Positions 1 through 64,000 of a DNA stretch of 64,000 bases are shown here, one piece after another. Below the pieces are notes generated by a model, which was given only the letters and a program-made list of their open reading frames with translations, made no database searches and was not told the DNA's origin. Numbering within the stretch: the first letter of the stretch is position 1; the number at the start of each line of letters is the position of its first letter. Location of the stretch: positions 2,396,115-2,460,114 of the forward strand of contig OZ220714.1 in the NCBI GenBank assembly GCA_965116585.1, read 5' to 3'. This DNA comes from Gammaproteobacteria bacterium (GTDB lineage: Bacteria > Pseudomonadota > Gammaproteobacteria > Eutrophobiales > Eutrophobiaceae). A program made the position numbers and the translations under genes.

Positions 1-441
1 CTGCCCCCAGGGCAACAGGTAACCAAAGAACGCTTCGGCCATCAGGGTCAGGTAGATGAGCATGCCGATTATCCAGAGCAGTTCCCTGGGCCGTTTGTAG
101 GAGCCGTACAGCAAGGCCCGGTACATGTGCAGGTAGATTACGATGAAAAACGCCGAAGCGCCGGTGGAGTGCATATAACGTATCCACCAGCCCCATTCCA
201 CATCGCGCATAATGTATTCCACCGAGGCGAACGCATTTTCCGCGGACGGCTTGTAGTTCATGGTCAGCCAGATCCCGGTCACGATCTGGATGGCCAGGAC
301 CAACAGGGCCAGGGAGCCGAAGAAATACCAGAAATTGAAGTTTTTCGGGGCGTAATAGCGGGCCAGGTGGTCGTTCCAGAGTTGCAACAGGGGGAAACGC
401 GCGTCCACCCAGTCGCGCAATGCGATCAGGCTTTTAATCAT
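1..441 (-). CDS. petB: cytochrome b (bc1 complex), 5' part only; gene runs off window
   Basis: Reverse-complement of 381-441 translates MIKSLIALRDWVDARFPLLQ, a cytochrome b N-terminus. ATG at 441..439 overlaps the petA stop (ATGA). No stop before position 1. Confidence 0.8.
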   Translation of the reverse strand, partial: MIKSLIALRDWVDARFPLLQLWNDHLARYYAPKNFNFWYFFGSLALLVLAIQIVTGIWLTMNYKPSAENAFASVEYIMRDVEWGWWIRYMHSTGASAFFIVIYLHMYRALLYGSYKRPRELLWIIGMLIYLTLMAEAFFGYLLPWGQ

Positions 442-1043
442 GACTGCGCCAGACCCGAATCATCACCGATCAGGACCCGGGTATCGCTCAGGTACTGGTG
501 CGGCGGCACTACCAGGTTGGACGGCGCCGGCACGCCCTTGTACACCCTGCCGGCCAGATCGAAACTGCTACCGTGGCAAGGGCAGAAAAAACCGCCCTTC
601 CAGTCTGCGCCCAGGTCGTGAGCTTCTCCTTCTCCCTTTTTGGCATACACGGGAGAACAACCCAGGTGGGTGCAAATGCCGAGCACGATCAGGTATTCGG
701 CGCGCTGTGAACGGTACTCGTTCCTGGCATAAAACGGTTGCTGCTCGGCTTTTGAAGACGGGTCCTTCACCACCTCGTCCAGGCCGTCCAGGTCATCTAT
801 GGCCGCATCGTCGCGCCGCAGTATCCACACCGGCATGCCGCGCCATTTGACTATTTTCCGCTCGCCGACCGCCAAATCGCCAATATCCGCTTCCACCGGC
901 GCACCAATAGCCTTGGCCCTGGCGCTGGGCGTGAGTGTGGATACGAACGGCACAGTAGCAGCCAGCGCGCCGGCGCCGCCCACTACGGAAGCCGTGGTAG
1001 TAAGAAACCGGCGACGGTCGCCGTTAATGCCATCATTCCTCAT
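438..1043 (-). CDS. petA: ubiquinol-cytochrome c reductase Rieske iron-sulfur subunit
   Basis: RRRFLT twin-arginine signal; CTHLGC...CPCHGS Rieske motifs. ATG chosen at 1043 (MRNDGINGDRRRFL) with GAGGG Shine-Dalgarno upstream, rather than the 5'-most ORF start. Confidence 0.85.
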   Translation of the reverse strand: MRNDGINGDRRRFLTTTASVVGGAGALAATVPFVSTLTPSARAKAIGAPVEADIGDLAVGERKIVKWRGMPVWILRRDDAAIDDLDGLDEVVKDPSSKAEQQPFYARNEYRSQRAEYLIVLGICTHLGCSPVYAKKGEGEAHDLGADWKGGFFCPCHGSSFDLAGRVYKGVPAPSNLVVPPHQYLSDTRVLIGDDSGLAQS

Positions 1044-1257
1044 CGAACAAACCCTCGGAACCTCACAAGATAAAAACGCCAAGTATATCAGGTCAATCAT
1101 GAATTGGGAATTGCGCAGGCCCCTCCGCTCGTCATAGTGGACAGGGATTGCCCACTATCCAGTGACAGGGAGGCTAATCCCCCACCTGCAGATCCTGATT
1201 GTCTTACTACCGGTATTTATGCGATTATGAACGCACGAGGCGATTTGAACCGGAACA

Positions 1258-2043
1258 ATGATGAAACACAATTTAGTCTTTTGTATTTGCACAATCATCC
1301 TGCTGAGCAGCGGTTGCGCCTGGTTTGGTGACAAGGATGATGAAGCCAAAAACTGGACGGTGGAACGGCTCTACTCCGAAGCCAAGGGCGCGCTGGATTC
1401 CGGCTATTACAGCAAGGCGGTAGAGTACTACGAATTCCTGGAAACCCGCTTTCCGTTCGGGGTGTACGGACAGCAGTCACTGCTGGACCTGGCCTATGCC
1501 TATTACAAGACGGAAGAATTTGAGTCAGCCATTGCGGCCTGCGACCGTTTTATCCGCCTGTATCCCCAGAACATCCACATCGATTATGCTTATTTTCTCA
1601 AGGGTGTGATCAACTTCAACCGCGGCAAAGGCCTGACGGAACGCTTCCTGCCTATCGATTCCAGCCAACGCGACCAGAGTTCGGCGATGACGTCTTTCCA
1701 GGCTTTCTCCGAACTCCTGGAAAGATACCCCCAGAGCCAGTACGCCGAGGATGCAAAAAAGCGCATGGTGTTCCTGCGCAACCGCCTGGCCCGGCACGAA
1801 CTGCACGTCGCGGACTATTACATGAAACGCGGCGCCTACCTGGCAGCCATAAACCGCGCCAGAAACGTGGTGGAATCCTACCCGCGCACCCCCTCGGTAC
1901 CGGACGCCCTGGTGCTGATGGCCAAGGCGTACAAGGTGATGGAAATGCCCGACCTGTCCGCAGACACCGTGCGCGTCCTGGAACTGAACTACCCCAACCA
2001 CCACGGCATCTACGACGTCAGGGATATCGTGGTTGAGGATTGA
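1258..2043 (+). CDS. bamD: outer membrane protein assembly factor BamD (YfiO), lipoprotein
   Basis: LLSSGC lipobox; TPR-like BamD homology across the full length. Confidence 0.85.
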   Translation: MMKHNLVFCICTIILLSSGCAWFGDKDDEAKNWTVERLYSEAKGALDSGYYSKAVEYYEFLETRFPFGVYGQQSLLDLAYAYYKTEEFESAIAACDRFIRLYPQNIHIDYAYFLKGVINFNRGKGLTERFLPIDSSQRDQSSAMTSFQAFSELLERYPQSQYAEDAKKRMVFLRNRLARHELHVADYYMKRGAYLAAINRARNVVESYPRTPSVPDALVLMAKAYKVMEMPDLSADTVRVLELNYPNHHGIYDVRDIVVED

Positions 2044-2091
2044 TCCGCGTTATAAACGGGTAATGCCGGCAACATCAGCGTAATCGTCGAA

Positions 2092-3714
2092 CTATCTTTC
2101 CCGGTAACGCGAGGTAATCGGGTAGCGCCGGTCGCGGCCGAAGGCGCGTTCGGTGATCCGGACGCCGGGGGCGGCCTGGCGGCGTTTGTATTCGTTTCTG
2201 TCTACCAGGCCGGCTACCTGGTACACCGTATCCCGGTCGTAACCGTCTGCGATGATCTCGTCCGGGGTCCGGTCAAGTTCGATGTATTGCTCCAGTATCG
2301 CGTCGAGCACGTCGTAGCCGGGCAATGAATCTTCGTCTTTCTGGTCGAAGCGTAATTCTGCCGTGGGCGGACGGTCGATGATACGTTGCGGAATGATCTC
2401 CCCATTCCGGTTGCACCAGCGGGACAGTTCGTATACCAGTGTTTTCGGCACGTCCTTGAGTGGGGCGAACCCGCCGGCCATATCCCCGTACAGGGTGGCG
2501 TAGCCTACTGCCATTTCGCTCTTGTTGCCGGTGGTCAGCACCAGTTTGCCGGTCTTGTTGGAGACTGCCATGAGCAGCAACCCCCGGCAGCGCGCCTGGA
2601 TGTTTTCTTCGGTGGTGTCCTCGGGCAGGTCTTTGAACAGCGGCGCAAGAATTTCTGAAAAAGCTGAAAAGGGCTTTTCGATACTCACGAGATGGCAGGC
2701 AACGCCCAATCCGGCCGCCATTTGCCGTGCATCTTCCACACTCATGTGCGCGGTATAACGTGACGGCATCAGCAGGACTTCCACGTTTTCCGGCCCCAGC
2801 GCGTCCACGGCAACGGCCAGCGTCAGCGCCGAGTCGATGCCGCCGGACAGGCCGATCACCGCGCCCTTGAAGCCATTTTTCGTCACGTAATCCTTAACGC
2901 CCAACGTCAGCGCCCGGTACACGCACTCGTGGAAGTCCGGCAACGGGGGGTGCGGCGATGTGGCCGTCAGGGTGATGCGCCCGGCGTCCCGTTGCAGTTC
3001 CACCAGGTACAGGCCTTGCTCAAACTGCGGCGCCTTGAAGACAAACTCACCGCGGCTGTCCACGACCAGGGAGCCGCCGTCGAACACCAGTTCATCCTGG
3101 CCACCGACCAGGTTGACGTAGATGATGGCCAGGTTGCAGTCCAGCGCGCGCCGGTACAGCAGTTCCTCCCGTACCGCAGCTTTGTCGGTGTGGTAGGGTG
3201 AGGCGTTAATGTTGATCAGCAGTTCCGCCCCGGCCTGCGCCGCTTCCCGGGCGTGGTCTGCGTCCCACAGGTCCTCGCACACGCTCAGCGCGACCTTGCA
3301 GTGCGGGGTTGCCACCAGGTCCAACTCGGCGCCCTCGGCAAAATAGCGCTTTTCGTCGAATACCCCGTAATTGGGCAGGTTCCTCTTGTGGTAGGTGGCA
3401 GCGATCTCCCCGTCCCGGAGCAGGCTGCACGCGTTATACAGCTTTGCGCCGACCGGCCGGGGGTAGCCGAGGATGACGTCTATGCCCCGCGCCGCGCCGG
3501 CGACCCGCTGCAAGGCCCGCTCCACCTGTACGTGGCAATGCGGACGCAACAACAGGTCTTCCGGTGGGTAGCCGGTGAGAGCGAGTTCCGGGAAAATGAC
3601 GGTATCGGCGCCGGCAACGTCCCTGGCCTCGGTCATGTATTCCAGCACCCGCGCCGTATTGCCTTCCATGTCGCCGACACACAGGTCAACCTGGGCGATA
3701 GCGATCCTGTTCAT
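2092..3714 (-). CDS. nadE: glutamine-dependent NAD+ synthetase (nitrilase + NadE domains)
   Basis: 540 aa. N-terminal carbon-nitrogen hydrolase region plus C-terminal NAD synthetase SGGxDS P-loop. Confidence 0.9.
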   Translation of the reverse strand: MNRIAIAQVDLCVGDMEGNTARVLEYMTEARDVAGADTVIFPELALTGYPPEDLLLRPHCHVQVERALQRVAGAARGIDVILGYPRPVGAKLYNACSLLRDGEIAATYHKRNLPNYGVFDEKRYFAEGAELDLVATPHCKVALSVCEDLWDADHAREAAQAGAELLININASPYHTDKAAVREELLYRRALDCNLAIIYVNLVGGQDELVFDGGSLVVDSRGEFVFKAPQFEQGLYLVELQRDAGRITLTATSPHPPLPDFHECVYRALTLGVKDYVTKNGFKGAVIGLSGGIDSALTLAVAVDALGPENVEVLLMPSRYTAHMSVEDARQMAAGLGVACHLVSIEKPFSAFSEILAPLFKDLPEDTTEENIQARCRGLLLMAVSNKTGKLVLTTGNKSEMAVGYATLYGDMAGGFAPLKDVPKTLVYELSRWCNRNGEIIPQRIIDRPPTAELRFDQKDEDSLPGYDVLDAILEQYIELDRTPDEIIADGYDRDTVYQVAGLVDRNEYKRRQAAPGVRITERAFGRDRRYPITSRYRER

Positions 3715-3718
3715 TTCT

Positions 3719-4594
3719 TTAATCTGTCAGACGCGCCGCGATGGCCTCCCCGAGCCCGGCAGGCGAGCGCACGGTAGTGACGCCGGCGGCGTCCAGGGCG
3801 GCAAATTTGTCCTGTGCGGTGCCCTTGCCGCCCGAGATGATGGCGCCGGCATGGCCCATACGTCGTCCCGGTGGCGCCGTCACACCGGCGATGTAAGCCA
3901 CCACGGGCTTGCTCAGGTGTTGCCCGATAAACGCCGCCGCTTCTTCCTCGGCGCTACCGCCGATCTCACCCACCATGATGATGCCGGTGGTGTCCGCATC
4001 CTGCTCAAACAGGGCCAGACAGTCAATAAAGTTCATGCCGTGCACCGGGTCGCCGCCGATGCCGATACAGGTGCTTTGGCCCAGCCCTGCCAGCGTGGTC
4101 TGGTGCACCGCTTCGTAGGTCAGGGTGCCGGAACGGGAGACGATACCGATGCAGCCGGGCTGGTGGATGTGACCCGGCATGATGCCAATTTTGCATTGCC
4201 CGGGGGTAATGATGCCGGGGCAGTTGGGGCCGATCAGCCTGACACCGGGGCACAGGTCGATACTGGCGCGGGCGCGCACCATGTCGATGATCGGAATGCC
4301 TTCGGTGATGCAAATGATGGTTTTGATCCCGGCCTCGGCCGCCTCGGTAATGGCTTCCGCCGCAAACGCTGCTGGCGCCATGATCATGCTGGCATCCGCC
4401 GCGGTCTCCGCAACCGCTTCCTGGACGGTATCAAATACGGGCCGGTCCAGGTGGGTCTGCCCGCCCCGTCCCGGCGTGACGCCACCGACTACCTGTGTGC
4501 CGTATTCCATGGCCTGTTGCGCGTGGAAAGTGCCCTGGCGGCCGGTGAAACCCTGCACGATCAGCCTTGTATGCTTGTCTACCAGTACCGCCAT
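3719..4594 (-). CDS. sucD: succinyl-CoA synthetase alpha subunit
   Basis: [18 protein letters not shown]... SucD signature. The ORF-track start is TTG at 4684. ATG at 4594..4592 with GGGGAGAG Shine-Dalgarno is the likely true start. Confidence 0.9.
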
Positions 4595-4618
4595 CAGTTC
4601 TCTCCCCGACAAGAGACC

Positions 4619-4770
4619 GCATTCCTCATCATGTGATACGCCCTCACTTGTCTTTGTCCCGCCGGCGGGCACGTGCTCCCTCAACCGTAGCTACGGCTAT
4701 GCTTTCGGTCGCAGGCACCCGCCGGCGGGACAAATCCTGCGCGATCATCGTATCACATGATGAGGAATGC
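4619..4770. repeat. nested-palindrome repeat element, copy 1: outer 22-bp perfect inverted repeat + inner 17-bp stem + conserved core GTGCTCCCTCAACC...GCAGGCACCC
   Basis: Outer IR GCATTCCTCATCATGTGATACG at 4619-4640 and its reverse complement at 4749-4770. Inner stem at 4656-4672 and 4715-4731. Core is shared with the copy at 28252-28359. Confidence 0.8.
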
Positions 4771-5927
4771 GGTCTGACCGCAACAACCTTGTCCGCGGCA
4801 TCACTCAGGCCATCCGCCGAAATAATCTTCAGGCCGCTTTCGTTGAGCAACGCCTTGCCTTCCTCAACCCGCGTGCCTTCCAGTCGCACCACTACCGGAA
4901 GCGTCAGGCCGGTTTCCCGCACCGCGTTGATAATCCCCTCGGCGATCAGGTCGCAGCGCACGATGCCGCCGAAAATATTGACCAGGATCGCTCTTACCCG
5001 GGTGTCGGACATAATCAGTTTGAAGGCTTCCGCCACGCGTTCCGTGGTGGCGCCGCCTCCCACGTCAAGAAAATTCGCCGGTTCGCCGCCGTGCAGCTTG
5101 ATGATGTCCATGGTCGCCATGGCCAGGCCGGCGCCGTTGACCATGCAGGCGATGTCACCGTCCAGTGCAACGTAATTCAGGTCGAACACCTTGGCCTTGT
5201 TTTCCTTCTCATCTTCCTGGCTGGGATCGCGCCAGCTTTCCAGTTCCGCCTGGCGGTACAGGGCATTGTCGTCAACGGCCACCTTGGCGTCCAGGGCCTC
5301 CAGGTCGCCGTCTGCGGTAATGACCAGGGGGTTGATCTCAACCAGGCTGAGGTCCTTGTCCACAAACAAGCGGTACAATCCTGACAGGATTTCAGCCAGT
5401 TGCTTGCCCTGGGCGCCGCTCAGCCCCAGGGCAACGCCCAGCGCCCGGCATTGATATTGCTGCAAGCCCATCACCGGGTCGATGGCAAACGTGAAGATCT
5501 TTTCCGGCTCGGTAGCCGCCACCTCTTCGATGTCCACCCCGCCGGCGGCAGAGGCCATCACCGCAACCCGGCGCTTGCCTCTGTCCACCAGCATGCCCAG
5601 GTAAAGTTCAGAGGCGATATCCGACAAGGAGGACACCAGCACGCAATTCACCGGTTTGCCGTCGGCGCCGGACTGTTTGGTAACCAGGACGCTTCCCAAC
5701 AGGTTGCTCACGTAATCTTCCAGTTCATCCTTGCCGTTGACCAGTCGCACGCCTCCGGCCTTGCCGCGCCCGCCGGCATGGACCTGGGCTTTTACCACCC
5801 AGCTTTTGCCACCCAGTTGCGCCGCGGCAGCCAGCGCGTCCTTGACGGAATGGGCGGGTTGCCCATCCGGCACGGGAATGCCATATTCCGAAAAAAGAAT
5901 TTTTGCCTGGTATTCATGCAGGTTCAT
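4644..5927 (-). CDS. sucC: succinyl-CoA synthetase beta subunit, with a repeat-encoded C-terminal extension
   Basis: [20 protein letters not shown]... ATP-grasp SucC. The canonical C-terminus ...AADKVVAV is followed by about 42 aa ([43 protein letters not shown]) encoded inside the palindromic repeat 4619-4770. Confidence 0.9.
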
Positions 5928-5988
5928 TTCCTGAATACTCCTGGTACGGTATTATTGACGCTGTGTGTAAATGGTCGGGACTGTTAAG

Positions 5989-6205
5989 TGTGATACGCCT
6001 GTTAATTATTATCTTGTCGCTGGTGTTGTTGATTGCCCTGCTCAAGCGGTTCTTCTCCAAACGACTGCCCGAGCGGGACGAAAAACACATCGCAAAAATG
6101 GTTCAGTGCGATTATTGCCAGACCTACATCCCGCGTAGCTCTGCGATCAAACACGCAGCACGCTACTATTGCTGTGACGAACATAAGGGCACCTCTAAAA
6201 ATTAG
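5989..6205 (+). CDS. small membrane-anchored zinc-ribbon protein (one TM helix + CxxC...CCxxH)
   Basis: GTG start at 5989 gives VIRLLIIILSLVLLIALL...CDYCQTYIP...YYCCDEHKGTSKN. The last 6 codons lie inside a family-(iv) palindrome. Start is uncertain (ORF track begins at 5903). Confidence 0.45.
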
Positions 6206-6214
6206 AGGTTCCTA
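6189..6214. repeat. palindromic repeat, family AGGGCRCCTCTAAAAATTAGAGG
   Basis: aagggcacctctaaaaattagaggttcc supplies KGTSKN-stop to the upstream ORF. The same motif occurs at 8129-8160 (reverse orientation) and at 50353-50376 and 50436-50459. Confidence 0.7.
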
Positions 6215-6274
6215 TAAATCAATGGGGCCAGAGTAACACTTCTTCCGGTCTGTGTTGCAAGGGTGGTTCCTCCC

Positions 6275-6301
6275 GCCCATTCCTGCGCAAGCAGGAATCT
6301 C
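6275..6301. repeat. REP-like hairpin CCCATTCCTGCGCAAGCAGGAATCTC
   Basis: Stem TTCCTGC/GCAGGAA with loop GCAA. Near-identical copies at 33451-33473 (reverse complement), 55231-55250 (reverse complement), 55683-55708 and 55720-55746. Confidence 0.7.
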
Positions 6302-6336
6302 TTCATACAAGCTACCAGTCCCGCCTGCAGGAGATT

Positions 6337-7143
6337 TTACTTGCCAGGAATTATTCCGTCCAGTCTAGACTGGTTACGGATGATCTCCAACAGCCGATCA
6401 TGCACCGCCGGGTTGCCGGCGACGACGTTGCTGGAATTGCGCCAGGGTTCGCCGTTGTCCATGTCGCTGATGTAGCCGCCTGCTTCCCGTATGAGCAAGG
6501 CGCCGGCGGCGATATCCCATATTTCCAGGCCGTATTCCCAAAAACCATCCAGGCGGCCGGCGGCGACGTAGGCCAGGTCCAGCGCCGCCGCGCCCGGACG
6601 CCTGATACCGGCGGCGCCCTGGCTTACCTCCCTGAAAATCCCGATATAGGTATCCATTTTATCCAGCGTCCGAAAGGGAAAGCCGGTGCCGATGAGCGCG
6701 CCTTCCAGGGCGTCCCTGCGGCTCACCCGGATGCGGCGGCCGTCCAGGTGCGCACCGTCACCCCTGCTGGCGGTGAACAGTTCCTGGCGCAAGGGGTCGT
6801 AAATAATGCCCTGGTCCAGCACGCCTTTATGCTCCAGCGCCAGCGAAACCGCGAACTGGGGAAAGCCGTGCAGGTAATTCGTAGTGCCGTCCAGGGGGTC
6901 GATGATCCAGCGATAGTCACTGTCCCCCTGTGCGCCGCTCTCTTCGGCCAGTATGGCATGGTCCGGATAGGCTTTGCTCAGCACGTCGATGATGACCGCT
7001 TCGGCGCGCCGGTCCACCTCGCTGACAAAATCATTGCGACTCTTCGTGACAACTTCAATACCGTGCATCCGTTCCATGCAACGGACGATATAATCACCGG
7101 CAGAACGGACTGCGCGGATTCCCATATTCAACATCGGATGCAT
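6337..7143 (-). CDS. suhB: inositol monophosphatase family protein
   Basis: 268 aa with IMPase motifs (DPLDGT, WDxAAG). Confidence 0.85.
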   Translation of the reverse strand: MHPMLNMGIRAVRSAGDYIVRCMERMHGIEVVTKSRNDFVSEVDRRAEAVIIDVLSKAYPDHAILAEESGAQGDSDYRWIIDPLDGTTNYLHGFPQFAVSLALEHKGVLDQGIIYDPLRQELFTASRGDGAHLDGRRIRVSRRDALEGALIGTGFPFRTLDKMDTYIGIFREVSQGAAGIRRPGAAALDLAYVAAGRLDGFWEYGLEIWDIAAGALLIREAGGYISDMDNGEPWRNSSNVVAGNPAVHDRLLEIIRNQSRLDGIIPGK

Positions 7144-7163
7144 TTTAGTTTTCCTGCGGAAAA

Positions 7164-7317
7164 AATTAAGAATTAGGAATTAAGAATTAAGAATGGGAGT
7201 GTTGTATCACTATGTACCTTGTTCCTGCTTACTTAAAGCCTGCGACTCATAGTAAACTGTCGCCAAAAGCGGCACATTCATTCCTAATTCCTGATTTCTA
7301 ATTCGTAATTCTTAATT
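7164..7317. mobile_element. MITE-like element A with heptamer-array TIRs (AATTARG)n
   Basis: Left end aattaag aattagg aattaag aattaag aatggg. Right end cattcattcctaattcctgatttctaattcgtaattcttaatt is the reverse-complement heptamer array. The central ~80 bp is homologous to the centre of element C. Fills the suhB/trmJ divergent intergenic region. Confidence 0.7.
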
Positions 7318-7326
7318 GATTTTATC

Positions 7327-8067
7327 ATGCAGGTAAAAATTGTCCTGGTAAATACCACCCATCCCGGCAATATCGGCGCCGGCGCCAGGGCCATGAAGAC
7401 CATGGGTATGGAGCGCTTGGCGCTGGTATCTCCCCAGCGCTTTCCCAGCGCGGAGTGCACGGCCAGGGCCGCGGGCGCGGACGATATCCTCGCCCGGGCA
7501 GAGGTATTCTCCGACCTTGAGGAAGCGGTGGCAGACTGCGAACTGGTGTTCGGCACCAGCGCCCGCACCCGCAGCATTGCCTGGCCGGAAGTCACGCCGG
7601 AGAGCGCCGCGGCGCAGATACTCGATCATGTTGGCAGCGGTTCCCGCGCGGCAATCCTGTTCGGGCGCGAGAGTTCCGGCCTGTCCAACGAACAACTGGA
7701 AGTCTGCCATGCCATGATCCGCATACCGACCCACGCGGAATTCGCCTCTCTGAATATAGCTGCCGCGGTGCAGATCATCTGTTACGAACTCAACAAGCAG
7801 CGCCTGGCCAGGGAAGCCGCGAGTGGGGCAGGCTGCAATCCGTCCCTTGATGATGACGATACCGCACCCCCGGTCACGACCAGGGATATGGAATACCTGT
7901 ACGAACATTTCGAACGGACACTGGCCGACGTCGGCTACCTGGACCCGGAAAAACCCCGCCACCTGATGCGCCGCTTGCGCCGCCTGTTCAACCGCGCCCG
8001 GCTTGACGGCAACGAATACAACATTCTGCGGGGGATATTGACGGCAGTCGGGAAGAGCAGGGAGTAA
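7327..8067 (+). CDS. trmJ: tRNA (cytidine/uridine-2'-O)-methyltransferase TrmJ (SpoU family)
   Basis: MQVKIVLVNTTHPGNIGAGARAM... SpoU/TrmH fold, 246 aa. Confidence 0.85.
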   Translation: MQVKIVLVNTTHPGNIGAGARAMKTMGMERLALVSPQRFPSAECTARAAGADDILARAEVFSDLEEAVADCELVFGTSARTRSIAWPEVTPESAAAQILDHVGSGSRAAILFGRESSGLSNEQLEVCHAMIRIPTHAEFASLNIAAAVQIICYELNKQRLAREAASGAGCNPSLDDDDTAPPVTTRDMEYLYEHFERTLADVGYLDPEKPRHLMRRLRRLFNRARLDGNEYNILRGILTAVGKSRE

Positions 8068-8128
8068 TTTCGTCGCGGTCCGGAACGTCTTGCAAGCGGA
8101 AAATAACCCGTTGATACAGGCGGGTGCC

Positions 8129-8160
8129 CTGAAATTCTAATGTTTAGAGGTGCCCTGTAG
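8129..8160. repeat. palindromic repeat, family AGGGCRCCTCTAAAAATTAGAGG, reverse orientation; probable trmJ terminator
   Basis: Reverse complement reads agggcacctctaaacattagaatttcagggcacc. Lies about 60 bp after the trmJ stop. Confidence 0.55.
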
Positions 8161-8294
8161 TCTTTTCTCAATAAACCCTCACAACTGCATAATTTATAAC
8201 CCTTTGTCCCTTATCCCTTCTCGATTGCCTCGGACAGTCACACATAAGTGCCTGTAACGCTGGCAGATTTTTACGGAAAAGTTACAAGAATTGC

Positions 8295-8357
8295 TTGACA
8301 TAACCCTGTTTTGCTTTCTATAGTTAACAATTGTGGGAAAAAGTGGGTAATAGTGGT
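8295..8357 (+). promoter_or_regulatory. Pmra promoter (TTGACA-17/18-TATAGT) followed by three GTGG(G/T) direct repeats at 10-bp spacing (MraZ operator)
   Basis: TTGACA 8295-8300, TATAGT 8319-8324. GTGGG at 8333 and 8343, GTGGT at 8353. This matches the known MraZ-binding architecture upstream of dcw clusters. Confidence 0.6.
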
Positions 8358-8383
8358 ACTCAATGTGTTAAGGGGGTTTAAGA

Positions 8384-8842
8384 ATGTTCCGGGGTTTCAG
8401 CAGTGTCAGTCTTGACAGTAAAGGCCGGATGGCCATCCCCAGCCGTTATCGTGAACGGCTTGTGGGGGAGGCTGGCGGCGCGCTGATACAGACCTTGAAT
8501 CCCCTGGATCGCTCTCTGTGGTTATACCCCCTGCCTGAATGGGAACTGATCGAGGGGAAACTGGCAGATCTCTCCGATTTTGATACCCAGAGTCGCCGGG
8601 CCAAACAGATGATGCGCGGCTATGCAACCGATTGCCAGTTGGACACACACGGCAGAATCCTGATACCCGCAGAACTGCGGGACTACGCCCAAATCGATAA
8701 ACAGGCCGTGATCCTGGGCCAGGGCAATAAATTTGAAATCTGGAACCGGACCAGTTGGGATGAGCAGCGCGAGCACTGGTTAATGCAAGTGGGTGATGAG
8801 CAGGGTGCGCCGGCCGAAGCCTTGCAATCCTTATCCCTGTGA
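8384..8842 (+). CDS. mraZ: transcriptional regulator MraZ
   Basis: 152 aa with two SpoVT/AbrB-like halves. GGGGG Shine-Dalgarno. Confidence 0.9.
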   Translation: MFRGFSSVSLDSKGRMAIPSRYRERLVGEAGGALIQTLNPLDRSLWLYPLPEWELIEGKLADLSDFDTQSRRAKQMMRGYATDCQLDTHGRILIPAELRDYAQIDKQAVILGQGNKFEIWNRTSWDEQREHWLMQVGDEQGAPAEALQSLSL

Positions 8843-9791
8843 CCATGCCTTATTGAATTTGAATGATTACACACACAAACCGGTATTGCTGGATGAGGCC
8901 CTGGAAGCGCTTGCGCTACGCCCCGAGGGTTGTTACGTGGACTGTACCTTCGGCCGCGGCGGCCATAGCAAGGCAATCCTTGCGCGCCTTGGCGCACGCG
9001 GCCGCCTGCTGGCGTTTGACAAGGACCCGGACGCGCTCAGGTTTGCCCGAGAGGCCTTGGCCGGCGATCCGCGTTTCGCTTGTTATCCCGGTTCTTTCAC
9101 CCGCCTGGCGCAGGTTGTCAACGATCTGGGCTTGTCGGGTCAGGTCGATGGCCTGTTATTCGACCTTGGCGTTTCTTCGCCGCAACTGGATGATGCCGCC
9201 CGCGGCTTCAGCTTTCTCCGGGACGGGAGTCTCGACATGAGAATGGACCCTGCAACAGGCGCCAGCGCCGCGCAATGGATAAACCGGGCCGGCCAGACGG
9301 AAATACGCGCAGTGTTACGCGAGTTCGGTGAAGAACGCTACGCCGGACGTATTGCCCGGGCCATTGTATCCCGGCGGGCCGAGCAGGCCATCACCACCAC
9401 CCGGCAGCTTGCCGACCTGATCAAGACGGTGGCGCCCACGGTAGAGCGAGACAAACATCCTGCCACGCGCGCATTCCAGGCCATCCGTATCCGCATCAAC
9501 AATGAGCTGGAGGAGTTGCAGACGGTGCTTGCACAGGCGCTGCACGTACTGCGTGTCGGCGGACGCCTGGCCGTGATCAGTTTCCACTCCGGCGAAGACC
9601 GCATTGTGAAGCGATTTATCAGGGAACAATCCCGCGCCGACCCTTACCCCAGCTACCTGCCCATTTCCGCGCAGCAGATCAAGCCGGCGTTGCGGGCCAT
9701 AGGACGGTCGCTGAAGCAGGACGCGGCGGCAAACGAGGACAACCCGCGCGGCCGCAGCGCAACCTTGCGCGTTGCGGAGAGGCTGTTGTGA
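8793..9791 (+). CDS. rsmH: 16S rRNA (cytosine1402-N4)-methyltransferase RsmH; start ambiguous
   Basis: KPVLLDEALEAL...TFGRGGHS motif. The ORF ATG at 8793 overlaps mraZ by 50 nt. In-frame TTG at 8853 or 8859 are alternative starts. Confidence 0.8.
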   Translation: MMSRVRRPKPCNPYPCDHALLNLNDYTHKPVLLDEALEALALRPEGCYVDCTFGRGGHSKAILARLGARGRLLAFDKDPDALRFAREALAGDPRFACYPGSFTRLAQVVNDLGLSGQVDGLLFDLGVSSPQLDDAARGFSFLRDGSLDMRMDPATGASAAQWINRAGQTEIRAVLREFGEERYAGRIARAIVSRRAEQAITTTRQLADLIKTVAPTVERDKHPATRAFQAIRIRINNELEELQTVLAQALHVLRVGGRLAVISFHSGEDRIVKRFIREQSRADPYPSYLPISAQQIKPALRAIGRSLKQDAAANEDNPRGRSATLRVAERLL

Positions 9792-10054
9792 TGAAGACGG
9801 CCGCCATCCTTGTGCTCCTGTGCGCGGTGCTGGTGACCGCCGTGGCCGTGGTGGGTACACAACACGCGGCGCGCAACGTCTTCATGGAGATAGAGCAGTT
9901 GAAAAAAGAGCGTGACCTGTTGAATGAAGAATGGAGCAGGCTCCAGATCGAGCAGAGCACCTGGACGCTGGAAGAACACATCGAGCGTATTGTCAGGGAG
10001 GACCTGGATATGCGCGCGCCGGATAACGGTTCCAGGGTATTTTTAGTACCATGA
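9788..10054 (+). CDS. ftsL: cell division protein FtsL
   Basis: 88 aa, single TM plus coiled coil, in the canonical position between rsmH and ftsI. Confidence 0.8.
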   Translation: MMKTAAILVLLCAVLVTAVAVVGTQHAARNVFMEIEQLKKERDLLNEEWSRLQIEQSTWTLEEHIERIVREDLDMRAPDNGSRVFLVP

Positions 10055-11781
10055 GCAGCGGCCTGCTCAAAGTCGTATACAAAGACCGCAGACGGTTGGT
10101 GCTGGCATTGTTTGTCGGCGCTACGCTCGCGGTGGCGGGCCGGGCTTTTTACCTGCAGATTCTGAACAAGGATTTTCTCATCAACGAAGGGAATGCCAGA
10201 GCGGTGCGCAGTGTTACCATCCCCGCCTACCGGGGCATGATCACCGATCGGAACGGCGAACCCATGGGGGTCAGCACGCCGGTGGATTCTGTCTGGGTCG
10301 TGCCCGGAAAAGTACTGGCTTCCGGCGCCGACCTGAAGGAACTGGCCAACCTGCTGGATACGACGGATGCGGTGCTGCGGCAGTCACTCTCAGAGCGGCA
10401 GGACCGGGACTTCTTTTATCTCAAGCGGCATGTGATGCCTGCTACCGCACGCCAGGTACGCGACCTGAAAATACCGGGCATCAACATCGTCAAGGAGTAC
10501 AAGCGCTATTATCCGTTCGGTGAGGTGGCTTCCCACCTGGTCGGATTTACCAATATTGACGACAACGGGCAGGAAGGCATCGAACTGGCTTTTGACGACT
10601 GGTTACGGGGCACGCCGGGGAAGAAAAGGGTATTGAAGGACTTGTACGGTTCGGTCGTCAAGGATATTGAAAACATCAAACAGTCGGTACCCGGTGAAGC
10701 ATTGGTCCTGGCCCTGGACCAGCGCTTGCAGTACCTGGGCTACCGGGAGCTGAGGGCCGCAACGCTCAAGCACAATGCCAAGGGCGGTATGCTGCTGTTG
10801 CTGGACGTCACCACCGGCGAGATCCTGGCGCTGGCGGTACAACCCTCTTTCAATCCCAACAACCGTATCGGTATCAGTGGCACGCACTACCGTAACCGTG
10901 TGGTGACGGACGTGTTCGAACCCGGTTCCACCATCAAACCGTTCACTATCGCGGCGGCGCTGATGTCCGGCCAATACCGCCCCGAGACCATGATCGACAC
11001 GGCGCCGGGACGCCTTTCCATCGGCCGCTACTCGATCAGTGACATCAATAATTACGGCCTGCTGAGCGTGAGCGACGTCATCCGCAAGTCGAGCAACATC
11101 GGCAGCACCAAGGTCGCGCTGTCGTTGGGCGCGGAACCGCTGTGGAAGTTGCACAACGCCGTCGGCTTCGGCAGCCCGACCATGAGCGGCTACCCCGGAG
11201 AGGCGGTGGGCACGCTGGCCGAACCCGGTGACTGGTCCCAGGTCGACCTGGCCGCAGCCTCTTACGGCTACGGCATTTCGGTGACTGCCATGCAGTTGGC
11301 CCAGGCTTATGCGGTGATTGCGTCGGGCGGCCTGTTATACCCGATCAGCTTCCAGAAAGTCAGCGCGCCGCCTGCGGCCCAACGCGTATTGCCGGAAGCC
11401 ATCGCGTTTGAAGTAAATACAATGATGCGTACGGTAGTTGGGGAAGGCGGTAGCGGCAAGCGCGCCGCGGTGGAAGGTTACCACGTTGCCGGCAAGACCG
11501 GCACCGTGCACAAGGCCTCGGCCTCCGGTTACGACGAGGACCGTTACCTGTCGTTGTTTGCCGGCTTTGCTCCGGCCACGGAACCGCGCCTGGTCATGGT
11601 TGTGTTGATCGATGACCCCAGGGCCGGCGATTATTACGGCGGTAAGGTGGCCGCGCCGGTATTCGCCAGTGTCATGCACGGCGCGTTGCGGATATTGAAC
11701 ATCCCGCCCGATAACCTGATCGGGTTAAAACAACGGGCGCTGCTCGCCAACAACAGCGCCCAACTGAGAAATCCGGGCTAG
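10051..11781 (+). CDS. ftsI: peptidoglycan D,D-transpeptidase FtsI (PBP3)
   Basis: 576 aa with STIK, SSN and KTG motifs. Confidence 0.9.
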   Translation: MSSGLLKVVYKDRRRLVLALFVGATLAVAGRAFYLQILNKDFLINEGNARAVRSVTIPAYRGMITDRNGEPMGVSTPVDSVWVVPGKVLASGADLKELANLLDTTDAVLRQSLSERQDRDFFYLKRHVMPATARQVRDLKIPGINIVKEYKRYYPFGEVASHLVGFTNIDDNGQEGIELAFDDWLRGTPGKKRVLKDLYGSVVKDIENIKQSVPGEALVLALDQRLQYLGYRELRAATLKHNAKGGMLLLLDVTTGEILALAVQPSFNPNNRIGISGTHYRNRVVTDVFEPGSTIKPFTIAAALMSGQYRPETMIDTAPGRLSIGRYSISDINNYGLLSVSDVIRKSSNIGSTKVALSLGAEPLWKLHNAVGFGSPTMSGYPGEAVGTLAEPGDWSQVDLAAASYGYGISVTAMQLAQAYAVIASGGLLYPISFQKVSAPPAAQRVLPEAIAFEVNTMMRTVVGEGGSGKRAAVEGYHVAGKTGTVHKASASGYDEDRYLSLFAGFAPATEPRLVMVVLIDDPRAGDYYGGKVAAPVFASVMHGALRILNIPPDNLIGLKQRALLANNSAQLRNPG

Positions 11782-11794
11782 TACCAGGATAATT

Positions 11795-13291
11795 ATGTTG
11801 CCGGCACGCAATCGACACATCGGGATGCCATTGCGAACGCTGCTGCAAGGGATCAGCGACGCCGTGACCGAAGCAGACGTCACGGTGCAGGGGATCAGCG
11901 CCGACAGCCGTAACATCCGAGCCGGTGATGTATTCCTGGCTTGCCGGGGCGCGCAAACCCGCGGCAGCCTGTTCATCCGGGATGCCATCAAGGCAGGGGC
12001 GGCCGCAGTGGTTGTGGACGCGGCCTTGTTGTCCGACCTGGACCGGCGCCTGGCGGTGCTGGTTCCGGTGGCGAACCTGCGTGACAAACTGGGCTTGATC
12101 GCCGGCCGGTTTTACGGAGAACCCACGCGGCAACTGCGCCTGACCGGAGTCACCGGGACCAACGGCAAAACCTCGGTCTGCTGGTGGGCGGCGCAGCTCC
12201 ATTCAGCGCTCACCGGGAAACCGGCGGGTCTGGTCGGCACCCTTGGCTACGGTTGCTTCCCGGAACTGGAAACCGGCGCTAACACGACGCCGGGAGCGCT
12301 TGAACTGCAACGCCTGTGTACCGGTTTTCTCGACGCCGGCGCGGACACGGCGTTTATGGAAGTGTCATCCCATGCCCTGGACCAGGGACGCGTGAACGGC
12401 GTCGATTTCGACCTGGCCGTGTTCACCAACCTGAGCCGGGATCACCTGGACTATCACCACAGCCTGGATGAGTACTTCGAGGCCAAGCAAAAACTGTTCA
12501 GGTTCGAATCATTGCGCGCGGCCGTGGTGAACGGCGATGACGTTTACGGGCGCGCGCTACTGCAAAACCTGCCCGCGCAGGTGGAAGCGATCAGCTATGG
12601 CCTCGCGCCCGGGCCGCGGCAACCGCTGGTGCGCGCAACATTGGCGCCGGGGGCCGAGTTGGTGCTGGATATTACCAGTCCCTGGGGGCGCGGCCAGGTG
12701 CGCCCGGGCGTGACGGGAAAATTCAATGCCGGTAATCTCCTGGCCGTGGTCTCCACCCTGTGCCTGGCGGGACTGCCGCTGGAGCAGGTGCTGGAACAAC
12801 TGGAAAACCTGGCCCCCCCGCCTGGCCGTATGGAGCGTTTCACCCGTGCCGACGGGGCGCGTATCATTGTCGATTACGCGCACACGCCTGCTGCCCTGGA
12901 GCAGGCGCTGCGCGCGCTGCGGGAAGGTTGTGCGGCGCGCCTGATCTGCGTTTTCGGTTGCGGCGGCGAGCGCGACCGGGACAAACGGGCGCTGATGGGA
13001 GAGGTGGCGGAACGCCTCGCCACTGAGGTCATCCTGACCGATGACAACCCGCGCGGCGAACCCGGCGCCGACATCATCGCGGCCATTCTCTCCGGCATGA
13101 GCAAGCAGGCCAGGGTGTGTGTTGAACGCAACCGTTCCAGTGCGATTGAACTTGCCTTGCACGAGGCCGGGCCTGATGACGTGGTGTTGATCGCCGGCAA
13201 AGGCCATGAGACCAGCCAGGACATAGCGGGCCAGCGTTATCCGTTCAGCGATCGGCAACAGGTACGGATGCTGCTGGAGCAAGCGGGGTGA
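11795..13291 (+). CDS. murE: UDP-N-acetylmuramoyl-L-alanyl-D-glutamate--2,6-diaminopimelate ligase
   Basis: Mur ligase with GTNGKT P-loop and DNPR motif. Start could be the internal Met at 11825. Confidence 0.88.
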   Translation: MLPARNRHIGMPLRTLLQGISDAVTEADVTVQGISADSRNIRAGDVFLACRGAQTRGSLFIRDAIKAGAAAVVVDAALLSDLDRRLAVLVPVANLRDKLGLIAGRFYGEPTRQLRLTGVTGTNGKTSVCWWAAQLHSALTGKPAGLVGTLGYGCFPELETGANTTPGALELQRLCTGFLDAGADTAFMEVSSHALDQGRVNGVDFDLAVFTNLSRDHLDYHHSLDEYFEAKQKLFRFESLRAAVVNGDDVYGRALLQNLPAQVEAISYGLAPGPRQPLVRATLAPGAELVLDITSPWGRGQVRPGVTGKFNAGNLLAVVSTLCLAGLPLEQVLEQLENLAPPPGRMERFTRADGARIIVDYAHTPAALEQALRALREGCAARLICVFGCGGERDRDKRALMGEVAERLATEVILTDDNPRGEPGADIIAAILSGMSKQARVCVERNRSSAIELALHEAGPDDVVLIAGKGHETSQDIAGQRYPFSDRQQVRMLLEQAG

Positions 13292-14643
13292 TCAGCATGC
13301 GTCTGTCACAAGCCTGTGCCGCCATCCAGGGTCAACTCAGCGGGGAGGATCGGCATTTCACCGGGTGCAGTTATGACAGCCGTACCCTGCAACCTGATGA
13401 GTTGTTTATCGCATTGCGCGGCGAGGCCCGGGACGGCCATGATTTTATCCCTGCGGCGCTGGCCCGGGGCGCGGGCGCGGCCCTGGTGGATCGGGACGCT
13501 GACTATCCCTTGCCCGTTATCAGGGTGCATGATGCCAGGCAACAGTCCGGGTTGCTGGCGGCGCACTGGCGCGCCCGCTTCGACCTGCCCGTGATTGCCG
13601 TGACCGGCAGCAACGGTAAAACCACGGTCAAGGAAATGATCAGCGCCATCCTGTCCGTCAATGCCGAGGTATTGGCTACCCGGGGAAATATGAATAACGA
13701 TATCGGTGTGCCCTTGACCCTGTTCAGGCTGGCGCCCGGGCACGCCTACGCCGTGGTCGAGATGGGCGCCAATCACCCCGGCGAGATAAGCTGGCTGAGC
13801 CACCTGGCCAGGCCGCAGGTGGCACTTATCACCCAGTGTGCGCCGGCGCATCTTGAGGGTTTCGGTTCTGTGGATGGCGTGGCTGAGGCCAAGGCCGAGA
13901 TCTACGCCGGCCTGGCGCCGGGCGGCACGGCGATTATCAATCGTGACGATACGTATGCCGGGTTCTGGCTGGAGCGTACCCGCGGCAAGCGGCAAATCAC
14001 CTTTGGTATGGACACGCGGGCAGACGTCCGCGCGGCCGGGATCAAACTTGACCCGGTCAAGCGGCGCACGCGCTTTGAACTGGAGGCGCCAGGCTGCAAG
14101 GCCGCTGCCGAGTTGAGCCTGTTCGGCGCGCATAACGTGATGAATGCGCTGGCCGCCGCGGCCTGTTGCCACGCCGTTGACATCCCCCTGGAACAGATCG
14201 TAACCGGCCTGGGCAGGGTGCGGGGCGTGCAGGGCAGGATGCAGTTGAAAGCCGGGCGGCGCGGCGCCAATATTTTCGATGACAGTTACAATGCCAACCC
14301 CGTGTCCTTGCGCGCCGCGCTGGAGGTGGCCTGTGACCTGCCGGGGCGCTGCTGGCTGGTACTGGGTGATATGGGCGAACTGGGCGCCGGCGCGGCGCGC
14401 CTGCACGAGGAGGCCGGTGTGCAGGCCCGTGCGCTGGGCGTTGAGCGCCTGTACGGGATTGGTGAGCTTGCGGCGCACGCGGTAGCAGGTTTCGGCGCCG
14501 GCGCGGTACACGTTGCCGGACGCGCTGCCCTGATCGAGAGCTTGCAGGCTGACTTGCGCGCCGATGTTGTATTACTGGTCAAAGGCTCCAGGTCCATGGC
14601 GCTGGAACGCGTGGTGGATGCCCTGGCAGAGGAGGACGCCTGA
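13288..14643 (+). CDS. murF: UDP-MurNAc-pentapeptide synthetase
   Basis: Mur ligase with GSNGKTT, 451 aa. Confidence 0.88.
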
Positions 14644-15725
14644 TGTTATTGTGGCTGGTCGAATACCTGACGCAGTTCTATAGCGGATTCAATGCGTTTC
14701 AGTACATCATCACCCGTACCATCCTGGGCGCCCTGACTGCATTGTTTGTCACGCTGTTGATCGGGCCCGGGCTGATCCGTTACCTGGACAAGTACCGCAT
14801 CGGGCAGGAAGTGCGCGATGACGGGCCGCAGACGCACCTGGGCAAGGCCGGTACTCCGACCATGGGCGGCGCGCTGATCCTGTTTTCCATCTCCATCAGC
14901 ATCCTGTGCTGGGCGGATTTATCAAACCGTTTTGTCTGGGTGGTGTTCGGTGTCATCCTGGCGTTCGGACTGATCGGCTGGGTGGATGACTATCGCAAGA
15001 TCGTGCGCAAGAACCCGAAAGGACTGAGCGCCGGCTGGAAGTATTTCTGGCAATCGATATGCGCCTTGCTCGTGGCTTCCTTCCTGTATGCCAACGCGGC
15101 AACGCCCGCGGAGACCACCTTGATCTTGCCGTTCATCAAATCCTTTAATTACGAACTGGGCCTGTTGTTCATCGTGACCAGTTATTTCGTCATCGTGGGT
15201 TCCAGTAACGCGGTGAATCTCACGGATGGTCTGGACGGCCTGGCCATCCTGCCGACCGTCATGGTTGTGGGCGGCCTGACCGCGTTCGCCTATATCACCG
15301 GCCACATCCGTTTTGCCGAGTACCTCGGCTTTCCCTACATACCGGGCGCGGGCGAAATCTGCATCGTCTGCGCTGCCATTGCCGGTTCCGGCCTGGGTTT
15401 TCTCTGGTTCAATACCTACCCGGCCCAGGTATTCATGGGAGACATCGGTGCGCTGTCGCTGGGCGCGGCGCTGGGAACCATTGCGGTGATCGTGCGGCAG
15501 GAACTGGTGCTGTTCATCATGGGTGGCGTGTTCGTCATCGAAACGGTGTCCGTCATTCTGCAGGTCAGCTCCTACAAGCTCACCGGCAAGCGAATATTTC
15601 GCATGGCGCCGCTGCACCACCACTACGAATTGAAAGGCTGGCCCGAACCGCGGGTAATCGTGCGCTTCTGGATCATCACGGTCATCCTGGTGCTGATCGG
15701 ACTGGCCAGTATGAAGATCAGGTAG
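14643..15725 (+). CDS. mraY: phospho-N-acetylmuramoyl-pentapeptide transferase
   Basis: 360 aa polytopic membrane protein, MLLWLVEYL... Confidence 0.9.
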
Positions 15726-15770
15726 CAGTTAACAGTGGGTTATACAAGACAACTACAGTATGAGTGTGAA

Positions 15771-17129
15771 ATGCCGGATACCGATGCGCATTTTGATACC
15801 CTGATATTGGGGCTTGGCAAGACCGGCTGGTCCTGCGTCAGGTACCTGGCCGGAGCCGGCGAGGACCTGGCAGTTGCCGACTCCAGGCCGGCGCCGCCGG
15901 AACTGGCGAGCCTGCGGCAGGGTTACCCGCAGGTGCCGTTCTTTGCCGGGGAATTCCGGCCCGACCTGCTGTGCCGGGCGCGCCGCTTGATCCTCAGTCC
16001 GGGTGTTGCGCCGGGTCACCCGGCCATCCGCGCCGCGGCCCGTGCCGGGGTGGAAGTTGTCGGCGACGTGGAAATTTTCTGCCGTCATATCAACGCGCCG
16101 CTGATTGCAGTCACCGGGTCCAACGGCAAGAGCACGGTGGTGAGCCTGCTGGCAAGGATGCTGGAGCAGGCGGGCCTGCGGGTGGGCCTGGGCGGTAACA
16201 TCGGCACGCCGGCGCTGGACCTGCTGTGCGCGCCGGCGCCGGATTATTACTTGCTGGAATTGTCCAGTTTCCAACTGGAGACCCTGCACTCGCACCAGCC
16301 TGTTGCCGCTGCAGTCCTGAACGTGTCGGCAGACCACCTGGACCGTTATCAGGACCTGCGTGATTACGCCCGCGCCAAGGAAAACATTTATGCCGGCGCC
16401 GGGGCCATGATCATCAACCTGGATGACGCAACAGTGCGCGCCATGCGCCGCCCGGGGCGCCGCGCCGTCACCTGTTCCCTGACACGTCCGGACGCGGATT
16501 TTCACCTGCGCGAACACAACGGCGAGACCTGGCTGGCGCGCCGTAATGAACCGTTGCTGAGACAGGCGGAACTCAGGGTGCACGGCTTGCATAACCTGGC
16601 GAACAGCCTGGCCAGCCTGGCCCTGGGCAGCGCCCTGGACCTGCCGTTGCCCGCCATGCTGGCAGCCTTGCGCGAGTTTGGCGGGTTACCCCACCGCTGT
16701 GAATGGGTGGCCGGGCTCAACGGCGTCAACTGGTTCAATGATTCGAAAGGTACCAACGTCGGCGCTACCCTGGCGGCCCTGCGCGGGTTGTCGGGCAAGC
16801 GTAACAATATTCTCCTGATCGCCGGCGGTGACGGCAAGGGCGCGGATTTCGCGCCGTTGGGGCAAGCTGTCGAGGAACACGTCAAGTCCACCATATTAAT
16901 AGGCAAGAGCGCGCCGGACATTGCCGCCGTTATACCGGATCAGAGCGCACTGTGTTACGCCACCGGCATGGAGGCCGCGGTGCATACGGCATTCCGTCTG
17001 GCACAGCCTGGGGATACCGTGCTGCTCTCCCCGGCCTGCGCCAGTTTCGATATGTTCAGGGATTTTGCCGCGCGCGGTGATGCGTTCAAACGCGCCGTCG
17101 CCGGGCTCGAGTCGGAGGTCGGGAACTGA
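15771..17129 (+). CDS. murD: UDP-N-acetylmuramoylalanine--D-glutamate ligase
   Basis: LILGLGKTGWS Rossmann N-terminus and GSNGKST. ATG at 15771 (MPDTDAHF) preferred over the ORF start at 15735. Confidence 0.88.
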   Translation: MPDTDAHFDTLILGLGKTGWSCVRYLAGAGEDLAVADSRPAPPELASLRQGYPQVPFFAGEFRPDLLCRARRLILSPGVAPGHPAIRAAARAGVEVVGDVEIFCRHINAPLIAVTGSNGKSTVVSLLARMLEQAGLRVGLGGNIGTPALDLLCAPAPDYYLLELSSFQLETLHSHQPVAAAVLNVSADHLDRYQDLRDYARAKENIYAGAGAMIINLDDATVRAMRRPGRRAVTCSLTRPDADFHLREHNGETWLARRNEPLLRQAELRVHGLHNLANSLASLALGSALDLPLPAMLAALREFGGLPHRCEWVAGLNGVNWFNDSKGTNVGATLAALRGLSGKRNNILLIAGGDGKGADFAPLGQAVEEHVKSTILIGKSAPDIAAVIPDQSALCYATGMEAAVHTAFRLAQPGDTVLLSPACASFDMFRDFAARGDAFKRAVAGLESEVGN

Positions 17130-18313
17130 TGCAGAAACTGCAGGCAGTCAACATTCAGCAAATGGATAGCGCAGGGTGGCATGACTATGATCCCTGGCTG
17201 GTCCTGGTGTTCATGTTCCTGCTGGTAGGGGGGTTGGTTATGGTCGCGTCCTCCTCCGTGGCCCTTGCCGATCGGGTGCACGACAATCCCCTCTACTATT
17301 TCCAGCGCCAGGCGGTTGCGGTGGCCGTGGGCCTGGCGCTGGCCTTTGTGATCGTCAGAATCCCGGTCGGGTTATGGCAGAAGATGGGTGTGCCGCTGCT
17401 GTTCCTGGCCATTGCCCTGCTGGCGCTGGTGCTGGTTCCAGGCGTTGGCCGCGAGGTCAACGGCAGCGTGCGCTGGATCAAGCTGGGCCCGATCAATTTT
17501 CAGGCTTCGGAACTGGCCAAGCTGTGCATGATCAGTTATGTCGCCGCCCACCTGGCGCCTCTTGCCGAGGCTCGGCGCCAGGGTTTCAGTAGTTTTATGC
17601 CTCCTCTCGCAGTGGTAACGCTGCTCTCGAGCCTGCTGTTGCTGGAACCGGATTACGGCACCGTTGTCGTTATTTTCCTGACCACGATAGGCGTGTTGTT
17701 CCTGGCCGGTATCCCGGCAGGCCGTTTTTTTCTGTGGTTACCGTTGATGGTGGCGGCGCTGGCAGCGTTGGCGGTGATTCCCGCTTACCGTCTGGCCAGG
17801 CTCAAGGCGTTTATCGACCCGTGGCAGGACCCGTTCAATTCCGGTTACCAGCTTATCCAGTCGCTGATCGCATTCGGCCGGGGTGAGTGGTTTGGTGTGG
17901 GCTTGGGCAGTAGCGTGCAAAAACTGTTTTACCTGACGCAGGCGCATACCGATTTTATTTTTGCCATTGCCGCCGAAGAACTGGGACTGCTTTTTTCACT
18001 GATGATTGCGAGCGCGTTTCTCTTCTTTATCTGGCGGGCATTCAGTATTGCCGCGTTTGCGCACCAGTCGCGCAAATATTTTGCCGCGTACATGGCCTAT
18101 GGCATCGGCCTGCTGATCGGTGTTCAAGCGTTCATTCACATGGGTGTCAACGTGGGCTTGTTGCCGACCAAGGGACTCACCCTGCCCCTGTTCAGTTACG
18201 GCGCCAACAGTATCGTCATCAGTTGCATACTGGTGGCCGTCCTGTTGCGCATTGATCTGGAAAACCGTTATCCGCGCGGCATCGGGATTTCCAGACAGGG
18301 GGTGGCGCCTTGA
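17129..18313 (+). CDS. ftsW: peptidoglycan glycosyltransferase / lipid II flippase FtsW
   Basis: SEDS family, 394 aa. ATG overlaps the murD stop (TGATG). Confidence 0.88.
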   Translation: MQKLQAVNIQQMDSAGWHDYDPWLVLVFMFLLVGGLVMVASSSVALADRVHDNPLYYFQRQAVAVAVGLALAFVIVRIPVGLWQKMGVPLLFLAIALLALVLVPGVGREVNGSVRWIKLGPINFQASELAKLCMISYVAAHLAPLAEARRQGFSSFMPPLAVVTLLSSLLLLEPDYGTVVVIFLTTIGVLFLAGIPAGRFFLWLPLMVAALAALAVIPAYRLARLKAFIDPWQDPFNSGYQLIQSLIAFGRGEWFGVGLGSSVQKLFYLTQAHTDFIFAIAAEELGLLFSLMIASAFLFFIWRAFSIAAFAHQSRKYFAAYMAYGIGLLIGVQAFIHMGVNVGLLPTKGLTLPLFSYGANSIVISCILVAVLLRIDLENRYPRGIGISRQGVAP

Positions 18314-19389
18314 AACAGAGCCCGATCATGATTATGGCGGGAGGCACGGGCGGGCACGTTTACCCGGCGCTGGCAGTGGCCGACTACCTGCGTGCGCAGG
18401 GCGTGCCGCTGTTCTGGCTGGGAACCCCGCGCGGTATTGAGAACCGGGTGGTGCCCGAGCACGGTATAGAATTGTTGACCGTCAAGGTAAGCGGTGTGCG
18501 CGGCAAGGGTTGGCGCAGCAAGCTCATTGCGCCGTTGACGATACTCAGTGCGATCCTGCAGGCAGTGCGCATCTGCCTGCGCCGGCAGCCGGCGGCGGCG
18601 CTGGGCATGGGCGGCTTTGCCAGCGGTCCCGGCGGGATTGCAGCCTGGCTGCTGCGCATCCCGTTGCTGATCCACGAGCAGAACCGGGTCGCCGGCACCA
18701 CTAACAGGATTCTGGCCCGGTTTGCAGCAACCATCATGCAGGGTTTTCCGGGCGCTTTCAGGGACAATGCCAGGGTCATTACCACGGGGAACCCGGTGCG
18801 CCAGGCCATAGTTGACTTGCCCGCACAGGCCCCGGATGGGTCGCGGCAACGCCTGAACGTGCTGGTGCTGGGCGGCAGCCAGGGCGCGCAACAATTGAAC
18901 CGGGTAACGCCGCAGGGCCTGAACCGCCTGCACCACCGGTTGCAAGTAAACGTCTGGCATCAATGTGGCGAACGGCATCTTGACGAGACCCAGCGCGTGT
19001 ATGCCGGTCTGCAACTGGACCAGGTCAGGATCGAACCGTTTATTACCGATATGGCAGCCGCTTATGGCTGGGCGGATGTTGCCGTGTGCAGGGCCGGCGC
19101 CCTGACCATTGCGGAATTGTGCGCAGCAGGCCTGCCGTCGATACTGGTGCCGTTCCCCTACGCCATTGATGATCACCAGACGGCCAATGCCCGCTACTTG
19201 AGCGACGCCGGCGCCGCGGCGCTGCTACCGGAAAACGAATTGACCGAAGCCGCCGTCGAAGAACTGCTGTGGCAGTTGTGCGGCGCGGACAACAGCTTGT
19301 CGGAACGGGCGCAAAAGGCCCGGCTGTGCGCATTCCCCGCGGCCGCGCAAACGGTAGGCGCATTGTGCCTGGAGCATGCTTATGCCTGA
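18310..19389 (+). CDS. murG: UDP-GlcNAc:undecaprenyl-PP-MurNAc-pentapeptide GlcNAc transferase
   Basis: MAGGTGGHVYPALAVA motif. The ORF start is TTG at 18310. ATG at 18328 or 18334 are possible true starts. Confidence 0.88.
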   Translation: MKQSPIMIMAGGTGGHVYPALAVADYLRAQGVPLFWLGTPRGIENRVVPEHGIELLTVKVSGVRGKGWRSKLIAPLTILSAILQAVRICLRRQPAAALGMGGFASGPGGIAAWLLRIPLLIHEQNRVAGTTNRILARFAATIMQGFPGAFRDNARVITTGNPVRQAIVDLPAQAPDGSRQRLNVLVLGGSQGAQQLNRVTPQGLNRLHHRLQVNVWHQCGERHLDETQRVYAGLQLDQVRIEPFITDMAAAYGWADVAVCRAGALTIAELCAAGLPSILVPFPYAIDDHQTANARYLSDAGAAALLPENELTEAAVEELLWQLCGADNSLSERAQKARLCAFPAAAQTVGALCLEHAYA

Positions 19390-19399
19390 AGGTCATAAC

Positions 19400-20785
19400 A
19401 TGAGGCGGGTCAGGCACGTTCACTTTGTCGGTATCGGCGGCGCCGGCATGAGCGGTATCGCCGAGGTGCTGCATAACCAGGGTTACACGGTGACGGGGAC
19501 GGACCTGCGCCGCGGCGGCAGTACGGACAGACTGGAAAAGCTGGGGGTCAGCATCAATTTTGCCCACCAGGCGCAATGTGTGAACGGCAGTGACGTGGTG
19601 GTGTATTCCAGCGCGGTGCCCGCAGATAACCCGGAACTGGTGGCCGCGCGCCGGCAACGTATTCCGATCATCCCACGTGCGGAAATGCTCTCGGAACTGA
19701 TGCGTTTCCGGGAAGGCGTTGCAGTGGCCGGCACGCACGGCAAGACCACCACTACCAGCCTCATCGCCAGCCTGCTGGCGGAGGGCATGTTCGACCCGAC
19801 CTATATCGTTGGCGGGCGCCTGAACATGAGCGGTTCGCATGCCCGCCTGGGCAAGGGGAAATACATTGTGGCCGAGGCGGATGAGAGTGACGCCTCGTTC
19901 CTGCACTTGTCACCGGTGTATGCCGTGCTGACCAATATCGACGCGGATCACCTGGAATACTGCGGCGGCAGTTACCAGGCCCTGCAAAACAATTTTATTG
20001 ACTTTCTGCATTGCCTGCCGTTCTACGGCCTGGTTGTGATTTGCGGCGATGACACCGGCATTCGGGAGATCGTGGCGCGTATCAACCGGCCCTATGTGAC
20101 TTACGGGATCGATTCCAGCGCCGATTACCGGGCTGAAGCAATCGAATACGATGGGGCCGTTACCCGTTTCAACGTCGTGCAACGCGCTGCTGATAATACG
20201 TTTCCAGTGACGCTGAACCTGCCGGGGCGCCACAATGTCCTCAATGCGCTGGCGGCAGTGGCGTTGGCAGCCGAACTTGGCATGTCGCAACAGGCCATCA
20301 GCGCCGGGCTGGAAAACTTCCAGGGCATCGCCCGCAGGAGCTCGATCCTGGGCGATATTGCTATCAACGGCAAGACTGTATTGCTGGTCGATGACTATGC
20401 CCACCACCCCAGTGAGATAAAGGTGATAGTCAGCGCCCTGGGCGCAGGCTGGCCCGGACGCAAGGTCGTGGTGGTATTCCAGCCGCACCGTTATACCCGC
20501 ACCCGCGACCTGTTTGATGAGTTCTGCCAAGTCCTCTCGACGCTCGATACCTTGATCCTGCTTGACGTCTATCCGGCCGGCGAGCAGCCGATACAGGGCG
20601 CTGACAGCCGTTCCCTGAGTCGGGCATTGCGGGTGCGCAGCAAGCTGGAGCCTATTCTCGTCAGTGAGGAACCGGAATTGTTGGGCGTGCTGCAGAACGT
20701 AACCGACAGCAACGACATCCTGCTGCTGCTGGGCGCCGGCGATATCGGCAACCTGGGCGGCCGCTTGCTGGAGTTATACGGGTAG
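19400..20785 (+). CDS. murC: UDP-N-acetylmuramate--L-alanine ligase
   Basis: MRRVRHVHFVGIGGAGMSGIAEVL and GTHGKTTTT. ATG at 19400 chosen. Confidence 0.88.
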   Translation: MRRVRHVHFVGIGGAGMSGIAEVLHNQGYTVTGTDLRRGGSTDRLEKLGVSINFAHQAQCVNGSDVVVYSSAVPADNPELVAARRQRIPIIPRAEMLSELMRFREGVAVAGTHGKTTTTSLIASLLAEGMFDPTYIVGGRLNMSGSHARLGKGKYIVAEADESDASFLHLSPVYAVLTNIDADHLEYCGGSYQALQNNFIDFLHCLPFYGLVVICGDDTGIREIVARINRPYVTYGIDSSADYRAEAIEYDGAVTRFNVVQRAADNTFPVTLNLPGRHNVLNALAAVALAAELGMSQQAISAGLENFQGIARRSSILGDIAINGKTVLLVDDYAHHPSEIKVIVSALGAGWPGRKVVVVFQPHRYTRTRDLFDEFCQVLSTLDTLILLDVYPAGEQPIQGADSRSLSRALRVRSKLEPILVSEEPELLGVLQNVTDSNDILLLLGAGDIGNLGGRLLELYG

Positions 20786-20792
20786 GGGCGGC

Positions 20793-21671
20793 ATGATCAA
20801 ATTTCACGAACCCATGTCCCGCCACACTTCCTGGAAGGTCGGCGGGCTGGCTGACAGGTTTTTTGTCCCGGCCGATGAAGACGACCTGGCCGGTTTCCTT
20901 GCCGCGTTGCCTGCTACCGAACCGGTTACCTGGATTGGCCTGGGCAGCAATGTGCTGGTGCGGGACGGCGGCATCAGGGGCACTGTTATTTCGACGGCGG
21001 GCATGAAAGACCGGTTGGAATTGTTGCCGGGCAACACGGTCGGCGCGAGTTGCGGCACCGCTTGTGCGAAAGTGGCGCGCTTCAGCGCCAGGTCCGGTCT
21101 GGCCGGCGCGGAATTCATGGCGGGCATACCGGGTTCGGTAGGCGGCGCGCTGGCGATGAATGCGGGCGCGTTCGGCGCCGAGACCTGGAACATCGTTGAG
21201 CGGGTGGAACTGGTGAACCGGGCCGGTTCGAGGACGGAAAAAGCAGGCGCCCGGTTTGCCACCGGGTATCGCCGGGTTGACGTGGCCGCGAACGAATGGT
21301 TCCTGGGCGCGCGCCTACGGCTCAAGCCGGACCCTAACGGGAGGGCGCAAATACGGATCAGTGAATTGCTGGCCAGGCGTGCTGCGACCCAGCCAACCGG
21401 CCGCTTCAGTTGCGGTTCCGTGTTCAAGAACCCCGAGGGGGATTTCGCCGGCCGCCTGGTGGATCAATGCGGGCTGAAGGGCTTTGCCATCGGTCCCGCG
21501 GTGGTCTCGGACAAACATGCAAACTTCATTATCAACACCGGCAAGGCCAGCGCCGCGGATATCGAGGCGCTGATCCTGCACGTACAGACAACCGTTGCGC
21601 AGATGACCGGCATCCGCCTGGACCCCGAGGTGAGAATCATCGGCGAGACCGGTGGCAATAAGCAGCAGTGA
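20793..21671 (+). CDS. murB: UDP-N-acetylenolpyruvoylglucosamine reductase
   Basis: FAD-binding PCMH domain, 292 aa. Confidence 0.85.
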   Translation: MIKFHEPMSRHTSWKVGGLADRFFVPADEDDLAGFLAALPATEPVTWIGLGSNVLVRDGGIRGTVISTAGMKDRLELLPGNTVGASCGTACAKVARFSARSGLAGAEFMAGIPGSVGGALAMNAGAFGAETWNIVERVELVNRAGSRTEKAGARFATGYRRVDVAANEWFLGARLRLKPDPNGRAQIRISELLARRAATQPTGRFSCGSVFKNPEGDFAGRLVDQCGLKGFAIGPAVVSDKHANFIINTGKASAADIEALILHVQTTVAQMTGIRLDPEVRIIGETGGNKQQ

Positions 21672-22615
21672 AACGAGCACAACAACATGACTACGGCAAA
21701 GTCGCAGTACTTATGGGCGGCAACTCGGCCGAACGCGAGATATCCTTGCAGACCGGCGCGGCGGTCCTGGCAGCCCTGCAACGGCAGGGGGTGGACGCGT
21801 GGGCGCTGGACGCGGGTGCAACAGTGGTGAACGACCTCGCGCAGGGCGGTTTCCGGCGCGTGTTCAACGCGCTGCACGGGCGTGGTGGTGAAGACGGTGT
21901 CATACAGGGTGCGCTGGAGGCCATGCACCTGCCCTATACGGGCAGTAACGTGCTTGGCTCGGCCCTGTCCATGGACAAGCTGCGCTGCAAGTGGATCTGG
22001 CAAGGCCTGCAATTGCCGACCCCGGAGTTCCGGCTTATCCGTGCCGAACAGGACTTGCACGACGCGGCGCGGGCGCTGGGGTTGCCGCTGATGATGAAAC
22101 CGGTGCGCGAAGGCTCCAGCCTGGGCGCGGCCAAAGTGGTGGTCGCAGAAGACTTGCGCACAGCCTGGGAGACTGCCGTGCGCTACGACGACGAGGTGAT
22201 CTGTGAGCGCTGGATGCCGGGCGGCGATTACACCGTGGGCATCCTCAACGGGCAGGCGCTGCCCGCGATCAAGATTGAAACGCAACGGGATTTTTATGAC
22301 TACCAGGCCAAGTACGTGGACGATGATACCCGCTACCTGTGTCCTTGCGGGCTGCCGCAGGCGTTGGAAGCAGAGCTGGCTGACCTCGCAGTGCGGGCAT
22401 TCTCGGCAATCGGCGCAAGCGGTTGGGGCAGGGTTGACTTGTTGCTGGACGAGCACGACAGGCCCAGCCTGATCGACATCAACACGGTGCCGGGCATGAC
22501 CACTCACAGCCTGGTGCCGATGGCTGCGCGGCAAGCGGGAACGGATTTTGACAACCTGGTGCTGCAGGTGCTTGATACCAGCATGACACCGCTGCCGGTA
22601 GGTGGCCGGAGGTGA
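21668..22615 (+). CDS. ddl: D-alanine--D-alanine ligase
   Basis: ATP-grasp fold. GTG start at 21668 overlaps the murB stop. Confidence 0.85.
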   Translation: MKRAQQHDYGKVAVLMGGNSAEREISLQTGAAVLAALQRQGVDAWALDAGATVVNDLAQGGFRRVFNALHGRGGEDGVIQGALEAMHLPYTGSNVLGSALSMDKLRCKWIWQGLQLPTPEFRLIRAEQDLHDAARALGLPLMMKPVREGSSLGAAKVVVAEDLRTAWETAVRYDDEVICERWMPGGDYTVGILNGQALPAIKIETQRDFYDYQAKYVDDDTRYLCPCGLPQALEAELADLAVRAFSAIGASGWGRVDLLLDEHDRPSLIDINTVPGMTTHSLVPMAARQAGTDFDNLVLQVLDTSMTPLPVGGRR

Positions 22616-23388
22616 GGATGAGACGCATATATCCCAGGATTAACAACAAGGCGCGCAAGCTGCGTATCTCAAGTGGCTTGGAGGTCAAGGCATGGCAGAA
22701 GTATCTCCTGGGACTTGTGATCCTGGTTGCGTGCGCTGTGCCGTTGCGGGAGCAATGGCCGAAAATTCTGCCGATAAAACGGGTGGAAATTGCCGGCGAG
22801 TTCATGCACCTGGCGCCGTCCGAACTGGAAACCAGGGCGACCGACGCCATCCGGGGCGGATTTGTCAGCGTCAGCGTTGCCGCCATCAAGCAGGAATTGG
22901 TACAGGAGGAGTGGATCAGCAACGTCGCGGTGCGGCGAGTGTGGCCGGACAGCCTGATGATATATATCACGGAGCACGAACCGGTCGCCTTGTGGGGTGA
23001 GGGTAGCCTGCTGAGCAGTGACGGGACCTTGTTTACGCCGCCGCAGGATTCCTTCCCTGCCGGGTTGCCGGCCCTGAGCGGCCCCCGCGGCAGTGAGCGT
23101 GCGGTCCTGCAACAATACCAGCTTCTGACAAAGGAACTGGCACAACAGAACCTGGTGCTCGATGCGCTCACACTGACAGAGCGCAGGGCCTGGCAATTCA
23201 GCCTGATAAACGGACCTGTGGTGCTGCTGGGCCGCAAGAACCTGGCAGGAAGGTTTCAACGGTTTTTTGATTTTGCCATCCCGTACCAGGCTGACAGGTT
23301 GTCGCAGGCGACCTCCATTGACATGAGATATACGAATGGGTTCGCGGTGAAGTGGGCGCAGGAGTCCAACGGTAAATTTTCCGGGTAA
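22612..23388 (+). CDS. ftsQ: cell division protein FtsQ
   Basis: Single TM plus POTRA domain. GTG at 22612 or ATG at 22618. Confidence 0.8.
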   Translation: MRMRRIYPRINNKARKLRISSGLEVKAWQKYLLGLVILVACAVPLREQWPKILPIKRVEIAGEFMHLAPSELETRATDAIRGGFVSVSVAAIKQELVQEEWISNVAVRRVWPDSLMIYITEHEPVALWGEGSLLSSDGTLFTPPQDSFPAGLPALSGPRGSERAVLQQYQLLTKELAQQNLVLDALTLTERRAWQFSLINGPVVLLGRKNLAGRFQRFFDFAIPYQADRLSQATSIDMRYTNGFAVKWAQESNGKFSG

Positions 23389-23397
23389 GGGGGAAAT

Positions 23398-24618
23398 ATG
23401 GCTGAGCTAATAGTCGGACTTGATATCGGTACTTCCAAGGTTGTTGCAATTGTTGCGGAGGTGCACGAGCAGAATGAGATCGAGATCATCGGCCTGGGTT
23501 CGTGCCGCTCACGCGGTATGAAGAAAGGGGTGGTCGTCAATATCGAATCCACGGTGCAGAGCATCCGCAGCGCCATACAGGAAGCGGAACTGATGGCAGG
23601 GTGCAATATCCATGCTGTATTCACGGGGATATCCGGCAATCATATCCGTAGCCTGAACTCCCATGGCATCGTCGCGATCCGCGACAATGAAGTGACCGAG
23701 GGTGACATAGAAAGAGTGATTGATGCGGCGCGGGCCGTTGCCATCCCGGCGGACCAGAAGATCCTGCACATCGTTCCCCGGGATTTTGCCATCGACGGAC
23801 AGGAAGGCATCAAGGAGCCTGTCGGCATGTCGGGCGTGAGACTGGAAGCGAAAGTGCATATCGTTACCGGCGCCGTCAGCGCCGCCCAGAACATCATCAA
23901 ATGCGTGCGCCGTTGCGGTCTGGAAGCGGATGACATCGTGCTCGAACAACTGGCGTCAAGCTATTCGGTGCTGACGGAGGACGAAAAAGACCTGGGCGTG
24001 TGTCTGGTGGATATCGGCGGCGGCACGACAGACATGGCCGTATTTACCAATGGCGCCATCAGTCACACCGCGGTCATTCCCATCGCCGGGGACCACGTGA
24101 CCAACGATATCGCCGTGGCCTTGCGCACCCCCACGCAAAATGCCGAGGAGATCAAGGTGCGGCATGCCTGCGCGCTGGCGCAACTGGCCAATTCCGACGA
24201 CACCGTGGAGGTGCCCAGCGTCGGCAACCGGCCGCTGCGCAGGATGTCCAGGCAGACACTGGCAGAGGTGGTTGAGCCCCGTTACGTGGAACTGTTTTCC
24301 CTGGTTCAGGCGGAGCTGCGGCGTAGCGGTTATGAGCGCATGATTGTGGCCGGTGTGGTAATCACCGGCGGCAGTTCCAACATGCGGGGCGCGGTCGAAC
24401 TGGCTGAGGAAGTTTTTCACATGCCGGTACGGGTAGGCACCCCGCAATACGTCGGCGGACTGGCCGAACTGGTAAAAAATCCGATTTATGCAACCGGGGT
24501 AGGGCTGTTGCTGCACAGCCGGCGCCAGCAGCGCGACCGTACCTGGTCCGGGCGTATTGATGGCGGTGCATCCGGCATCTGGAAGCGAATGAAGAGTTGG
24601 TTTCAAGGCAATATTTAA
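23398..24618 (+). CDS. ftsA: cell division protein FtsA
   Basis: Actin-like ATPase, MAELIVGLDIGTSKV. Confidence 0.9.
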   Translation: MAELIVGLDIGTSKVVAIVAEVHEQNEIEIIGLGSCRSRGMKKGVVVNIESTVQSIRSAIQEAELMAGCNIHAVFTGISGNHIRSLNSHGIVAIRDNEVTEGDIERVIDAARAVAIPADQKILHIVPRDFAIDGQEGIKEPVGMSGVRLEAKVHIVTGAVSAAQNIIKCVRRCGLEADDIVLEQLASSYSVLTEDEKDLGVCLVDIGGGTTDMAVFTNGAISHTAVIPIAGDHVTNDIAVALRTPTQNAEEIKVRHACALAQLANSDDTVEVPSVGNRPLRRMSRQTLAEVVEPRYVELFSLVQAELRRSGYERMIVAGVVITGGSSNMRGAVELAEEVFHMPVRVGTPQYVGGLAELVKNPIYATGVGLLLHSRRQQRDRTWSGRIDGGASGIWKRMKSWFQGNI

Positions 24619-24652
24619 TATTTTTATATCTTAACTTGCGGAGGCGGACAAA

Positions 24653-25798
24653 ATGTTTGAACTGGTAGAGGCTGCCAACCAGGCAGCAGTAATTAAAGTG
24701 ATCGGCGTTGGCGGCGGTGGCGGCAATGCGGTGAACCACATGATCAAGGCTGATATTGAGGGGGTTGAATTTATCTGTGCCAATACGGATGCACAGGCGC
24801 TGAAGACTTCTTCGGCGCCCAACATCCTGCAATTGGGCAACAGCATTACCCACGGTCTGGGCGCCGGCGCCAACCCGGAGATCGGGCGCCAGTCGGCGTT
24901 GGACGACCGGGACCGGATAGAGGACGCCCTGGATGGCGCGGATATGGTATTCATTACCGCCGGCATGGGTGGCGGCACCGGCACCGGCGCGGCGCCGATA
25001 GTGGCCCAGGTGGCAAAGGAAATGAATATTCTCACGGTCGCGATAGTGACCAAGCCTTTTTCCTTTGAAGGCAGGAAACGGGCCGAAGTTGCCGGCAGCG
25101 GTATCCGTGAACTCAGCCAGCACGTTGATTCCCTGATCACCGTCCCGAACGACAGACTGGTGGACGTGCTGGGCGCAGACGTGCCGCTGCTGAATGCGTT
25201 TGAGTCTGCCGATGACGTGTTGCTCGGCGCGGTGCGCGGGATCGCCCAGGTCATCACCTGCCAGGGTTTGATCAACGTCGATTTTGCCGACGTGAAAACC
25301 GTGATGGGAGAGATGGGTATGGCGATGATGGGATCCGGCAAGGCCCAGGGCGAAGACCGCGCCCGGGTGGCGACGGAAGCTGCCATCAGCAGTCCGCTGC
25401 TTGAGCACATCGACCTGTCCGGCGCCAAAGGCATTCTGGCCAATATCACTGCCGGTATGGATTTCTGCATCGGTGAATTTAATGAGGTGGGCAACATCAT
25501 CAAGACAGTTGCTTCCGATGATGCGACCGTGGTCATAGGCACCGTAGTGAATCCGGAACTCAGCGATGAATTATGGGTTACCATTGTCGCTACCGGCCTC
25601 AGCCAGCCGGGCGAACAACTGGTCCGGCCGAAACTGGTTGCGGCAGCCGGCGGTGGTGGTGAGGAGATAATGGATTATGATAAACTCGAACGACCCACGG
25701 TTATTCGCAACACGGTCAGCGCTACCGAGGCTGCACCTGTCAAGGATGATCCCGACTACCTCGAGATTCCCGCGTTCCTGAGGCGACAGGTAGATTAG
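24653..25798 (+). CDS. ftsZ: cell division GTPase FtsZ
   Basis: GGGTGTG tubulin signature. Confidence 0.95.
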
Positions 25799-25809
25799 AC
25801 AGTGATTTG

Positions 25810-26727
25810 GTGATCAAACAACGCACACTCAAGAACCCGATCCGCGCGCAAGGTGTTGGTTTGCATACCGGCAAAAAAGCCGACCTTACCCTACGCCCTG
25901 CCGCGGTCAATACGGGCATTGTTTTCCGTCGGGTCGACCAGGACCCGCCTACGGAAATTCCGGCGCGTATGGCCAATGTAGGCAACACCCAGTTGTCCAC
26001 TACCCTGGTCAGGAACGGCGCCAGTGTTTCCACGGTGGAGCACTTGTTATCCGCCTTTGCCGGCTTCAGTATCGATAATGCCTATATTGACGTGAGCGCT
26101 GAGGAGGTGCCGATCATGGATGGCAGCGCCGGCCCGTTTGTCTTCATGATCCAGTCTGCCGGGGTGCAGGAACAGGATGAAGAAAAGTGTTTTCTGCGCA
26201 TTACCAGGACGTTGCGGGTGGAAGATGGCGATAAATGGGCAATGCTTGAACCTTACGACGGGTTCAAGGTCGGCTTTACCATCCAGTTCGACCATCCTGT
26301 TTTCCAGGAACGCGATTGCCAGGCGGAGATCAATTTTTCCACCACCTCATTCATCAAGGAAGTCTGCCGGGCGCGTACCTTCGGTTTTATGAAGGATTTT
26401 GATTTCCTGCGGAAAAAGAACCTGATCCTGGGAGGCAGCCTGGACAATGCCATCGTGGTGGACAACGAACAGGTGGTGAATGAGGAAGGACTGCGTTACC
26501 AGGATGAGTGTGTCAGGCACAAGATTCTTGACGCGATAGGTGACTTGTACCTGCTCGGCCACAACCTGATCGGGTCTTACCAGGGATACAAATCCGGGCA
26601 CGACCTGAACAACCGACTGTTGCGCCAACTGGCCCGGTCACAGGATGCCTGGGAGATCGTCAATTTCAACGAAGACGTGGCCGCGTCGGTTTCCTACATC
26701 CGCCCGCTTACGGCTGAGAGGATGTGA
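25810..26727 (+). CDS. lpxC: UDP-3-O-acyl-GlcNAc deacetylase
   Basis: (M)[25 protein letters not shown] at 25810 preferred over TTG at 25807. Confidence 0.9.
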
Positions 26728-26733
26728 CCATGT

Positions 26734-26861
26734 GGGAATTAGGAATTACGAATTAGCTGAGACCTGTGTGGGAATCTGTAAGGGTTTCAGTTTTGGCAGA
26801 ATTGACAATATGGCAACCAGGCTTTCAACCTGCACCCATTCCTAATTCGCAATTCCTAATT
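26734..26861. mobile_element. MITE-like element B, heptamer-array TIRs
   Basis: gggaattaggaattacgaattag ... cccattcctaattcgcaattcctaatt. The right TIR contains the stop codon of the DUF721 gene (cta at 26841-26843). Confidence 0.65.
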
Positions 26862-27294
26862 GATCCGTCAATCGCAGCAGAACGGCGCGCAACGGAGGAT
26901 GTGTGATTGCAGTAGCCATCTGGCGTATGGCGTTTGCGGTTTCGGGAGAAACCCTGGTCGGCTCACGCACGGTGTGGTTGGATGGCGCCGGCGGGCGGTT
27001 CTTGATGTGGATTGTGCGTAGCTCGGGGAGTGTGGTTTTGAATGCTGTGAGAAGTTCGCGTGTACGGTAACGCAACCGGGTTGTCCAGGCCGCGCTATCG
27101 GCATGAAGAACCAGTGTCTGCTGCTGGTAATCGGCGACAACTACATGCTCTTTTAGAGGAAAATCAAGGTATTCAGATAATTTTGCTTGTAATCCGTTTA
27201 ATTTTTCTATATGGTCATAAATCCGTGATAATTCGTCTGACCTGGTTACGATGTCTGAAATCGAATTAATTGGAGGCTGAGTATGGATATTCAT
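26842..27294 (-). CDS. DUF721 (DciA-like) family protein
   Basis: 150 aa. Conserved position between lpxC and secA as in pseudomonads. Confidence 0.6.
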   Translation of the reverse strand: MNIHTQPPINSISDIVTRSDELSRIYDHIEKLNGLQAKLSEYLDFPLKEHVVVADYQQQTLVLHADSAAWTTRLRYRTRELLTAFKTTLPELRTIHIKNRPPAPSNHTVREPTRVSPETANAIRQMATAITHPPLRAVLLRLTDQLGIAN

Positions 27295-27323
27295 TGTCTG
27301 AACAAGCGGCAGGTCTGCATATT

Positions 27324-28208
27324 ATGCAAATTATAGTCTTCCCACGCAACAGGAAAAAGCCGTTGCACCTGGCGCTTGGCTGGGGCAGTTCCATCGCCGC
27401 ACTGGTGATGGCTGTCGTGCTGGTCGGTTATCTTGCAGATTTAAGAGGCGCCTACCTGCATAAACAGGCCATGGAGGGGCAGGTGCAAGCGCTTGAGGAC
27501 GTAAAGGGAGAGACCGCAACGGCGCTGGACGTCATGGCGGGCCGTGTGAGCCTGCTGCAAAGCCACGTGGTAAGACTGGATGCCCTGGGCGCGCGGCTGG
27601 CTGATATGGCGCAACTGGATGATTTTGACTTCGGGCTTGACAGCCCGCCCGGCCTGGGTGGACCGCATGGCCTGGTCGATGGCGAGTCGCAGGGCTTGTC
27701 GTCCTATGATTTTCTCACCTCCCTCAATCGGCTGGAATTTGTCTTGCAGGATCGCCAGGATAAATTGTCGGCTATGGAGGTCATGCTCATGGGCAGAAGT
27801 TTGCAGTCCCAGTCCCAGCCTTTGGGCAAACCCGTAAAAGGTGGCTGGCTGTCATCGTCATTCGGCTACCGAACCGACCCCATATCCGGGAAACGGGTAT
27901 TTCATCCGGGCATTGATGTAGCCGGCAGGTCCGGTATGCCAGTCACCTCAATCGCCTCGGGCATCGTCACCTGGTCGGGCGCGTACCAGGGATACGGTAA
28001 CCTGGTTGAAATCAGTCACGGCAATGGTTATATGACCCGCTATGCCCATAACAAGGAGAACCTGGTCAACGTCGGGGAGAAGGTTGAGAAAGGACAGGTG
28101 ATCGCGGTCATGGGCAGTACCGGACGCAGTACCGGCGCCCACGTGCATTTTGAGGTTGTCAAAAACGGCAGCAACGTTAATCCCTACAACTATATTTCTG
28201 CGCGTTAG
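27324..28208 (+). CDS. M23 family metallopeptidase (LytM domain) with N-terminal membrane anchor
   Basis: HxGIDxxA...HxH zinc-peptidase motifs (HPGIDVAG, HVHFEV). ATG at 27324 chosen. The ORF-track start at 27270 would overlap the divergent DUF721 start. Confidence 0.75.
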   Translation: MQIIVFPRNRKKPLHLALGWGSSIAALVMAVVLVGYLADLRGAYLHKQAMEGQVQALEDVKGETATALDVMAGRVSLLQSHVVRLDALGARLADMAQLDDFDFGLDSPPGLGGPHGLVDGESQGLSSYDFLTSLNRLEFVLQDRQDKLSAMEVMLMGRSLQSQSQPLGKPVKGGWLSSSFGYRTDPISGKRVFHPGIDVAGRSGMPVTSIASGIVTWSGAYQGYGNLVEISHGNGYMTRYAHNKENLVNVGEKVEKGQVIAVMGSTGRSTGAHVHFEVVKNGSNVNPYNYISAR

Positions 28209-28251
28209 TCGTCTGTCCCTTTATTTTTTTCCGCCATTCTGTTTTAATCAG

Positions 28252-28359
28252 CCCTCGCTTGTCTTTTTACCTGCTGCGGGCGCGTGCTCCCTCAACCATA
28301 AGAACCACTACGCTCCCGGTTGCAGGCACCCGCAGCAGGTAAAAATCCGACGCGAGCAT
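28252..28359. repeat. nested-palindrome repeat element, copy 2 (core GTGCTCCCTCAACC...GCAGGCACCC)
   Basis: gccctcgcttgtcttt-[stem cctgctgcgggcgc]-gtgctccctcaaccata...gcaggcaccc-[stem gcagcagg]-aaatccgacgcgagca. The stems differ from copy 1 but stay complementary. Confidence 0.75.
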
Positions 28360-28370
28360 TGCATTACCTG

Positions 28371-31055
28371 ATGAGAACTCTTTTCACGAAAATCTTCGGC
28401 AGCAGGAATGCGCGCGTCCTGAAAAAGATGCACAAGGCGGTCGAGCGCATCAACGCGCTTGAAGCGGACGTTGCCGCGCTGGCGGACGCTGAGTTTCCGC
28501 AACAAACCGCGCAGTTGAAGTCCCGGCTGGAACGCGGTGAAACCCTGGAGGAACTCTTGCCGGAGGCCTTTGCGCTGGTGCGCGAGGCAGGCAGGAGAAC
28601 CCTGAACATGCGCCATTTCGACGTGCAGCTTCTGGGCGGGATCGTCCTGCAGCGCGGCAACATAGCGGAAATGCGCACCGGCGAGGGCAAGACCCTGGTG
28701 GCGACCCTGCCGGCCTATCTCAATGCCCTGGGCGGCGCCGGCGTGCATATCATCACCGTGAACGATTACCTGGCACAACGTGACGCAGAGTGGATGGGCG
28801 CCATCTATACGTTCCTGGGAATGACTACCGGGGTGATTGTGTCCGGCCTGAACAATGAGGAACGCAAGCGCGCCTATGCCGCGGATATCACCTACGGCAC
28901 CAACAATGAATTCGGTTTCGACTACCTGCGCGACAACATGAAGTTCCGCGGGGATGAGCAGGTGCAACGCAGCCTGACGTACGCGATTGTGGATGAGGTG
29001 GATTCGATCCTGATCGATGAAGCGCGTACGCCGCTCATCATCTCCGGCATGGTGGATGACCGCTCCGACCTGTACCTGGCCATGAACAAGATAGTGCCGC
29101 GCCTGACGTTGCAGCAAGAGGAAGACGACGGCGGCGATTACGTACTGGACGAAAAGAGCAAACAGGCTTACCTGACGGAAGCAGGTCACGAACGGGTGGA
29201 AAAGCTGTTGCTGGAGCATAACATCATGCAGCCCGGCATGAGCCTGTACGATTCGGTGAATATCCCCATCCTGCATCACCTGAACGCGGCGCTGCGCGCC
29301 CAGTCCCTGTTCCACAATGACGTGGATTACATCGTCCAGAGTAATGAAGTGGTTATCGTCGATGAGTTCACCGGCAGGACGATGCCGGGGCGGCGCTGGT
29401 CCGACGGCCTGCACCAGGCCATCGAGGCCAAGGAAAACGTGACCATCCAGAATGAGAACCAGACCCTGGCGACCATCACCTACCAGAATTACTTCCGCCT
29501 CTATGAAAAGCTGGCCGGCATGACCGGCACTGCGGACACCGAGGCCTATGAGTTTCAGCAGATCTACGGCCTGGAAGTGGTGGTGGCGCCGACCCACCTG
29601 CCCATGATCAGGGATGACCAGGCGGACATGATCTACCTGAGCGCCCGCGAGAAATTCAACGCCATCATTGATGATATCAAGACCTGTAAGGAGAGCGGCC
29701 AGCCGGTGCTGGTGGGCACCGTATCCATTGAAGTATCGGAATACCTGTCCGGCCAGTTGAAAAAACAGAAGATCAAACACCAGGTACTGAATGCCAAGTA
29801 CCATGAAAAAGAAGCCGAGATCATTGCCCAGGCCGGAAGCCCGGGCGCGGTGACGATCGCGACGAACATGGCCGGACGCGGCACCGACATCGTGCTGGGC
29901 GGAAACCTGGACGCGGAGATCAAGGCCCTGGAAGACGTTGACGCCGACACGCTGGAGCAGGTCAGGGCAGCCTGGCAGACGCGCCATGATCAGGTGATCA
30001 GTGTCGGCGGGTTGCGTATCATCGGCACCGAGCGGCATGAATCCAGACGTATCGACAACCAGTTGCGGGGCCGGTCGGGACGCCAGGGCGACCCGGGCTC
30101 GAGCCGCTTCTACATTTCCCTGGAAGATGACCTGATGCGTATTTTCGCATCGGAACGGGTGTCATCCATCATGCAACGGCTGGGAATGGAAGAGGGGGAG
30201 GCCATCGAATCCAACCTGGTTACCAAGGCGATAGAAAACGCGCAACGGAAAGTGGAAGCCCACAACTTCGATATCCGCAAGCACCTGCTGGAATATGACG
30301 ACGTTGCCAACGATCAGCGCAAGGTGATTTATGAATGGCGTAACGAACTGCTGGGTGGCGATGATGTAGCCACGGATATCCACAGCATGCGGGAGGACGT
30401 CATCAAGGGTATTTTTGCAACCCATATTCCTCCCGACAGCCTGGATGAGATGTGGAATGTGAGCGGATTGACGGACGCCCTGGGTAATGAACTGAGCGTG
30501 CACCTGCCCGTGCAGGAGTGGCTGGAACAGGATGCCACCCTGGCTGAGGAGGCCTTGCTGAACAAGGTGCTGGAAAGCGTTACCGCTGAGGTGAAGAACA
30601 GGCATGCCGAACTGCCGGAGGAGCTGGTGCGCCGGGTGGAAAAGAGCCTGATGCTGGATACGCTGGACCGTCACTGGAAGGAACATCTGGTTGCCATGGA
30701 TCATTTGCGCCAGGGCATCGGACTGCGTGGCTATGCAGCCAGGAACCCCAAGCAGGAATACAAGAAGGAAGCATTCGCCATGTTCAGCGACATGCTGGAA
30801 AACATCAAATATGACGTCGTTACCCTGCTCGCAAAGATACAGATCAGGGAAGAGCAGGACGCGCAACTGTTGCCGCGCCGTTCCCAACCCGCGGCCATGC
30901 AGTACAATCACCCCGACGCGCCCAGCGCCATGGGCACACCGGAGGAGGCCCCGCAACAAAAGCCGTTTATCCGCAATCAAAGAAAGATCGGCCGCAACGA
31001 ACCCTGTCCCTGCGGGTCCGGGAAGAAATACAAACTCTGTCATGGCAAGCTGTAG
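28371..31055 (+). CDS. secA: preprotein translocase ATPase SecA
   Basis: [21 protein letters not shown]-terminus. C-terminal [15 protein letters not shown] zinc finger. Confidence 0.95.
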
Positions 31056-32271
31056 TAGCTTGAACAACAACATCCTGCATCCCGTTAAAGGTATCCGTCT
31101 GGCGGCGGCCTCGGCGGGGATTTACGGCAACGCCCGGGACGACCTGGCCTTGTTCTCCCTGGAAGAGGGCGCGCGGGTGGGCGCGGTGTTTACCCGTAAC
31201 CGGTTTTGCGCGGCGCCGGTGAGTATTGCCAGGGAGCACCTGCAACGTGGCGCGGCGCGTCACCTGCTGGTGAATGCCGGCAATGCCAATGCCGGCACCG
31301 GTACCCGGGGTATTGACGACGCCTTACGGGTGTGCCGAGCTCTGGCTTCCTGCGCCGGGTGTGAAGCGCAGGCCGTTGTGCCGTTTTCCACCGGTGTGAT
31401 CGGCGCATACCTGCCGGTCGATAACATCTCTCAGGCGTTGCCGGGCTTGCTTGACAAGCTGGCCGATGATGCCTGGCATGACTGTGCCCGGGCCATCATG
31501 ACCACCGATACGCGACCCAAGGGCCGTTCCGTACAGTTTACCCTTGCAGGTAAACCGGTGACCGTGACCGGCATCGCCAAGGGCGCGGGCATGATCAAGC
31601 CGGACATGGCGACCATGCTCGCCTTTATCGCCACCGACGCCGCGCTGGAGCAGCCTGCGCTGGATCGTATTTTGACTGCGGCCGTGCGTCAGTCATTCAA
31701 CCGTATCTGTGTTGACGGCGACACGTCCACCAATGACGCCTGCGTGCTGGTTGCGACCGGGAACCGGGAGCAGGGGAACAACGCGCTGATTGGTGCAAGC
31801 AGCCCGGCTTACCGGGAACTCGCGCAACAGGTCACGGCAGTATGTACCCACCTGGCCCAGGATATTGTCCGGGATGCCGAGGGCGCGACGAAATTTGTTA
31901 CCGTCCGGGTGATGAATGCCGCAAGTGAAGCAGACTGCGCGGCTGTTGCCGCGGCGATAACCACGTCTCCGCTGGTCAAGACCGCACTCTACGCCAGCGA
32001 CCCCAACTGGGGCAGGATATTGGCTGCGCTGGGGCGCAGCGGGGCTGACAGGTTGGACATCAACAAGGTCTCAATACACCTGAACGAGGTATGTATCGTA
32101 ACAGACGGCGCCAGGGCCGAGGACTATAACGAAGCAAAAGGCACAGCCGCCATGCAGCAAGACGCAATCGAGATCCGCATCGACCTGCACCAGGGCAACA
32201 CCGAAGCCTGTTACTGGACCTGTGACTTGTCCCATGACTATGTCACGATTAACGCGGAATACAGAACTTGA
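31042..32271 (+). CDS. argJ: bifunctional glutamate N-acetyltransferase / amino-acid acetyltransferase ArgJ
   Basis: LHPVKG...ATML autoproteolysis site. ATG at 31042 overlaps the secA end by 14 nt. TTG at 31060 is an alternative start. Confidence 0.8.
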
Positions 32272-32273
32272 CT

Positions 32274-32434
32274 CTTAATTAAGAATTAAGAATTAAGAAT
32301 TAGGAATTAGGAATTAGGAATTAGGAATGGGGGTATTGCGCAGCGTGGCCAGGACTTTATTTCCGGAAGGCTGCCTTGGTTACAAAACTGCCGACGCAGT
32401 CGGTACATCCATTCTTAATTCCTAATTCCTAATT
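32274..32434. mobile_element. MITE-like element C, heptamer-array TIRs (longest left array: 3x AATTAAG + 4x AATTAGG)
   Basis: Left array then aatggg. Right end ccattcttaattcctaattcctaatt. The centre resembles element A (aaactgccgacgcagtcggtacatccattc vs aaactgtcgccaaaagcggcacattcattcc). Ends 10 bp before the mutT ATG. Confidence 0.7.
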
Positions 32435-32444
32435 AAAGAGTCCG

Positions 32445-33422
32445 ATGCGTAGCAGAGAACAGGTCGTCCTGGGTGTTGTCTACAATGGCGCGCGCGACAA
32501 GGTGTTGGTCGCCAGGCGTGCGCGTGGCGCGCACCTTGGCGGCATGTGGGAATTTCCAGGGGGCAAGGTGCAGGCAGGTGAAGCTGCGCTGGTTGCCCTG
32601 AAGCGGGAACTGCATGAAGAGGTGAATATAGAAGTAGGTGATTGTACGCCGCTGATCTCGTTCAATTATGACTATCCGGACAGGTCATTACACTTCAGGG
32701 TATGGAAAATACACGACTGGAGCGGCGAGGTAACGGGAAAGGAAGGGCAGGAAACACGCTGGGTGGATGTCTCATCACTGTCGGCACAGGATTTTCCTGC
32801 GGCCAACAAGGGCATTGTCAACGCCTGCCGCTTACCGCCGCTATATCTCATCACCCCGGACCTGGACAATTACCCTCCGGCTGTTACCAATCAGTTACAA
32901 GGATACCTGACAGCCGGTGTGAAACTGGTGCAGTTCAGAAGCAAGGACCCGCGGCAACACAGACCCGGCCTGCTGGAGATGATTGACGCCTGTCGCCGTC
33001 ACGGCGCCGAACTGATCGTTAATGCCACACCCGGGTTGGCCCTGGAAGTCGGCGCCGCCGGCGTCCATCTCAACAGTAAGCGCCTGCGGGAATTGACCGA
33101 ACGCCCGTTGCCGGCCGGAAGTTGGGTTGCGGCTTCCTGCCATGACCCGGAGGAATTGCATCATGCGGTAGCCATCGGCGTGGATTTCTGCGTGCTGTCC
33201 CCGGTACGCAAGCCCACCGGCAAGCACGGCATTGCGCTGGGCTGGGACAGGTTTGCCGAGCTGGCCGATGAGCTACCGATACCCGTTTATGCCCTGGGCG
33301 GAATGAAACTCTCCGACCTGCACCAGGCCAGGCAACACGGCGCCCAGGGCATTGCCTTGATCAGCGACGTGTGGAACAGGGCGGATGCTGTTGCGCGACT
33401 TACCCGGGCTGTCACCAGATAA
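32445..33422 (+). CDS. NUDIX hydrolase (MutT-like) fused to a thiamine-phosphate synthase (ThiE)-like domain
   Basis: Nudix box GGKVQAGEAALVALKRELHEEVNI. The C-terminal half is TMP-TENI/ThiE-like. Same architecture as pseudomonad PA4400-type proteins. Confidence 0.8.
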   Translation: MRSREQVVLGVVYNGARDKVLVARRARGAHLGGMWEFPGGKVQAGEAALVALKRELHEEVNIEVGDCTPLISFNYDYPDRSLHFRVWKIHDWSGEVTGKEGQETRWVDVSSLSAQDFPAANKGIVNACRLPPLYLITPDLDNYPPAVTNQLQGYLTAGVKLVQFRSKDPRQHRPGLLEMIDACRRHGAELIVNATPGLALEVGAAGVHLNSKRLRELTERPLPAGSWVAASCHDPEELHHAVAIGVDFCVLSPVRKPTGKHGIALGWDRFAELADELPIPVYALGGMKLSDLHQARQHGAQGIALISDVWNRADAVARLTRAVTR

Positions 33423-33450
33423 CCCGATCGTAAGGAGCCGCCATCAGGAG

Positions 33451-33473
33451 CTTCCTGCTTGCGCAGGAATGGG
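33451..33473. repeat. REP-like hairpin (reverse complement of CCCATTCCTGCGCAAGCAGGAA), between convergent genes
   Basis: cttcctgcttgcgcaggaatggg. Likely a bidirectional terminator or REP. Confidence 0.6.
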
Positions 33474-33477
33474 CGAG

Positions 33478-34245
33478 CTAGACACAGAAGTGCAGTTCGA
33501 ACTCAACGTCTTTTTCGGTCTGCACCGGCCGGGCTTTGAGGTCCGGTTGTTCCAGGAAGCGTACTGTGAGGCGGTGTTTGCCACCGCTGACTTCGGGAAA
33601 ACATTTCAGGCTCCGTTTCGTGGCAACCCTGATTAACTTGGTGGTTGCGTTGGCCTCGACCGATTGCTGGAAGATGCCCCCGGTTGCAACTTCTTTGCTT
33701 GACTTGGCGTTATTCCTGATCATATCCAGTACCAGGTCGACGCCTTTGTGCACGATCAACAGGTCTTCCTGCCATTCACGCAGGCGCTGCTGCCGGTCGC
33801 GCAGGGGCAGATTCAACCAGTAGTGATAAGCAGGCAGATCGAAATTGCAAGCGCCTCCCGCCAGGGAACCTTTCTGTTTAATAGAGGCAATCAACTCGTC
33901 CGCGTCCATGACTGCTCCCGGTTGGCTGGAATTATCCCTCAGGCTGGTGACACATTCGTTAATATCTTCGAGAATACGGCTGAGTTTATAGAGGTCCACC
34001 CCGGGATTGTCTTCCAGCCCGCGTAACACGGATTGGCAGCGTTCCAGTTCCTTGGCCAGTTCGGTTTTGATGTCGGACCACTTCAATAAATCATTCAGGC
34101 TGATCAACAGGGATATGAACAGGTGCATATCAATGGCATCCGTTGACCCTGAATAGTAGTCCAGGCGCTTGAATAAATTCTCAATCCTGAGCAGGTTTCT
34201 GATGCTTTCATTCAGCGGATGTTCATAGACCAGGCGATTTTCCAT
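33478..34245 (-). CDS. zapD: cell division protein ZapD (YacF)
   Basis: MENRLVYEHPLNESIRNLLRIENLF..., 255 aa. Confidence 0.85.
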   Translation of the reverse strand: MENRLVYEHPLNESIRNLLRIENLFKRLDYYSGSTDAIDMHLFISLLISLNDLLKWSDIKTELAKELERCQSVLRGLEDNPGVDLYKLSRILEDINECVTSLRDNSSQPGAVMDADELIASIKQKGSLAGGACNFDLPAYHYWLNLPLRDRQQRLREWQEDLLIVHKGVDLVLDMIRNNAKSSKEVATGGIFQQSVEANATTKLIRVATKRSLKCFPEVSGGKHRLTVRFLEQPDLKARPVQTEKDVEFELHFCV

Positions 34246-34255
34246 GGCAATCCCG

Positions 34256-34849
34256 TCAAGTTAAGTATTTTTCATGCAGGCTTTCAACTTGAGCCCTTAA
34301 CGTGCTAATACTACCATCGTTCACAATAATATCATGAGCGGCGCGCAATCTTTCCTGACGACCAACCTGTGACTTGATTATATTCCTTGTCTGCTCTTCC
34401 CCGGAATGGTCGCGCAAGCTGACCCGCGCTACCTGCAATTCCTCGGGTGCGTCCACTACCAGCACGCGATCCACTGTGGCCTGCGCGCCCGTTTCGAGCA
34501 ACAGGGGAATGCAGATAATGCAATAAGGATAGTCTATTTGCTCTGTAAATGCCTGAATTTCCGCGCGTACCCGCGGGTGGATAATGGCTTCCAGCTTTTT
34601 TTTCAGGACAGGTTCGGTAAAAACCAGCGCCCGCAGTCGGCGCCGGTCAAGGCTTCCCGTGTCATCCAGGCTCTCTGCGCCGAACAGGGCAACAACCTCG
34701 TCGAAGGCTGCGTGGCCGGGCGTTGTGATCCGGTGGGAAATTTCGTCGGCGTCGATGGTGGGGACACCCAGTTCGTCAAAACAGTGTGTTACCGTGGACT
34801 TGCCACTGCCTATCCCGCCGGTCAAACCTACGCGCAAGGAACGGTTCAT
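34256..34849 (-). CDS. coaE: dephospho-CoA kinase
   Basis: GLTGGIGSGKST P-loop. Confidence 0.9.
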   Translation of the reverse strand: MNRSLRVGLTGGIGSGKSTVTHCFDELGVPTIDADEISHRITTPGHAAFDEVVALFGAESLDDTGSLDRRRLRALVFTEPVLKKKLEAIIHPRVRAEIQAFTEQIDYPYCIICIPLLLETGAQATVDRVLVVDAPEELQVARVSLRDHSGEEQTRNIIKSQVGRQERLRAAHDIIVNDGSISTLRAQVESLHEKYLT

Positions 34850-35721
34850 GGCAGGGCGCCTGCTGTCGGGTAGAAGTATTCAAACACGTCCAGCCCCCAT
34901 ACCAGGCTCAGCCATCCTGCCAGGGCCAGGAAAGGGCCGAAACAAATGGGCATTGAGCGTTGCCTCCCGCGCAGAACAACCAGGTAAAGCCCTACCAGGG
35001 CGCCTGCCAGGGAGGAGAGCAAAATAATCGATGCCAGCGCTTGCCAGCCACACCAGGCGCCCAGCATGGCCAGCAACTTCATGTCTCCCCGTCCCATACC
35101 TTCCTTGCCGGTGGCAAGCCGGTAGCCCTGGCCGATCAACCAGAGAACACCGTAACCTGCCACCGCGCCGACCAGGCTGGCGTGCAAGTCGGTGAACAGG
35201 CCGAACCCGTTGCATAACAGTCCCAGCCAGAGCCAGGGCAGGGTGATAGTGTCCGGCAACAGTTGCCGGTCGATGTCGATGAAGGTCAATGCAATCAGCG
35301 CCCAGGTGAACAGGCAGGCGCATAACGCCTGGAGGCCTGGGCCGAACCTGGCCGCGACAACCAGCGTCAGCGCCGCGCACAGCAGTTCCACCAGGGGGTA
35401 GCGCGGGGAAATCCGGTTGTTGCAGGTTGCACACTTCCCTCGGAGCAGCAGGTAACTGACCACGGGTATATTTTCCGATGCCCGGAGCGAGTGCTCGCAA
35501 TGCGGGCAGGACGATCCCGGCCGCAACAGGTTATACGGCGGCGCCGCGATCTCCCCGGTGGGATTCAGTTCGAGAAACTCACAACACTCCTTGCGCCAGG
35601 CCGTCTCGAGCATACGCGGCAGCCGCAGGATCACTACATTCAGGAAACTGCCGATGAGCAGGCCGAGGGTCGCGCTGGCGAGGTAAAAAAGGGAGGGAGG
35701 GAGGTGCTGGAGTGTGTTCAT
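34846..35721 (-). CDS. pilD: type IV prepilin leader peptidase / N-methyltransferase
   Basis: CPHC...C..C zinc motif and polytopic A24 peptidase. Stop overlaps the coaE start. Confidence 0.85.
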   Translation of the reverse strand: MNTLQHLPPSLFYLASATLGLLIGSFLNVVILRLPRMLETAWRKECCEFLELNPTGEIAAPPYNLLRPGSSCPHCEHSLRASENIPVVSYLLLRGKCATCNNRISPRYPLVELLCAALTLVVAARFGPGLQALCACLFTWALIALTFIDIDRQLLPDTITLPWLWLGLLCNGFGLFTDLHASLVGAVAGYGVLWLIGQGYRLATGKEGMGRGDMKLLAMLGAWCGWQALASIILLSSLAGALVGLYLVVLRGRQRSMPICFGPFLALAGWLSLVWGLDVFEYFYPTAGALP

Positions 35722-35795
35722 CAGTATCGCGAATCCGGTGCGGTGTCAGTATCGCGTAAACGCGCACAGATTTAAATCTGTCCCGACAGCCCTGC

Positions 35796-38372
35796 TTACC
35801 TGGCGGAGAAGGTCAGAGAGCCGCGCTCGGCATCCACGTAAATAGTATCAGACGAACTGAACCGGCCCGCCAACAGTTCCCTGGCCAGGGGAGTCTCCAG
35901 GTGGTTCTGTACTGCGCGTTTCAGCGGGCGGGCGCCGTACACCGGATCATAGCCGATGTTGGCCAGGGTCTCTTTTGCCTGGTCCGACAGCAAGATGGCT
36001 ATGCCCTGCGCGGCCAGGCGTTGTTCCAGCCTGTGTACCTGGAGCTCGGTGATGGCGTTCAGTTGTGCGCGTTTCAGGGTGTGGAACACTACCAGGTCAT
36101 CGACCCGGTTGAGAAATTCCGGCCGGAAGTATGCGGAGACGATCTCCAGCACTGTCGTTTTCATGGTCTCGTAATCCGCCTCATCGGACAGTTCCCTGAT
36201 TTGTTCCGATCCCAGGTTCGAGGTCATGATGATGACGGTATTGCGGAAGTCCACCGTTCTGCCCTGGCCGTCGGTCAGGCGCCCATCGTCCAACACCTGC
36301 AACAGGACGTTGAAAACGTCGGGATGGGCTTTTTCCACTTCGTCCAGCAGCACCAGGCTGTAGGGCCGGCGCCGTACCTGTTCGGTCAGTTGGCCGCCTG
36401 CGTCATAACCGACGTAGCCCGGGGGCGCCCCGATCAGCCTGGAGACCGAGTGTTTTTCCATGTATTCGGACATATCGATACGCACGATGGCCTCTTCACT
36501 ATCGAACAGGAAATCAGCAAGGGTCTTGCACAGTTCCGTCTTGCCTACGCCGGTCGGTCCCAGGAAAAGAAATGAGCCGTTGGGCCTGCCGGGGTCGGAC
36601 AAACCGGCGCGGGCGCGCCGGATGGCGTCTGCGACCGCGACAATCGCTTCATCCTGGCCCACCACCCGCCGTCGTAGTGCTTCCTCCATGTGCAGCAGCT
36701 TGTCTTTTTCGCCCTGCAGCATCTTTGCTACCGGTATCCCCGTCCAGCGCGAGACGACCTCGGCGATCTCGTTTTCCGTGACCTTGTTGCGCAGCAGTTG
36801 CAGCGGTTTGGTTTCGGCCTGCTCGGCGTTTTCCAGTTGCTTTTCCAGGTCGGGAATAATGCCGTACTGCAACTCCGACATGCGGTTCAGGTCACCGGCT
36901 CGCTGTGCCGTCTCAAACTCCATGCGCGCCCGTTCCAAGCGTTCCTTGATCTCATGCGCGCCCTGCAATGCGGCTTTTTCCGCTTTCCATATTTCCTCCA
37001 GGTCGGCAAACTCAAGCTCGACCTGTTTTATGTCGCTGTCCAGGTCGGCCAGGCGTTGCCTGGATGCTTCGTCGGTTTCCTTCTTCAGGGCCTCGCGTTC
37101 GATCTTCATCTGGATCAGGCGCCGCTCCAGCCGGTCCATCGCCTCCGGTTTGGAGTCGATCTCGATGCTGATACGGCTGGCGGCCTCATCGATCAGGTCG
37201 ATAGCCTTGTCGGGCAACTGCCGGTCGGTGATGTAGCGTTGCCCCAGTGTTGCCGCGGAGATAATGGCCGGGTCGGTAATCTGTACGTTATGGTGAACTT
37301 CGTAACGCTCTTTCAGGCCGCGCAGGATGGCTATGGTATCGTTCACGCCCGGTTCGTCGATGAACACTTTCTGGAAACGCCGTTCCAGCGCCGCGTCTTT
37401 TTCGATGTGCTGGCGGTATTCATCCAGGGTGGTGGCGCCGATACAGTGCAATTCGCCACGGGCCAGGGCCGGTTTCAGCATGTTGCCGGCATCCATCGCC
37501 CCTTCCGCCTTGCCGGCGCCGACCATGGTATGCACCTCGTCGATGAACAGGACGATGCCGCCTTCCTGCTTTTTGAGATCGCTGAGTACTGCTTTCAGGC
37601 GCTCCTCAAATTCACCGCGAAACTTCGCCCCGGCGATGAGCGCGCCCATGTCCAGCGCCAGTAAACGCTTGCCTTTCAGGGAGTCAGGCACTTCGCCGTT
37701 GACGATGCGTTGCGCCAGGCCTTCCGCAATCGCGGTCTTGCCCACGCCGGGTTCGCCGATCAGTACCGGGTTGTTTTTTGTGCGCCGCTGCAATACCTGT
37801 ATAGTGCGGCGGATTTCCTCGTCGCGACCGATCACCGGGTCCAGCTTTCCCTGTATGGCCTGGTCGGTTAAATCGATGGTGAATTTATCCAGCGCACCGC
37901 GCTGGTCCTCACTGTTCGGGTCATTGATTTTTTCCCCGCCGCGCACCTTGTCAATGGCCGCCTCGACCCTGTGTTTTTGCGCGCCGCATTCCCGCATCAG
38001 CCTGCCGAGTTCGGCCTTGTCGCCCGCCGCAGCCAGGACAAACAGTTCGCCGGAGATGTATTGATCCTTGCGTTGCTGGGCGAATTTGTCGCTGAGGTTG
38101 AGCAGTCGTTCCAGGTCTTTGGACAGGTACACTTCACCATCATGGCCCTGGATACGCGGCAGGTTTTCCATCGACCGGCTGATGTTTTTGTGCAAGCGCG
38201 CAACGTCCACACCGGCCAGACCCAGCAAATGGGTGGTGGAGCCGCCTTCCTGGTCCAGCAACGCAGCCATAAGGTGCAGCGGTTCGATAAACTGGTTATC
38301 GCGCCCCAGCGCCAGACTCTGGGCATCCGCCAGGGCCTGCTGGAATTTGCTGGTCAACTTGTCTGCACGCAT
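35796..38372 (-). CDS. clpB: ATP-dependent chaperone ClpB
   Basis: 858 aa with two AAA+ modules and a middle coiled coil. Confidence 0.95.
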
Positions 38373-38618
38373 GGGTTAAATCCGGGATGTTAATCAGTGA
38401 GGGTGTTTAGATATGGGCATTCTGCGCTGATTCAAGTTGCTCTTTCACTCGATCCAGATCAAGCTGGCCGTGCGTCCGGTCACGCCGTCCCGGCGGTAGG
38501 AGTAAAATAACTCTCTGTCGCCATAGGTGCAGAGTTTACTGTCATAGATTTCTACCACCCCCAGTTGCCGTAACTCCGCCTGCACCAGCCGTTCCAGGCT
38601 CAGATACCAGTGGTTGTG

Positions 38619-40014
38619 AGTTATTGTCAAATCTGGTGTATGGCATCATAGTCAGGCGGCCCGTTTGTGTTGCTCAAGGGTCTCTTCTCTCACGCCGTCA
38701 ATAAACGTCACATTCTCAATCACATCGGCCAGGTGCTTAAACCCCCGCATCCGGCGCCAATTCTTCTCCGCACATAACCCCAGCTTGTAGACCATGGTTA
38801 GCAGGCTGGTGCGGCTGACGCAGCCCCGCGTCCTGGCAGTGCGTAACCGTACCGTCGCAAACGTCGACTCAATCGGATTGGTCGTCCGGATCGACTGCCA
38901 GTGTGCCGCCGGGAAGTCATAGAAGGCCAATAATGAATCCCGATCTGCGTCCAAGCAGGCGGCGGCCTTGGGATACTTGTCTTCGTAGGTGCGGAGAAAC
39001 CGGTCCAACGCCCGGCTCGCCGCGGCCCGGCTCTCGGCCATCCAGATAGCCTGTAACCCCTGCTTGGCTTTGGCCTGGACCCCCTTGGGCAATTTGTTCA
39101 AGACATTGGCCATCTTGTGCACCCAGCAGCGCTGTGTGCGGGTCGTGGGATACACCTCCGCCAACGCCGCCCAGAACCCCAACGCCCCATCGCCAATGGC
39201 CAGCGACGGCGGCGCGAAACCCCGAGACTGCAAATTCACCAGCAACTCGCACCAGCTCTGTTTGGACTCCCGGTAGCCGTCCTCCACCGCCAATAACGCC
39301 TTCCTGCCCCACTCATCCACCCCGACCATCACCAGCAAACACTGCCGGGCCTCATCACCCCGCACGGTGAAGTAAATCCCGTCCACCCACACGTACACGT
39401 AACGCTGTCTATGAAAATCCCGACTGCACCAGGTTCGGTACTCCTCCTCCCACACCCGCTTCAACCGACTCACCGTCGCCGCCGAGAGACCTCGCGCCTG
39501 CGCCCCCAACAACGCCGCCAGCGCAGCCTGCATGTCCCCCGTCGAGACGCCCTTCAAATACAACCACGGCAGCACACTCTCGACACTCGCCGTGCGCTTG
39601 ATATACGGCGGCAGCAAGGCAGAACTAAAATGCCGGCCCCGGCCACCCCGGTCCCGCGTCTTCGGCACCCGTATCGGTACCTCCCCCAACCCGGTCGTCA
39701 CCGTGCGCGCCGGTAAATACCCGTTCCGGACAATGGACCGGCGACCCGCTGCATCGCACTCGCCCGCATGCTCAGACAAATACGTCGCCAACTCCGCCTC
39801 CACGGCACTGTGCAACAGCGCCCGGGCACCGTCGCGTAATAAACTCTCCAACGGTGTCCATGCCTCGACTCGCTTTTCCAGGGAAATTACCGTATCGTTC
39901 TTCATGGTGGTGTACTCCTCTCATGTTGTTGGTTGTCTTCGAAAAAACACCATTTTACAACATCGGGTGCACCACCTCACTACGCAGCCCATACACCAGA
40001 AATGAGCATAACTC
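38619..40014 (-). mobile_element. IS256-family insertion sequence (1396 bp) with imperfect terminal IRs and 9-bp target-site duplication AGTGGTTGT
   Basis: Left end gagttattgtcaaatctggtgtatgg. Right end ccatacaccagaaatgagcataactc (reverse complement matches). TSD at 38610-38618 and 40015-40023. Confidence 0.85.
38652..39905 (-). CDS. IS256-family (mutator-type) transposase
   Basis: 417 aa with DDE motif region, ...WVDGIYFTV...CWVHKMANVL... Confidence 0.9.
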   Translation of the reverse strand: MKNDTVISLEKRVEAWTPLESLLRDGARALLHSAVEAELATYLSEHAGECDAAGRRSIVRNGYLPARTVTTGLGEVPIRVPKTRDRGGRGRHFSSALLPPYIKRTASVESVLPWLYLKGVSTGDMQAALAALLGAQARGLSAATVSRLKRVWEEEYRTWCSRDFHRQRYVYVWVDGIYFTVRGDEARQCLLVMVGVDEWGRKALLAVEDGYRESKQSWCELLVNLQSRGFAPPSLAIGDGALGFWAALAEVYPTTRTQRCWVHKMANVLNKLPKGVQAKAKQGLQAIWMAESRAAASRALDRFLRTYEDKYPKAAACLDADRDSLLAFYDFPAAHWQSIRTTNPIESTFATVRLRTARTRGCVSRTSLLTMVYKLGLCAEKNWRRMRGFKHLADVIENVTFIDGVREETLEQHKRAA

Positions 40015-40574
40015 AGTGGTTGTTGCGGGATGGGACAATTGCTGCCGCGGTGTCTGCCCAGATCGATGAGCAGGCGGAGACGACCTCGAGGCCGACCTCG
40101 TAGTGTTCCTGCCTGATATGGGGACCGACCCAGGCCAGCAGTTCCCGGGGTGGGGAGCTGAACAGGGACAGGCCATGTTTTATCACGCGCTTGCACAGGC
40201 CGCGCCAGCCCACGTGCAAGGCCGCGATTTCGGCGCCGGCGCGGTCGCACAGCAGTAACGGCACGCAGTCGGCAGTCAGAATGGTGCAGACGGTTCCTGC
40301 GCTGTCCGTGTGGGAACCGTCTGCGGGTACGAGCGCATCGCGGCCTGGCCTGAGAATCCGGTTACCATGCTGTTGCTCCAGCCAGGCCGGTTCCGATGGC
40401 AGGTTCAGCCGTTCATACAGTCGCCGCCGGTTTTCTGTCACGGCGTGCGGCTCATCGCCCACATGTCCGGCAAGGTTGCAACTGTCAAAAGGCGCGCGGC
40501 TGACCCCGTTCAACCGGGTAGTCGTTCCTGCCCGGATATGCGCCGGCGCCGGCCAGTGCGCGGGTAGCCAGTTG

Positions 40575-41525
40575 TCAGCCGACATCGCGCGCCAGCCCGG
40601 CAAGCAGCTCTGCCATATCTGCGGCAAGGGGCGCTTCCAGTTCCAGGGTCTGGTTGCTCAGGGGATGCTGCAATGCAAGTCGGCGTGCGTGCAACGCCTG
40701 TCTGGGGAACGCGGCAAGCGCCTCCCTGAACAGCGTGGAGACATTTTTTGCAATACGCTTTCTGCCGCCATACACCGGGTCGCCGATAACAGGATGACCC
40801 AGGTGTGCCATGTGCACCCGAATTTGATGGGTCCGCCCTGTTTCCAGCCTTAACCCGAGGTCCGTACAGGCGGGATATTTACTGAGGATACGGTAATGCG
40901 TTGTTGCGGGTTTCCCCTTGCCGGTCACGGCCATGCGCGTGCGCAGGGTCGGGTGCCTGCCTACCGGGGCCTCCACGGCGCCACCGCTGATCAGCGTGCC
41001 GTGGACGAGAGCCCGGTATTCCCGGGTGATGTTCCGCTCCTGCAAGTCCTTGACCAGCCTGGTATGGGCTGCTGGGGTCTTTGCCACTACCATGATCCCG
41101 GAGGTATCCTTGTCCAGCCGGTGCACTATGCCGGCGCGCGGGACTTTGGCCAGTTGCGGCGCGTGGTACAGCAAGGCGTTGACCAGGGTGCGATCGGGAT
41201 TGCCGGCGCCGGGATGCACCACGATCCCCGGCGCCTTGTTCAGCACAAGTATGGCCTCATCCTCGAAGATAATGTCGATGGGGATGGCCTGCTCAATCCA
41301 GTTTTCATGCCGGTCTTCCAGCGTTGCACTTACCTCAATCACTTGCCCGGCGCTGACACTGTCCTTCTGCCTGAGGCCGGCGCCGTCCACCCTGACAAAA
41401 CCATCTCTGATCCATTCCTGCAAGCGGGCGCGGGAATGGCGCGGACACAGCAGGGCCAGCACCTGGTCCAGTCGTTTGCCGCTATGCTGCGCCGGTACGA
41501 TTATCGAAAAGATTTCCTGTTGCAT
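40575..41525 (-). CDS. rluD: 23S rRNA pseudouridine(1911/1915/1917) synthase RluD
   Basis: S4 domain plus RluA-family catalytic HRLDKDTSG motif. Conserved rluD-yfiH-clpB synteny. Confidence 0.9.
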   Translation of the reverse strand: MQQEIFSIIVPAQHSGKRLDQVLALLCPRHSRARLQEWIRDGFVRVDGAGLRQKDSVSAGQVIEVSATLEDRHENWIEQAIPIDIIFEDEAILVLNKAPGIVVHPGAGNPDRTLVNALLYHAPQLAKVPRAGIVHRLDKDTSGIMVVAKTPAAHTRLVKDLQERNITREYRALVHGTLISGGAVEAPVGRHPTLRTRMAVTGKGKPATTHYRILSKYPACTDLGLRLETGRTHQIRVHMAHLGHPVIGDPVYGGRKRIAKNVSTLFREALAAFPRQALHARRLALQHPLSNQTLELEAPLAADMAELLAGLARDVG

Positions 41526-41552
41526 TATTCTGTCCGCTGATGACGCAGATTA

Positions 41553-41627
41553 TTTTAACCCGCATATCTCACCAAGTCGCTTGTTGCAATCTGAAACTTC
41601 GCACCACTTGGTGAGATATGCGGGTTA
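41553..41627. repeat. 23-bp perfect inverted repeat (TTAACCCGCATATCTCACCAAGT) with 29-nt loop, in the rluD/degS divergent region
   Basis: Arms at 41553-41575 and 41605-41627. Followed by about five ATCTGT-like direct repeats with roughly 10-bp period, up to the degS ATG. Confidence 0.6.
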
Positions 41628-41719
41628 AGGGAACTCTGCATCCGCTGTGGCAAAAAAAATTCTGTGTTAATCTGTATCATCTGTGGATATCATTTATCCG
41701 TGTTATCTGTAGCTGTATT

Positions 41720-42838
41720 ATGTCTGTGGGCAGTAATGTGAAATTCTTTATCCAGTCTGTTGTTCTCGGTTTGGCCGGCGCCTTTGTTCTGTTGTATTTC
41801 TTCCCCGGCCTGTATTCTTATCAGAATGGCGCGCTTGCCGGGCGTGGCGGGGAAGGTGTTGCTTCCTACAGCAAGGCGGTGACGGCAGTGGCGCCGGCGG
41901 TGGTGAACGTTTATGCCACACAGATCCACCGGCAGACTATCCACCCCCTGTTCCGGGATCCGTTATTCCGGCGGTTTTTCGGTCCCCGCGTGCCGAGTGA
42001 ACGGCGTGACAGCAATCTTGGTTCCGGCGTGATCATGGATGACCGGGGTTACCTGCTGACCAATGCCCACGTCATCAATAACGCTGATGAAATTCTCATT
42101 ACCCTGTATGACGGGCGCCAGTCGCGGGCGCAGGTGGTAGGTATAGACCCGGATACCGACCTTGCCGTACTTAAAACGAACCTGGGCGACCTGCATAGCG
42201 CACCGTATGGTGACACCGGCCGGATAAGGGTGGGAGACGTCGTCCTGGCCATAGGGAACCCCTATGATTTCGGCCAGACGGTTACCCAGGGCATTATCAG
42301 CGCGACGGGGCGTAACCGGGTGGGTATTACCACGTTTGAGAATTTCATCCAGACCGACGCCGATATCAATCCCGGCAACTCAGGCGGCGCGCTGGTCTCG
42401 GCAACGGGGGAACTGCTGGGCATTAATACCGCCATCATTTCCAGCAGTGGCGGCTCGCAGGGTATCGGTCTGGCCATACCGGTAGAACTGGCCCTGGATG
42501 TAATGCGTCAAATCATTGAACACGGACACGTGATCCGTGGCTGGATCGGTATCGAAGCCCAGATTATCTCGCAGGACATGATCGACACGATTGGGCTGGA
42601 TCAGGGCGGAGTGCTGATCGTGGCCGTGCTCAATGGAAGCCCTGCCGCTAACGCCGGGATTGTGCCCGGCGACATCATGATTAGTATCGATGGCCAGCCC
42701 CTGTACAACCCGCAGTATGCCATCAACCTGATCTCCCAGGTTAAACCGGGCACTGTAATCAAGGCAGAAATCCTGCGTGGATGGAACACAGGGACGGTTA
42801 CCCTGCAGGTTGCAGAACGTCCTTCCTTCAGACGCTGA
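41720..42838 (+). CDS. Do/HtrA-family serine endopeptidase, DegS/AlgW-like (one PDZ domain)
   Basis: N-terminal TM; trypsin-like domain GNSGGAL; single PDZ. ATG at 41720 chosen. Confidence 0.85.
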   Translation: MSVGSNVKFFIQSVVLGLAGAFVLLYFFPGLYSYQNGALAGRGGEGVASYSKAVTAVAPAVVNVYATQIHRQTIHPLFRDPLFRRFFGPRVPSERRDSNLGSGVIMDDRGYLLTNAHVINNADEILITLYDGRQSRAQVVGIDPDTDLAVLKTNLGDLHSAPYGDTGRIRVGDVVLAIGNPYDFGQTVTQGIISATGRNRVGITTFENFIQTDADINPGNSGGALVSATGELLGINTAIISSSGGSQGIGLAIPVELALDVMRQIIEHGHVIRGWIGIEAQIISQDMIDTIGLDQGGVLIVAVLNGSPAANAGIVPGDIMISIDGQPLYNPQYAINLISQVKPGTVIKAEILRGWNTGTVTLQVAERPSFRR

Positions 42839-42912
42839 ATGGTCTGTGACGCAGGTAATGACGAACGAAGGTATGGATAGACGGAGTAAAAGCAGGCAAT
42901 CTGTCGGAGTTT

Positions 42913-44313
42913 TTACTCTGCTCCCTGGATTCTCAGTGCCGCGGCGCGGGCGTGGGCGCTGAGCCCTTCCGCCTCGGCCAGGGTGGTGGCGGTTTCGGCA
43001 AGGCGGGAGGCGGATGCGGGGGTACATTCGATCAAGGACGTGCGCTTCTGGAAATCGTAGACTCCCAGCGGTGATGAGAACCTTGCCGTTCTGCCGGTGG
43101 GCAGGACGTGGTTCGGGCCGGCGCAGTAATCACCCAGCGCTTCCGCGGCAAAATGCCCGAGGAAGATGGCGCCGGCATGGCGAATGTGGGCAAGATAACT
43201 CTCCGGGTCCTGCACCGCGAGTTCCAGGTGCTCCGGCGCGAGCCGGTTGACGATGTCGCATAACTGATCTTGGTCTGCGGCCAGGATCAGGGCGCCGTTG
43301 TGTTCCAATGCTGAGCGAATAATGCCGGCGCGCGCCATCCCGCTCAGTTGGCGGTTGACGGCGGCTTCAACCTTTGCCGGCAGACTTGTGTCGGTGGTCA
43401 CCAGGATGGCCCGGGCATCCTCGTCGTGCTCGGCCTGGGCGAACATGTCCATGGCGATCCAGTCTGGATGCGCGCTGTCATCCGCCACCACCACGACCTC
43501 CGACGGGCCGGCGATCATGTCTATCCCGACCACACCGAACACCAGGCGCTTGGCCGCGGCCACGTAACGGTTGCCCGGCCCCACGATCTTGTCGACGGCC
43601 GGGACTGGCCCGGCGCCGTAGGCCAGTGCGGCTACCGCCTGCGCCCCACCAATGGAGAAGAACCGGTTTACCCCGGCTATGTGCGCCGCGGCCAGCACCA
43701 CGGGGTTGAGTCGGTTATCCGGCGCCGGCGCCACCATGATGATCTCCCCGACACCTGCCACCTGAGCGGGTATGGCGTTCATCAAAACGGATGAGGGATA
43801 AGCCGCCTTGCCGCCGGGTACGTAAATACCCACCCGGTCCAGGGGTGTGACACGTTGCCCCAGAGTGGAGCCGTCCTGGTCCTGGTAGCTCCAGGACTGT
43901 CCGATTTGATGCCGGTGATAGGCGCGGATGCGCGCTGCCGCGTCCTCCAGGGCCTGGCGCAAGTCCTGTGGCAGGGTTGACACGGCCTGCTCCAGTTGCG
44001 CTTCCGTTACTTCCAGGTCGCCGGGGCCGATGTTGCGGCGATCGAACCGGTTGGTGTATTCCACCAGGGCCGTGACGCCGTTTTCCCGGACGTCGTCAAG
44101 TATCGCCGAGACAGTCTCCGACAAGCCCGGGTCGAGGACTTCGTTGCCAGCCAGCAGTTGTGAGAAGCGGTTTTCAAAATCCGCATCTGTGCCGGACAAT
44201 CGGGCAATCCGGATTCCCGCTTGCGCAACAGTGGAGGTATTGGCCTGGTTCCCTGCTGGTGCAGGCGCGCCCACGCCGGCGCTTGAAACAACAGGCTGGT
44301 CGCTGTTGCTCAT
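42913..44313 (-). CDS. hisD: histidinol dehydrogenase
   Basis: ATG at 44313 overlaps the hisG stop (ATGA). Includes a low-complexity N-terminal ~30 aa ([19 protein letters not shown]) before the conserved IRIARL region, so the true start could be further downstream. Confidence 0.85.
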
Positions 44314-44960
44314 TCCCGTATGGCCGCGGCCAGGCGGTTTATGAACGGTTTGATTTGCTCCCGTTTCATCTTCATGGAGGCTTTGTTCACGATGAGGCGG
44401 GAACTGATATACGCGATGTTTTCGAGTGGCGCCAGGCCGTTTTCTTTCAGGGTGTTGCCGGTATCGACCAGATCGACTATCAGGTCCGACAGGCCCAGTA
44501 CGGGAGCCAGTTCCATGGAGCCGTATAACTTGATAATTTCCACCTGTTGCCCTTTTTCGGCAAAATAGTTGCGTGTTGTCGTGACGTACTTGGTGGCGAT
44601 GCGTAAGCGGCCCGATTGCGCCGGCGCGTTGTTGGGTCCGGCCAGCATCAGGCGGCAACGGCCTATTTTCAAATCCAGCGGTTCGTACAGGTTATCGCTC
44701 ACGCATTCCATCAGCACGTCCTTCCCGGCAATGCCGAGATCAGCGCCGCCGTTGAGCACGTATGTCGGCACATCGGTTGCCCGGATCACGATCAGCCGCA
44801 GCCCGGGCCGGTTGGTCTCAAACACGAGCTTGCGGGTGGCGCCGGGGTCATCCAGAGGTTGCACCCCGGCGCGCGCGAGCAGAGGCAGCGCCTCCTCCAG
44901 GATGCGCCCCTTGGAAACGGCAATGGTTATTCTGTCTTTGTCAGTCTGTTCCAATTCCAA
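44310..44960 (-). CDS. hisG: ATP phosphoribosyltransferase, short form
   Basis: 216 aa; TTG start at 44960. Confidence 0.85.
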
Positions 44961-44963
44961 ACA

Positions 44964-44990
44964 CCCAATTCCTAATTCTTAATTCGTAAT
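44964..44990. repeat. solo heptamer-array TIR (cccaattcctaattcttaattcgtaat), MITE-family fragment F
   Basis: Only one arm present. Lies in the 35-bp gap between the murA stop and the hisG start. Confidence 0.5.
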
Positions 44991-44995
44991 ACCCC

Positions 44996-46258
<1,263 letters not shown>

Positions 46259-46264
46259 TCAAAA

Positions 46265-46522
46265 CTACGAAGATATGACTCGTAGTTGACTCTTTTTCTG
46301 CCATTCTTCCGGCGTGAAGGTTTGTATGGAGAGGGCGTGTATGTCGGTTCCCATTTTGTCCCCCAGAGCCCTGTACACCAGTTGGTGTTGCTGGACCATA
46401 TTTTTCCCCGCAAATTCGTCGCTGACGATGATCGCGGTGAAATGTGTGCCGTCACCGTCCATTTCGATCTCGCAATCCGGGACGCCGGCTTTGATCAGCG
46501 CGGCAATATCTTCGACCTGCAT
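46265..46522 (-). CDS. ibaG: BolA-family protein IbaG (YrbA)
   Basis: 85 aa; conserved position upstream of murA. Confidence 0.75.
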   Translation of the reverse strand: MQVEDIAALIKAGVPDCEIEMDGDGTHFTAIIVSDEFAGKNMVQQHQLVYRALGDKMGTDIHALSIQTFTPEEWQKKSQLRVISS

Positions 46523-46541
46523 GGTGTATCCTCTCTGCGTA

Positions 46542-47174
46542 TCAGGTTTCGTCAGTTACTAATGACTGTTCCAGCTTCTCGTTTTTGTCCACCAGTTTCT
46601 GTATCAGGGTTTCCAGGCCGTTGTTGCGAATCTCGGAGGCAAACGACTTCCGGTAGGTTTCCACCAAGCTTACGCCCTCGAAGGCGACATTGACTACTTT
46701 CCAACTGCCGTCGCTGACGTGCATGGTGTAATTCACGGGTGTGGCGGCGTCATCCGTGACGATCTCGGTCTTCACCATCACGATATTGGGTTTGGAACCC
46801 GTCAGGGTCTCCAGGTAATTCACCTTCTCGTTGGAGAAGCCCAGCACTGCCTTGGCATAGGTGCGCACCAGCAGGTTTTTGAATTCGGTAGTGAAGACTG
46901 TACGTTGTTCTGTGCTGGCTTCCTTCCAGTATTTACCCAGTATCCACCTGGACATATTGTTAAAATCGAATACGGGGATGATCAGGTCGTTGATCAGCTC
47001 ATAAACCGTTTCCGGTTGTGCATCCAGCATTTCCCGTTCCGCAGTGATACGCGCAATCACGTTATCCACGGTAGTGAGAATGACGTCTTCCGGTTTACCC
47101 GTATCTGTTGCCGCTATCACCGGCATCACTATGGGTAACAGAAATATCACTATAAAGCCGAGTTTCCGTTTCAT
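46542..47174 (-). CDS. mlaC: phospholipid-binding periplasmic protein MlaC (Ttg2D family)
   Basis: Signal peptide plus Tol/Ttg2 fold homology across 210 aa. Confidence 0.8.
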   Translation of the reverse strand: MKRKLGFIVIFLLPIVMPVIAATDTGKPEDVILTTVDNVIARITAEREMLDAQPETVYELINDLIIPVFDFNNMSRWILGKYWKEASTEQRTVFTTEFKNLLVRTYAKAVLGFSNEKVNYLETLTGSKPNIVMVKTEIVTDDAATPVNYTMHVSDGSWKVVNVAFEGVSLVETYRKSFASEIRNNGLETLIQKLVDKNEKLEQSLVTDET

Positions 47175-47253
47175 GGTTTGGTGTCTCCTGTTTTAATGGG
47201 TAAGGAAAGAGTCTATTCTAATTAGAACCTGGAAATTGAAAAAGGTTTTTTTG

Positions 47254-47331
47254 TCATAGCTGCGTAAATCTGCGTTATCTGCGGACAAATACCGAATCTT
47301 TCATCTGCGTAAATCTGCGTTATCTGCGGAC
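47254..47331. repeat. 47-bp-period tandem duplication (2 copies) with a perfect 27-bp core CTGCGTAAATCTGCGTTATCTGCGGAC
   Basis: Copy 2 (47305-47331) encodes the MMPL C-terminus ...SADNADLRR-stop. Copy 1 (47260-47286) is intergenic, upstream of mlaC. Confidence 0.8.
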
Positions 47332-49805
47332 GAGAACGGGCGGAACATCAGGATCAGCTTGGGCAGCAGGGTGAGGGCCGCCAGCAGGGCGATGAACATG
47401 GCGAATGCGGTGAGCAGGCCGAAGTAGATGGTCGGAATGAAATTGGACATCACCAGGATGGAAAAACCGATGATGATGGTAATCGCCGTATAGAACACTG
47501 CCCGGCCGATGTTGGCGTGGCAGTAGTAAAGTGTGGACGCGTAATCGGGTTTGTTCGGGTATTCCTCGCGGAAGCGGTAGATGTAATGGATGCTGTTATC
47601 CACAGCGATACCGATGGTGATGGCGGCGATGGTGATAGTCATCATGTCCAGGGGGATATCCAGGATACCCATGAGCCCCAGGATGATGCCGGCAGCCAGG
47701 ATATTCGGCAGGATACCGATGATGGCCAGTGACACGGAGCGGAACAGCACCAGCAGCATCAGGGCAATGCCCAGCATCACCACGCCCAGGGTTTCTATCT
47801 GGGAAGTGAACAGGCTTTGCAGCATGTTGTTATATAGCACCATCATGCCGCTGACCTGGAACTCGTCCTCGGCAAGCCCGAGTTCCGTGCGCAGGTCGGT
47901 GTTGATTGTTTCCAGGAACTGTTTACGGCGCAGGTCGGGCAGGGAGTCCAGGATCCGTATATTGATGCGGGCTTCGTTTTCCTCAATGGAGATGTACGGA
48001 TCGATCAGTTGCTCCTTTATCTCCTGCGGCAGTTTCTTGTTGATGACCGCCAGTTCAAACGCGTCGAACTCCTCACCTTCGTTCAGGTCTTCGGCCAGGC
48101 GCAGCACCGAGGCCAGTGACAGTACCTTGCCTATCTCCGGCCGGCTGTCCAGGTAATCGTGCACGGCCTTGATGCGATCCGTCTTGTATGAAGTAAACCA
48201 GGTGTCCGCCGGGTCCGCGGGTTCAGTATCGAAACCGCCGAACAGGTCGTCCAGGTCGGAAAATTCGTCGTCCTGTTCTTCTTCTTCCTCCCCGTATTCC
48301 CTGACCGGGTCAAATTTCAGGACCACGTCCATGGGCGCAGTGCCGCCCAGTTCATCATCGATCAGTTTCAGGCCCTGGTGTATTTCCGTGGAGTCGCTGA
48401 AATAATTGACGAAGCTGTTCTCGACCTTCAGCCGGGAGATACCGTAAAGACTGAGTGCCGCCAGCAGCAAGGCGATGACCACCACGCCGTTGCCGAACCT
48501 CTCGGTGATGCGCGCCAGGCCCGCGGTAAACGGCACCTCCTCCTTGCCGGGAGACGTGATCTTTTTGTCCAGGGATACCAGTATGGACGGAAACAGCAGG
48601 AATGACGTCATGAAGGTGACGCTGAGTCCCAGGGTCATCATCCAGCCGAAATCGATCACGGGCTTGATATCGCTGACTACCAGGGAGCCAAAGCCGATCA
48701 TGGTAGTCAACGCGGTGTACAGGCAGGGCAAGGTCATGCGCCGCACGGTATTGGACACCAGTTGCGCCTGGTCCTGCCCGGAGAAATCACGGCTCAGTTG
48801 CCGGTAACGCACGATCAGGTGTACGTTCATCGACATGGTGAGGATAAGCATCAGGGAAATGAAGTTGGACGATATTACCGTGACCGGCCAGCCGGTCAGG
48901 CCCAGCAGTCCCATCATGACGATCACCGCGAAGACGCAACTGCACAGGGGCAGCAGCACAAACCGGGCCTGGCGAAAGATAATCGACAACATGATCACCA
49001 GGAAGGCAAACACACCGGCGCCGAACACCAGCAGGTCGTTCTTGATGAAGGTGATCATGTCGTCCGCGATCATGGGAATGCCGCCCAGGTACAGGGTGCC
49101 CCGGTCCCGGTAGCGATCCATCACCGCACGGGTGGCAGCCACGGTTTCGTGATTGAGACGGGTGACCTCATCCTTGATTGACCCGTAGCGTTCCAGAATA
49201 TCCGCCAGTTCCTGCTGTTCCGCTGCGCTCAGGCCCCCGCTGTCCCGCTTGAGCAGCAGTTCGTTTCTCCTGTTCTGCGCATCGGCGAAGATCACCTTGT
49301 TTTTCAGGTTGACCTGCAACGCCGTGGTGCCGGCATCCTGGCTGATGATCAGGTCCACGAATACCGGGCTGGCCAGCAATTCTTCCCGCGCCCGCTGCCG
49401 GTCCACGTCCGGGTCTCCCAGGGTGCGATAGTTCGTGGCTACCTCTGCCAGTTTCCCGCCGACGATTTTTACCAGCGGCGCATCGATTAACGAGAACACC
49501 GAATCGACCCCTGCCAGTTGTTCCAGGTCGTCCCGTAACTGGCGGATAGTCTCCAGTGACGCCTCCGAAAACAGGTCTGCATGGGGCGTGAACGTCACCA
49601 CCAGGAACTCCCGGGTGGCATAGCGCTTGTTCACCTCACGCAAGGTACGCAAGTCCCGGTCGCTTTCCAGGATCAGGGTATCGGTGGAGGCATCCAGTTT
49701 GAAATCCCGGGCATGCCAGGCAAAAAAAGCAAATACGGCCAACAGCGCCGACAAGACCAGTCGGGGCCGGCTGAGAATATACTTGTCGTAGAAACTGGCG
49801 AGCAT
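47301..49805 (-). CDS. MMPL/RND-superfamily exporter (HpnN-like), two 6-TM bundles
   Basis: 834 aa; homology to hopanoid/lipid RND exporters. ATG at 49805 preferred over TTG at 49814. Confidence 0.8.
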   Translation of the reverse strand: MLASFYDKYILSRPRLVLSALLAVFAFFAWHARDFKLDASTDTLILESDRDLRTLREVNKRYATREFLVVTFTPHADLFSEASLETIRQLRDDLEQLAGVDSVFSLIDAPLVKIVGGKLAEVATNYRTLGDPDVDRQRAREELLASPVFVDLIISQDAGTTALQVNLKNKVIFADAQNRRNELLLKRDSGGLSAAEQQELADILERYGSIKDEVTRLNHETVAATRAVMDRYRDRGTLYLGGIPMIADDMITFIKNDLLVFGAGVFAFLVIMLSIIFRQARFVLLPLCSCVFAVIVMMGLLGLTGWPVTVISSNFISLMLILTMSMNVHLIVRYRQLSRDFSGQDQAQLVSNTVRRMTLPCLYTALTTMIGFGSLVVSDIKPVIDFGWMMTLGLSVTFMTSFLLFPSILVSLDKKITSPGKEEVPFTAGLARITERFGNGVVVIALLLAALSLYGISRLKVENSFVNYFSDSTEIHQGLKLIDDELGGTAPMDVVLKFDPVREYGEEEEEQDDEFSDLDDLFGGFDTEPADPADTWFTSYKTDRIKAVHDYLDSRPEIGKVLSLASVLRLAEDLNEGEEFDAFELAVINKKLPQEIKEQLIDPYISIEENEARINIRILDSLPDLRRKQFLETINTDLRTELGLAEDEFQVSGMMVLYNNMLQSLFTSQIETLGVVMLGIALMLLVLFRSVSLAIIGILPNILAAGIILGLMGILDIPLDMMTITIAAITIGIAVDNSIHYIYRFREEYPNKPDYASTLYYCHANIGRAVFYTAITIIIGFSILVMSNFIPTIYFGLLTAFAMFIALLAALTLLPKLILMFRPFSSADNADLRR

Positions 49806-49811
49806 GGTGAT

Positions 49812-49898
49812 CAATTACGAATTAGGAATTAAGAATTGGGAATGAACACACCTCGTGATGATATTTCAACCCCGGTTAATTCGTAATTCCTAATTCTC
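49812..49898. mobile_element. MITE-like element D (short, 87 bp), heptamer-array TIRs
   Basis: caattacgaattaggaattaagaattgggaatg ... aattcgtaattcctaattctc. Lies between the divergent MMPL and DUF4399 starts. Confidence 0.65.
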
Positions 49899-49948
49899 AA
49901 AAGCTGTCATGCTAAACTAGCAAACTGTCCACGTAAAGAGGCTTATCA

Positions 49949-50377
49949 ATGCATAAACTGATCTTCTTCATACTGGCTGCTTGCGCGTTGTCCGTTTCCG
50001 CCCAGCAGCGGACCCCGGCGCCTGAGAATGCCGAACTGTATTTTATCTCACTCGCTGACGGCGCGAGCGTGTCCAATCCGGTCAATGTCCGCTTCGGTCT
50101 CAGAAACATGGGAGTCGCTCCCGCCGGTATCAAGTACGACAACAGCGGCCACCATCACCTGCTGGTAAACACGGAATTGCCCTCCCTTGACTTTCCCATC
50201 ATTAACGATGAAAACCACCTGCACTTCGGTGGCGGTCAAACGGAAGTTAGCCTGGAACTTCCCCCGGGAGAGCACACCTTGCAACTCCTGCTGGGCGATT
50301 TTGCCCACATCCCCCACGCACCGGCCGTGATGTCGGAGCGTATTACGATAACGGTCAAGGGCGCCTCTAAAAATTAG
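49949..50377 (+). CDS. secreted DUF4399-family protein
   Basis: Signal peptide; HHHLL...HLHFGGGQTE motif region. The last 6 codons (KGASKN) lie inside the family-(iv) palindrome. Confidence 0.7.
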   Translation: MHKLIFFILAACALSVSAQQRTPAPENAELYFISLADGASVSNPVNVRFGLRNMGVAPAGIKYDNSGHHHLLVNTELPSLDFPIINDENHLHFGGGQTEVSLELPPGEHTLQLLLGDFAHIPHAPAVMSERITITVKGASKN

Positions 50378-50459
50378 AGGTTGTTTTAAAGGAACCTCTA
50401 ATAATGCCAGCATATCCCTATGCTGCACGGGCGCCTCTAATTTTTAGAGGCGCCCTTAA
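50353..50459. repeat. 107-bp element bounded by 24-bp inverted copies of AAGGGCGCCTCTAAAAATTAGAGG
   Basis: Left arm 50353-50376. Right arm 50436-50459 is a perfect reverse complement and itself a 12-bp-stem hairpin. Lies between convergent DUF4399 and purN. Confidence 0.75.
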
Positions 50460-50487
50460 GTAATACCGTGTCGCCGCCGGCGCCTTG

Positions 50488-51081
50488 TTATGGCAGCCGT
50501 ATCTCACCGCGGATGATGCCGTCGATGGTCTCCACGTAGAGTTCATGCTCCACCGCCAGCACGCGCCGAGCCAGGGTGTCAACAGTATCCGACTTTTCCA
50601 CCGCGACTTTTCGCTGCGCCAGCGCCGGGCCGTTGTCATAGATCGCGTCCACCACGTGCACGGTGGCGCCGCTGGTTGCGGCGCCCGCTGCCAGTACAGC
50701 CTCATGCACGCGCCGGCCGTACATACCCTGCCCGCCGTATTCCGGTAGCAGGCCAGGATGGATATTCAGGATATGGCCGGGGAACGTTGCCAGGGTAACC
50801 GGACCGATTTTCTTCATATAACCCGCCAGGAGCACCAGGTTCACGTCATGTTCGAGTAACACGTCGACGATTTCCCGGTCCAGGTCTTCCGGGTGCGGGT
50901 GGGTGCTTCCGCTCAGGTGGAACCGGGGAATGCGTTCATTGCGCGCCCGCTCCAGCGCCCCTGAGTCCCTGTTATTACTGATCACCACCGCAGGAGTCGC
51001 TGCCAGTCTGCCGGAACGGCAGGCATCGATAACGGCTTGCATGTTGCTGCCGTTGTGGGAGGCGAGAAAGCCGAGGTTCAT
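50488..51081 (-). CDS. purN: phosphoribosylglycinamide formyltransferase
   Basis: 197 aa formyl-transferase fold. Confidence 0.9.
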   Translation of the reverse strand: MNLGFLASHNGSNMQAVIDACRSGRLAATPAVVISNNRDSGALERARNERIPRFHLSGSTHPHPEDLDREIVDVLLEHDVNLVLLAGYMKKIGPVTLATFPGHILNIHPGLLPEYGGQGMYGRRVHEAVLAAGAATSGATVHVVDAIYDNGPALAQRKVAVEKSDTVDTLARRVLAVEHELYVETIDGIIRGEIRLP

Positions 51082-52223
51082 ACGCTAAATCCCAGGCTGG
51101 AGAATGTTGTACGCATTGTCTCATCCGCGCCGGACAGGCGCACCCGCAAATCGGGAAATTCCCGTCTGAAGGGATAATCCGCCCGTAACGACGTAAAAAA
51201 ATCGCTCCGGGCAGCAGGCTCCAGTGTACCCATTTCCCTGAGGGCTGCGCAGTCTGTACGCACGTCGTAACAGACCAGGGTCGCCGTCTTGATTGCCTCG
51301 ACAGGACTGCCGAACCCGGACAGGTGGAACGCGGGAGTTTCCCCCTTGACTATTCCTGCCCCCATTCCGTCTGTTGCCACCGGCGTAGCGCCGGCCCAGG
51401 TACAGACCTGTTCATAAATCATGCGTGTTGCATTCAGTTTTGCCCGGGCGCTGTAACCGGCGACGTGTGGGGTAGCCAGCACAGCCAGGCCGAGTAATTC
51501 AGCGTTGATATGCGGTTCGTCAGCCCAGACGTCCAGCGCCAGTTTACTTTGCGGGTTGCGCGCGGCAAACTCGATCAGGTCGCGCTCATTGACGACACCA
51601 CCTCTTGCGGTATTGATGAGTGTCACCGCGCTGCTGAGCCGGTCCAGAAAGGCCCGGTCAACCAGGTGTCTGGTTGGATATTCGCCACTCGTCGTCAGCG
51701 GGACATGCAGGCTGATGATGTCCGAGGATAACACGGGATCCAGGTCCCGGAAACTGAAACAGCCGTTTGCGTCTCTGAGGTACGGGTCATAAACCCGCGT
51801 CTTGACCCCGATCAATCGCAACAGTCTGCGTAACTGTCCGCCCACGTGACCGCAGCCGATGATGCCGACTGTTCTGCTTTCCAGGTTGAAGTCGTATTGC
51901 TCCGACAGCACAAACAGGCAACTCAATACGTACTCCGCAACCGAGCGTGCGTTGCAGCCTTTGGCAGCGAACAACGGAATGGCGCGGGCACGCAGGTAAT
52001 CCTGGTCCACGTGGTCGGTCCCGCTCGAAGCGCTGGCGACGCAGCGTACCCGGGCGCCGTCCAGCAGGTTTTGATCTACCCGGGAGACTGACCTGACTAC
52101 CAGGCAATCGGCATCTCGGACAGCAGCGCGGGTGAACCCGATGGCATCCGTCAGCTCCACGTCGCCCAGGCTTGAAAATAACTGTTTGACGTAGGGTATG
52201 GCCTGGTCGGCGAGGATTTTCAT
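51078..52223 (-). CDS. pdxB: erythronate-4-phosphate dehydrogenase
   Basis: D-2-hydroxyacid dehydrogenase fold plus PdxB C-terminal dimerisation domain. Confidence 0.85.
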   Translation of the reverse strand: MKILADQAIPYVKQLFSSLGDVELTDAIGFTRAAVRDADCLVVRSVSRVDQNLLDGARVRCVASASSGTDHVDQDYLRARAIPLFAAKGCNARSVAEYVLSCLFVLSEQYDFNLESRTVGIIGCGHVGGQLRRLLRLIGVKTRVYDPYLRDANGCFSFRDLDPVLSSDIISLHVPLTTSGEYPTRHLVDRAFLDRLSSAVTLINTARGGVVNERDLIEFAARNPQSKLALDVWADEPHINAELLGLAVLATPHVAGYSARAKLNATRMIYEQVCTWAGATPVATDGMGAGIVKGETPAFHLSGFGSPVEAIKTATLVCYDVRTDCAALREMGTLEPAARSDFFTSLRADYPFRREFPDLRVRLSGADETMRTTFSSLGFSV

Positions 52224-52279
52224 CCGGCAGCGCTAAGAGTTACAGCTTGAACAAGCCAGTGATAAACCTTACGACTGCT

Positions 52280-53194
52280 TCACTCCTCTTTCTCAACCGG
52301 CATCAAGTCCTGTTTGCTGATGCCCAGCGCCAGGGTGACCGGGCTGGCAACGTAGATGGAGGAATACGTGCCAATGACAACCCCGAAAATCAGCGCGGTT
52401 GAGAATGGGCGAATAAGTTCGCCCCCCAGGAAGAACAACGCGGTCAATACCAGCAAGGTGGTCAGGGAGGTGATCAAGGTGCGGGTCAGGGTCTGGTTCA
52501 ACGACGCGTTGATGACCTCTACCGGCGTGGCCTTGCGCACCCGGCGGAAATTCTCCCTGATACGGTCAAACACCACGATGGTGTCATTGAGTGAATAACC
52601 GATCACCGCCAGCAGCGCGGCCAGTACGGTCAGGTCGAAGTCCAGTTGCAGAACGGAAAAGAAACCGATGGTAATGATGACGTCATGCACCAGCGCGGCG
52701 ATGGCGCCCACGGAGAACCGGCGCTGGAAGCGAAATGCGACGTAAATAAAAATCATGATCAGCGCATAGATCAGCGCCAGGCCGCCATCCTCCTGCAGGT
52801 CCTCACCGACCTGCGGGCCGACAAACTCCACGCGCCGGATCTCGACGTCATGGCCGGATTGTTTCAGGACTGCAATGATATCGCTGCTGATGTCCGCGCT
52901 GTTCTTCCCTGCAACCTGCGCCACCCGGATCAGAATATCCCTGGCAGAACCGAAATACTGGACCGCGGCATCACTGAACTCGGTGGCGGCGAGCAGTGCC
53001 CGCACCTGTTCCAGTTCCACAGTTTGCTGGTAACCGACTTCCACCAGGGTGCCGCCCGTAAAGTCGATGCCGAAATTCAGTTGTTGTGTGACCAGTGAGA
53101 GCAGGGAAACGCTGAGTAACACGGCCGAAAAGACCGCCGCGACCTTGCGCTTGCCCATAAAATCGAAATTGAACCTTTGCGTCGGATTTTGCAT
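52280..53194 (-). CDS. secF: protein translocase subunit SecF
   Basis: 304 aa, 6 TM. Confidence 0.9.
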   Translation of the reverse strand: MQNPTQRFNFDFMGKRKVAAVFSAVLLSVSLLSLVTQQLNFGIDFTGGTLVEVGYQQTVELEQVRALLAATEFSDAAVQYFGSARDILIRVAQVAGKNSADISSDIIAVLKQSGHDVEIRRVEFVGPQVGEDLQEDGGLALIYALIMIFIYVAFRFQRRFSVGAIAALVHDVIITIGFFSVLQLDFDLTVLAALLAVIGYSLNDTIVVFDRIRENFRRVRKATPVEVINASLNQTLTRTLITSLTTLLVLTALFFLGGELIRPFSTALIFGVVIGTYSSIYVASPVTLALGISKQDLMPVEKEE

Positions 53195-53249
53195 GGTGTC
53201 AGTGTGTTGCTATGGCGTTTCCGGGGACGGACACATTCCGCATCCAATC

Positions 53250-55109
53250 CTAAATCACCAGCTTGCGCAGTTTCCTGCCGCCGTAGATCAGGTTGATGAT
53301 GCTCCGGGTCACCATGATCGCGGTGAACATGGAGCAGACTATTCCCAGGGACAGAGTTACGGCAAAGCCCTTGATCGGTCCGGTGCCGAAACTGAACAGC
53401 ACGATCGCGGCAAACAAGGTGGTGATGTTGGCGTCGGCAATAGTCGTGAACGCTTTTTCATAGCCGGCATGAATGCTGGCCTGGGGCGAGTTGCCGTTCA
53501 TGATCTCCTCGCGGATGCGCTGAAAAATAAGTACGTTGGCATCCACCGCCATGCCCACGGTGAGCACGATGCCGGCGATACCCGGCAAGGTGAGGGTGGC
53601 TTGCAGCAGCGACAACAAGGCAATGATCAGTACCAGGTTCAAGGCCAGGGCCACGTCCGCGGCCAGGCCGAAAGCTTTGTACCAGAGCGCCATAAAGACC
53701 AATACCAGGACAAACCCGATCTTCACCGACATAAAACCCTTGTCGATATTGTCCTGGCCCAGGCTGGGACCTACCGTGCGTTCTTCAATGATTTCAATGG
53801 GCGCCGCCAGCGCGCCGGCACGCAGCAGCAGGGCCAGGTTGCGGGCTTCTTCGGTGGAATCCAGGCCGGTGATCTGGAAGCGTTTGCCCAGTTGCTCGCG
53901 GATCGTGGCCACGTTGATCACTTCTTCGATGGTTTCCCTGCGTTTTTTCATTGCGCCGTCCACTTCAACGGTTTCCGCCTTGTTCTCGATAAATACTACC
54001 GCCATGTTCCTGCCTACTTCCTCGGCAGTGGCATCGCTGAAGCGCTTTGCGCCCTTGCCGTCCAGGGTAATGGAAACGTTGGGGCTGCCGGAGGCAGAGT
54101 CGAAACCCGATGCGGCGTCAATGATGTAGTCCCCGGTGAGCATGACCTGTTTCTTTAACAGCACCGGGTTGCCCCCCCGGTCGTAATACAGCCGGGACCC
54201 TGCCGGTGTGCGGCCATCCAGCGCATCCTGCGCGGAGTTTTCCTCGTCGGTCATGCGAAATTCCAGCGTTGCAGTGGCGCCCAGGATGGTTTTTGCACGG
54301 GCGGTATCCTGTACTCCGGGCAACTGCACGACTACCCGTTCCAACCCCTGTTGCTGGATGATCGGCTCAGCCACACCCAGTTCGTTCACCCGCTTGCGCA
54401 AGGTGGTGATATTCTGTTGCAAGGCCAGGCGCCGGGTCTCCTTCACGGCGTCCTCGGTTATCCGGGCTAACAGGGGAAATTCGTCATTCTCGGCTGCCGG
54501 TTGCTCAAGCTCCAGGTCGGGGAAGTTGCCTTCTATCTCGGTAATGCCCAAACGGCGTTGCTCGGCATCCCGAAACCGGATCAGCAGACCCCCATCCCGG
54601 CGCCGGGTGATAGTCTTGTAACGCACCCGCTCATCCCGCAACTGCGTCCTGATGTCCGAGACGTAACGTTCTTCCGCCTTGACCACCGCCGCCTCCATGT
54701 CCACTTCCATCAGGAAATGCACACCACCGCGCAGGTCCAGCCCCAGGAACATGGGTTCAGCACCGAATGCGCGCAACCAGTCCGGTGTGGCCGGCGCCAG
54801 GTTCAGGGCCACGGTGTAGGAACGTCCCAGCGCTTCCTTCACTGTGTCCTGGGCCTTGAGCTGGGTTTCCTCATCCTGGAACCTGACCACCAGGTTTCCC
54901 TCGGCCACGGTGATCGCGCCGTAGGTGATAGCTGCCTGGTCCAGGGCATCCTCCACGGCATAGCGGGTAATTTCACTGACCTCTGCCCCGCGCGCCGCGG
55001 ATACCTGCAAGGCCGGGTCCTTGCCATAGATATTGGGTAATGCGTACAGACAGCCGATCGCAATGATGACGATGATCAGCAGGTGTTTCCAGAGCGGGTA
55101 ACGGTTCAT
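53250..55109 (-). CDS. secD: protein translocase subunit SecD
   Basis: 619 aa. Confidence 0.9.
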   Translation of the reverse strand: MNRYPLWKHLLIIVIIAIGCLYALPNIYGKDPALQVSAARGAEVSEITRYAVEDALDQAAITYGAITVAEGNLVVRFQDEETQLKAQDTVKEALGRSYTVALNLAPATPDWLRAFGAEPMFLGLDLRGGVHFLMEVDMEAAVVKAEERYVSDIRTQLRDERVRYKTITRRRDGGLLIRFRDAEQRRLGITEIEGNFPDLELEQPAAENDEFPLLARITEDAVKETRRLALQQNITTLRKRVNELGVAEPIIQQQGLERVVVQLPGVQDTARAKTILGATATLEFRMTDEENSAQDALDGRTPAGSRLYYDRGGNPVLLKKQVMLTGDYIIDAASGFDSASGSPNVSITLDGKGAKRFSDATAEEVGRNMAVVFIENKAETVEVDGAMKKRRETIEEVINVATIREQLGKRFQITGLDSTEEARNLALLLRAGALAAPIEIIEERTVGPSLGQDNIDKGFMSVKIGFVLVLVFMALWYKAFGLAADVALALNLVLIIALLSLLQATLTLPGIAGIVLTVGMAVDANVLIFQRIREEIMNGNSPQASIHAGYEKAFTTIADANITTLFAAIVLFSFGTGPIKGFAVTLSLGIVCSMFTAIMVTRSIINLIYGGRKLRKLVI

Positions 55110-55110
55110 G

Positions 55111-55147
55111 AATCAAGAATTAAGAATTGGGAATCAGGAATTGGTAG
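55111..55147. repeat. solo heptamer array (aatcaag aattaag aattggg aatcagg aattgg), MITE-family fragment E, 2 bp upstream of the secD start
   Basis: No matching right arm found. Confidence 0.5.
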
Positions 55148-55230
55148 TGGTGCAGCCCCCCGGTCCATTCCCATGAAAACGGGGACCCGGTAGCCAACCA
55201 AACTCCTTATAAAGAATGTTTTCTCACTGG

Positions 55231-55250
55231 ATTCCTGCTTGTGCAGGAAT
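55231..55250. repeat. REP-like hairpin attcctgcttgtgcaggaat, between yajC and secD
   Basis: Family CCCATTCCTGCGCAAGCAGGAATCTC. Confidence 0.6.
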
Positions 55251-55301
55251 GACGAACCATGATGCAGCATTATTTATCTCGTTGCGTATAACAAGGCTTC
55301 A

Positions 55302-55628
55302 TCAAAGCGTCTTCAGTGTTCCCTTGGGCATGACTGCGGAAACGGCCTGCTTCTGCACCTTGATCTCCGTCCCCTGGGCAATTTCCAGTACGATGAAATT
55401 ATCCCCCACCTGGTTGATCTTCCCCAGCATGCCGCCGTTGGTGGCCACTTCGTCCCCCTTGGCCAGGTTGCTGACCAGTTGCCGGTGTTCCTTCGCCTGT
55501 TTCATTTGCGGCCGGATCAGGAAGAAATAAAATATGACAAAGAACAGGACCATCATGAACAGGAAAGAACCGCCTCCTCCCTGCCCGGCCCCCTGTGCCC
55601 AAGCGTTGTTTATAAAGAAATCTGTCAT
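55302..55628 (-). CDS. yajC: preprotein translocase subunit YajC
   Basis: 108 aa. Confidence 0.9.
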   Translation of the reverse strand: MTDFFINNAWAQGAGQGGGGSFLFMMVLFFVIFYFFLIRPQMKQAKEHRQLVSNLAKGDEVATNGGMLGKINQVGDNFIVLEIAQGTEIKVQKQAVSAVMPKGTLKTL

Positions 55629-55682
55629 CGCTATGCTACGTGCTGAAATGAAAGGCGCATTATATCACAAGAATAACAACTG

Positions 55683-55746
55683 CCATTCCCGCACAAGCAG
55701 GAATCTCCGTGATACCGGATCCATTGCTGCGGAAGCAGGAATCTCC
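55683..55746. repeat. two tandem REP-like hairpins (gccattcccgcacaagcaggaatctcc and tccattgctgcggaagcaggaatctcc) downstream of msrB
   Basis: Same family as 6275, 33451 and 55231. Confidence 0.6.
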
Positions 55747-55789
55747 TGATAAAGACCCTTGCCTCCGCAGGAGTGGTTCTCTCCGGCAG

Positions 55790-56197
55790 TCAGAGCTTTT
55801 TATCCAGCTCTATCGCCACGGAGTTGATGCAGTAACGCAAGCCAGTGGGCCGCGGGCCATCCGGGAATACGTGGCCCAGGTGCGCGTCACAGGCGCTGCA
55901 CAGTACCTCAGTACGCGGCCTGCCGAACAGGCTGGGGTCAACCTCCGTCTTTACTGCCGTGGTGTTTTCCGGTTCGAAGAAACTGGGCCAGCCGGTACCG
56001 GAGTCAAACTTCGCCGCAGAGTTGAACAAGGACTGCTCGCAACAGGCACAGCGATACGTGCCGGCCTCCTTACAGTCGTTGTACTTGCCGGAAAAAGGAT
56101 GCTCCGTCCCCTTGCGGCGGCATACCTCGAATTGTTCCGGCGTCAGTTCCCGTTGCCATTCCTGTTCGGTTTTCGCAACTTTCTTTATCTCGGACAT
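55790..56197 (-). CDS. msrB: peptide-methionine (R)-S-oxide reductase MsrB
   Basis: CxxC...CxxC zinc site and SelR fold. Confidence 0.9.
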
Positions 56198-56234
56198 ATG
56201 TACACTCCCACAGGCAGAAATTCTCCCCTTCGGG

Positions 56235-57662
56235 TTATAACACAGGAGAGGAAATCATAACATGTTCATGCCCCGGCGCTTGCGGGACAGCTTCCTGCGC
56301 CGCATCTGCATAGCTCAGGTGCGCCAGCATAGCGTTGTACTTGCGTATGTTTTCCACAAACCTGACCGGTTCACCGCCCCTGGCATGGCCGAACCGGGTC
56401 TGCGAGTACCACTCATGCCGGCTCAACAGGGGCAGGTTCTGTTTCACGTCGGCCCAGACATCAGGGTTGCCGCCGTTCTTTTCGGTGATCATCCTGGCAT
56501 CTTCCAGGTGGCCGAAGCCAACGTTGTAAGCAGCCAGGGCGAGCCAGGTGCGGTCCGGTTCGGGTATGCGCTCCGGTATTTTATTTACCAGGGTGGTCAG
56601 ATACCTGGCGCCGCCATGGATGCTCAGCACCGGGTCCAGGCGATCGCTGATGCCGACCTGTTGCGCGGTTTGCAGAGTCAGCATCATCAGCCCGCGCACG
56701 CCGGTTGGTGAGCGCGCCGTTTTTTTCCAATGGGATTCCTGATAGCTGATGGCGGCCAACAAGCGCCAGTCAAAGCCAAACTCGTTCTCGGCGCTCATGA
56801 AATAAGGTTTCAGCTCCGGCAACACCTCGTTATAACGATCGATGAACCGGCGTGTCTCCACGTAATCAAGTGAATCTGCAAAGGTGTAGCTCTGCTCCAG
56901 CAGTTCGTCCAGTTGGCCATTATCCCTGATGTGCTCGTGAAACTGCCGGATTGCCCCGAGCAGAGAGTCATCACCCGGTATGCGTTTGACTGCCCAGCCC
57001 AGTGGCTCGGGAGAACTCAGGTCAAAGGCTACTCGTAGTTCCGGCAGGGAGATGCGTGCCAGGGCCACTTCGTTGGAACCCGCCACACCGTAGAGGATTT
57101 GACCGTATTCCACCATTTCCAGCAGGTCGAAGCTGTCCTTGTCCTCGTGTATCACCAGTTCCAGGTCAGGATAATGGAAGCGCAAGCGTTCGAGTTCCTC
57201 CCGCGGGAGGGCATTAGGGGTGAGGTGCAGCTTGTGCGGGGTTATCCCGGCCAGTGTGGCTGGACGGATATAACCGTAACGGTACACCACCTGGTGGGTC
57301 ACCCACTGGAAGCCCGGACCGTACCTCAGCGGGTCCTCCGGCCTGAACGTCCTGGTCAGGCCGGCCGCGGCAAGGTCAGCCTGCCCGGAGGCCAGTAGAT
57401 CACTTATCTCCTTCCTGTCGTGCGCGAGGATCAGTTTGAAATCAATATCCATCCAGTCCGCGCACAGTCTCACCAGTTCGTATTCCAGTCCGCGTTCCAC
57501 TTTTTCCCTGTTCTGCTCATACGTCGCCGGGTTCAGTGTGGTGGCCACATGCAGCGTGCCGCGCGCACGGATCAGTTCCAGTTGGGATGTTTCCTCGGCG
57601 CAACCCGGCAGTAGCAGGCAGACGGACAGCGCAAGCAAGAGAGGGAAAAGTTTCACCGTCAA
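56235..57662 (-). CDS. mltF: membrane-bound lytic murein transglycosylase F
   Basis: Lipoprotein signal (LLPGC), solute-binding-like domain plus SLT domain. Confidence 0.85.
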
Positions 57663-58660
57663 ACCCGTTGCGCCAGCACCAGGGAGAAATAGCGGTTATC
57701 CGGCTCAAAGTGGCGGATGATCGCCAGTCCGGACTCTGCCAGTAATGTTTCCAGTTCATCAAAGTAAAACTTGTAACTTAACTCGGTCATTATCTCCTCA
57801 CTGCATTCCAGTCGGAAGCTCAGGCCGGCTTTGCCCAGGGTAATGTCCTGGCGCAAGCGGGACACCAGGTACATCTCTATTCTGCCCGACTCGTTATTGT
57901 ATATGGCCTGGTGGACAAAATTATCCATCCGGAAGTTCCCATCCAGTTCACGGTTCAGGACGTGTAACAGATTCAGATTGAACTTTGCGGTGATTCCCTG
58001 TGCATCGTTGTAGGCGGCATTCAGTACGGTGGCATCCTTTACCCGGTCTGCGCCCAGTAACAGGAAATCACCCGGCTCCATCTGTCGGTGGATAGCGCTG
58101 ATGAAGGCGCGCGCTTCCCCAGGGTTGAAATTACCGATTGTGCTGCCCAGGAACAGGAACATCCTGACGCCGGAACAGTCCGGCAAGTGTTCCAGTCCCG
58201 CGAGGTAGTCTCCCAGCAACAGCCTGATTTCCAGCCAGTGGTATTTATCCTGTAGTCTGCCGGCTGCTTCCAGCAAGGATGACTCACAGATATCGAAGGG
58301 CATATACCCGCAGCGATGGCCTTGCCGTTCACAGGCATCGAACAGGTTCATGGTCTTGTTCGAGCTGCCGCTGCCCAGTTCGATGAGGTAATCGGGGCAG
58401 GTCAGCATGATGATATCATTGCCATGGCGCTGTAATAACGCTGCCTCGGTACGGGTCAGGTAGTACTCAGGCGTTGCGCAGATATGACGGAACAACAGTG
58501 CCCCGCGTGCGTCGTAAAAATATTTGGGAGGTAGGGAGCGTGGAGGTGTGGCCAGTCCCGCCCGGGCATCCTCCTTCAGGTCGGGCACATGTCTGGCCGG
58601 CACTATCGGGAGGCATTGAATATCAGTCGAATGACGTTTGAGGTCGGTGGTGGTTTCCAT
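57659..58660 (-). CDS. EgtD-like SAM-dependent histidine N-alpha-methyltransferase family protein
   Basis: PKYFYDARGALLFRHICATPEYYLTRTE... matches the EgtD/Methyltransf_33 N-terminus. Stop overlaps the mltF start by 4 nt. Confidence 0.7.
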   Translation of the reverse strand: METTTDLKRHSTDIQCLPIVPARHVPDLKEDARAGLATPPRSLPPKYFYDARGALLFRHICATPEYYLTRTEAALLQRHGNDIIMLTCPDYLIELGSGSSNKTMNLFDACERQGHRCGYMPFDICESSLLEAAGRLQDKYHWLEIRLLLGDYLAGLEHLPDCSGVRMFLFLGSTIGNFNPGEARAFISAIHRQMEPGDFLLLGADRVKDATVLNAAYNDAQGITAKFNLNLLHVLNRELDGNFRMDNFVHQAIYNNESGRIEMYLVSRLRQDITLGKAGLSFRLECSEEIMTELSYKFYFDELETLLAESGLAIIRHFEPDNRYFSLVLAQRV

Positions 58661-58704
58661 GAGCAGGTATCCTGCAACAACGAGGACGATGATAAACTTA
58701 ATTC

Positions 58705-59946
58705 ATGACCAAGTCAGCCCGATATTTTCTACTGTTGCTGAGCGTGCACTTGTCTCAACCTTCGGCGCAGGACTCTGTTGATGCCGAACAGCAGCAAGCC
58801 GCCGCCAACTACGAAGCGCGTATCACCGAACTGGAGGCAGCCGCTGGTCCCCACGCCGCAGAGCTTGCCGAGGTTCGTTTGAGTCTGGGTTTGTTGCGCC
58901 AACAGGCGGGAGACCATGGGCAGGCGCTGGCGGCGTTGCAGGACGCGCTGCAAACGGTGCGCGTCAACGACGGGCTGTACAGCATGAGCCAGATCGCCAT
59001 TCTGGAAGCCATCATCGACAGCCATGTGGCCCTGGGCGCCAGGGACGAACTGCGCCGCGACTACGAATACCTGTTCTGGTTATACTCGCGCAACTACGGC
59101 ACGGATAACGCCGGCCTCGTGCCGGTGATAAAGAGAGTAGGGCAGTGGTACTTCAATCTGTATAACCTGGCGCCGCCCAACACAACAGTAGAGCCCCTGA
59201 TAGCCGCAGACGATCTGTATGCAAAAGCGCTGAAGATTCTGCCTGAAGACAGCCCGTCCCGGGACCGGATAGACATATTATATAAGGTAGCTGTCATCAA
59301 CCATCACATCGCTGAGGACATAAAGGACCCCATGCTTTCCCACCGGGAGATACGTGAAGCCATGATCCCGCATGGCCGGGCCTCTCCCTATGTCAACGAA
59401 GTGGCTGTGCGGCAGTACTATGCCGACCAGAGTTTCTACAAGGGCAAGCGTTCACTGAAGCGTATCGTAGAGTCTTATGAAAAAGACCTGCCCGGTACGC
59501 TGATGGACTATGCCCGGGCGCTGGTGTTCATGGGCGACTGGCTGACCGTACAGCGCCGGGTGATGGAAGGCGCCCGCATGTATCGACGCGCCTGGGCCGC
59601 CCTGGCCGACCACAACGCAGACCCGGCCCAGGTGGATGAACTGTTCGGCGAGCCGCAGCCCATTGAGCAGCTTCCCATCCCCGGCGAACCGGAACCGGAA
59701 GCCGATCAGGACAGCTACTACGTAGACGCGCTGCTGGACGTACCCGCATCAGGCTGGCCCCGGAATATCAGGATACAGGCAACCCACCCGTCCGCAGAAA
59801 CCACGTTAATCAAACGCGCCGAACGCGGTATTGCAGCTACTCGCTACCGTCCCCGCTACGACAGCGGCCAACCGGTCGGCACTACGGATATTTCCCTGCG
59901 CTTCGTCTTCAAGTACCAGCAGCAGCCCGGCTGGTTTCATTTTTGA
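58705..59946 (+). CDS. secreted hypothetical protein, TPR-like N-region plus TonB-C-like C-terminal domain
   Basis: Signal peptide; C-terminal ~90 aa resemble the TonB_C fold. Confidence 0.55.
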   Translation: MTKSARYFLLLLSVHLSQPSAQDSVDAEQQQAAANYEARITELEAAAGPHAAELAEVRLSLGLLRQQAGDHGQALAALQDALQTVRVNDGLYSMSQIAILEAIIDSHVALGARDELRRDYEYLFWLYSRNYGTDNAGLVPVIKRVGQWYFNLYNLAPPNTTVEPLIAADDLYAKALKILPEDSPSRDRIDILYKVAVINHHIAEDIKDPMLSHREIREAMIPHGRASPYVNEVAVRQYYADQSFYKGKRSLKRIVESYEKDLPGTLMDYARALVFMGDWLTVQRRVMEGARMYRRAWAALADHNADPAQVDELFGEPQPIEQLPIPGEPEPEADQDSYYVDALLDVPASGWPRNIRIQATHPSAETTLIKRAERGIAATRYRPRYDSGQPVGTTDISLRFVFKYQQQPGWFHF

Positions 59947-60269
59947 TCTGGCAACATTTCAGGTTGAACGGCCTAAACCAAGTTCGGAAACAGTCTGGAA
60001 ATAGATAGTCCTGAGACAGATGACAGAGATGAGCGTCATACGAGTCGCGACAGATTATTTTCCATGACAGATTCCTCCTTATCGGTTCGGTTCAGTTGGC
60101 GTTCAACAACAGCCGGACATGGAAGACCGGCACGTGATAATATCAGTCTATGCGGGAGGAAAAGGGTGAGGGGAGAAAAATTCCAGAGTAATTTCGGGAC
60201 AAGCAGGCCGGAAGCCCTGGACAAACACCCGAATATAGGTAAAAATACCCCAATTCGGTCATTTTGGCG

Positions 60270-60590
60270 TATACTTGACAGGAATTCCTGATAAACTACT
60301 AAAAACTTGACATCAGAATATTTTTTTTCTTATTATTCTGTTGACAACACTGAACAAACCTGACATATTGCGAACATTTTAAGGCAACAGGGGCATTCAG
60401 CGGGCAAATACGTTGACAGACCTGCAACTTTTTTCTATTATGCAGTTGACATATTCCATGAATAGCGGCATATTGCAACATATCAGAAAAGGTTGTATCA
60501 TGGCCAACAGACCATGGGGAGCCCCATTGACAAGATTTAGAAAGTTAGTTGTTGACATATACACGCCAAAGTGCGATATTTGTGAACAAT
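60270..60590 (+). promoter_or_regulatory. tandem sigma70-like promoter array in an AT-rich island: 7 TTGACA hexamers, two of them in near-identical TTGACA-N17-ttttttc-TATTAT modules
   Basis: TTGACA at 60275, 60307, 60341, 60413, 60446, 60527, 60552. TATTAT at 60331 and 60436. AGGAG Shine-Dalgarno at 60672-60676 before the RTX ATG. Confidence 0.55.
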
Positions 60591-60684
60591 GATTGTTTTT
60601 TTTCAAAAGTATGTAATAATGCGATTTACCGCATAAATACGTAAAGAATTCGTTTACTTCTACTGATTAACAGGAGAAAAAGAT

Positions 60685-63600
60685 ATGCCTTACAAAGTCG
60701 AAACTATGTTGATGGGAGGGGATGCGCCTAATGACACCTCGACAGAACTTTGCTTCAATCCGCCCAATGGGCCGTTCGAGGGCAACGAGGTAACGGGCAC
60801 CATCACCACAAGGGGCGATGAAGACTGGATTGCCATAGAACTCAGTGAGGGCAAGGAATACACCATTACCGTGGCTACCAGGCATACCATGGATGCTGAC
60901 GATACAGTCGATTCTGATGAGGATGGTACGGATGATAACGATCGGGACGCTGGCGGCCTCAACGACTCCGTCCTGAAGTTGCTGGATGGCAAGGGTGGCG
61001 TGATCGACATGAACGACGATATCGACGCGGCAAAGGGCATGCTGAATTCGGAGTTGAAGTTTACGCCTGAGGCAGGCAGCGGTACGCAGAAGTATTACAT
61101 CAGCGTCAGTGGCTACACGGGCAACCCGGGCGCCAATAATACCGGTGGTTACACAGTCTCAGTGTCAGAGAAGGCTGTGTTGGCGGTTGGTTCGGGTGTG
61201 GGCATACCGGGCACCGACAATGCTGACAAGCTTTTCGGTACTGACCTGTCAGAATCCATTACAGGTATGGGCGGCGATGACACCATAGACGGCATGGGCG
61301 GCGATGACACCATAGACGGCGGTGACGGCAACGACCTGCTTATCGGCGGCAAGGGCGCTGACAAGCTGACGGGTGGTGATGGGGACATGGACACCATAAG
61401 CTACCGTGGTTCCGTAGCAGGCGTGACCATCAACTTGTCTGACGGCACGGCCAGGGGTGGCGATGCTGAGGGCGATACGATTAGCGATGATATTGAGAAC
61501 GTCATAGGTTCCGAACATGACGACATGCTGACCGGCAACAGGGCAGTCAACAGTCTCTGGGGCCTGGGCGGCAATGATGAACTCGACGGTGGTCGCAGAA
61601 ATGACAAGCTGTACGGCGGCGCTGGCGATGACATGCTGGACGGCGGCGCCGGCAATGATACGCTGGAAGGCGGTTACGGCGCCGACATGCTGACCGGTGG
61701 CGAGGGCGATGATACTGCCTCCTACAGCATGTCCATGATGGGCGTCACGGTGCGCCTGCACAGTGGCCAGGCCATGGGCGGTGACGCCGAAGGCGACACC
61801 TGGAACCTGTCTGTTCCCCAAACGTATACCAACGGTGATGAAGAAGAGGTTGAAGTAAACCTTGCCGATATCATAAACCTGACCGGTTCGGCCAATGACG
61901 ACATCCTGGCGGGCGACATGAGGGACAACATCATCATGGGCGGCGCCGGCAACGACAGGATTTACGGTGGCCCGAACCCGGCTGATGCGGACACGGAGTC
62001 GGATGCAGGCCTTAGCAATGCCGACACCCTGCACGGTGACGGCGGCGACGACAGGATCTTCGGCGGCATCGGCGGCGATATCCTCAGGGGCGGCGCCGGG
62101 GATGACATGCTGCATGGCGGTCCGGGTAATGACACGTTCTGGGGTGGCCACGGTAGCGACATGATCTACGCCGATGCTATGGATACCCACATTTATGGCA
62201 ATCGCCCGGATAATACCGAGCCGGACGGTACCGTGATTGACCCTGCTACTGCTGACGTTGACGAAAGCATGGAAATGGAAGGCGATGTCGACACCGTTTC
62301 CTATGCGAGGCTGGAAGAGGGAATAACCAGGACACTTGGTAGTGATGGAACGGGCAGTGCAGATGCGACTGATGGTACTAATATTCTCATTATGGGAATT
62401 GAAAACATTATCGGCACCCAAGGTGATGACACTATTACCGGCGATACCGGTGCTAACGTTATCGAAGGTGGTGAAGGCGGTGATGACCTTGACGGCGGAG
62501 ATGGAATCGATACCCTTTCTTATGAAAGTTCCGACGACTGGGTCAGAGTAACACTGAATGGCGCTAGCGCGGCGACTACCTCCAGGGGGCATGCTTCAGG
62601 CGATGAGGCCGAGAATTTCGAAAACCTCACAGGGTCTGCTTATGATGACGACCTGACCGGTGATGATGTGGCGGCTGGGAATGTGATCAAGGGTCTGGCC
62701 GGCGATGATGATATCGAAGGCATGGGCGGCAACGACACAATAGAAGGTGGCGCCGGCGCCGATGAGTTGGACGGCGGTTACACTCCTGTTAATGCTGCGG
62801 GTACTGATGCGGGTACTAGTCCGGCTGATGATGGTAATAGGAATTTCGAAGCGAACACCTTGTCCTATGCAAATTCAGACGCGGGTGTCACGGTGAACCT
62901 GGCGACTGCCAGTGCTTCCGGCGGCCATGCTACGGGCGATACCATTGCGACTTACGAAGAGCTTTCTCCCACGACCGAGGATCCGGACAACGAGGTTGAC
63001 GTTGCTACGTTTGCGCACGTCGTCGGGTCCATGTACGGTGACCGGCTGACCGGTGACAAACAAGACAACCACCTGACCGGTGGCGGTGGTGATGACACCC
63101 TCAGGAGTGGAGCCGGCGCCGACCGCGTTATAGGCGGCCCCGGTGCGGACGTGCTCGACGGTGGCGAGGACATGGGTGAAAAGAACGATATGGTCCCGAA
63201 CCCTGCATTTGATGCCACACTGGATGAAAGTGATGCTAATCCCAGAATGGTCGCCGCTTCCGTGGACTGGGCAGTCTACAAGCACGCGGCGGCGGGCGTC
63301 ACGGTGGACCTGTCAACCGGCATGGGCACCGGCGGTGAGGCCATGGGCGATACTTTGATGAACATTGAGTTGATCTGGGGTTCCGAACATGCCGACACCT
63401 TCATAGCCAGTTCCGGAGCCGATACCATCGAAGGTGACGGCGGCAGCGATACCGTCTCCTACGAGGCCTCGTCAATGGGCGTCACGGTCAACCTGGGTGA
63501 AAGCACTCAGCACAGGATAGCGACAGCCACTGGCACAGGCACCGAGGCCGACCCGTTTGTATTCCCTGTAGACGATCCGGCTACGGTCGTTCGGCCTACG

Positions 63601-64000
63601 GCTGGTGTGCCCAGATTGGACGCAATGGGTAATCCATTCGTTGATGGTACTAACGTTGAGCATGAGGACGACAACCCGAATGCCAATGGCGCTGCGGGTG
63701 ACAGGCTGGGCAGTATCGAGAACCTGACCGGTTCCAACCAGAAGGACATGCTGACCGGCGATGCCAACCCCAACGTCCTCAAGGGCATGGGCGGCGATGA
63801 TACGCTGAGCGGTGGCACTGGTGGCGAAGATAAGCTCTATGGTGGAGACGGTGATGATATGCTGACCGGCTCTGGTAGCGATGGTGACATGCTGGATGGC
63901 GGAGCAGGCGATGATACGATCATCGGCAGCACTGGTGATGATACGATCACCGGCGGCGCCGGCGATGACGACCTGAGCGGCGGCACTGGCAATGATACAT
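60685..64000 (+). CDS. giant RTX (hemolysin-type calcium-binding GGxGxDxUx repeat) protein, N-terminal PPC-like domain; 3' end beyond window
   Basis: Hand translation from ATG 60685 is open for 1105 codons to the window end. N-terminus has G.I..RGDEDWIAIELSEGKEYTITV...DSVLKLLDGKG...YYISVSGY (pre-peptidase C-terminal-like), then dozens of GG[AD]G[ND]D nonapeptides. Not in the ORF track because no stop occurs in the window. Confidence 0.85.
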   Translation, partial: MPYKVETMLMGGDAPNDTSTELCFNPPNGPFEGNEVTGTITTRGDEDWIAIELSEGKEYTITVATRHTMDADDTVDSDEDGTDDNDRDAGGLNDSVLKLLDGKGGVIDMNDDIDAAKGMLNSELKFTPEAGSGTQKYYISVSGYTGNPGANNTGGYTVSVSEKAVLAVGSGVGIPGTDNADKLFGTDLSESITGMGGDDTIDGMGGDDTIDGGDGNDLLIGGKGADKLTGGDGDMDTISYRGSVAGVTINLSDGTARGGDAEGDTISDDIENVIGSEHDDMLTGNRAVNSLWGLGGNDELDGGRRNDKLYGGAGDDMLDGGAGNDTLEGGYGADMLTGGEGDDTASYSMSMMGVTVRLHSGQAMGGDAEGDTWNLSVPQTYTNGDEEEVEVNLADIINLTGSANDDILAGDMRDNIIMGGAGNDRIYGGPNPADADTESDAGLSNADTLHGDGGDDRIFGGIGGDILRGGAGDDMLHGGPGNDTFWGGHGSDMIYADAMDTHIYGNRPDNTEPDGTVIDPATADVDESMEMEGDVDTVSYARLEEGITRTLGSDGTGSADATDGTNILIMGIENIIGTQGDDTITGDTGANVIEGGEGGDDLDGGDGIDTLSYESSDDWVRVTLNGASAATTSRGHASGDEAENFENLTGSAYDDDLTGDDVAAGNVIKGLAGDDDIEGMGGNDTIEGGAGADELDGGYTPVNAAGTDAGTSPADDGNRNFEANTLSYANSDAGVTVNLATASASGGHATGDTIATYEELSPTTEDPDNEVDVATFAHVVGSMYGDRLTGDKQDNHLTGGGGDDTLRSGAGADRVIGGPGADVLDGGEDMGEKNDMVPNPAFDATLDESDANPRMVAASVDWAVYKHAAAGVTVDLSTGMGTGGEAMGDTLMNIELIWGSEHADTFIASSGADTIEGDGGSDTVSYEASSMGVTVNLGESTQHRIATATGTGTEADPFVFPVDDPATVVRPTAGVPRLDAMGNPFVDGTNVEHEDDNPNANGAAGDRLGSIENLTGSNQKDMLTGDANPNVLKGMGGDDTLSGGTGGEDKLYGGDGDDMLTGSGSDGDMLDGGAGDDTIIGSTGDDTITGGAGDDDLSGGTGNDT

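Follow-up and report, generated by a model that had tools for sequence, protein, structure and literature searches.

Two nested palindromes lie in the stretch of DNA analysed here (64,000 nucleotides, hereafter the window), at 4619–4770 and at 28252–28359. The first is found at the junction of sucC and sucD and the second directly upstream of secA. Both are most probably copies of a non-coding MITE that carries IS1380-family-type ends and occupies YTAR sites, and this one mechanism would account for both palindromes as well as for two further fragments in the window. The features concerned are listed here by position.

3719–4594, minus strand: sucD, 291 aa, which has kept its own ribosome-binding site GGGGAGAG.
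4612–4777, plus strand: copy 1, putative short-form MITE, 164 bp from TA to TA, one mismatch between its ends, covariance-model score 148 bits.
4614–4640, no strand assigned: left arm of the copy 1 terminal inverted repeat, AGACCGCATTCCTCATCATGTGATACG, 27 nt, 100% complementary to 4749–4775.
4644–5927, minus strand: sucC open reading frame, of which the last 43 codons (4644–4775, including the TGA stop at 4644–4646) are element-encoded.
4653–4669, no strand assigned: left arm of the copy 1 inner stem, TTTGTCCCGCCGGCGGG, 17 bp, including a hypervariable 9-bp segment.
4670–4717, plus strand: core, conserved and asymmetric, CACGTGCTCCCTCAACC-hairpin-GCTTTCGGTCGCAGGCAC, capped by a small hairpin at its apex; the motif also occurs in a MITE family of about 181 bp from metagenomes.
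4718–4734, no strand assigned: right arm of the copy 1 inner stem, CCCGCCGGCGGGACAAA, 17-bp stem.
4749–4775, no strand assigned: right arm of the copy 1 terminal inverted repeat, 27 nt, pairing with 4614–4640.
11766–11781, plus strand: solo end remnant GAGAAATCCGGG plus CTAG at the ftsI/murE junction, 16 nt, from the ends-only scan.
28251–28366, plus strand: copy 2, an interior fragment with neither terminal repeat, covariance-model score 118 bits.
28264–28280, no strand assigned: left arm of the copy 2 inner stem, TTTTTACCTGCTGCGGG, 17 bp.
28329–28345, no strand assigned: right arm of the copy 2 inner stem, CCCGCAGCAGGTAAAAA, 17 of 17 pairs with the left arm.
28371–31055, plus strand: secA, with its ATG at 28371 at the apparent junction of a truncated right element end and the native 5' end of the gene.
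41555–41628, no strand assigned: mini copy, a 66-bp element (41559–41624) between perfect TTAA/TTAA flanks.

The initial annotation regarded the two palindromes as copies of one repeat with different but self-complementary inner stems, and this was confirmed. Copies 1 and 2 are homologous (77% identity ungapped over 125 nt, 81% mean column identity, and 148 and 118 bits with the model described below), and the inner stems pair over all 17 bp in either copy, with compensated changes between the two. The outer repeat of copy 1 is perfect as stated, but its length is 27 bp and not 22 bp. The element proper spans 4616–4773 (158 bp), and the positions at which a target duplication is expected are degenerate, with AGAG at 4612–4615 and CTGA at 4774–4777. 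Copy 1 folds as RNA with -118.7 kcal/mol (z = -15.8), and as single-stranded DNA with z = -12; copy 2 folds as RNA with -58 kcal/mol (z = -6.5).

Scanning 185,579 species-representative genomes with the pattern GTGCTCCCTCAACC-N(15-35)-GCAGGCACCC led to 58 further copies at 56 loci in about 10 MAGs labelled Gammaproteobacteria, so that the repeat is a family, with the additional copies that the refuting condition of the initial annotation called for, and not two chance palindromes. The window itself is not among the 56 loci, and these counts, like the maximum of 18 exact-pattern copies per genome, are lower bounds because an exact match to the pattern was required. One of the MAGs with copies belongs to Candidatus Azotimanducaceae (order Pseudomonadales); the hosts form a group of uncultured gammaproteobacteria in which the copies are dispersed. 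A covariance model was built from 56 copies and gave 65 forward-strand matches in 63 sources. The scores, about 150 bits for forward matches and about 50 bits for their palindromic echo on the opposite strand, define a polarity for the element.

When the right end of each copy was reverse-complemented and sought within that copy, two size classes emerged, a long form of 245 bp (about 44 copies) and a short form of 164 bp (6 copies, including copy 1 of the window), both measured from TA to TA. Smaller deletion derivatives also occur. The long form contains an additional block of about 81 bp, poorly conserved, between the left end and GATGCG. The strict IHF consensus was found in only 6 of the 44 long copies, and we do not claim an IHF site in the long form. 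In both classes the terminal inverted repeats are 24–27 bp long with 0–6 mismatches per copy. The element ends read 5'-CCCGSATTTCTCACCA...TGGTGAGAAATSCGGG-3', and both classes share the arrangement TA-R-CCCGSATTTCTCACCAG...CTGGTGAGAAATSCGGG-Y-TA. In column profiles anchored on the core, conservation begins and ends abruptly at these ends. The asymmetric core itself consists of GCTCC.TCRAC, a small hairpin and TCGGTCGC. Among the matches listed from a metagenome scan with the end pattern, a MITE family of about 181 bp, widespread in unrelated metagenomes, shares these ends and has a core (..GCTCCTCGAC-hairpin-..CTCGGTCGCG) homologous to that of the element, so that the family in the window is one branch of a larger group. 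No similarity to plasmid DNA was found. The features of a MITE were all observed, as the element is small (below about 300 bp), non-coding, multi-copy and dispersed, with terminal inverted repeats, target duplication and filled and empty sites. The end sequences were not found in the literature that could be searched, and no paper tying them to a MITE was retrieved. The family is new; the general kind of element is ordinary.

The base before the left TA is a pyrimidine in 43/51 copies and the base after the right TA a purine in 45/51, TA itself being present at 83/102 ends. With the four bases outside CCCG...CGGG taken as the flanking 4-mers, both sides carry the same one in 18 of the 33 intact copies (permutation p = 2e-4), namely CTAG in nine, TTAA in five and the non-palindromic CTAA in four. 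Judged from these flanks, the insertion sites are YTAR tetranucleotides that are apparently duplicated. In 28/33 copies the bases next to TA at the left and right ends are complementary to each other, and by our count some 12 mismatched flank pairs better fit TA plus an additional base of the repeat. These flanks thus distinguish only in part between a 4-bp (YTAR) and a 2-bp (TA) duplication.

Comparison of flanks among the loci and the window identified four pairs of filled and empty sites. Locus L052 is filled (GGTGAC-TAA[...]CTA-ATGG) and L053 empty; L018 is paired with an empty site in L046; L041 is paired with L012, in which a single TTAG is found; and L047 is filled at the murE/murF junction, with L016 and the window (13264–13282) empty. 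In addition, the site of copy 1 is empty at the sucC/sucD junction of four relatives (L057–L060). Taken together, the terminal repeats, the target duplications and the empty sites show that transposition brought the element to its sites.

Copy 1 had been placed after sucC, but it is located inside the 3' end of the gene, where the open reading frame runs 43 codons into the element. SucC has 427 aa in the window and 389 aa in the relatives, and the Ligase_CoA domain ends at residue 382. In the relatives the protein ends with ...AVSRGEN*. Copy 1 enters six codons before this ancestral stop, and the final five codons (SRGEN*) are exchanged for the 43 element-encoded ones. The uninterrupted junction was seen in four relatives whose SucD is 92–95% identical; it reads ...GCGGTCAGCCGGGGAGAGAACTGATGG, and the sucC TGA overlaps the sucD ATG (TGATG). 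The element splits this overlap, and the sucC stop of the window no longer overlaps the sucD start. The comparison with these relatives indicates that copy 1 gave SucC a new C-terminus and separated sucC from sucD, whose translational coupling would be broken. The site is non-canonical (TCAG), and the flank on the sucD side is not a clean duplication.

Copy 2 had been described as ending about 12 bp before the secA ATG, but similarity to the element extends to approximately 28366–28376. The left flank TTCTGTTTTAATCA, which had been taken as shared with copy 1, is native DNA and not part of the element. Indeed, the DNA on both sides of copy 2 (TTCTGTTTTAATCAGCCC upstream, CAC(G/C)TGAT... downstream) is conserved in two relatives, L061 and L062; we had also considered the left flank as a decayed terminal repeat, and this was rejected on the same conservation. 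The native 5' end of secA reads CACGTGATCAAAACTG in the relatives and TACCTGATGAGAACTC in the window, and in the relatives the gene starts one codon earlier, with GTG. The ATG at 28371 lies where the element, truncated at its right end (..CACCTGATGAGAA), passes into the native start of the gene (CACGTGATCAAAACT). The sequence over this ATG, which had been likened to the outer arm of copy 1, is accounted for at least as well by the native secA 5' end. The fusion is consistent with a microhomology-mediated deletion. In L061 an independent long copy is found 14 nt upstream of the secA GTG, and in L062 an unrelated palindrome of about 125 bp occupies the same spot. Different sequences at this spot across relatives point to an insertion hot spot and not to a conserved leader. 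Copy 2, which had been presented as an element of the secA leader, is a fossil that has lost both ends, is fused to native DNA on both sides and lies immobile in the 5' untranslated region of secA. The annotation is corrected at two essential loci by these observations, in the 43-residue tail of SucC and in the secA start at the fossil junction.

Across the family, 50 of the 51 bounded copies are located between called open reading frames (the exception, at L029, is spanned by a mechanically called one), and most lie -10 to +25 nt from the neighbouring frames. In 13 cases the stop codon of the neighbour is the TAR of the duplicated YTAR. Moreover, stop/start overlaps (TAATG) are split inside operons at rplF/rplR, ftsI/murE and murE/murF. 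As YTAR contains the stops TAA and TAG, surviving insertions would be expected to accumulate at gene ends and at stop/start overlaps. Selection against gene disruption combined with YTAR targeting would concentrate the survivors at stop codons, and through the duplication one flank would regain its stop codon and the opposite flank its start context. Such stop-regenerating targeting suggests how a transposon can sit in tight operons (rplF-rplR, ftsI-murE, murE-murF, sucC-sucD) without destroying them. An orthologous origin with conservation in situ was considered for the rplF/rplR insertions in L018 and L046. As the long-form blocks of the two come from different subfamilies, this was rejected, and independent insertion at one hot spot is more likely.

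No preferred strand was apparent. The orientation relative to co-directional genes is 18 versus 16; a further 10 contexts are divergent and 4 are convergent. Nothing in the window reached an Rfam gathering score, the elements of three loci had no Rfam match even at E <= 1, and a scan for promoter or terminator signals inside the element gave nothing above chance. A T-run precedes the stem on its 5' side and an A-run follows it on its 3' side, on both strands, so that transcription in either direction gives no hairpin with a U-run behind it, as in a terminator. This is probably why the element is tolerated inside operons. The occurrence of both orientations, together with the lack of an Rfam match, makes a strand-specific regulatory RNA unlikely.

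The compensatory stem change that had been noticed between two copies holds in 56. RNAalifold predicted 35 pairs, and double changes occur in 20 of these. The paired cells amount to 97.6% against 87.9% in shuffled alignments, and the cells with double changes to 167 against 40.7; for both measures 0 of 500 shuffles reach the observed value. When the partner is slid by 1–3 columns, double changes are left in no more than 9 pairs, and no more than 48% of the cells are paired. The 56 copies show 43 haplotypes in the variable 9-bp part of the inner stem, 29 of them perfectly paired, and the mean pairwise identity there is 0.605 compared with 0.892 in the other interior columns outside the search pattern. 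Many of the changes are transversion pairs (GC to CG, GC to UA), for which no wobble intermediate is possible. Among rare alleles (two copies or fewer), 9 are double and paired versus about 0.24 expected with independent sides, by our estimate of 0.0126 squared × 27 pairs × 56 sequences. The 12 single-mismatch stem variants comprise 3 G.U, 6 A.C and 3 transversion mismatches by our count on the plus strand, and no bias between G.U and A.C intermediates that would indicate the strand of selection was seen among them. The terminal repeats co-vary too, the variants of L025, L029, L048 and copy 1 being mirrored in the other arm. The covariation of the arms is genuine and unusually clean.

The whole element may be viewed as one long imperfect palindrome. 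The complementarity of its arms could be kept by a need for a hairpin or cruciform during propagation, or by intrastrand repair of one arm templated by the other. The perfect repeat of copy 1 reaches 2 nt into the expected target DNA, and this extension hints at arm-to-arm templated repair. A double-strand cut-and-paste DDE mechanism offers no obvious reason to conserve an internal hairpin. The high rate of compensated changes is a natural data set for asking whether hairpins in mobile DNA are kept by selection or by templated repair. The core with its paired, freely varying stems, found both in the family of the window and in that of about 181 bp, might be a structure-specific cis element recognised, as DNA folded into a cruciform or a single-strand hairpin or as folded RNA, by transposases related to IS1380 and piggyBac or by a host factor; we hold this to be rather unlikely. 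In a weaker variant, the hairpin may have been co-opted at operon junctions as a signal for insulation or for the processing of mRNA. If the former were true, structure-dependent MITEs would be a widespread class, beyond passive carriers of two transposase-binding ends.

In a metagenome scan for the end pattern followed by bases that exclude the MITE's own interior, at least 120 loci from many environments were found to carry the pattern. Among the matches listed, 12 candidates have two ends 1.67–1.97 kb apart, 10 of them with an open reading frame of 448–488 aa. Five frames were tested, and 4 proved to encode transposases of the IS1380 family, with Pfam PF13701 matched at E = 1e-149 to 1e-157. 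NCBIfam NF033539 was matched by all three frames scanned, with 394–414 bits (cutoff 180). The full-length insertion sequences among the matches listed are flanked by CTAG/CTAG in four cases and by TTAG/TTAG in one; TTAG/TTAG flanks are found in the metagenome candidate L109. An annotated IS1380-family insertion sequence from a cultured organism, on the Rhizobium leguminosarum plasmid NZ_CP071629.1, has the ends CCCGAATCTCTCA.../...TGTGAGAAATGCGGG, similar but not identical to those of the MITE, and a TTAG/TTAG duplication. The type of target and duplication is thus common to the MITE (CTAG, TTAA, CTAA) and to the full-length elements (CTAG, TTAG).

The resemblance between the MITE and these insertion sequences is confined to the ends, where 19–21 nt starting with CCCG are 95–100% identical. 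Past the ends, the interior of the MITE has no similarity to the full-length elements, so that the MITE did not arise from them by simple deletion; unlike them, it encodes nothing. The end identity points to a MITE with IS1380-type ends, not one of the IS630/Correia type, and ties an undescribed MITE family to IS1380-family transposases. No IS1380-family transposase was detected by tblastn in the window and 62 genome loci (about 0.53 Mb), and no pairs of terminal repeats 1–2 kb apart, as expected of an autonomous copy, were seen in the genome loci. An IS1380-family DDE transposase would presumably move the element in trans. Members of the IS1380 family are about 1.67 kb long with short duplications; IS1247, for example, has 1672 bp and a reported 5-bp duplication (PMC3281130), compared with the apparent 4 bp of the MITE. 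The IS1380 transposases are taken as the prokaryotic outgroup of the piggyBac transposases, and the more distant, eukaryotic piggyBac elements are flanked by a conserved TTAA (PMC10813416), resembling the tetranucleotide flanks of the MITE.

The TA ends and YTAR flanks led us initially to the hypothesis of an IS630/Tc1-type element, which was rejected in view of the IS1380-family ends and the 4-bp duplications. In that form, a MITE of the IS630/Tc1-mariner type, like RUP and Correia, would have duplicated only the TA within CTAG. The frequency of TA with Y before and R after it, and the complementarity of the adjoining base in most copies, agree with this, as do the TA termini typical of bacterial MITEs (PMC2229807). 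The ends of the element match IS1380-family insertion sequences and not IS630, duplications of 4 bp occur as CTAA/CTAA four times, as TTAG/TTAG in L109 and the Rhizobium element and as TTAA/TTAA at the mini copy, and the full-length partners measure about 1.65–1.8 kb with transposases of 450–480 aa. IS630 elements are about 1.1 kb long. We consider the IS630 type very unlikely. The same grade applies to a REP/REPIN-like element, a single-stranded hairpin mobilised by a RAYT- or IS200/IS605-type tyrosine (HUH) transposase. To our knowledge, elements of the IS200/IS605 type have neither target duplications nor long terminal inverted repeats, both of which are present here, and the ends match a DDE transposon family. 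The excess of doubly changed, still paired rare alleles would fit such an element, as would conserved blocks around a spacer that is visibly constrained only by pairing, since compensatory changes are known in REPINs (PMC3116915).

The initial annotation had opposed a folded RNA or cruciform to an insertion. This contrast fails because the element is an insertion, as judged from its terminal repeats, YTAR duplications, filled and empty sites and IS1380-type ends. A structured cis-regulatory RNA or sRNA, with a hairpin selected for a strand-specific function (3'-end formation, leader or processing) at sucCD and secA, would account for the strong covariation and the very stable RNA folds, and the polarity of the element can be defined; moreover, effects on mRNA stability are reported for the related MITEs ERIC and Correia (PMC2229807). 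On the other side, the orientation is random, the neighbouring genes are mutually unrelated, Rfam gave no match by gathering score or at E <= 1, the G.U and A.C intermediates show no strand bias, three relatives have three different sequences upstream of secA, and the terminal repeats, target duplications and empty sites are those of transposition. We judge a structured RNA of this kind decidedly unlikely. That only two interior-containing copies are present in 64 kb could suggest chance palindromes, or the decaying remains of one old duplication in the genome; this has next to no probability given the 65 forward-strand matches in 63 sources, a family spread over about 10 genomes and the fold z-scores of -15.8 and -6.5. 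A MITE with IS1380-type ends is the reading that we retain.

Among known repeats, the MITE resembles Correia/NEMIS of Neisseria, which is also non-coding, has terminal inverted repeats of about 24–26 bp with TA termini, exists in two sizes that differ by an internal block (107 and 155 bp, compared with 164 and 245 bp here), lies in transcription units, is transcribed as one long hairpin and has a short form that can be read through and fused to genes (PMC2229807). The end sequence of Correia/NEMIS is unrelated and its host clade different; the IS1380-type ends and apparent 4-bp YTAR duplication distinguish the MITE further, as does the scarcity of strict IHF sites in its long form. RUP of Streptococcus pneumoniae, with the ends of IS630-Spn1, was identified by the same logic of matching terminal repeats and target preference (PMC2229807), but its partner is IS630 and not IS1380, and the MITE is larger, with a highly structured and conserved interior. 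The enterobacterial ERIC/IRU is likewise an imperfect palindrome (about 127 bp, with longer variants) of transcribed intergenic regions near gene ends, in both orientations, whose RNA hairpin can alter mRNA stability (PMC2229807). It has no sequence similarity to the MITE, and its terminal repeats are much shorter, with 7 contiguous bp. REPINs are tied to tyrosine (HUH) transposases and are not known to have target duplications, in contrast to the DDE-type ends and target duplications of the MITE. The resemblance to them is one of behaviour only, in the conserved end blocks, the intervening region kept pairable with frequent compensatory changes, and the persistent populations within genomes (PMC3116915). 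Masking the family described here would avert false extensions of open reading frames and assembly breaks in uncultured, symbiont-like gammaproteobacteria.

Finally, two smaller pieces that the initial annotation had not noted were found in the window, in which copies containing the interior number only two. The mini copy, located between an rluD-like gene on the minus strand and a DegS/HtrA-like gene on the plus strand, consists of both ends and the first 20 nt or so of the long-form module, as after an internal deletion. In the end remnant GAGAAATCCGGGCTAG at 11766–11781, the TAG at 11779–11781 is the stop codon of ftsI, and a full copy is present at the same ftsI/murE junction in L016.

At the rplF/rplR junction of the ribosomal-protein operon, the MITE was found at exactly the same position and in the same orientation in two species:
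L018, 5565-5912, MITE copy at the rplF/rplR junction
L046, 3101-3347, MITE copy at the rplF/rplR junction
These copies belong to different subfamilies: identity is about 90% in the core and ends but only about 45% across the ~81-bp blocks. The comparison points to a single target site reused independently in the two species. Upstream of secA in another relative, L062, a near-perfect palindrome of ~125 bp (CCCGCGCGTGTATGTGTGCATGGGGTCAGGTCGCACAATGCACAC...; 2355-2475), different from the MITE, occupies the same spot as copy 2 of the MITE does in the window. This intergenic site therefore gains palindromic DNA repeatedly.

A MITE family of ~181 bp, having the same ends as the window MITE and a homologous conserved core, was found among the metagenome loci matching the end pattern (L063-L182) and is widespread in metagenomes from sediment, wetlands, hypersaline settings, sludge, and groundwater. 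Its layout is like that of the window MITE, with a variable paired stem between conserved blocks. Examples are:
L094, 4769-4950
L096, 680-860
L127, 3168-3349

MITE copies in related genomes also host other structured elements of ~70-75 nt as internal insertions, GTTCATTGCGCCCATCCCTGGGCGCAACCCTGCGGGCGGCTGTCGCCGTGCAAATTGTCTGTCCTGACAATTTGTC being one example; these are nested small mobile elements:
L008, 4609-4683
L049, 7250-7330 and 7350-7430
L021, L041, and L050, also within MITE copies
The right arm in L007, L010, L039, and L061 carries a ~70-nt block distinct from the other nested elements.

In the window, the first ATG (41618-41620) of the mechanically listed ORF 41618-42838, a DegS/HtrA-like protease, falls within the right end of the 66-bp mini copy, and the true start is therefore probably farther downstream.

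The intergenic DNA of the window also contains arrays of the heptamer AATTAGG/AATTAAG, with inverted pairs around spacers of ~70-90 bp. These look like a second hairpin-forming repeat family, unrelated to the MITE:
7161-7204/7275-7317, inverted pair
26724-26754/26833-26875, inverted pair
32267-32338/32404-32448, inverted pair
44942-44990
49807-49853/49877-49913, inverted pair
55098-55158
Three more small repeat families were observed in the window:
6181-6218, 50357-50390, and 50427-50460, AAGGGCGCCTCTAAAAATTAGAGG, palindromic
6274-6307, 33443-33475, and 55683-55751, CCATTCCTGCGCAAGCAGGAATCTC, palindromic
47260-47331 and 41662-41688, CTGCGTAAATCTGCGTTATCTGCGGAC, in tandem
Finally, an extended series of 27-nt repeats (nonapeptide GGxGxD-type), of a kind that typifies RTX-like proteins with calcium-binding repeats, spans 61237-64000 and continues past the window end.

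Follow-up and report, generated by a model that had tools for sequence, protein, structure and literature searches.

Tandem heptamers in intergenic DNA, among them the STRR, GGGAATC and TAACTGA repeats, have been recorded since 1990, to our knowledge without a mechanism or a function. In Xanthomonas campestris and X. axonopodis, the GGGAATC repeats make up 186 and 183 intergenic arrays per genome, of heterogeneous composition, (GGGANTN)n (Rehm et al. 2015, PMC4692102). These include 70-75 convergent inverted pairs per genome, with the two arrays on opposite strands; 83% of the sites are common to the two species, and Rehm et al. noted no association with mobile DNA (PMC4692102). The repeats are G-rich, have been studied as quadruplex formers, and vary in length between species (PMC4692102). 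The same paper cites an earlier report of heptamers being over-represented among bacterial simple repeats, and Mrazek's idea that polymerase slippage accounts for it (PMC4692102). A second family, the TAACTGA direct repeats of Beggiatoaceae, cyanobacteria and Bacteroidetes, consists of heptamers adjoining start codons (MacGregor 2015, PMC4679880), mostly direct repeats, of which 132 of 170 read in the same sense as the gene that follows, and only one case is inverted (PMC4679880). Bacterial MITEs (Correia, ERIC, Nezha and others) are small, non-coding, intergenic elements with terminal inverted repeats (TIRs), and can fuse to the ends of open reading frames (reviewed in PMC3184786).

We analysed a 64-kb stretch of gammaproteobacterial DNA (the window), in which a first-pass annotation had described a dispersed, MITE-like family with inverted arms built of AATTARG heptamers in tandem, and had not recognised the repeat from the described REP, ERIC, Correia or BIME classes. 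We found no mention of AATTAGG repeats in bacteria in the literature that we searched; the type itself is not new, as intergenic heptamer repeats, convergent pairs included, had already been described (PMC4692102, PMC4679880). The family, on the other hand, is well founded. The AATTARG dimer pattern AATTARGAATTARG, with up to 2 mismatches allowed, matches the window 33 times where 0.43 matches are expected, a count reached by none of 100 dinucleotide shuffles, and the single AATTARG heptamer occurs 27 times where 7.2 are expected. Tandem Repeats Finder reported period-7 arrays at every locus that the annotation had named, and no second heptamer family in the non-coding DNA of the window. Arrays of at least three units number 10 in the 64-kb window versus 0 in approximately 130 kb of relatives' DNA. 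A table of 52 units gives the consensus AATT(A/G)(A/G/C)G, in which T at the fourth position is found in 42 of 52 units and A at the fifth in 39 of 52, AATTGGG being limited to a few units. The unit has a G+C content of 29%, versus approximately 59% for the window and the genome. A search of the whole window against Rfam at gathering thresholds gave no match. We ruled out an assembly artefact, since independent assemblies also contain one of the elements (D, below) and the solo arrays.

The arrays are organised into four modules of the form array, centre, inverted array (A to D), plus three solo arrays (Table 1). The polarity of the arms is the same in all four modules, which are convergent, with AATTARG on the 5' side whichever strand is read. 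Each arm has 3-7 units, or 8 if an inner degenerate unit is counted. As terminal inverted repeats the arms are 20-31 nt long and 84-95% complementary, and the elements that they bound span 83-158 bp and are without coding capacity. An RNA through a full copy had been expected to fold into a long imperfect hairpin, and long hairpins are indeed predicted for every module (z = -6.8 for A, -2.9 for B, -7.6 for C and -3.8 for D). The inner termini read GGAATGnnnGTG … CACnnnCATTCC. An AATGGG…CCCATT frame around each centre, as the annotation had it, is present in part: the left side of B is without it, the right side of A reads CATTCATT, and D has CCCCGGTT. The window is gammaproteobacterial, and its genes include, in order, suhB/trmJ, the mraZ–ftsZ–lpxC division cluster, secA and argJ.

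Table 1. Positions of the heptamer arrays, and of the parts of each module, in the 64-kb window.
Feature	Position	Strand	Remarks
Element A, whole	7164-7317		
A left arm	7164..7198	+	AATTAAG AATTAGG AATTAAG AATTAAG AATGGGA; 20 nt from suhB start (suhB on - strand)
A centre	7199..7275	+	3' part contains conserved hairpin 7258-7274; otherwise no significant similarity to other centres
A right arm	7276..7317	-	six units read on - strand; preceded by CACATTCATTCC; ends 9 nt before trmJ ATG
Element B, whole	26737-26861		
B left arm	26737..26757	+	AATTAGG AATTACG AATTAGC; starts 9 nt past lpxC stop
B centre	26758..26833	+	not in L123/L124
B right arm	26834..26861	-	encodes last six codons and TAG stop of dciA (26842-27294, - strand)
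Element C, whole	32277-32434		
C left arm	32277..32332	+	3x AATTAAG, 4x AATTAGG, AATGGGG; starts ~5 nt past argJ stop
C centre	32333..32406	+	conserved hairpin 32389-32405, then TACATCCATTC
C right arm	32407..32434	-	ends 10 nt before ATG of NUDIX/ThiE gene
Element D, whole	49813-49895		
D left arm	49813..49847	+	7 nt from ATG of MMPL gene (gene on - strand)
D invertible segment	49838..49877	.	AATT at both ends; opposite orientation in L127/L128
D right arm	49875..49895	-	
Solo array murA/hisG	44943..44991	-	hisG TTG start inside last degenerate unit
Solo array secD	55111..55145	+	abuts secD ATG (0-1 nt; secD on - strand)
Solo array, two units	1102..1115	+	AATTGGG AATTGCG; abuts start of Rieske protein gene (- strand); kept in L120

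To compare these sites with their counterparts in other genomes we located the relatives' loci through homologues of TrmJ, SecA and the MMPL protein. The close relatives (two genomes, one sample: L120/121/124/128 and L123/127) have approximately 97.7% DNA identity to the window, L483 is an intermediate relative, and the outgroups, at approximately 85% identity, are L122, L125/129 and L126. Among genomes as similar as 97.7%, orthologous sites are found filled and empty for A, for C and for the inner part of B, in agreement with the presence/absence polymorphism that a mobile family had been expected to show. Element A is missing from L120/L121 and from the outgroup L122, where an unrelated 53-bp spacer stands in its place; approximately 37 nt have been replaced at this site, with neither a clean insertion nor a duplication. 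Element C is missing from L123 and L124 and from the outgroups L125 and L126, the close relatives having a 19-bp spacer, tttttaatcaaacagtccg, and the insert in the window has TAATTAA at both ends. A and C each contribute 75-80 nt of core DNA that is wholly missing from relatives and outgroups alike.

The B site records a more complex history. In L123/L124 it consists of a mini-palindrome only, GGGAATTAGG-AATT-CCTAATTC (AATTAGG-AATT-CCTAATT), whereas in the window the central AATT is interrupted by a further segment, ACGAATTAGC…core…CCTAATTCGC, so that AATT stands at both ends of it. The outgroup L125 already has AATTACG AATCAGG here, and a second outgroup has no such sequence; insertion and deletion are therefore not polarisable at B, and the mini-palindrome of the relatives could be a deletion product instead of an empty site. 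The AATT that flanks the extra part of B, and the TAATTAA that flanks C, are themselves repeat-unit sequence, and for this reason neither can be called a target duplication.

The solo arrays behave differently from these modules. All of the relatives have the array at hisG, even the outgroup L129, although strains differ in it by a 14-nt indel and by substitutions in the units; the array at secD is found in L127/L128 with a 7-nt indel relative to the window, and in L483 as a shorter, three-unit version, and is missing from L129 together with the yajC–secD spacer that holds it. The solo arrays are older, and they are syntenic. They also bear out the slippage-like variation in arm length that had been predicted, as two of them differ in steps of 7 nt between strains that are approximately 98% identical.

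Element D has changed in yet another way. Its core, 36-40 nt between two AATT, is present in L127/L128 as the reverse complement (33 of 36 positions identical), and the direct alignment is poor. At the same site L483 has a larger element with a 95-nt core in the orientation of the close relatives, which makes the state of the window derived; in the outgroup L129 another palindrome, rich in GC, occupies the site. Like an inverton, the D segment occurs in both orientations between inverted repeats, here between genomes rather than within one population, and nothing promoter-like was found within it. We judge a segment of 36-40 bp to be too short for recombinase synapsis. In chloroplast non-coding DNA, hairpin loops between short inverted repeats undergo minute inversions; these, and template-switch mutagenesis at quasi-palindromes, have been described for organelle and model-plasmid sequences. 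Given so short a segment and its lack of a promoter-like site, strand switching in an extruded hairpin is, we infer, the most satisfactory account of the inversion. The D segment resembles the chloroplast inversions in its size and in its occurrence in both orientations in very close genomes, and differs from the chloroplast and model-plasmid cases in that it sits in a bacterial, heptamer-armed element.

The cores of the modules tell us what is, and what is not, common to the family. The annotation had described the centres of A and C as homologous, a claim that we do not uphold: the score of their local alignment equals the shuffle mean (z = 0.1), and the likeness is confined to their inner ends. 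No pair of cores among A to D is clearly similar (z no higher than 2.6), and no other copies of these cores were found in approximately 1 Mb of fetched sequence, the window amounting to 1.7% of its source genome. What A, C and the L483 element at the D site do have in common is an inner module adjoining the right arm, in which a small GC hairpin is followed by CACATTCATTC. The right inner end of the L483 element, CGCCTCAGGCGGCACATTCATTC, matches that of A, CGCCAAAAGCGGCACATTCATTCC, with z = 8.0, and that of C with z = 5.8, each score being equalled in 0 of 500 shuffles. Approximately 22 nt are common to the three, comprising the hairpin and CACATTCATT, and the layout is a GC hairpin of 5-7 bp, then (G)CAC-A/C-YY-CATTC, then the arm. 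The stems vary from copy to copy (GTCGC/GCGGC, CCGAC/GTCGG and GCCGCC/GGCGGC), and the hairpin is 87% paired, where slid controls reach 23-50%; its single compensatory pair is not significant with three sequences (153 of 500 shuffles). Element B has a weaker version of the module, CAGG…CCTG followed by CACCCATTCC. That the same inner module recurs at different loci and in different genomes speaks more strongly than any other observation for copying, as opposed to a separate origin at each locus. The conserved subterminal hairpin might serve as a recognition site.

We somewhat favour, from these results, the reading that the elements are a mobile, MITE-like family of small non-coding palindromes with heptamer-array arms, a non-conserved core and a conserved inner module; that they behave as selfish or near-neutral DNA with a fast turnover at the DNA level we also consider a slightly better than even prospect. 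Their arrays would grow and shrink by slipped-strand mispairing, and modules would enter and leave at the self-complementary AATT that opens every unit, each such event restoring a seamless array and sometimes leaving a mini-palindrome such as AATTAGG-AATT-CCTAATT. Long arms may extrude as hairpins or cruciforms, in which strand switching between the arms would invert the loop. Insertion might be the work of some transposase, or of break repair templated from another copy by way of arm homology. Counting against mobility are the dissimilar cores and their lack of further copies in the sequence fetched, unlike the burst of a classical MITE. No cognate transposase was found among the window ORFs scanned, and the sole insertion sequence of the window, of the IS256 family, has ends unrelated to the elements.

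The alternative that survives best, which we nonetheless regard as unlikely, is that these are pure simple-sequence repeats without mobility, generated by slippage in place beside pre-existing intergenic hairpins, the similarity between loci being convergence. This reading draws on several observations made above: strains are separated by indels of 7 and 14 nt, the cores are mutually unrelated, and the solo arrays are old and syntenic. It also draws on a general preference for this period, in that among the matches listed in unrelated genomes period-7 arrays number 268, versus 23, 36, 7 and 4 for periods 5, 6, 8 and 9, and on the frequency of other heptamers in viral contigs, where AATTARG has at least 120 occurrences, two composition-matched permuted controls have 55 and 57, and the fully specified TAACTGA has 107. 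AATTARG is thus favoured but not unique in viral contigs, and a cross-phylum uniqueness of this heptamer, which we had entertained, was downgraded, the controls being only about two-fold rarer or more there. Against in-place slippage is the 75-80 nt of core DNA brought by A and C, which slippage cannot make, as well as the hairpin and CACATTCATTC module common to elements at different loci and in different genomes. In addition, the window has one heptamer family, of 29% G+C in a genome of 59%, which argues for copying over an independent origin at each locus.

AATTARG arrays also occur far beyond the window. Three perfect units are found at no fewer than 119 loci in species-representative genomes, and the matches listed come from Bacteroidota, Cyanobacteria, Ignavibacteria, Verrucomicrobiota, Chloroflexota, Acidobacteriota, Clostridia, candidate phyla and others. 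Among these listed matches the other units are of many kinds, TAACTGA being one of them; an inverted partner lies within 300 nt downstream of 22 of 130 arrays, often around a GC hairpin or a terminator-like stem; and the opposite, divergent polarity is limited to three elements, all of them in one ribosomal-protein operon of a Chloroflexia (L050). A metagenome scan with the left-end pattern of A and C gave 12 loci, mostly chance or coding matches, the exception being a palindrome with the halves ATACCCCCATTCCTAA and ATTAGGAATGGGGGTAT in L133/L135. When A and C were compared with plasmids by BLAST, arm-like arrays were the only matches, in cyanobacterial and Providencia plasmids, and the cores had none.

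The position of the elements next to genes raises a second alternative, namely that they act in cis at the RNA level, as leaders to which a protein of the S1, Csp or CsrA type would bind, or as hairpins that stabilise or terminate mRNA, kept for their effect on translation of the adjacent gene; a role of this sort has been proposed for TAACTGA repeats (PMC4679880; 10.1101/2022.06.06.494920). In the window the arms end 0-20 nt from six start codons, of genes with no clear SD, and in other phyla, too, a start codon lies no more than 15 nt from the end of many arrays. The annotation had given these distances correctly, as it had the placement of the stop codon of the DUF721 gene (dciA) in the right arm of B. 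The same intergenic regions in the relatives are 1, 19 and 53 bp long, and the elements lie close to start codons because the ancestral intergenic regions were very short. The intergenic location of every copy is forced, since an array of three or more units has TAA or TAG in each of the six frames.

At 7 of the 8 gene-proximal arms of the window the mRNA would present CYUAAUU rather than AGGA, the sense orientation being found at one of the 8; because the modules are convergent, CYUAAUU faces both flanking genes. Elsewhere, orientation relative to the nearby start codon is unbiased (26% versus 23% in genomes and 32% versus 28% in viral contigs, for 271 arrays among the matches listed); a random-position control for orientation was uninformative, most random positions being intragenic. 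The suggestion that the arrays serve as SD-like platforms fails on both counts. Scans for promoters inside modules A to D found none, the one promoter-like site (7346-7319) lying outside A, and the only terminator-like hairpin to emerge from a scan of the four modules is a weak one in C. With no strand bias and no Rfam match, and with essential genes in 97.7%-identical strains managing without A and C, a role at the RNA level is improbable. Effects on neighbouring genes are probably by-products of the elements, in the form of AU-rich leaders, stops in six frames, an altered C-terminus of DciA and, where both arms are transcribed, a long RNA hairpin. These by-products have a practical side, as the elements rewrite 5' leaders and gene ends (DciA, the hisG start) and will confuse gene callers and assemblers.

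A more far-reaching proposal, to which we give little credence, is that heptamer-armed palindromes form a class of mobile DNA of their own, able to move without a dedicated transposase. Thanks to the self-complementary AATT of every unit and to the repetitive arms, a module would be cut or broken at the tip of its hairpin and copied into any other AATT-centred mini-palindrome by homology-templated repair, and the copied module could later be excised or flipped. If this were true, a transposase-free process would be at work across many phyla and in phages, and would account for the long-puzzling excess of heptamer repeats in intergenic DNA. A search for an autonomous element between convergent arrays that lie far apart (L142, L031) gave only ordinary small ORFs.

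The conserved hairpin invites a comparison with REPIN- or PATE-like elements, which are moved by single-strand transfer through a Y1/HUH transposase (RAYT or an IS200/IS605-type TnpA); on this view the subterminal hairpin is what the enzyme recognises, and the heptamer arrays are a later embellishment. The small GC hairpin with a fixed motif beside one arm in A, C and the L483 element fits such a scheme, as do the location of the module on one strand of the window in four of four cases and the presence, at four or five sites in the window, of separate REP-like hairpins with a GGAAT core (GGATTCCTGCTTGTGCAGGAATG). However, four concordant orientations are too few to count, no Y1 transposase gene is among the 10 window ORFs scanned, the elements do not have the GTAG or CGTC tag, and the ends of IS200/IS605 are without long terminal inverted repeats; we hold both parts of this scheme, the enzyme and the decorative arrays, to be distinctly improbable. 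Finally, although one motif does lie upstream of several genes, it is very improbable that the arrays are binding sites of one DNA-binding regulator that define a regulon, the fallback offered by the annotation in case all copies proved syntenic and conserved, given that the sites are not conserved among 97.7%-identical strains, unit number and sequence drift freely, the flanking genes (trmJ, suhB, lpxC, dciA, argJ, NUDIX, MMPL, secD and hisG) are unrelated in function, and one module lies between convergent gene ends.

Returning to the mobile, MITE-like family that we favour, its near-identical genomes catch it, as earlier descriptions of heptamer repeats did not, in several states, namely absent, as a mini-palindrome, as a full module, with a resized arm and with a flipped core. 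What was a descriptive oddity thereby becomes a tractable comparative problem, in which the kinds of event, their sites and their polarity can be compared. With MITEs the elements have in common a length of 90-160 bp, TIRs, stable hairpins, filled and empty sites, and fusion to the end of an open reading frame; the features of classical MITEs, a whole internal sequence that is shared, unique non-tandem TIRs that match an insertion sequence and a defined target duplication, are none of them demonstrable here. Like the TAACTGA repeats and the cyanobacterial STRR heptamers, they are intergenic tandem heptamers, often a few nucleotides before SD-less starts, are patchy across phyla, are lacking at the same sites in close relatives, and change length in indel steps of 7 nt. 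Unlike TAACTGA, inverted pairs dominate in the window and orientation to the gene is not conserved.

The closest known match is the GGGAATC repeats of Xanthomonas. Both are gammaproteobacterial and intergenic, and GGAAT is the core of the 7-nt unit in each, GGGAATC and AATTGGG units being found in the window as well; both have heterogeneous units, convergent pairs, and variation in length and sequence between close relatives. Unlike the Xanthomonas repeats, most units of the window cannot form a G-quadruplex, as they have only one or two G and not the G-tract per unit that this structure requires; quadruplex formation therefore cannot be a general rationale for the heptamer-repeat class. Also unlike them, two of the four modules in the window are strain-specific insertions, one is flipped, and a subterminal hairpin module is conserved. 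The elements thus belong to a described, still unexplained class of bacterial heptamer repeats rather than to a wholly new kind, and the new facts that they bring to this class are gain and loss at the level of strains, inversion of the loop, and the conserved subterminal hairpin.

In the window's lineage, structural variation seems to consist mainly of small palindromic insertions. The insertion separating sucC from sucD has perfect 27-nt arms (AGACCGCATTCCTCATCATGTGATACG), whose outer 7 nt copy the native flank AGACCGC, and a GC-rich palindrome is nested within it; it is missing from L120, a locus of a close relative (~97.7% DNA identity), in which sucC and sucD abut. The 74-nt element is flanked on either side by TTAA and is absent from the relatives' loci L123 and L124. 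Its right arm terminates in GGTGAGATATGCGGGTTAA, which provides an SD-like sequence and an ATG in frame with a DegP-like gene, and the NUDIX gene start in L125, from an outgroup (~85% identity), matches this arm at 17 of 19 positions. The palindrome between pilD and clpB is specific to the strain of L123 and is found neither in L124 nor in the window.

The GC-rich palindrome of the outgroup locus L129 differs from heptamer element D and occupies exactly the orthologous site; the element-D spacer houses alternative palindromic elements, depending on lineage. The AAGGGCGCCTCTAAAAATTAGAGG … CCTCTAATTTTTAGAGGCGCCCTT repeat is present in expanded form at one window locus, whereas L127 and L128, from the relatives, carry it at a different locus, whose orthologous site in the window is ~42915; because its loci differ between the window and the relatives, it appears to be a dispersed family of its own.

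Repeats and palindromic elements in the window and in other genomes
Feature	Location	Context
Palindromic insertion, 154 nt	window 4622-4775	between sucC and sucD
REP-like hairpins, GGATTCCTGC-TTGY-GCAGGAATG	window 6277-6300, 33452-33471, 55229-55252, 55683-55706	
IS256-family insertion sequence	window 38614-40037	
Palindromic element, 74 nt	window 41555-41628	perfect 23-nt arms
Direct repeats CTGCGTAAAT / CTGCGTTAT, three to four	window 47260-47328	mlaC-MMPL gene spacer
Palindromic repeat, AAGGGCGCCTCTAAAAATTAGAGG … CCTCTAATTTTTAGAGGCGCCCTT	window 50357-50457	
Tandem repeats, period 27 nt	window 61250-64000	
Palindromic insertion, 82 nt, arms TAGTACTCTTTCAAC	L123 17390-17471	between pilD and clpB
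GC-rich palindrome, AGGGAGCCCCTGAA … TTCAGGGGCTCCCT	L129 ~10010-10090	outgroup
20-kb region (L120, L121)	ERZ25070917 ctg125726 3337184-3357921, 3662154-3682891	reversed
Divergent heptamer arrays	L050 3038-5709	Chloroflexia MAG, ribosomal-protein operon
Perfect palindrome, ATACCCCCATTCCTAA|ATTAGGAATGGGGGTAT	L133 ~800-840; also L135	

The IS256-family element, with a Transposase_mut ORF of 417 aa (- strand), shows imperfect terminal inverted repeats of ~26 bp (GAGTTAT…TCTGGTGTATGG) together with a direct repeat of 9 bp (AGTGGTTGT); the 97.7%-identical relatives lack it. The 3.7-Mb contig ctg125726 (ENA) contains two copies of one 20-kb region, inverted relative to each other and differing slightly, which are due either to a fold-back artefact of long-read assembly or to a large inverted duplication.

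The direct repeats in the mlaC-MMPL gene spacer could be a protein-binding array. Translation of the period-27 repeats in one + strand frame (61600-61716) yields RTX-type nonapeptides (GGAGNDTLEGGYGADMLTGGEGDDT); we assumed that these repeats form part of a + strand ORF missing from the ORF list, which may run past the window end.

Heptamer motifs also occur in unrelated genomes. Three successive intergenic spacers in L050 each contain CTTAATT arrays, 16-19 nt, and then AATTAAG arrays directly upstream of the following start codon, and this is, among the loci listed, the sole one with opposite array polarity. The palindrome of L133 and L135, unrelated metagenome contigs of ~48% GC, includes an exact copy of the motif at the inner left end of heptamer element C (AATTAGGAATGGGGGTATTG). 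The REP-like hairpin occurs in the relatives as well as in the window. A single heptamer-like unit, CAGGAAT, forms its stem, its terminus GGAATGG resembles the inner unit of the heptamer arrays, and this REP-like family may have a connection with how those arrays arose.

What the first reader, a model, noticed from the sequence alone, without database searches (positions are those of the whole stretch)
59947..60684. AT-rich ~740-bp island with a tandem array of consensus -35/-10 promoters upstream of the RTX gene
GC drops far below the window average. Seven TTGACA hexamers occur in 285 bp, several about 33 bp apart. Two form nearly identical modules, TTGACA-N17(ending ttttttc)-TATTAT, at 60307-60336 and 60413-60441. 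The island also has repeated CATATTGC(G)AACAT motifs and four GACAGA / ATGACAGA repeats at 60015-60071. The layout resembles rRNA-type tandem promoters or a densely regulated virulence/adhesin promoter. It may instead be an H-NS-type silenced region of foreign origin.
Basis: seen in the sequence. Interest (0 to 1): 0.6.

Follow-up and report, generated by a model that had tools for sequence, protein, structure and literature searches.

The report
Conserved tandem promoter array before RTX gene
The AT-rich stretch is real, and its last ~385 bases are a conserved block of five or six back-to-back standard bacterial promoters plus a conserved leader in front of a secreted calcium-binding (RTX) protein gene in uncultured, apparently sponge-associated bacteria; this is an unusually large example of a known kind of control region, probably built for very high expression.

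Summary
Seven TTGACA hexamers lie on the + strand within 283 bp, against 0.52 expected; none of 20,000 shuffles reached seven. Five of the eight best sigma-70-type sites in the 64-kb window are here.

The 738-bp island has two parts. Bases 59947-60299 are poorly conserved and hold the relic of a deleted divergent gene. The 60275 hexamer and the GACAGA repeats sit there and are not conserved.

Bases ~60300-60684 form a conserved cassette. I found 13 full copies in related Gammaproteobacteria MAGs, each ending at the ATG of an RTX/PPC-domain gene, in different neighbourhoods.

Conservation peaks on the hexamers. P2, P4 and P5 (TTGAC[A/T]-N17-[C/G]ATATT) have 30/36 invariant hexamer columns against 11/53 spacer columns (p=5e-9). 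Spacers keep 17 bp while their sequence drifts. These promoters sit ~105 bp (ten helical turns) apart. P1 and P3 overlap them and are less conserved. P6 is a possible extended -10 promoter.

No Rfam hit, covariation, stable fold or terminator supports an RNA element. The RTX ORF has genome-typical GC, which argues against foreign, silenced DNA.

Verdict: a real tandem housekeeping-promoter array with a conserved leader. It is a new member of a known kind. Transcription itself is untested.

The parts
59947..60056 (.). Non-conserved filler after the stop of the 413-aa ORF. Holds three of the four GACAGA repeats.
   Evidence: Does not align convincingly with L001. GACAGA positions.
60057..60299 (-). 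Relic of the 5' end and upstream region of a divergent minus-strand gene. SD AAGGAGG plus ATG at 60064-60062, now only 9 codons. Includes the non-conserved TTGACA at 60275.
   Evidence: Homologous to the region upstream of a 213-aa PD-(D/E)XK-like gene in L001. 60275 aligns to TTTGCA in L001 and reads TTGGCA in strain L081.
60300..60306 (+). A-rich tract (AAAAAC) directly upstream of the P1 -35. Conservation of the cassette starts here, and about 20 bp earlier in most relatives. Possible UP-element-like sequence.
   Evidence: Mean pairwise identity 0.84, against 0.42 for the 15 bp before it.
60307..60336 (+). P1: TTGACA-N18-TATTAT. Predicted start ~60343. Overlaps P2.
   Evidence: Scores 11/12. 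The -35 is TTGACA in 11/13 copies, the spacer is mostly 18, and the -10 is TACTAT or TATTAT in 11/13. Both hexamers have decayed in L008.
60341..60369 (+). P2: GTTGACA-N17-(TGa)CATATT, with an extended -10 TG. Predicted start ~60376; 5' UTR ~309 nt.
   Evidence: The -35 is invariant in 13/13, the spacer is 17 in 12/13, and the -10 is CATATT in 11/13. Hexamer identity is 1.00/0.90 against 0.67 for the spacer.
60400..60425 (+). Inverted repeat GCGGGCA...(TTGACA)...CCTGC bracketing the P3 -35, followed by a T-run at 60430-60435.
   Evidence: 84% of cells are paired, but covariation is not significant (16/500 and 61/500 shuffles reach the observed values). The fold z-score is -2.0. The scan calls no terminator here.
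60413..60441 (+). P3: TTGACA-N17-TATTAT. Predicted start ~60448. Overlaps P4. The least conserved module.
   Evidence: Scores 11/12. The -35 is perfect in only 6/13, the spacer ranges 16-19, and the -10 is lost in L004.
60446..60474 (+). P4: GTTGACA-N17-CATATT. Predicted start ~60480; 5' UTR ~205 nt.
   Evidence: Both hexamers are invariant in 13/13 (identity 1.00/1.00). The spacer is 17 in 10/13 and 16 in 3/13, with identity 0.72.
60527..60532 (+). Box X: a TTGACA/CTGACA hexamer with no -10 partner, 25 bp upstream of the P5 -35. It is the counterpart of the P1/P3 -35 in a shortened third unit.
   Evidence: The TGAC core is kept in 11 of 13 copies (L008 reads ATGATC; the low-coverage contig L075a has a gap here), and the X-to-P5 distance is 24-27 in 12 of 13 copies.
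60552..60580 (+). P5: GTTGAC(A/T)-N17-(TGc)GATATT, with an extended -10 TG. Predicted start ~60587; 5' UTR ~98 nt.
   Evidence: The -35 is TTGACT or TTGACA in 12/13, the spacer is 17 in 11/13, and the -10 is GATATT in 12/13. Hexamer identity is 0.90/0.97 against 0.56 for the spacer.
60612..60620 (+). P6 candidate: extended -10 TGtAATAAT without a good -35. Predicted start ~60627; 5' UTR ~58 nt.
   Evidence: The hexamer scores 5/6 in 8/13 copies (AATAAT in 6, GATAAT in 2) and 4/6 in 3 more. Loci that lack the array (L073, L074, L077) keep homology to the cassette only from about here onward.
60621..60645 (+). Variable, indel-rich zone between the array and the leader.
   Evidence: Mean pairwise identity is 0.19. 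The P6 -10 to ATG distance, which spans this zone, varies from 59 to 94 nt.
60646..60684 (+). Conserved leader GAATTCGTTTACTTCTA...ACAGGAGAAA, with SD AGGAG at 60672-60676. A CUUCU tract upstream could pair with the SD.
   Evidence: Identity is 0.81, with 17 consecutive invariant bases in 11 of 13 copies. It is also kept in four loci that lack the array. The predicted hairpin varies by G-U-compatible single changes only and has no compensatory change.
60685..64000 (+). RTX-repeat protein gene with an N-terminal PPC-like domain. It runs off the window; the product is 1160 aa in the near-identical strain L081.
   Evidence: HemolysinCabind E=4e-73. PPC E=1.3e-4, below Pfam's cut-off. Only beta-roll matches in the PDB. 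The L081 gene and its C-terminus ...DGGFIL come.

Best explanation
Bases ~60300-60684 are the dedicated control region of the RTX gene. It is a cassette of co-oriented housekeeping (sigma-70-type) promoters followed by a conserved leader with a strong Shine-Dalgarno.

The core is three non-overlapping promoters: P2 (-35 at 60341), P4 (60446) and P5 (60552). Each is TTGAC(A/T), a 17-bp spacer and (C/G)ATATT. Two of them carry an extended -10 TG. They sit ~105-106 bp apart, about ten helical turns, which leaves room for three polymerases at once on the same face of the DNA.

P2 and P4 are each preceded, 33-34 bp upstream, by an overlapping TTGACA-N17/18-TAYTAT module (P1, P3). The T-rich spacer of that module falls where an UP element of P2/P4 would lie. 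P1 and P3 are therefore either extra promoters or polymerase-recruiting auxiliaries.

A sixth candidate, the extended -10 promoter P6, lies closest to the gene. The units arose by duplication of a ~105-bp module.

The expected output is a nested set of mRNAs with 5' UTRs of roughly 58 to 340 nt, all sharing the conserved leader. The net effect would be very high and robust transcription of a type-I-secreted RTX protein, as is seen for abundant surface or secreted proteins.

Shown: the sequence anatomy, the conservation pattern and the linkage to RTX genes. Inferred: that each module fires, the start sites, and the high-expression purpose.
For: Enrichment
- 7 TTGACA against 0.52 expected, 0/20,000 shuffles.
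- 5 of the 8 best promoter-like sites in 128 kb of both strands lie here. One of the three others sits ~60 bp upstream of mraZ, where a housekeeping promoter is expected; this serves as an internal control.

Comparative evidence
- 13 full copies in related MAGs, always abutting the ATG of an RTX/PPC gene, in unrelated neighbourhoods.
- P2/P4/P5 hexamer columns are invariant in 30/36, against 11/53 spacer columns (Fisher p=5e-9). The most conserved 6-mers of the array are exactly the hexamers.
- Spacer length is held at 17 while spacer sequence changes.
- P2-P4 and P4-P5 distances are held at 102-107 bp, apart from one 2x-coverage contig.
- Conservation starts at the A-tract before the first -35.
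- In a 98.3%-identical strain, none of the 8 substitutions in the cassette hits a P1-P5 hexamer.
- L008 carries an extra upstream P2-like unit, which shows modular duplication.

Against RNA-level readings
- No Rfam family.
- The RNAalifold covariation term is +2.78, i.e. unfavourable.
- Fold z-scores run from -0.2 to -2.0.
- No terminator-like site is called inside the island.

Precedent
- Three tandem promoters at E. coli kps PR1 and tandem polymerase sites at fis (PMC5738388).
- Two promoters plus long leaders at S-layer genes (PMC3666127).
Against: - No transcript data exist for any of these uncultured organisms, so no start site is mapped.
- The -10 hexamers of the best-conserved modules are non-consensus (C/G at -12, T at -8). 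These bases are themselves conserved, which hints at a constraint beyond plain sigma-70 recognition.
- P1/P2 and P3/P4 overlap, so both members of a pair cannot be occupied at once.
- Box X is conserved without a -10 partner, so TTGACA may also serve something other than a -35.
- Spacers and inter-promoter segments are still 56-72% identical, which is more than neutral DNA would be at this divergence. Further signals (regulator sites, RNA features) probably coexist.
- Several copies come from low-coverage long-read contigs with indel errors.
- The RTX genes are often next to mobile-element genes, so part of the similarity could reflect recent transfer rather than long purifying selection.
Confidence: 0.72

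Rival explanations
1. Only one or two modules are productive promoters, for example P5/P6 nearest the gene or P1/P2 at the 5' edge. The remaining TTGACA boxes would be auxiliary DNA sites. They could hold idling polymerases that stimulate or throttle the real promoter, as proposed for fis. Alternatively they could be operators for a regulator that recognises (G)TTGACA direct repeats.
For: - Box X is conserved without a -10.
- P1 and P3 are much less conserved than P2 and P4, and overlap them.
- The T-tract plus TAYTAT lies where an UP element of P2/P4 would be (sequence).
- Loci L073, L074 and L077 keep only the P6 region plus leader and still carry intact RTX 5' ends.
- The fis precedent is quoted in PMC5738388.
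Against: The -10 partners of P2, P4 and P5 are as conserved as the -35 boxes, and sit at a fixed 17 bp. That is the signature of polymerase open-complex sites rather than of a regulator's operator. No second half-site or palindrome accompanies the boxes.
Confidence: 0.17
2. The region is mainly an RNA-level element. Either it is a long structured 5' UTR transcribed from P1/P2, or short RNAs are made from P2 and ended at the inverted repeat plus T-run (60400-60435). In both cases the repeated motifs would act in the RNA.
For: - An inverted repeat brackets the P3 -35 and is followed by T6. 84% of cells pair, and a few changes are compensatory.
- The leader could pair CUUCU with the SD.
- Inter-promoter segments are conserved at 58-65%.
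Against: - No Rfam hit, even at E<=10.
- The covariation term is unfavourable.
- Helix statistics are not distinguishable from shuffles.
- Fold z-scores are weak.
- The T-run is separated from the stem by 3-5 nt, and the scan calls no terminator inside the island.
- Indels that are not multiples of three rule out a conserved leader peptide.
Confidence: 0.06
3. The region is an AT-rich, horizontally acquired stretch bound and silenced by an H-NS-like nucleoid protein. Its promoter-like hexamers would be spurious products of AT-richness.
For: - GC is 0.35-0.40 against 0.586 for the window.
- RTX genes with this cassette sit next to integrase, IS and Tn7-like genes in some relatives.
Against: - Composition-matched shuffles never reproduce the hexamer count.
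- All boxes are on one strand and point at the gene.
- The hexamers are the most conserved columns.
- The RTX ORF itself has GC 0.55-0.63, like its surroundings.
- H-NS binding is not excluded, but it cannot explain the pattern.
Confidence: 0.05

Closest known systems
Tandem promoter regions of highly expressed surface or secreted protein genes. Examples: two promoters plus a long stabilising 5' UTR at Lactobacillus slpA genes (PMC3666127); multiple tandem promoters of the Brevibacillus brevis cell-wall-protein operon (from my own knowledge, not checked here).
   Same: Several co-oriented housekeeping promoters are stacked upstream of one gene for an abundant exported protein, followed by a long untranslated leader and a strong SD.
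   Different: The hosts here are uncultured Gammaproteobacteria and the product is an RTX type-I-secretion-type protein. There are five or six modules built from a duplicated ~105-bp unit with overlapping promoter pairs. The gene product has not been shown to be an S-layer or an abundant protein.
E. coli kps capsule PR1 region with three tandem promoters, and the fis promoter with tandem polymerase-binding sites (PMC5738388).
   Same: Tandem promoters about 100-130 bp apart upstream of a surface-structure locus. An upstream promoter can influence a downstream one through supercoiling or an idling polymerase.
   Different: PR1 covers several hundred bp (reporter constructs reach -646) with weakly matching promoters, and its regulation involves IHF. 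Here the promoters are near-consensus, tightly phased at ~105 bp and repeated as duplicated modules. No regulator sites have been identified.
rRNA operon P1-P2 tandem promoters and the phage T7 A1-A2-A3 early promoter cluster (from my own knowledge).
   Same: Strong sigma-70 promoters are arrayed ~100-125 bp apart with A/T-rich upstream sequences. The discriminators of P2 and P4 are partly G+C-rich (GCGA/GCAA).
   Different: The downstream gene is a protein gene, not rRNA or a phage early operon. No FIS-site or antiterminator (boxA) features were looked for or seen. The -10 hexamers are CATATT/GATATT rather than TATAAT.

Membership tests
Sigma-70 (housekeeping) promoter | -35 hexamer close to TTGACA | tested here: met
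   Perfect TTGACA at P1-P5 in the window. Invariant in 13/13 copies at P2 and P4; TTGACT or TTGACA in 12/13 at P5.
Sigma-70 (housekeeping) promoter | -10 hexamer with A at position 2 and T at position 6, placed 17 +/- 1 bp from the -35 | tested here: met
   TATTAT, CATATT and GATATT with spacers of 17-18. The spacer is 17 in 12/13, 10/13 and 11/13 copies at P2, P4 and P5.
Sigma-70 (housekeeping) promoter | Selection acts on the hexamers and on spacer length, not on spacer sequence | tested here: met
   30/36 hexamer columns are invariant against 11/53 spacer columns, p=5e-9. Identity is 0.96 against 0.65.
Sigma-70 (housekeeping) promoter | Transcription initiates 6-8 nt downstream of the -10 | not testable with these tools
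   No transcriptome or start-site data are available for these MAGs.
Tandem promoter array serving one gene | Two or more co-oriented promoters with no intervening gene or terminator upstream of a single ORF | tested here: met
   All modules are on the + strand within 60307-60620. No conserved ORF (indels not in threes). No terminator-like site is called inside the island.
Tandem promoter array serving one gene | Each promoter is independently active | not testable with these tools
   Needs reporter fusions or start-site mapping.
rRNA-type P1-P2 promoters | Drive an rRNA operon, with an UP element, a G+C-rich discriminator and FIS sites | tested here: not met
   The downstream gene is an RTX protein gene. 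A/T-rich upstream tracts and GCGA/GCAA discriminators are only partial resemblances. This is an analogy, not membership.
H-NS-silenced xenogeneic island | AT-rich relative to the genome across the acquired gene(s), not only in the intergenic region | tested here: not met
   Only the intergenic region is AT-rich (0.35-0.40). The RTX ORF is 0.55-0.63, like its flanks.
H-NS-silenced xenogeneic island | Occupancy by an H-NS-like protein | not testable with these tools
   Requires ChIP.
Structured cis-regulatory RNA or sRNA gene | Match to a described RNA family, or a conserved secondary structure with covariation | tested here: not met
   Only chance-level Rfam hits, best E=0.82 and far below gathering scores. 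Covariation term +2.78. The one candidate helix is not significant. Fold z-scores are -0.2 to -2.0.
RTX / type I secretion substrate (downstream gene) | Tandem GGxGxDxUx nonapeptide repeats | tested here: met
   HemolysinCabind E=4.2e-73, 11 stretches. Beta-roll matches to CyaA, lipase and serralysin.
RTX / type I secretion substrate (downstream gene) | Adjacent ABC transporter / membrane-fusion protein genes | tested here: not met
   In the near-identical strain L081 the ~5.8 kb read beyond the RTX gene encodes radical-SAM, glycosyltransferase, MlaC/MlaA and dehydrogenase genes and the end of a malate-synthase-like gene, with no T1SS genes. They may lie elsewhere.

The most novel reading that the evidence does not exclude
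The cassette is a cooperative, helically phased 'polymerase landing pad' that travels with RTX genes among sponge-associated Gammaproteobacteria. Three core promoters are held exactly ten helical turns apart. Each is coupled to an overlapping upstream TTGACA module that loads or parks a second polymerase. Output would then be set by promoter-promoter interaction (supercoiling coupling or handover) and by unit copy number, which varies between genomes. Additionally or alternatively, P2 could emit a short regulatory RNA ending at the 60400-60435 hairpin and T-run.
Probability: 0.12. Interest if true: 0.6.

Novelty: new member of a known kind. Interest (0 to 1): 0.4.

Why it matters
- It marks this RTX/PPC protein as probably one of the most strongly transcribed genes of an uncultured, apparently sponge-associated gammaproteobacterial lineage. 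That makes it a priority candidate for a surface-layer, adhesin or host-interaction protein.
- It gives a clean natural example of promoter multiplication by duplication of a ~105-bp module, with conserved helical phasing. This could be used to study promoter-promoter interplay.
- It could serve as a compact strong-expression cassette for marine Gammaproteobacteria.
- It shows that comparative genomics alone can separate functional hexamers from AT-rich noise in organisms that have no transcriptomics.
- It does not reveal a new kind of mechanism.

Tried and rejected
- **Rfam scan** of 59500-61000 at E<=10 gave only chance snoRNA/gltS hits.
- **Tandem Repeats Finder** found nothing. The units are too diverged.
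- **RNAalifold** on 8 copies gave no supported consensus structure.
- **The hairpin around the P3 -35**, tested with pair counts, was not significant.
- **Single-sequence folds** of the predicted transcripts gave weak z-scores.
- **Exact-match scan of JGI metagenome contigs** with the invariant leader 17-mer GAATTCGTTTACTTCTA returned 55 loci. All were chance matches by nhmmer. The family is absent from that collection.
- **The window's own 413-aa protein** is not on record exactly. A 99% relative was used instead.
- **N-terminal RTX homologues** were mostly fragments at contig ends or on low-coverage contigs. L078 keeps only the SD region.
- **Conserved small ORF or leader peptide** (e.g. 60413-60592): rejected because indels are not in threes.
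- **Sigma-54 reading of GGCATATTGCA**: rejected because the GG-GC spacing is wrong (by inspection).
- **CsrA-site reading** of the CAnGGGGA/ACAGGAG motifs: considered and left unsupported.
- **Literature searches** for expression of RTX proteins in sponge symbionts found nothing directly relevant.

Full report
**1. What is at the coordinates**

The interval 59947-60684 is exactly the intergenic region between two + strand ORFs. The upstream ORF encodes 413 aa (58705-59946) and has no Pfam or NCBIfam match; some homologues carry a TPR domain. The downstream ORF starts with ATG at 60685 and runs off the window.

The downstream product carries 11 stretches of RTX nonapeptide repeats (HemolysinCabind, E=4e-73). 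It also has a weak N-terminal PPC-like domain.

In a strain whose 413-aa gene is 98.3% identical at the DNA level, the RTX protein is 1160 aa and ends ...DGGFIL. The ~5.8 kb read beyond its gene holds no type I secretion genes. Against the PDB it matches only beta-roll segments of CyaA, lipases and serralysins.

**2.

- GC falls to 0.405 for the island and 0.351 for its 3' half, against 0.586 for the window.
- TTGACA occurs seven times on the + strand in 60275-60557 and never on the - strand of the island.
- Dinucleotide-preserving shuffles of the island itself give 0.52 copies on average. None of 20,000 reaches seven.
- The promoter scan finds 9 sites in 59000-61500 against 2.5 expected.
- In my scan of the whole window, only eight sites score >=10/12 on both strands. 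Five of them are P1-P5:

| Module | Coordinates |
|---|---|
| P1 | 60307-60336 |
| P2 | 60341-60369 |
| P3 | 60413-60441 |
| P4 | 60446-60474 |
| P5 | 60552-60580 |

- One of the three other sites (8295, TTGACA-N18-TATAGT) lies ~60 bp upstream of mraZ. A housekeeping promoter is expected there, so it serves as an internal control that this organism uses the classical consensus.

**3. Relatives show that the island has two parts**

The neighbouring 413-aa protein has 71-83% identical homologues in uncultured Gammaproteobacteria MAGs. Several bin names are of the type used in sponge-microbiome studies; that reading is my inference from the names.

A profile of the 3' part of the island finds 13 full-length copies:
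- the window;
- L001, L004, L005, L008, L012, L013, L015, L076, L079 and L080, one copy each;
- L075, two copies.

Each full copy whose downstream gene could be read (12 of the 13) ends at the ATG of an RTX/PPC-type gene; the second L075 copy (2505-2904) lies on a 2x-coverage contig where the gene calls after it are too fragmented to tell. The upstream neighbours differ: nuclease-like genes, a Tn7-like TnsE, ankyrin-repeat genes and others.

Four further RTX loci (L072, L073, L074, L077) keep only the last 50-95 bp. L078 keeps only the SD region.

The JGI metagenome collection holds no copy.

The 5' part (59947-60299) aligns only with the closest alignable locus, L001, and only from ~60057 onward. 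There it corresponds to the SD, start codon and upstream region of a divergent 213-aa PD-(D/E)XK-like gene. In the window that gene is reduced to nine codons.

The first TTGACA (60275) and the GACAGA repeats lie in this relic and are not conserved. 60275 reads TTGGCA in the near-identical strain L081.

**4. Anatomy of the conserved cassette (~60300-60684)**

Conservation begins at the A-tract just before the P1 -35.

- **P2 and P4.** TTGACA is invariant in 13/13 copies. The spacer is 17 bp in 12/13 and 10/13. The -10 is CATATT in 11/13 and 13/13.
- **P5.** The -35 is TTGACT or TTGACA in 12/13, the spacer is 17 bp in 11/13, and the -10 is GATATT in 12/13. P2 and P5 also carry a TG at the extended -10 position.
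- **Spacer sequences drift.** The P4 spacer, for example, reads TATTCCATGAATAGCGG, TACCCCACAAATATCGG or TAATTAATGAATATCGG in different copies.

Conservation in ten non-redundant copies:

| Columns (P2, P4, P5) | Mean pairwise identity | Invariant columns |
|---|---|---|
| Hexamers | 0.96 | 30/36 |
| Spacers | 0.65 | 11/53 |

The invariant-column contrast gives Fisher p=5e-9. The top-ranked 6-mers of the array are the hexamers themselves.

The P2-P4 and P4-P5 distances are held at 102-107 bp, with modes of 105 and 106, about ten helical turns. The one exception is a 2x-coverage contig.

- **P1 and P3** (TTGACA-N17/18-TAYTAT) lie 33-34 bp upstream of P2 and P4 and overlap them. They are less conserved: P1 is lost in L008, and the P3 -35 is perfect in only 6/13. 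Their T-rich spacers occupy the position of an UP element for P2/P4; this is my inference from established promoter architecture.
- **Box X** (60527) is the same box in a shortened third unit and has no -10 partner.
- **P6**, an extended -10 candidate (TGtAATAAT, 60612-60620), is where the homology of the array-less loci L073, L074 and L077 to the cassette begins.
- **Variable zone** (60621-60645): indel-rich, identity 0.19.
- **Leader** (60646-60684): identity 0.81, with GAATTCGTTTACTTCTA invariant in 11 of 13 copies and SD AGGAG at 60672-60676.

Units 1, 2 and 3 are recognisably homologous to each other. L008 has an additional P2-like unit ~190 bp further upstream. The array therefore grew by duplication of a ~105-bp module, and the unit number differs between genomes.

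Between the window and the 98.3% strain, 13 substitutions fall in the relic half and 8 in the cassette. None of the 8 falls in a P1-P5 hexamer.

**5. RNA-level and other alternatives**

- Rfam gives only chance-level hits.
- RNAalifold gives a weak consensus fold with an unfavourable covariation term of +2.78.
- The best candidate helix is an inverted repeat bracketing the P3 -35 and followed by a T-run. It pairs in 84% of cells but cannot be told apart from shuffles.
- Predicted transcripts fold no better than shuffled sequence, with z-scores from -0.2 to -2.0.
- The scan calls no terminator inside the island.
- Indels rule out a conserved small ORF.
- The H-NS / foreign-DNA idea does not explain strand-polar, hexamer-centred conservation. 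The RTX ORF has normal GC. H-NS binding itself cannot be tested here.

**6. Most likely mechanism**

This is a tandem array of housekeeping promoters feeding one conserved leader and a strong SD. It should give nested mRNAs with 5' UTRs of ~58-340 nt and high, robust expression of a secreted RTX protein.

P2, P4 and P5 are the best-supported promoters. P1, P3 and box X may be extra promoters or polymerase-recruiting sites. P6 may be the basal promoter. The conserved ~105-bp phasing suggests that the promoters are meant to be occupied together, or to interact.

Known parallels are the three tandem promoters of E. coli kps PR1 and the tandem polymerase sites at fis (PMC5738388). S-layer genes with two promoters and long leaders are another (PMC3666127). 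rRNA P1-P2, T7 A1-A3 and the Brevibacillus cell-wall-protein operon are parallels recalled from my own knowledge.

What remains inferred: activity of each module, the start sites, and the abundance and role of the protein.

**7. Verdict**

It is a new and unusually elaborate member of a known kind (tandem promoter regions), not a new mechanism. Interest is moderate at 0.4. It would rise if promoter cooperation, copy-number tuning or a P2-derived small RNA were demonstrated.

Noticed in passing
window 60036-60084 (minus strand); L001:10953-11588 and 11609-12186; L012:9090-12036; L015:7479-8027; L013:9015-9791: A multi-copy family of ~190-213-aa proteins with an N-terminal coiled coil and weak Hjc/AHJR-like PD-(D/E)XK nuclease hits. 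Up to four tandem copies sit divergently just upstream of the RTX cassette in several relatives. The window keeps only its SD, ATG and nine codons.
   Followed up: partly
window 8295-8324 (+), upstream of mraZ (8384-8842): A near-consensus TTGACA-N18-TATAGT site ~60 bp before mraZ at the head of the dcw cluster. It is one of only three other sites scoring >=10/12 in the window and is probably the Pmra-type promoter.
   Followed up: partly
L008:11601-11675: An extra copy of the P2-type unit (T-tract, TGTTAT, TTGACA-N17-CATATT) ~190 bp upstream of the regular array, in the one genome where P1 has decayed. Unit number therefore varies between genomes.
   Followed up: partly
L075:2505-2904 and 4595-5003: Two full copies of the promoter cassette 2 kb apart on one contig, each apparently before an RTX-type gene. 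The contig has 2x coverage and many frameshifts, so gene calls are fragmented.
   Followed up: no
L072:3858-6748: Here an integrase gene ends ~130 bp upstream of the leader and replaces the whole array. An IS (rve/HTH_Tnp_1) splits the RTX gene after its PPC domain, an example of decay of the locus.
   Followed up: no
window 58705-59946 (+) and 57659-58660 (-): The 413-aa ORF has no family assignment, although some homologues carry TPR_12. In the window and in the relatives examined it is paired divergently with an EgtD-type histidine methyltransferase gene. In 8 of 16 related genomes the RTX cassette lies 0.4-5.2 kb downstream of it.
   Followed up: partly
window 60015-60071 (+): Four GACAGA copies in 57 bp (two in a local GACAGAtGACAGAg duplication) are unusual for chance. 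They are window-specific, lie in the gene relic and remain unexplained.
   Followed up: partly

Follow-up and report, generated by a model that had tools for sequence, protein, structure and literature searches.

Several of the described systems closest to the locus analysed here are RTX proteins. The RTX domain of CyaA from Bordetella pertussis consists of five blocks, and the RTX adhesins LapA and MpIBP are retained by a folded N-terminal module. RTX S-layer proteins combine an N-terminal non-RTX domain with a C-terminal RTX part and an uncleaved signal and are very abundant; they are acidic, cysteine-poor, two-domain proteins of 40-200 kDa which form lattices (PMC3034196).

At the end of the window, i.e. 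the whole stretch of 64,000 nucleotides that was analysed, we found a partial gene predicted to encode a PPC domain followed by a long RTX region. The explanation that accounts best for all observations, and which we hold to be somewhat probable, is an acidic, Sec-less RTX exoprotein of ~1,230 aa, exported by a type I system, which would form an adhesin- or coat-like rod headed by the PPC domain and in which a 27-bp unit has undergone conversion. The gene as such is ordinary, because both of its constituents, RTX type I substrates and PPC domains, are familiar, and public predictions already contain the two combined, without a name. The features discussed below are the following.

60275 to 60580, forward strand: array of near-consensus sigma-70-type promoter-like sites (consensus matches)
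60644 to 60676, forward strand: conserved 5' leader, with AAGAATTCGTTTACTTCTA near-invariant across loci (locus alignment)
60685 to 64000, forward strand: PPC-RTX coding sequence, partial, 1105 codons (open frame and start; colinear homologues)
60781 to 61176, forward strand: predicted PPC (pre-peptidase C-terminal / collagenase collagen-binding-domain-like) beta-sandwich, aa 33-164 (PF04151, fold, profile)
60883 to 60963, forward strand: acidic loop insert, low-confidence, aa 67-93, RHTMDADDTVDSDEDGTDDNDRDAGG (homologue alignment, pLDDT)
61198 to 64000, forward strand: RTX region with eight nonapeptide blocks and seven CyaA-type linker modules (Pfam, motif maps, model)
~aa 172-235, 284-342, 411-496, 577-612, 670-697, 799-826, 917-925 and 1025-1105+, forward strand: RTX nonapeptide blocks (motif maps)
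aa 236-284, 343-410, 536-586, 609-659, 724-790, 861-909 and 922-1025, forward strand: linker modules (motif maps, translation)
61267 to 61320, forward strand: exact in-frame tandem of two 27-bp units; each codes for MGGDDTIDG, and together they are nonapeptides 1 and 2 of RTX block 1 (27/27 identity)

Reading frame and domain architecture

Frame +1 contains no stop between 60685 and the window end at 64000, and the count of 1105 codons agrees with the more than 1100 given by the first-pass annotation. The ATG at 60685 is the first start past an in-frame TGA seven codons upstream, a Shine-Dalgarno sequence (AGGAG, 60672-60676) lies ahead of it, and the N-terminus MPYK is common to all homologues. 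Judged from these homologues, which are all colinear and range from 1185 to 1319 aa, the window end cuts the gene ~114-133 codons short of the expected stop; L001-L003 (1270-1319 aa, 55-59% identity to the window protein) have their stop 114-133 residues past the last window codon. A full protein of ~1,230 aa is therefore expected, of which the window would hold approximately the first 90%, with a normal stop ~350-400 nt beyond it, and the earlier description of the protein as 'giant' had to be given up in view of the homologue lengths. The C-terminus was deduced from homologues because searches to extend the gene past the window gave nothing: no match resulted from exact-protein look-ups with the two upstream neighbour proteins, from an exact-match search of JGI metagenome contigs for the 57-mer at 63700-63756, or from a second scan of these contigs with the conserved 5' leader pattern. 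The encoded part is extremely acidic (pI ~4.05, 20% D+E, 4% K+R) with one cysteine and has no hydrophobic stretch (19-residue hydropathy maximum of 1.05), and no Sec or Tat signal peptide was found at its polar N-terminus MPYKVETMLMGGDAPNDTSTE. An antisense ORF of 447 aa (61249-62592) was taken as a by-product of the repeat composition.

The first ~170 aa had been described as PPC-like and non-catalytic, and family scores, fold and profile retrieval all agree with this. In the PPC profile search suggested by the first-pass annotation, the window copy matched Pfam PF04151 over its full length (profile positions 1-70 of 70) with E = 1.2e-4, but its 23.3 bits are below the Pfam gathering cut-off of 25.9 bits. 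Homologues without the acidic loop insert scored above this cut-off (L001 26.2, L004 27.0, L007 29.8, L008 33.7 and L009 31.6 bits), and the shortfall of the window copy coincides with a 20-aa acidic insert. In the AlphaFold model the PPC core has a block-mean pLDDT of ~70-88, except for the loops at aa 70-89 and 113-119. The top Foldseek matches of this model were 3jqw, 1nqj, 5sv5, 4hpk and 1nqd, with a probability of 1.00 and a TM-score (target) of 0.60-0.67; 3jqw, 1nqj and 1nqd are collagen-binding domains (CBDs) of ColH/ColG and 5sv5 is the PPC domain of a Bacillus anthracis collagenase. Sequence identity to the ColG/ColH CBDs is just 15-18% at a TM-score of ~0.65. A profile of the family alignment matched 38,682 representatives, with multi-PPC proteins at E = 0; all seven top matches scanned carry 3-8 PF04151 copies, and in the top matches scanned PPC is accompanied by cadherin or Calx-beta domains, an adhesion-type build. 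From sequence and modelled fold, aa 33-164 are predicted to be a true PPC domain, and collagen binding by it is a putative lead.

The loop insert itself has a pLDDT below 50 and varies in length and sequence between homologues, with 0-26 aa in relatives. L002 and L003 are near-identical paralogues whose 5' differences are concentrated at the loop codons and next to them, and the loop differs even between paralogues with 100% identical flanks; that it is the main site of difference in otherwise identical paralogues is expected for an exposed surface. As indels besides substitutions distinguish the paralogues, a diversity-generating retroelement was rejected as the origin of the loop.

A short hinge connects the PPC domain with the first RTX block. 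Identification as an RTX calcium-binding repeat protein was confirmed by Pfam HemolysinCabind (PF00353; E = 4.2e-73, 15 stretches), and the Pfam scan of the window protein detected PPC and RTX only, with neither Ig-like extender repeats nor an enzymatic domain. The linkers share the motif DT.SY..GVTVNL..GG.A.GD..IEN.TGS..DD.LTG; five of the seven were located by regular expression, aa 724-790 and 922-1025 by translation and conserved columns. Their previously noted length of ~60-80 aa is roughly right, but the observed range is wider (49-104 aa). In sequence alignments they match the RTX linkers of CyaA (7usl, 7rah, 6sus), and a Foldseek search with the RTX model also matched the CyaA RTX domain. 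For residues 172-330 the model shows an uninterrupted beta-roll, one strand per 9 residues, with pLDDT mostly 80-92.

Upstream region, relatives and proposed surface role

Upstream of the gene, TTGACA-N18/17-TATTAT was found at 60307 and 60413 and TTGACA-N17-[C/G]ATATT at 60341, 60446 and 60552, the promoter-like pairs recurring every ~105 bp within a 105-bp direct repeat. Nine promoter-like sites were found compared to 1.9 expected, and TTGACA-N18-ATATT occurs three times in the whole window, always in the array (expected 0.01). L002, L003 and L004 have all three of these sites at conserved positions, and L007 has the two distal ones. Over the 385 bp upstream of the gene, identity to these loci is 75-79% as against 69-74% for the coding sequence, and a regulatory region that is better conserved than the gene it precedes, with a striking array of strong promoter-like sites, is of interest in itself. 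We infer that the array functions as promoters, and three to five near-consensus sigma-70 promoters would suggest very high expression.

Between array and start codon, the leader contains TTCGTTTACTTCTA, which is identical in every aligned locus; the window has a single copy of it, as has each of 8 related loci, and in all cases the copy closely precedes a PPC-RTX gene. Pairing of UUUACUUCU with AGGAGAAAA hints at an anti-Shine-Dalgarno hairpin, which is weak (consensus -1.7 kcal/mol, no covariation, leader z-score -0.37). Rfam gave no credible RNA element for 59900-60800, the sole match being a snoRNA with E = 0.49.

The genes form a small family without a name, which to date is known from MAGs of uncultured Gammaproteobacteria only, with several diverged paralogues per genome. 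At least one of these MAGs is from a sponge, going by the 'APA_bin' naming used for Aplysina aerophoba MAGs, and literature searches on sponge-symbiont RTX or PPC-RTX proteins gave no description of the family. The interest of such a narrowly distributed, uncharacterised family of symbiont-type MAGs is that it could mediate attachment to an animal host matrix.

As the C-terminus of the window copy is beyond base 64000, the tail was studied in homologues, where it comprises the 114-133 aa past the window's last codon. At the chain ends, an acidic residue precedes hydrophobic ones: DG[V/I]FIL in the main family and ...EADFIF in the distant relatives L008 and L009, which have a Peptidase_M10_C match. 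In L001 and L002 the tail can be aligned with the post-RTX region of serralysin/ZapA, and no significant PDB match was obtained by sequence for the 114-aa tail of the homologues. In P0028, a protein of 208 aa, a PPC domain is fused directly to a serralysin-type tail, which suggests that PPC may be the passenger, with export and scaffolding left to RTX and tail. The genes scanned over the 60 kb of the window ahead of the gene, and those flanking L001-L009 and L011 (4-10 kb downstream for full-length homologues), included no type I secretion genes (ABC/MFP/OMP). Such genes often neighbour their substrate gene but need not do so, and the secretion system is probably unlinked to the gene.

Most likely, the protein is a secreted, calcium-folded rod with a binding head, either an adhesin or S-layer-like. 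It would be exported C-terminus first via the unlinked type I secretion system; outside the cell, calcium would fold the ~1,000-residue RTX part into a beta-roll chain, a stiff rod, which would present the PPC domain as binding head for an insoluble polymer or surface, e.g. host collagen/spongin or chitin. A rod-borne PPC head would therefore make it an adhesin-like or coat-like surface protein and no cytolysin.

A possible but rather unlikely alternative is a true S-layer protein, in which RTX would form a calcium-dependent lattice coat and PPC the envelope anchor, as in RsaA of Caulobacter and Crs/CsxA of Campylobacter rectus. In size (~1,230 aa), acidic pI, two-part build and its single cysteine the protein fits RTX S-layer proteins as described, and the conserved multi-promoter array fits the very large production reported for them (PMC3034196). 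However, similarity to RsaA is confined to the RTX repeats (E ~1e-3), the N-terminal domain has no relation to the anchor of RsaA and rsaA-type secretion genes are not adjacent; moreover, a lattice protein would less typically have a hypervariable loop and several diverged paralogues in one genome.

The N-terminal beta-sandwich might also act in the manner of LapA/MpIBP as a retention plug in the outer-membrane channel, leaving binding to the RTX blocks and linkers. Since export of type I substrates starts at the C-terminus, the N-terminal domain is the last part to leave, and LapA and MpIBP are indeed held by such a folded module. Binding through RTX has a precedent in CyaA, which binds its integrin receptor in this way (PDB 7usl). 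We nevertheless consider this improbable, as a LapG-type di-alanine is not conserved (AA at aa 115-116, in DAAKG of the window protein, corresponds to DPAKG in L001), Ig-like extender repeats were absent from the Pfam scan, and the best 50 matches listed per fold search included no retention-module structure; in addition, the hypervariable acidic loop argues for exposure to the outside, and the relatives retrieved by the PPC profile are extracellular adhesion-type proteins.

Going beyond the preferred reading of a PPC-headed adhesin- or coat-like rod, gene, array of three to five promoters and 5' leader could together be one cassette which was multiplied, to 2-3 copies per genome, in a sponge-associated clade of Gammaproteobacteria. 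The family would then be the dominant, variable surface coat of this clade or its adhesin for the host matrix (collagen/spongin), and exchange between paralogues would provide surface variation against host recognition or phages, a speculative scenario that we regard as doubtful.

The 27-bp tandem pair

The perfect 27-bp tandem reported by the first-pass annotation is present: two exact, in-frame copies of ATGGGCGGCGATGACACCATAGACGGC occupy 61267-61293 and 61294-61320, the exact period-27 run comprises those 54 bases and no more, and the pair is the only exact repeat of at least 18 nt in the gene. Outside this tandem array, the best adjacent 27-mer pair is 23/27 identical (61600-61603), and over all in-frame positions the identity of adjacent 27-mers has a mean of 10.3 (sd 4.0). 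Therefore, with 27/27 the pair is far beyond what RTX periodicity produces. Homologues have two diverged units at this site (17-21/27 identical) and the same total of four nonapeptides.

As four nonapeptides are found in every homologue, one unit was probably overwritten by its neighbour and none was added. The proposed event would be a recent intragenic conversion, by which one nonapeptide-coding unit was replaced at a constant repeat number of four; alternatively, a slippage duplication may have been offset by a 27-bp loss. The suggestion of recent slippage or recombination holds well, since the pair is far above the repeat background and the homologue units are diverged, but a duplication with repeat-number variation, as had been assumed, does not fit the constant four nonapeptides, which indicate replacement of a unit. 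The pair is a clean case of unit-for-unit homogenisation in an RTX block, and perfect tandem repeats need not mean copy-number expansion.

Repetitive regions may also suffer from assembly or polishing artefacts, and broken relatives of the gene are frequent in public assemblies: L006 has a frameshift, many database fragments end in one, and L011, whose contig carries the label '10x', is divided over several ORFs. For the window copy we consider such an artefact very unlikely, as the pair is in frame, keeps the conserved four units and leaves the 1105-codon frame intact, unlike the frameshifts of the broken relatives.

Comparison with known systems

By sequence and fold, CyaA of Bordetella pertussis (7usl, 7rah, 6sus) is the best match of the RTX part. 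Nonapeptide blocks and linkers with the motif D-T-V-x-Y ... G-I/V-x-x-x-L ... I-E-N-L-x-G-S-x-x-D are common to both, and calcium-driven beta-roll folding and type I export are presumed for the window protein as well. Unlike CyaA, it has no adenylate cyclase, hydrophobic and acylation domains and carries an N-terminal PPC domain instead, its RTX blocks number eight as opposed to five, and there are no cyaC/cyaBDE-like genes near the gene. A cytolytic or host-cell-targeting RTX toxin, as might be read from this CyaA-like block-and-linker build and from partial NCBIfam matches to RTX hemolysin and EhxA models, is scarcely credible, since all NCBIfam matches are far below cut-off and restricted to the repeats (165 vs 1000 bits for the RTX_toxin model) and neither a hydrophobic pore-forming segment (maximum KD19 1.05) nor an enzymatic domain nor, among the neighbours scanned, an rtxC acyltransferase or rtxBD was found, which bears out the earlier view that this is no classical pore-forming toxin.

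With the RTX S-layer proteins (RsaA of Caulobacter crescentus; Crs, CsxA and CsxB of Campylobacter rectus; SwmA) the window protein shares a length in the range of 1,000-1,400 aa, acidity and near absence of cysteine (PMC3034196), and the sequence of non-RTX N-terminal domain and C-terminal RTX, an uncleaved signal and high expression would be expected for it too. In contrast to these proteins its N-terminus is a predicted PPC domain and no RsaA-type anchor, the similarity is at the level of the repeats only, and secretion genes are unlinked. Giant RTX adhesins of the LapA/MpIBP type likewise depend on type I export, begin with a folded domain, carry RTX towards the C-terminus and are presumed to act at the surface. 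The window protein differs from them in that it has no Ig-like extenders and no conserved LapG cleavage site, and no lapBCE/lapG/lapD were seen near its gene; the adhesins of this type in the papers found are also several-fold larger (5,047 residues; 1.5 MDa) than the ~1,230 aa expected here.

The CBDs of ColG/ColH (1nqd, 1nqj, 3jqw) and the Bacillus anthracis collagenase PPC domain (5sv5) have the same beta-sandwich fold as the modelled PPC domain (TM-score ~0.6-0.67). In ColG/ColH, however, the domain is C-terminal on a protease, whereas here it is N-terminal on a non-enzymatic RTX protein and contains a variable acidic loop, at an identity of 15-18%. Finally, the serralysin-family proteases and lipases (AprA, PrtC, LipA) also combine RTX with a C-terminal type I signal, and the post-RTX tails of homologues align with the C-terminal regions of serralysin and ZapA; compared to these enzymes the window protein is without a catalytic domain, its RTX region is much longer, and the main PPC-RTX family has an extra extension of ~30 residues ending in DG[VI]FIL.

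Reading frame and upstream region

As the first-pass annotation had reported, the RTX gene is open for more than 1100 codons: from an ATG at 60685, which is preceded by AGGAG at 60672-60676 and by an in-frame TGA seven codons 5' of the start, 1105 codons without a stop extend up to base 64000. A search for relatives with one genome per species led to ten related loci; apart from L010, which matches weakly and partially and comes from a Rhodocyclaceae MAG, they belong to 'MAG: Gammaproteobacteria bacterium' records. Long-read assemblies contain homologues as unbroken ORFs of 1270, 1305 and 1319 aa, further ones have 1185, about 1206 and 1265 aa, and the window protein is colinear with its homologues along its whole length (55-59% identity). 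Beyond its last residues, GTGNDT, the homologues reach their stop codons 114-133 residues later, from which a full length of about 1,220-1,240 aa and a normal stop about 350-400 nt past the window end are expected. Judged by these homologues the protein would be large and not 'giant', as first described. In public protein predictions the family is represented mostly by short fragments, owing to contig ends and frameshifts.

The intergenic region 5' of the gene (740 bp) contains five near-consensus sigma-70-like promoter sites.

Promoter-like sites 5' of the RTX gene (start positions)
60307, 60413: TTGACA-N18/17-TATTAT
60341, 60446, 60552: TTGACA-N17-[C/G]ATATT

The promoter-site scan gave 9 sites with 1.9 expected, and the three matches to a stricter pattern in the whole window (0.01 expected) all fell in this region. 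The sites are paired, with a pair period of ~105 bp (array 60275-60580). Compared with the homologous loci L002, L003, L004 and L007, the 385 bp 5' of the start are 75-79% identical and the coding sequence only 69-74%; of the TTGACA-N17-[C/G]ATATT sites, L002-L004 retain all three (-344, -239, -133) at corresponding positions and L007 the two distal ones (-344, -239). The 5' leader at 60644-60676, AAGAATTCGTTTACTTCTA, is near-invariant across nine loci and occurs only upstream of PPC-RTX family genes, and all nine carry the leader element TTCGTTTACTTCTA unchanged, which is found nowhere else. This element is complementary to the Shine-Dalgarno region, but the hairpin has little stability and lacks covariation, and no Rfam family matched the upstream region including the leader. 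We infer a conserved high-output promoter region travelling with the gene.

PPC domain and RTX blocks

When compared with the Pfam profile of the pre-peptidase C-terminal (PPC) domain, PF04151, the first 182 residues covered the whole profile with 23.3 bits (cut-off 25.9). A 20-residue acidic insert (aa ~67-93), absent from L001, coincides with this shortfall, and homologues without the long insert exceed the cut-off (L001, 26.2; L004, 27.0; L007, 29.8; L008, 33.7; L009, 31.6 bits). An AlphaFold model, for which 15 family sequences served as input, folded aa 33-164 into an eight-stranded beta-sandwich, with a block-mean pLDDT of about 70-88 in the core except for two loops, aa 70-89 and 113-119, where confidence is low. 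The solved structures that resemble this model most formed two groups, the ColH/ColG collagen-binding domains (3jqw, 1nqj, 4hpk, 1nqd) together with the Bacillus anthracis collagenase PPC domain (5sv5), all with TM-scores of 0.6-0.67, and the claudin-binding domain of C. perfringens enterotoxin. A profile for the N-terminal domain of the family matched 38,682 of 1.84 billion cluster representatives, the top matches with up to 33 tandem copies per protein; all seven top matches scanned carry 3-8 PF04151 domains, and five of these also cadherin or Calx-beta domains. From the homologue scores, the model fold and the profile search, the proposed PPC assignment is sound, even though the window copy itself scores below the cut-off.

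The predicted RTX nonapeptide repeats (Pfam E = 4.2e-73, 15 stretches) and linker modules were confirmed, as eight blocks and seven inter-block modules of 49-104 residues. The modules have the common motif DT.SY..GVTVNL..GG.A.GD..IEN.TGS..DD.LTG, interrupted by inserts that differ in length; five of them are detected by a regular expression, and the remaining two (aa 724-790 and 922-1025) can be recognised from the translation and the conserved columns. A second model, of aa 1-342, shows one strand per nine residues starting at aa 173 and crosses the first linker unbroken, with pLDDT mostly 80-92. Every full-length member of the family has DG[V/I]FIL at its C-terminus. The shorter relatives L008 and L009 (652 and 663 aa) combine PPC, RTX and Peptidase_M10_C and end in ...EADFIF, and in P0028, a minimal relative of 208 aa, PPC is joined straight to a serralysin-type end (...GGGTITLQ...DFIFAA) with no RTX block.

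The 27-bp tandem pair and family copies

The unit ATGGGCGGCGATGACACCATAGACGGC is indeed present twice in exact tandem at 61267-61320 (27/27 identical), the sole exact repeat of at least 18 nt within the gene. Elsewhere the best pair of adjacent 27-mers agrees at 23/27 positions, with an average of 10.3 (sd 4.0) across all in-frame positions. The first two units have 17-21/27 DNA identity in homologues. Every homologue has four nonapeptides at this site (L001: LAGDDTIYG-LGGDDSLSG-GAGADLLVG-GPGGDELKG), as does the window, and therefore no repeat was added. Instead, one unit appears to have been overwritten by its neighbour, either through conversion or through a duplication that a loss compensated; as the two agree at every synonymous site, this must have happened recently. 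Of the earlier reading, the recent event thus stands and the added unit does not; the suggested repeat-number variation finds no support in the homologues. The reading frame and the number of units are both kept, which makes an assembly artefact unlikely.

Several family copies occur per genome: three in CBDBDW010000002, one of them frameshifted, two in APA_bin_93 ('APA_bin' names denote Aplysina aerophoba sponge MAGs; PMC11706023) and two PPC-RTX genes in OZ244846. L002 and L003 (both CBDBDW010000002.1, 1-12400) are 100% identical across 10 kb upstream and most of the gene, but diverge sharply at the codons of the acidic PPC loop and their surroundings (68 differences in codons 1-133) and again in the 3'-terminal third of the gene, a pattern that either mosaic recombination of the two paralogues or a strain-collapse artefact could explain. 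A convergent PPC-RTX paralogue of 1177 aa is present in L001 (16954-20487), and in L007 a second RTX protein (14087-19678; 1863 aa, 18 Pfam stretches) lies immediately 3' of the family member. L011 (971-13040), the closest database relative (71% N-terminal identity), adjoins a type II Cas9, hipBA and a Fic gene; on its contig, labelled '10x', frameshifts split the gene into several ORFs. In L008 (292-11893) the 652-aa protein directly follows an 860-aa protein with animal-matrix-like Spondin_N and cadherin-like domains, and a gspD/E/F type II secretion cluster is nearby.

Gene surroundings, export and function

The 60 kb upstream of the RTX gene hold housekeeping genes.

Genes and ORFs of the window
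Upstream 60 kb: sucCD, nadE
About 10-26 kb: candidate cell-division (dcw) cluster, from ORF order and sizes
28320-31055: putative secA, from ORF size
Upstream 60 kb: clpB
38652-39905 (-): Mutator/IS256-family transposase, between clpB and a pseudouridine synthase gene
Upstream 60 kb: hisD, aroA, mlaC, MMPL transporter
Upstream 60 kb: purN, secDF, SLT transglycosylase, egtD
58705-59946 (+): 413-aa ORF directly 5' of the RTX gene, with a signal-peptide-like N-terminal hydrophobic stretch; no Pfam match, no exact copy in the public gene index
61249-62592 (-): 447-aa antisense ORF within the RTX gene, most likely a by-product of GGC/GAC-rich repeats and not a gene

The genes scanned in these 60 kb and beside the related loci include no ABC exporter, HlyD-type adaptor or TolC; a secretion system, if present, is probably unlinked to the RTX gene. 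The window protein is acidic (pI about 4.05; D+E 20%, K+R 4%, Gly 18%, one Cys) with a maximum 19-residue hydropathy of 1.05, and by composition and hydropathy is thus without signal peptide, membrane segment or pore-forming domain.

The protein therefore combines a PPC head, a CyaA-like RTX rod and an acidic, signal-less chain, with a serralysin-type end in homologues. From these parts we infer an unlinked type I system as its export route and calcium-driven folding once it is outside; the protein would display a binding domain, as an adhesin-like or coat-like surface protein. A serious alternative is an S-layer protein (PMC3034196); a PPC domain acting as retention plug is less likely. A toxin is unlikely, in line with the original view that the protein is not pore-forming, as no pore-forming domain is present and matches to the NCBIfam hemolysin models, like those to the serralysin models, are far under cut-off and confined to the repeats.

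The PPC-RTX protein belongs to an already known kind of protein, and its significance is modest. Among solved structures, CyaA RTX fragments come nearest to the RTX part, by sequence (7usl, 7rah and 6sus) and also by fold; the inter-block linkers of CyaA can be aligned with the linker motif of the family, and the serralysin and ZapA models match the L001 and L002 tails in their post-RTX region.
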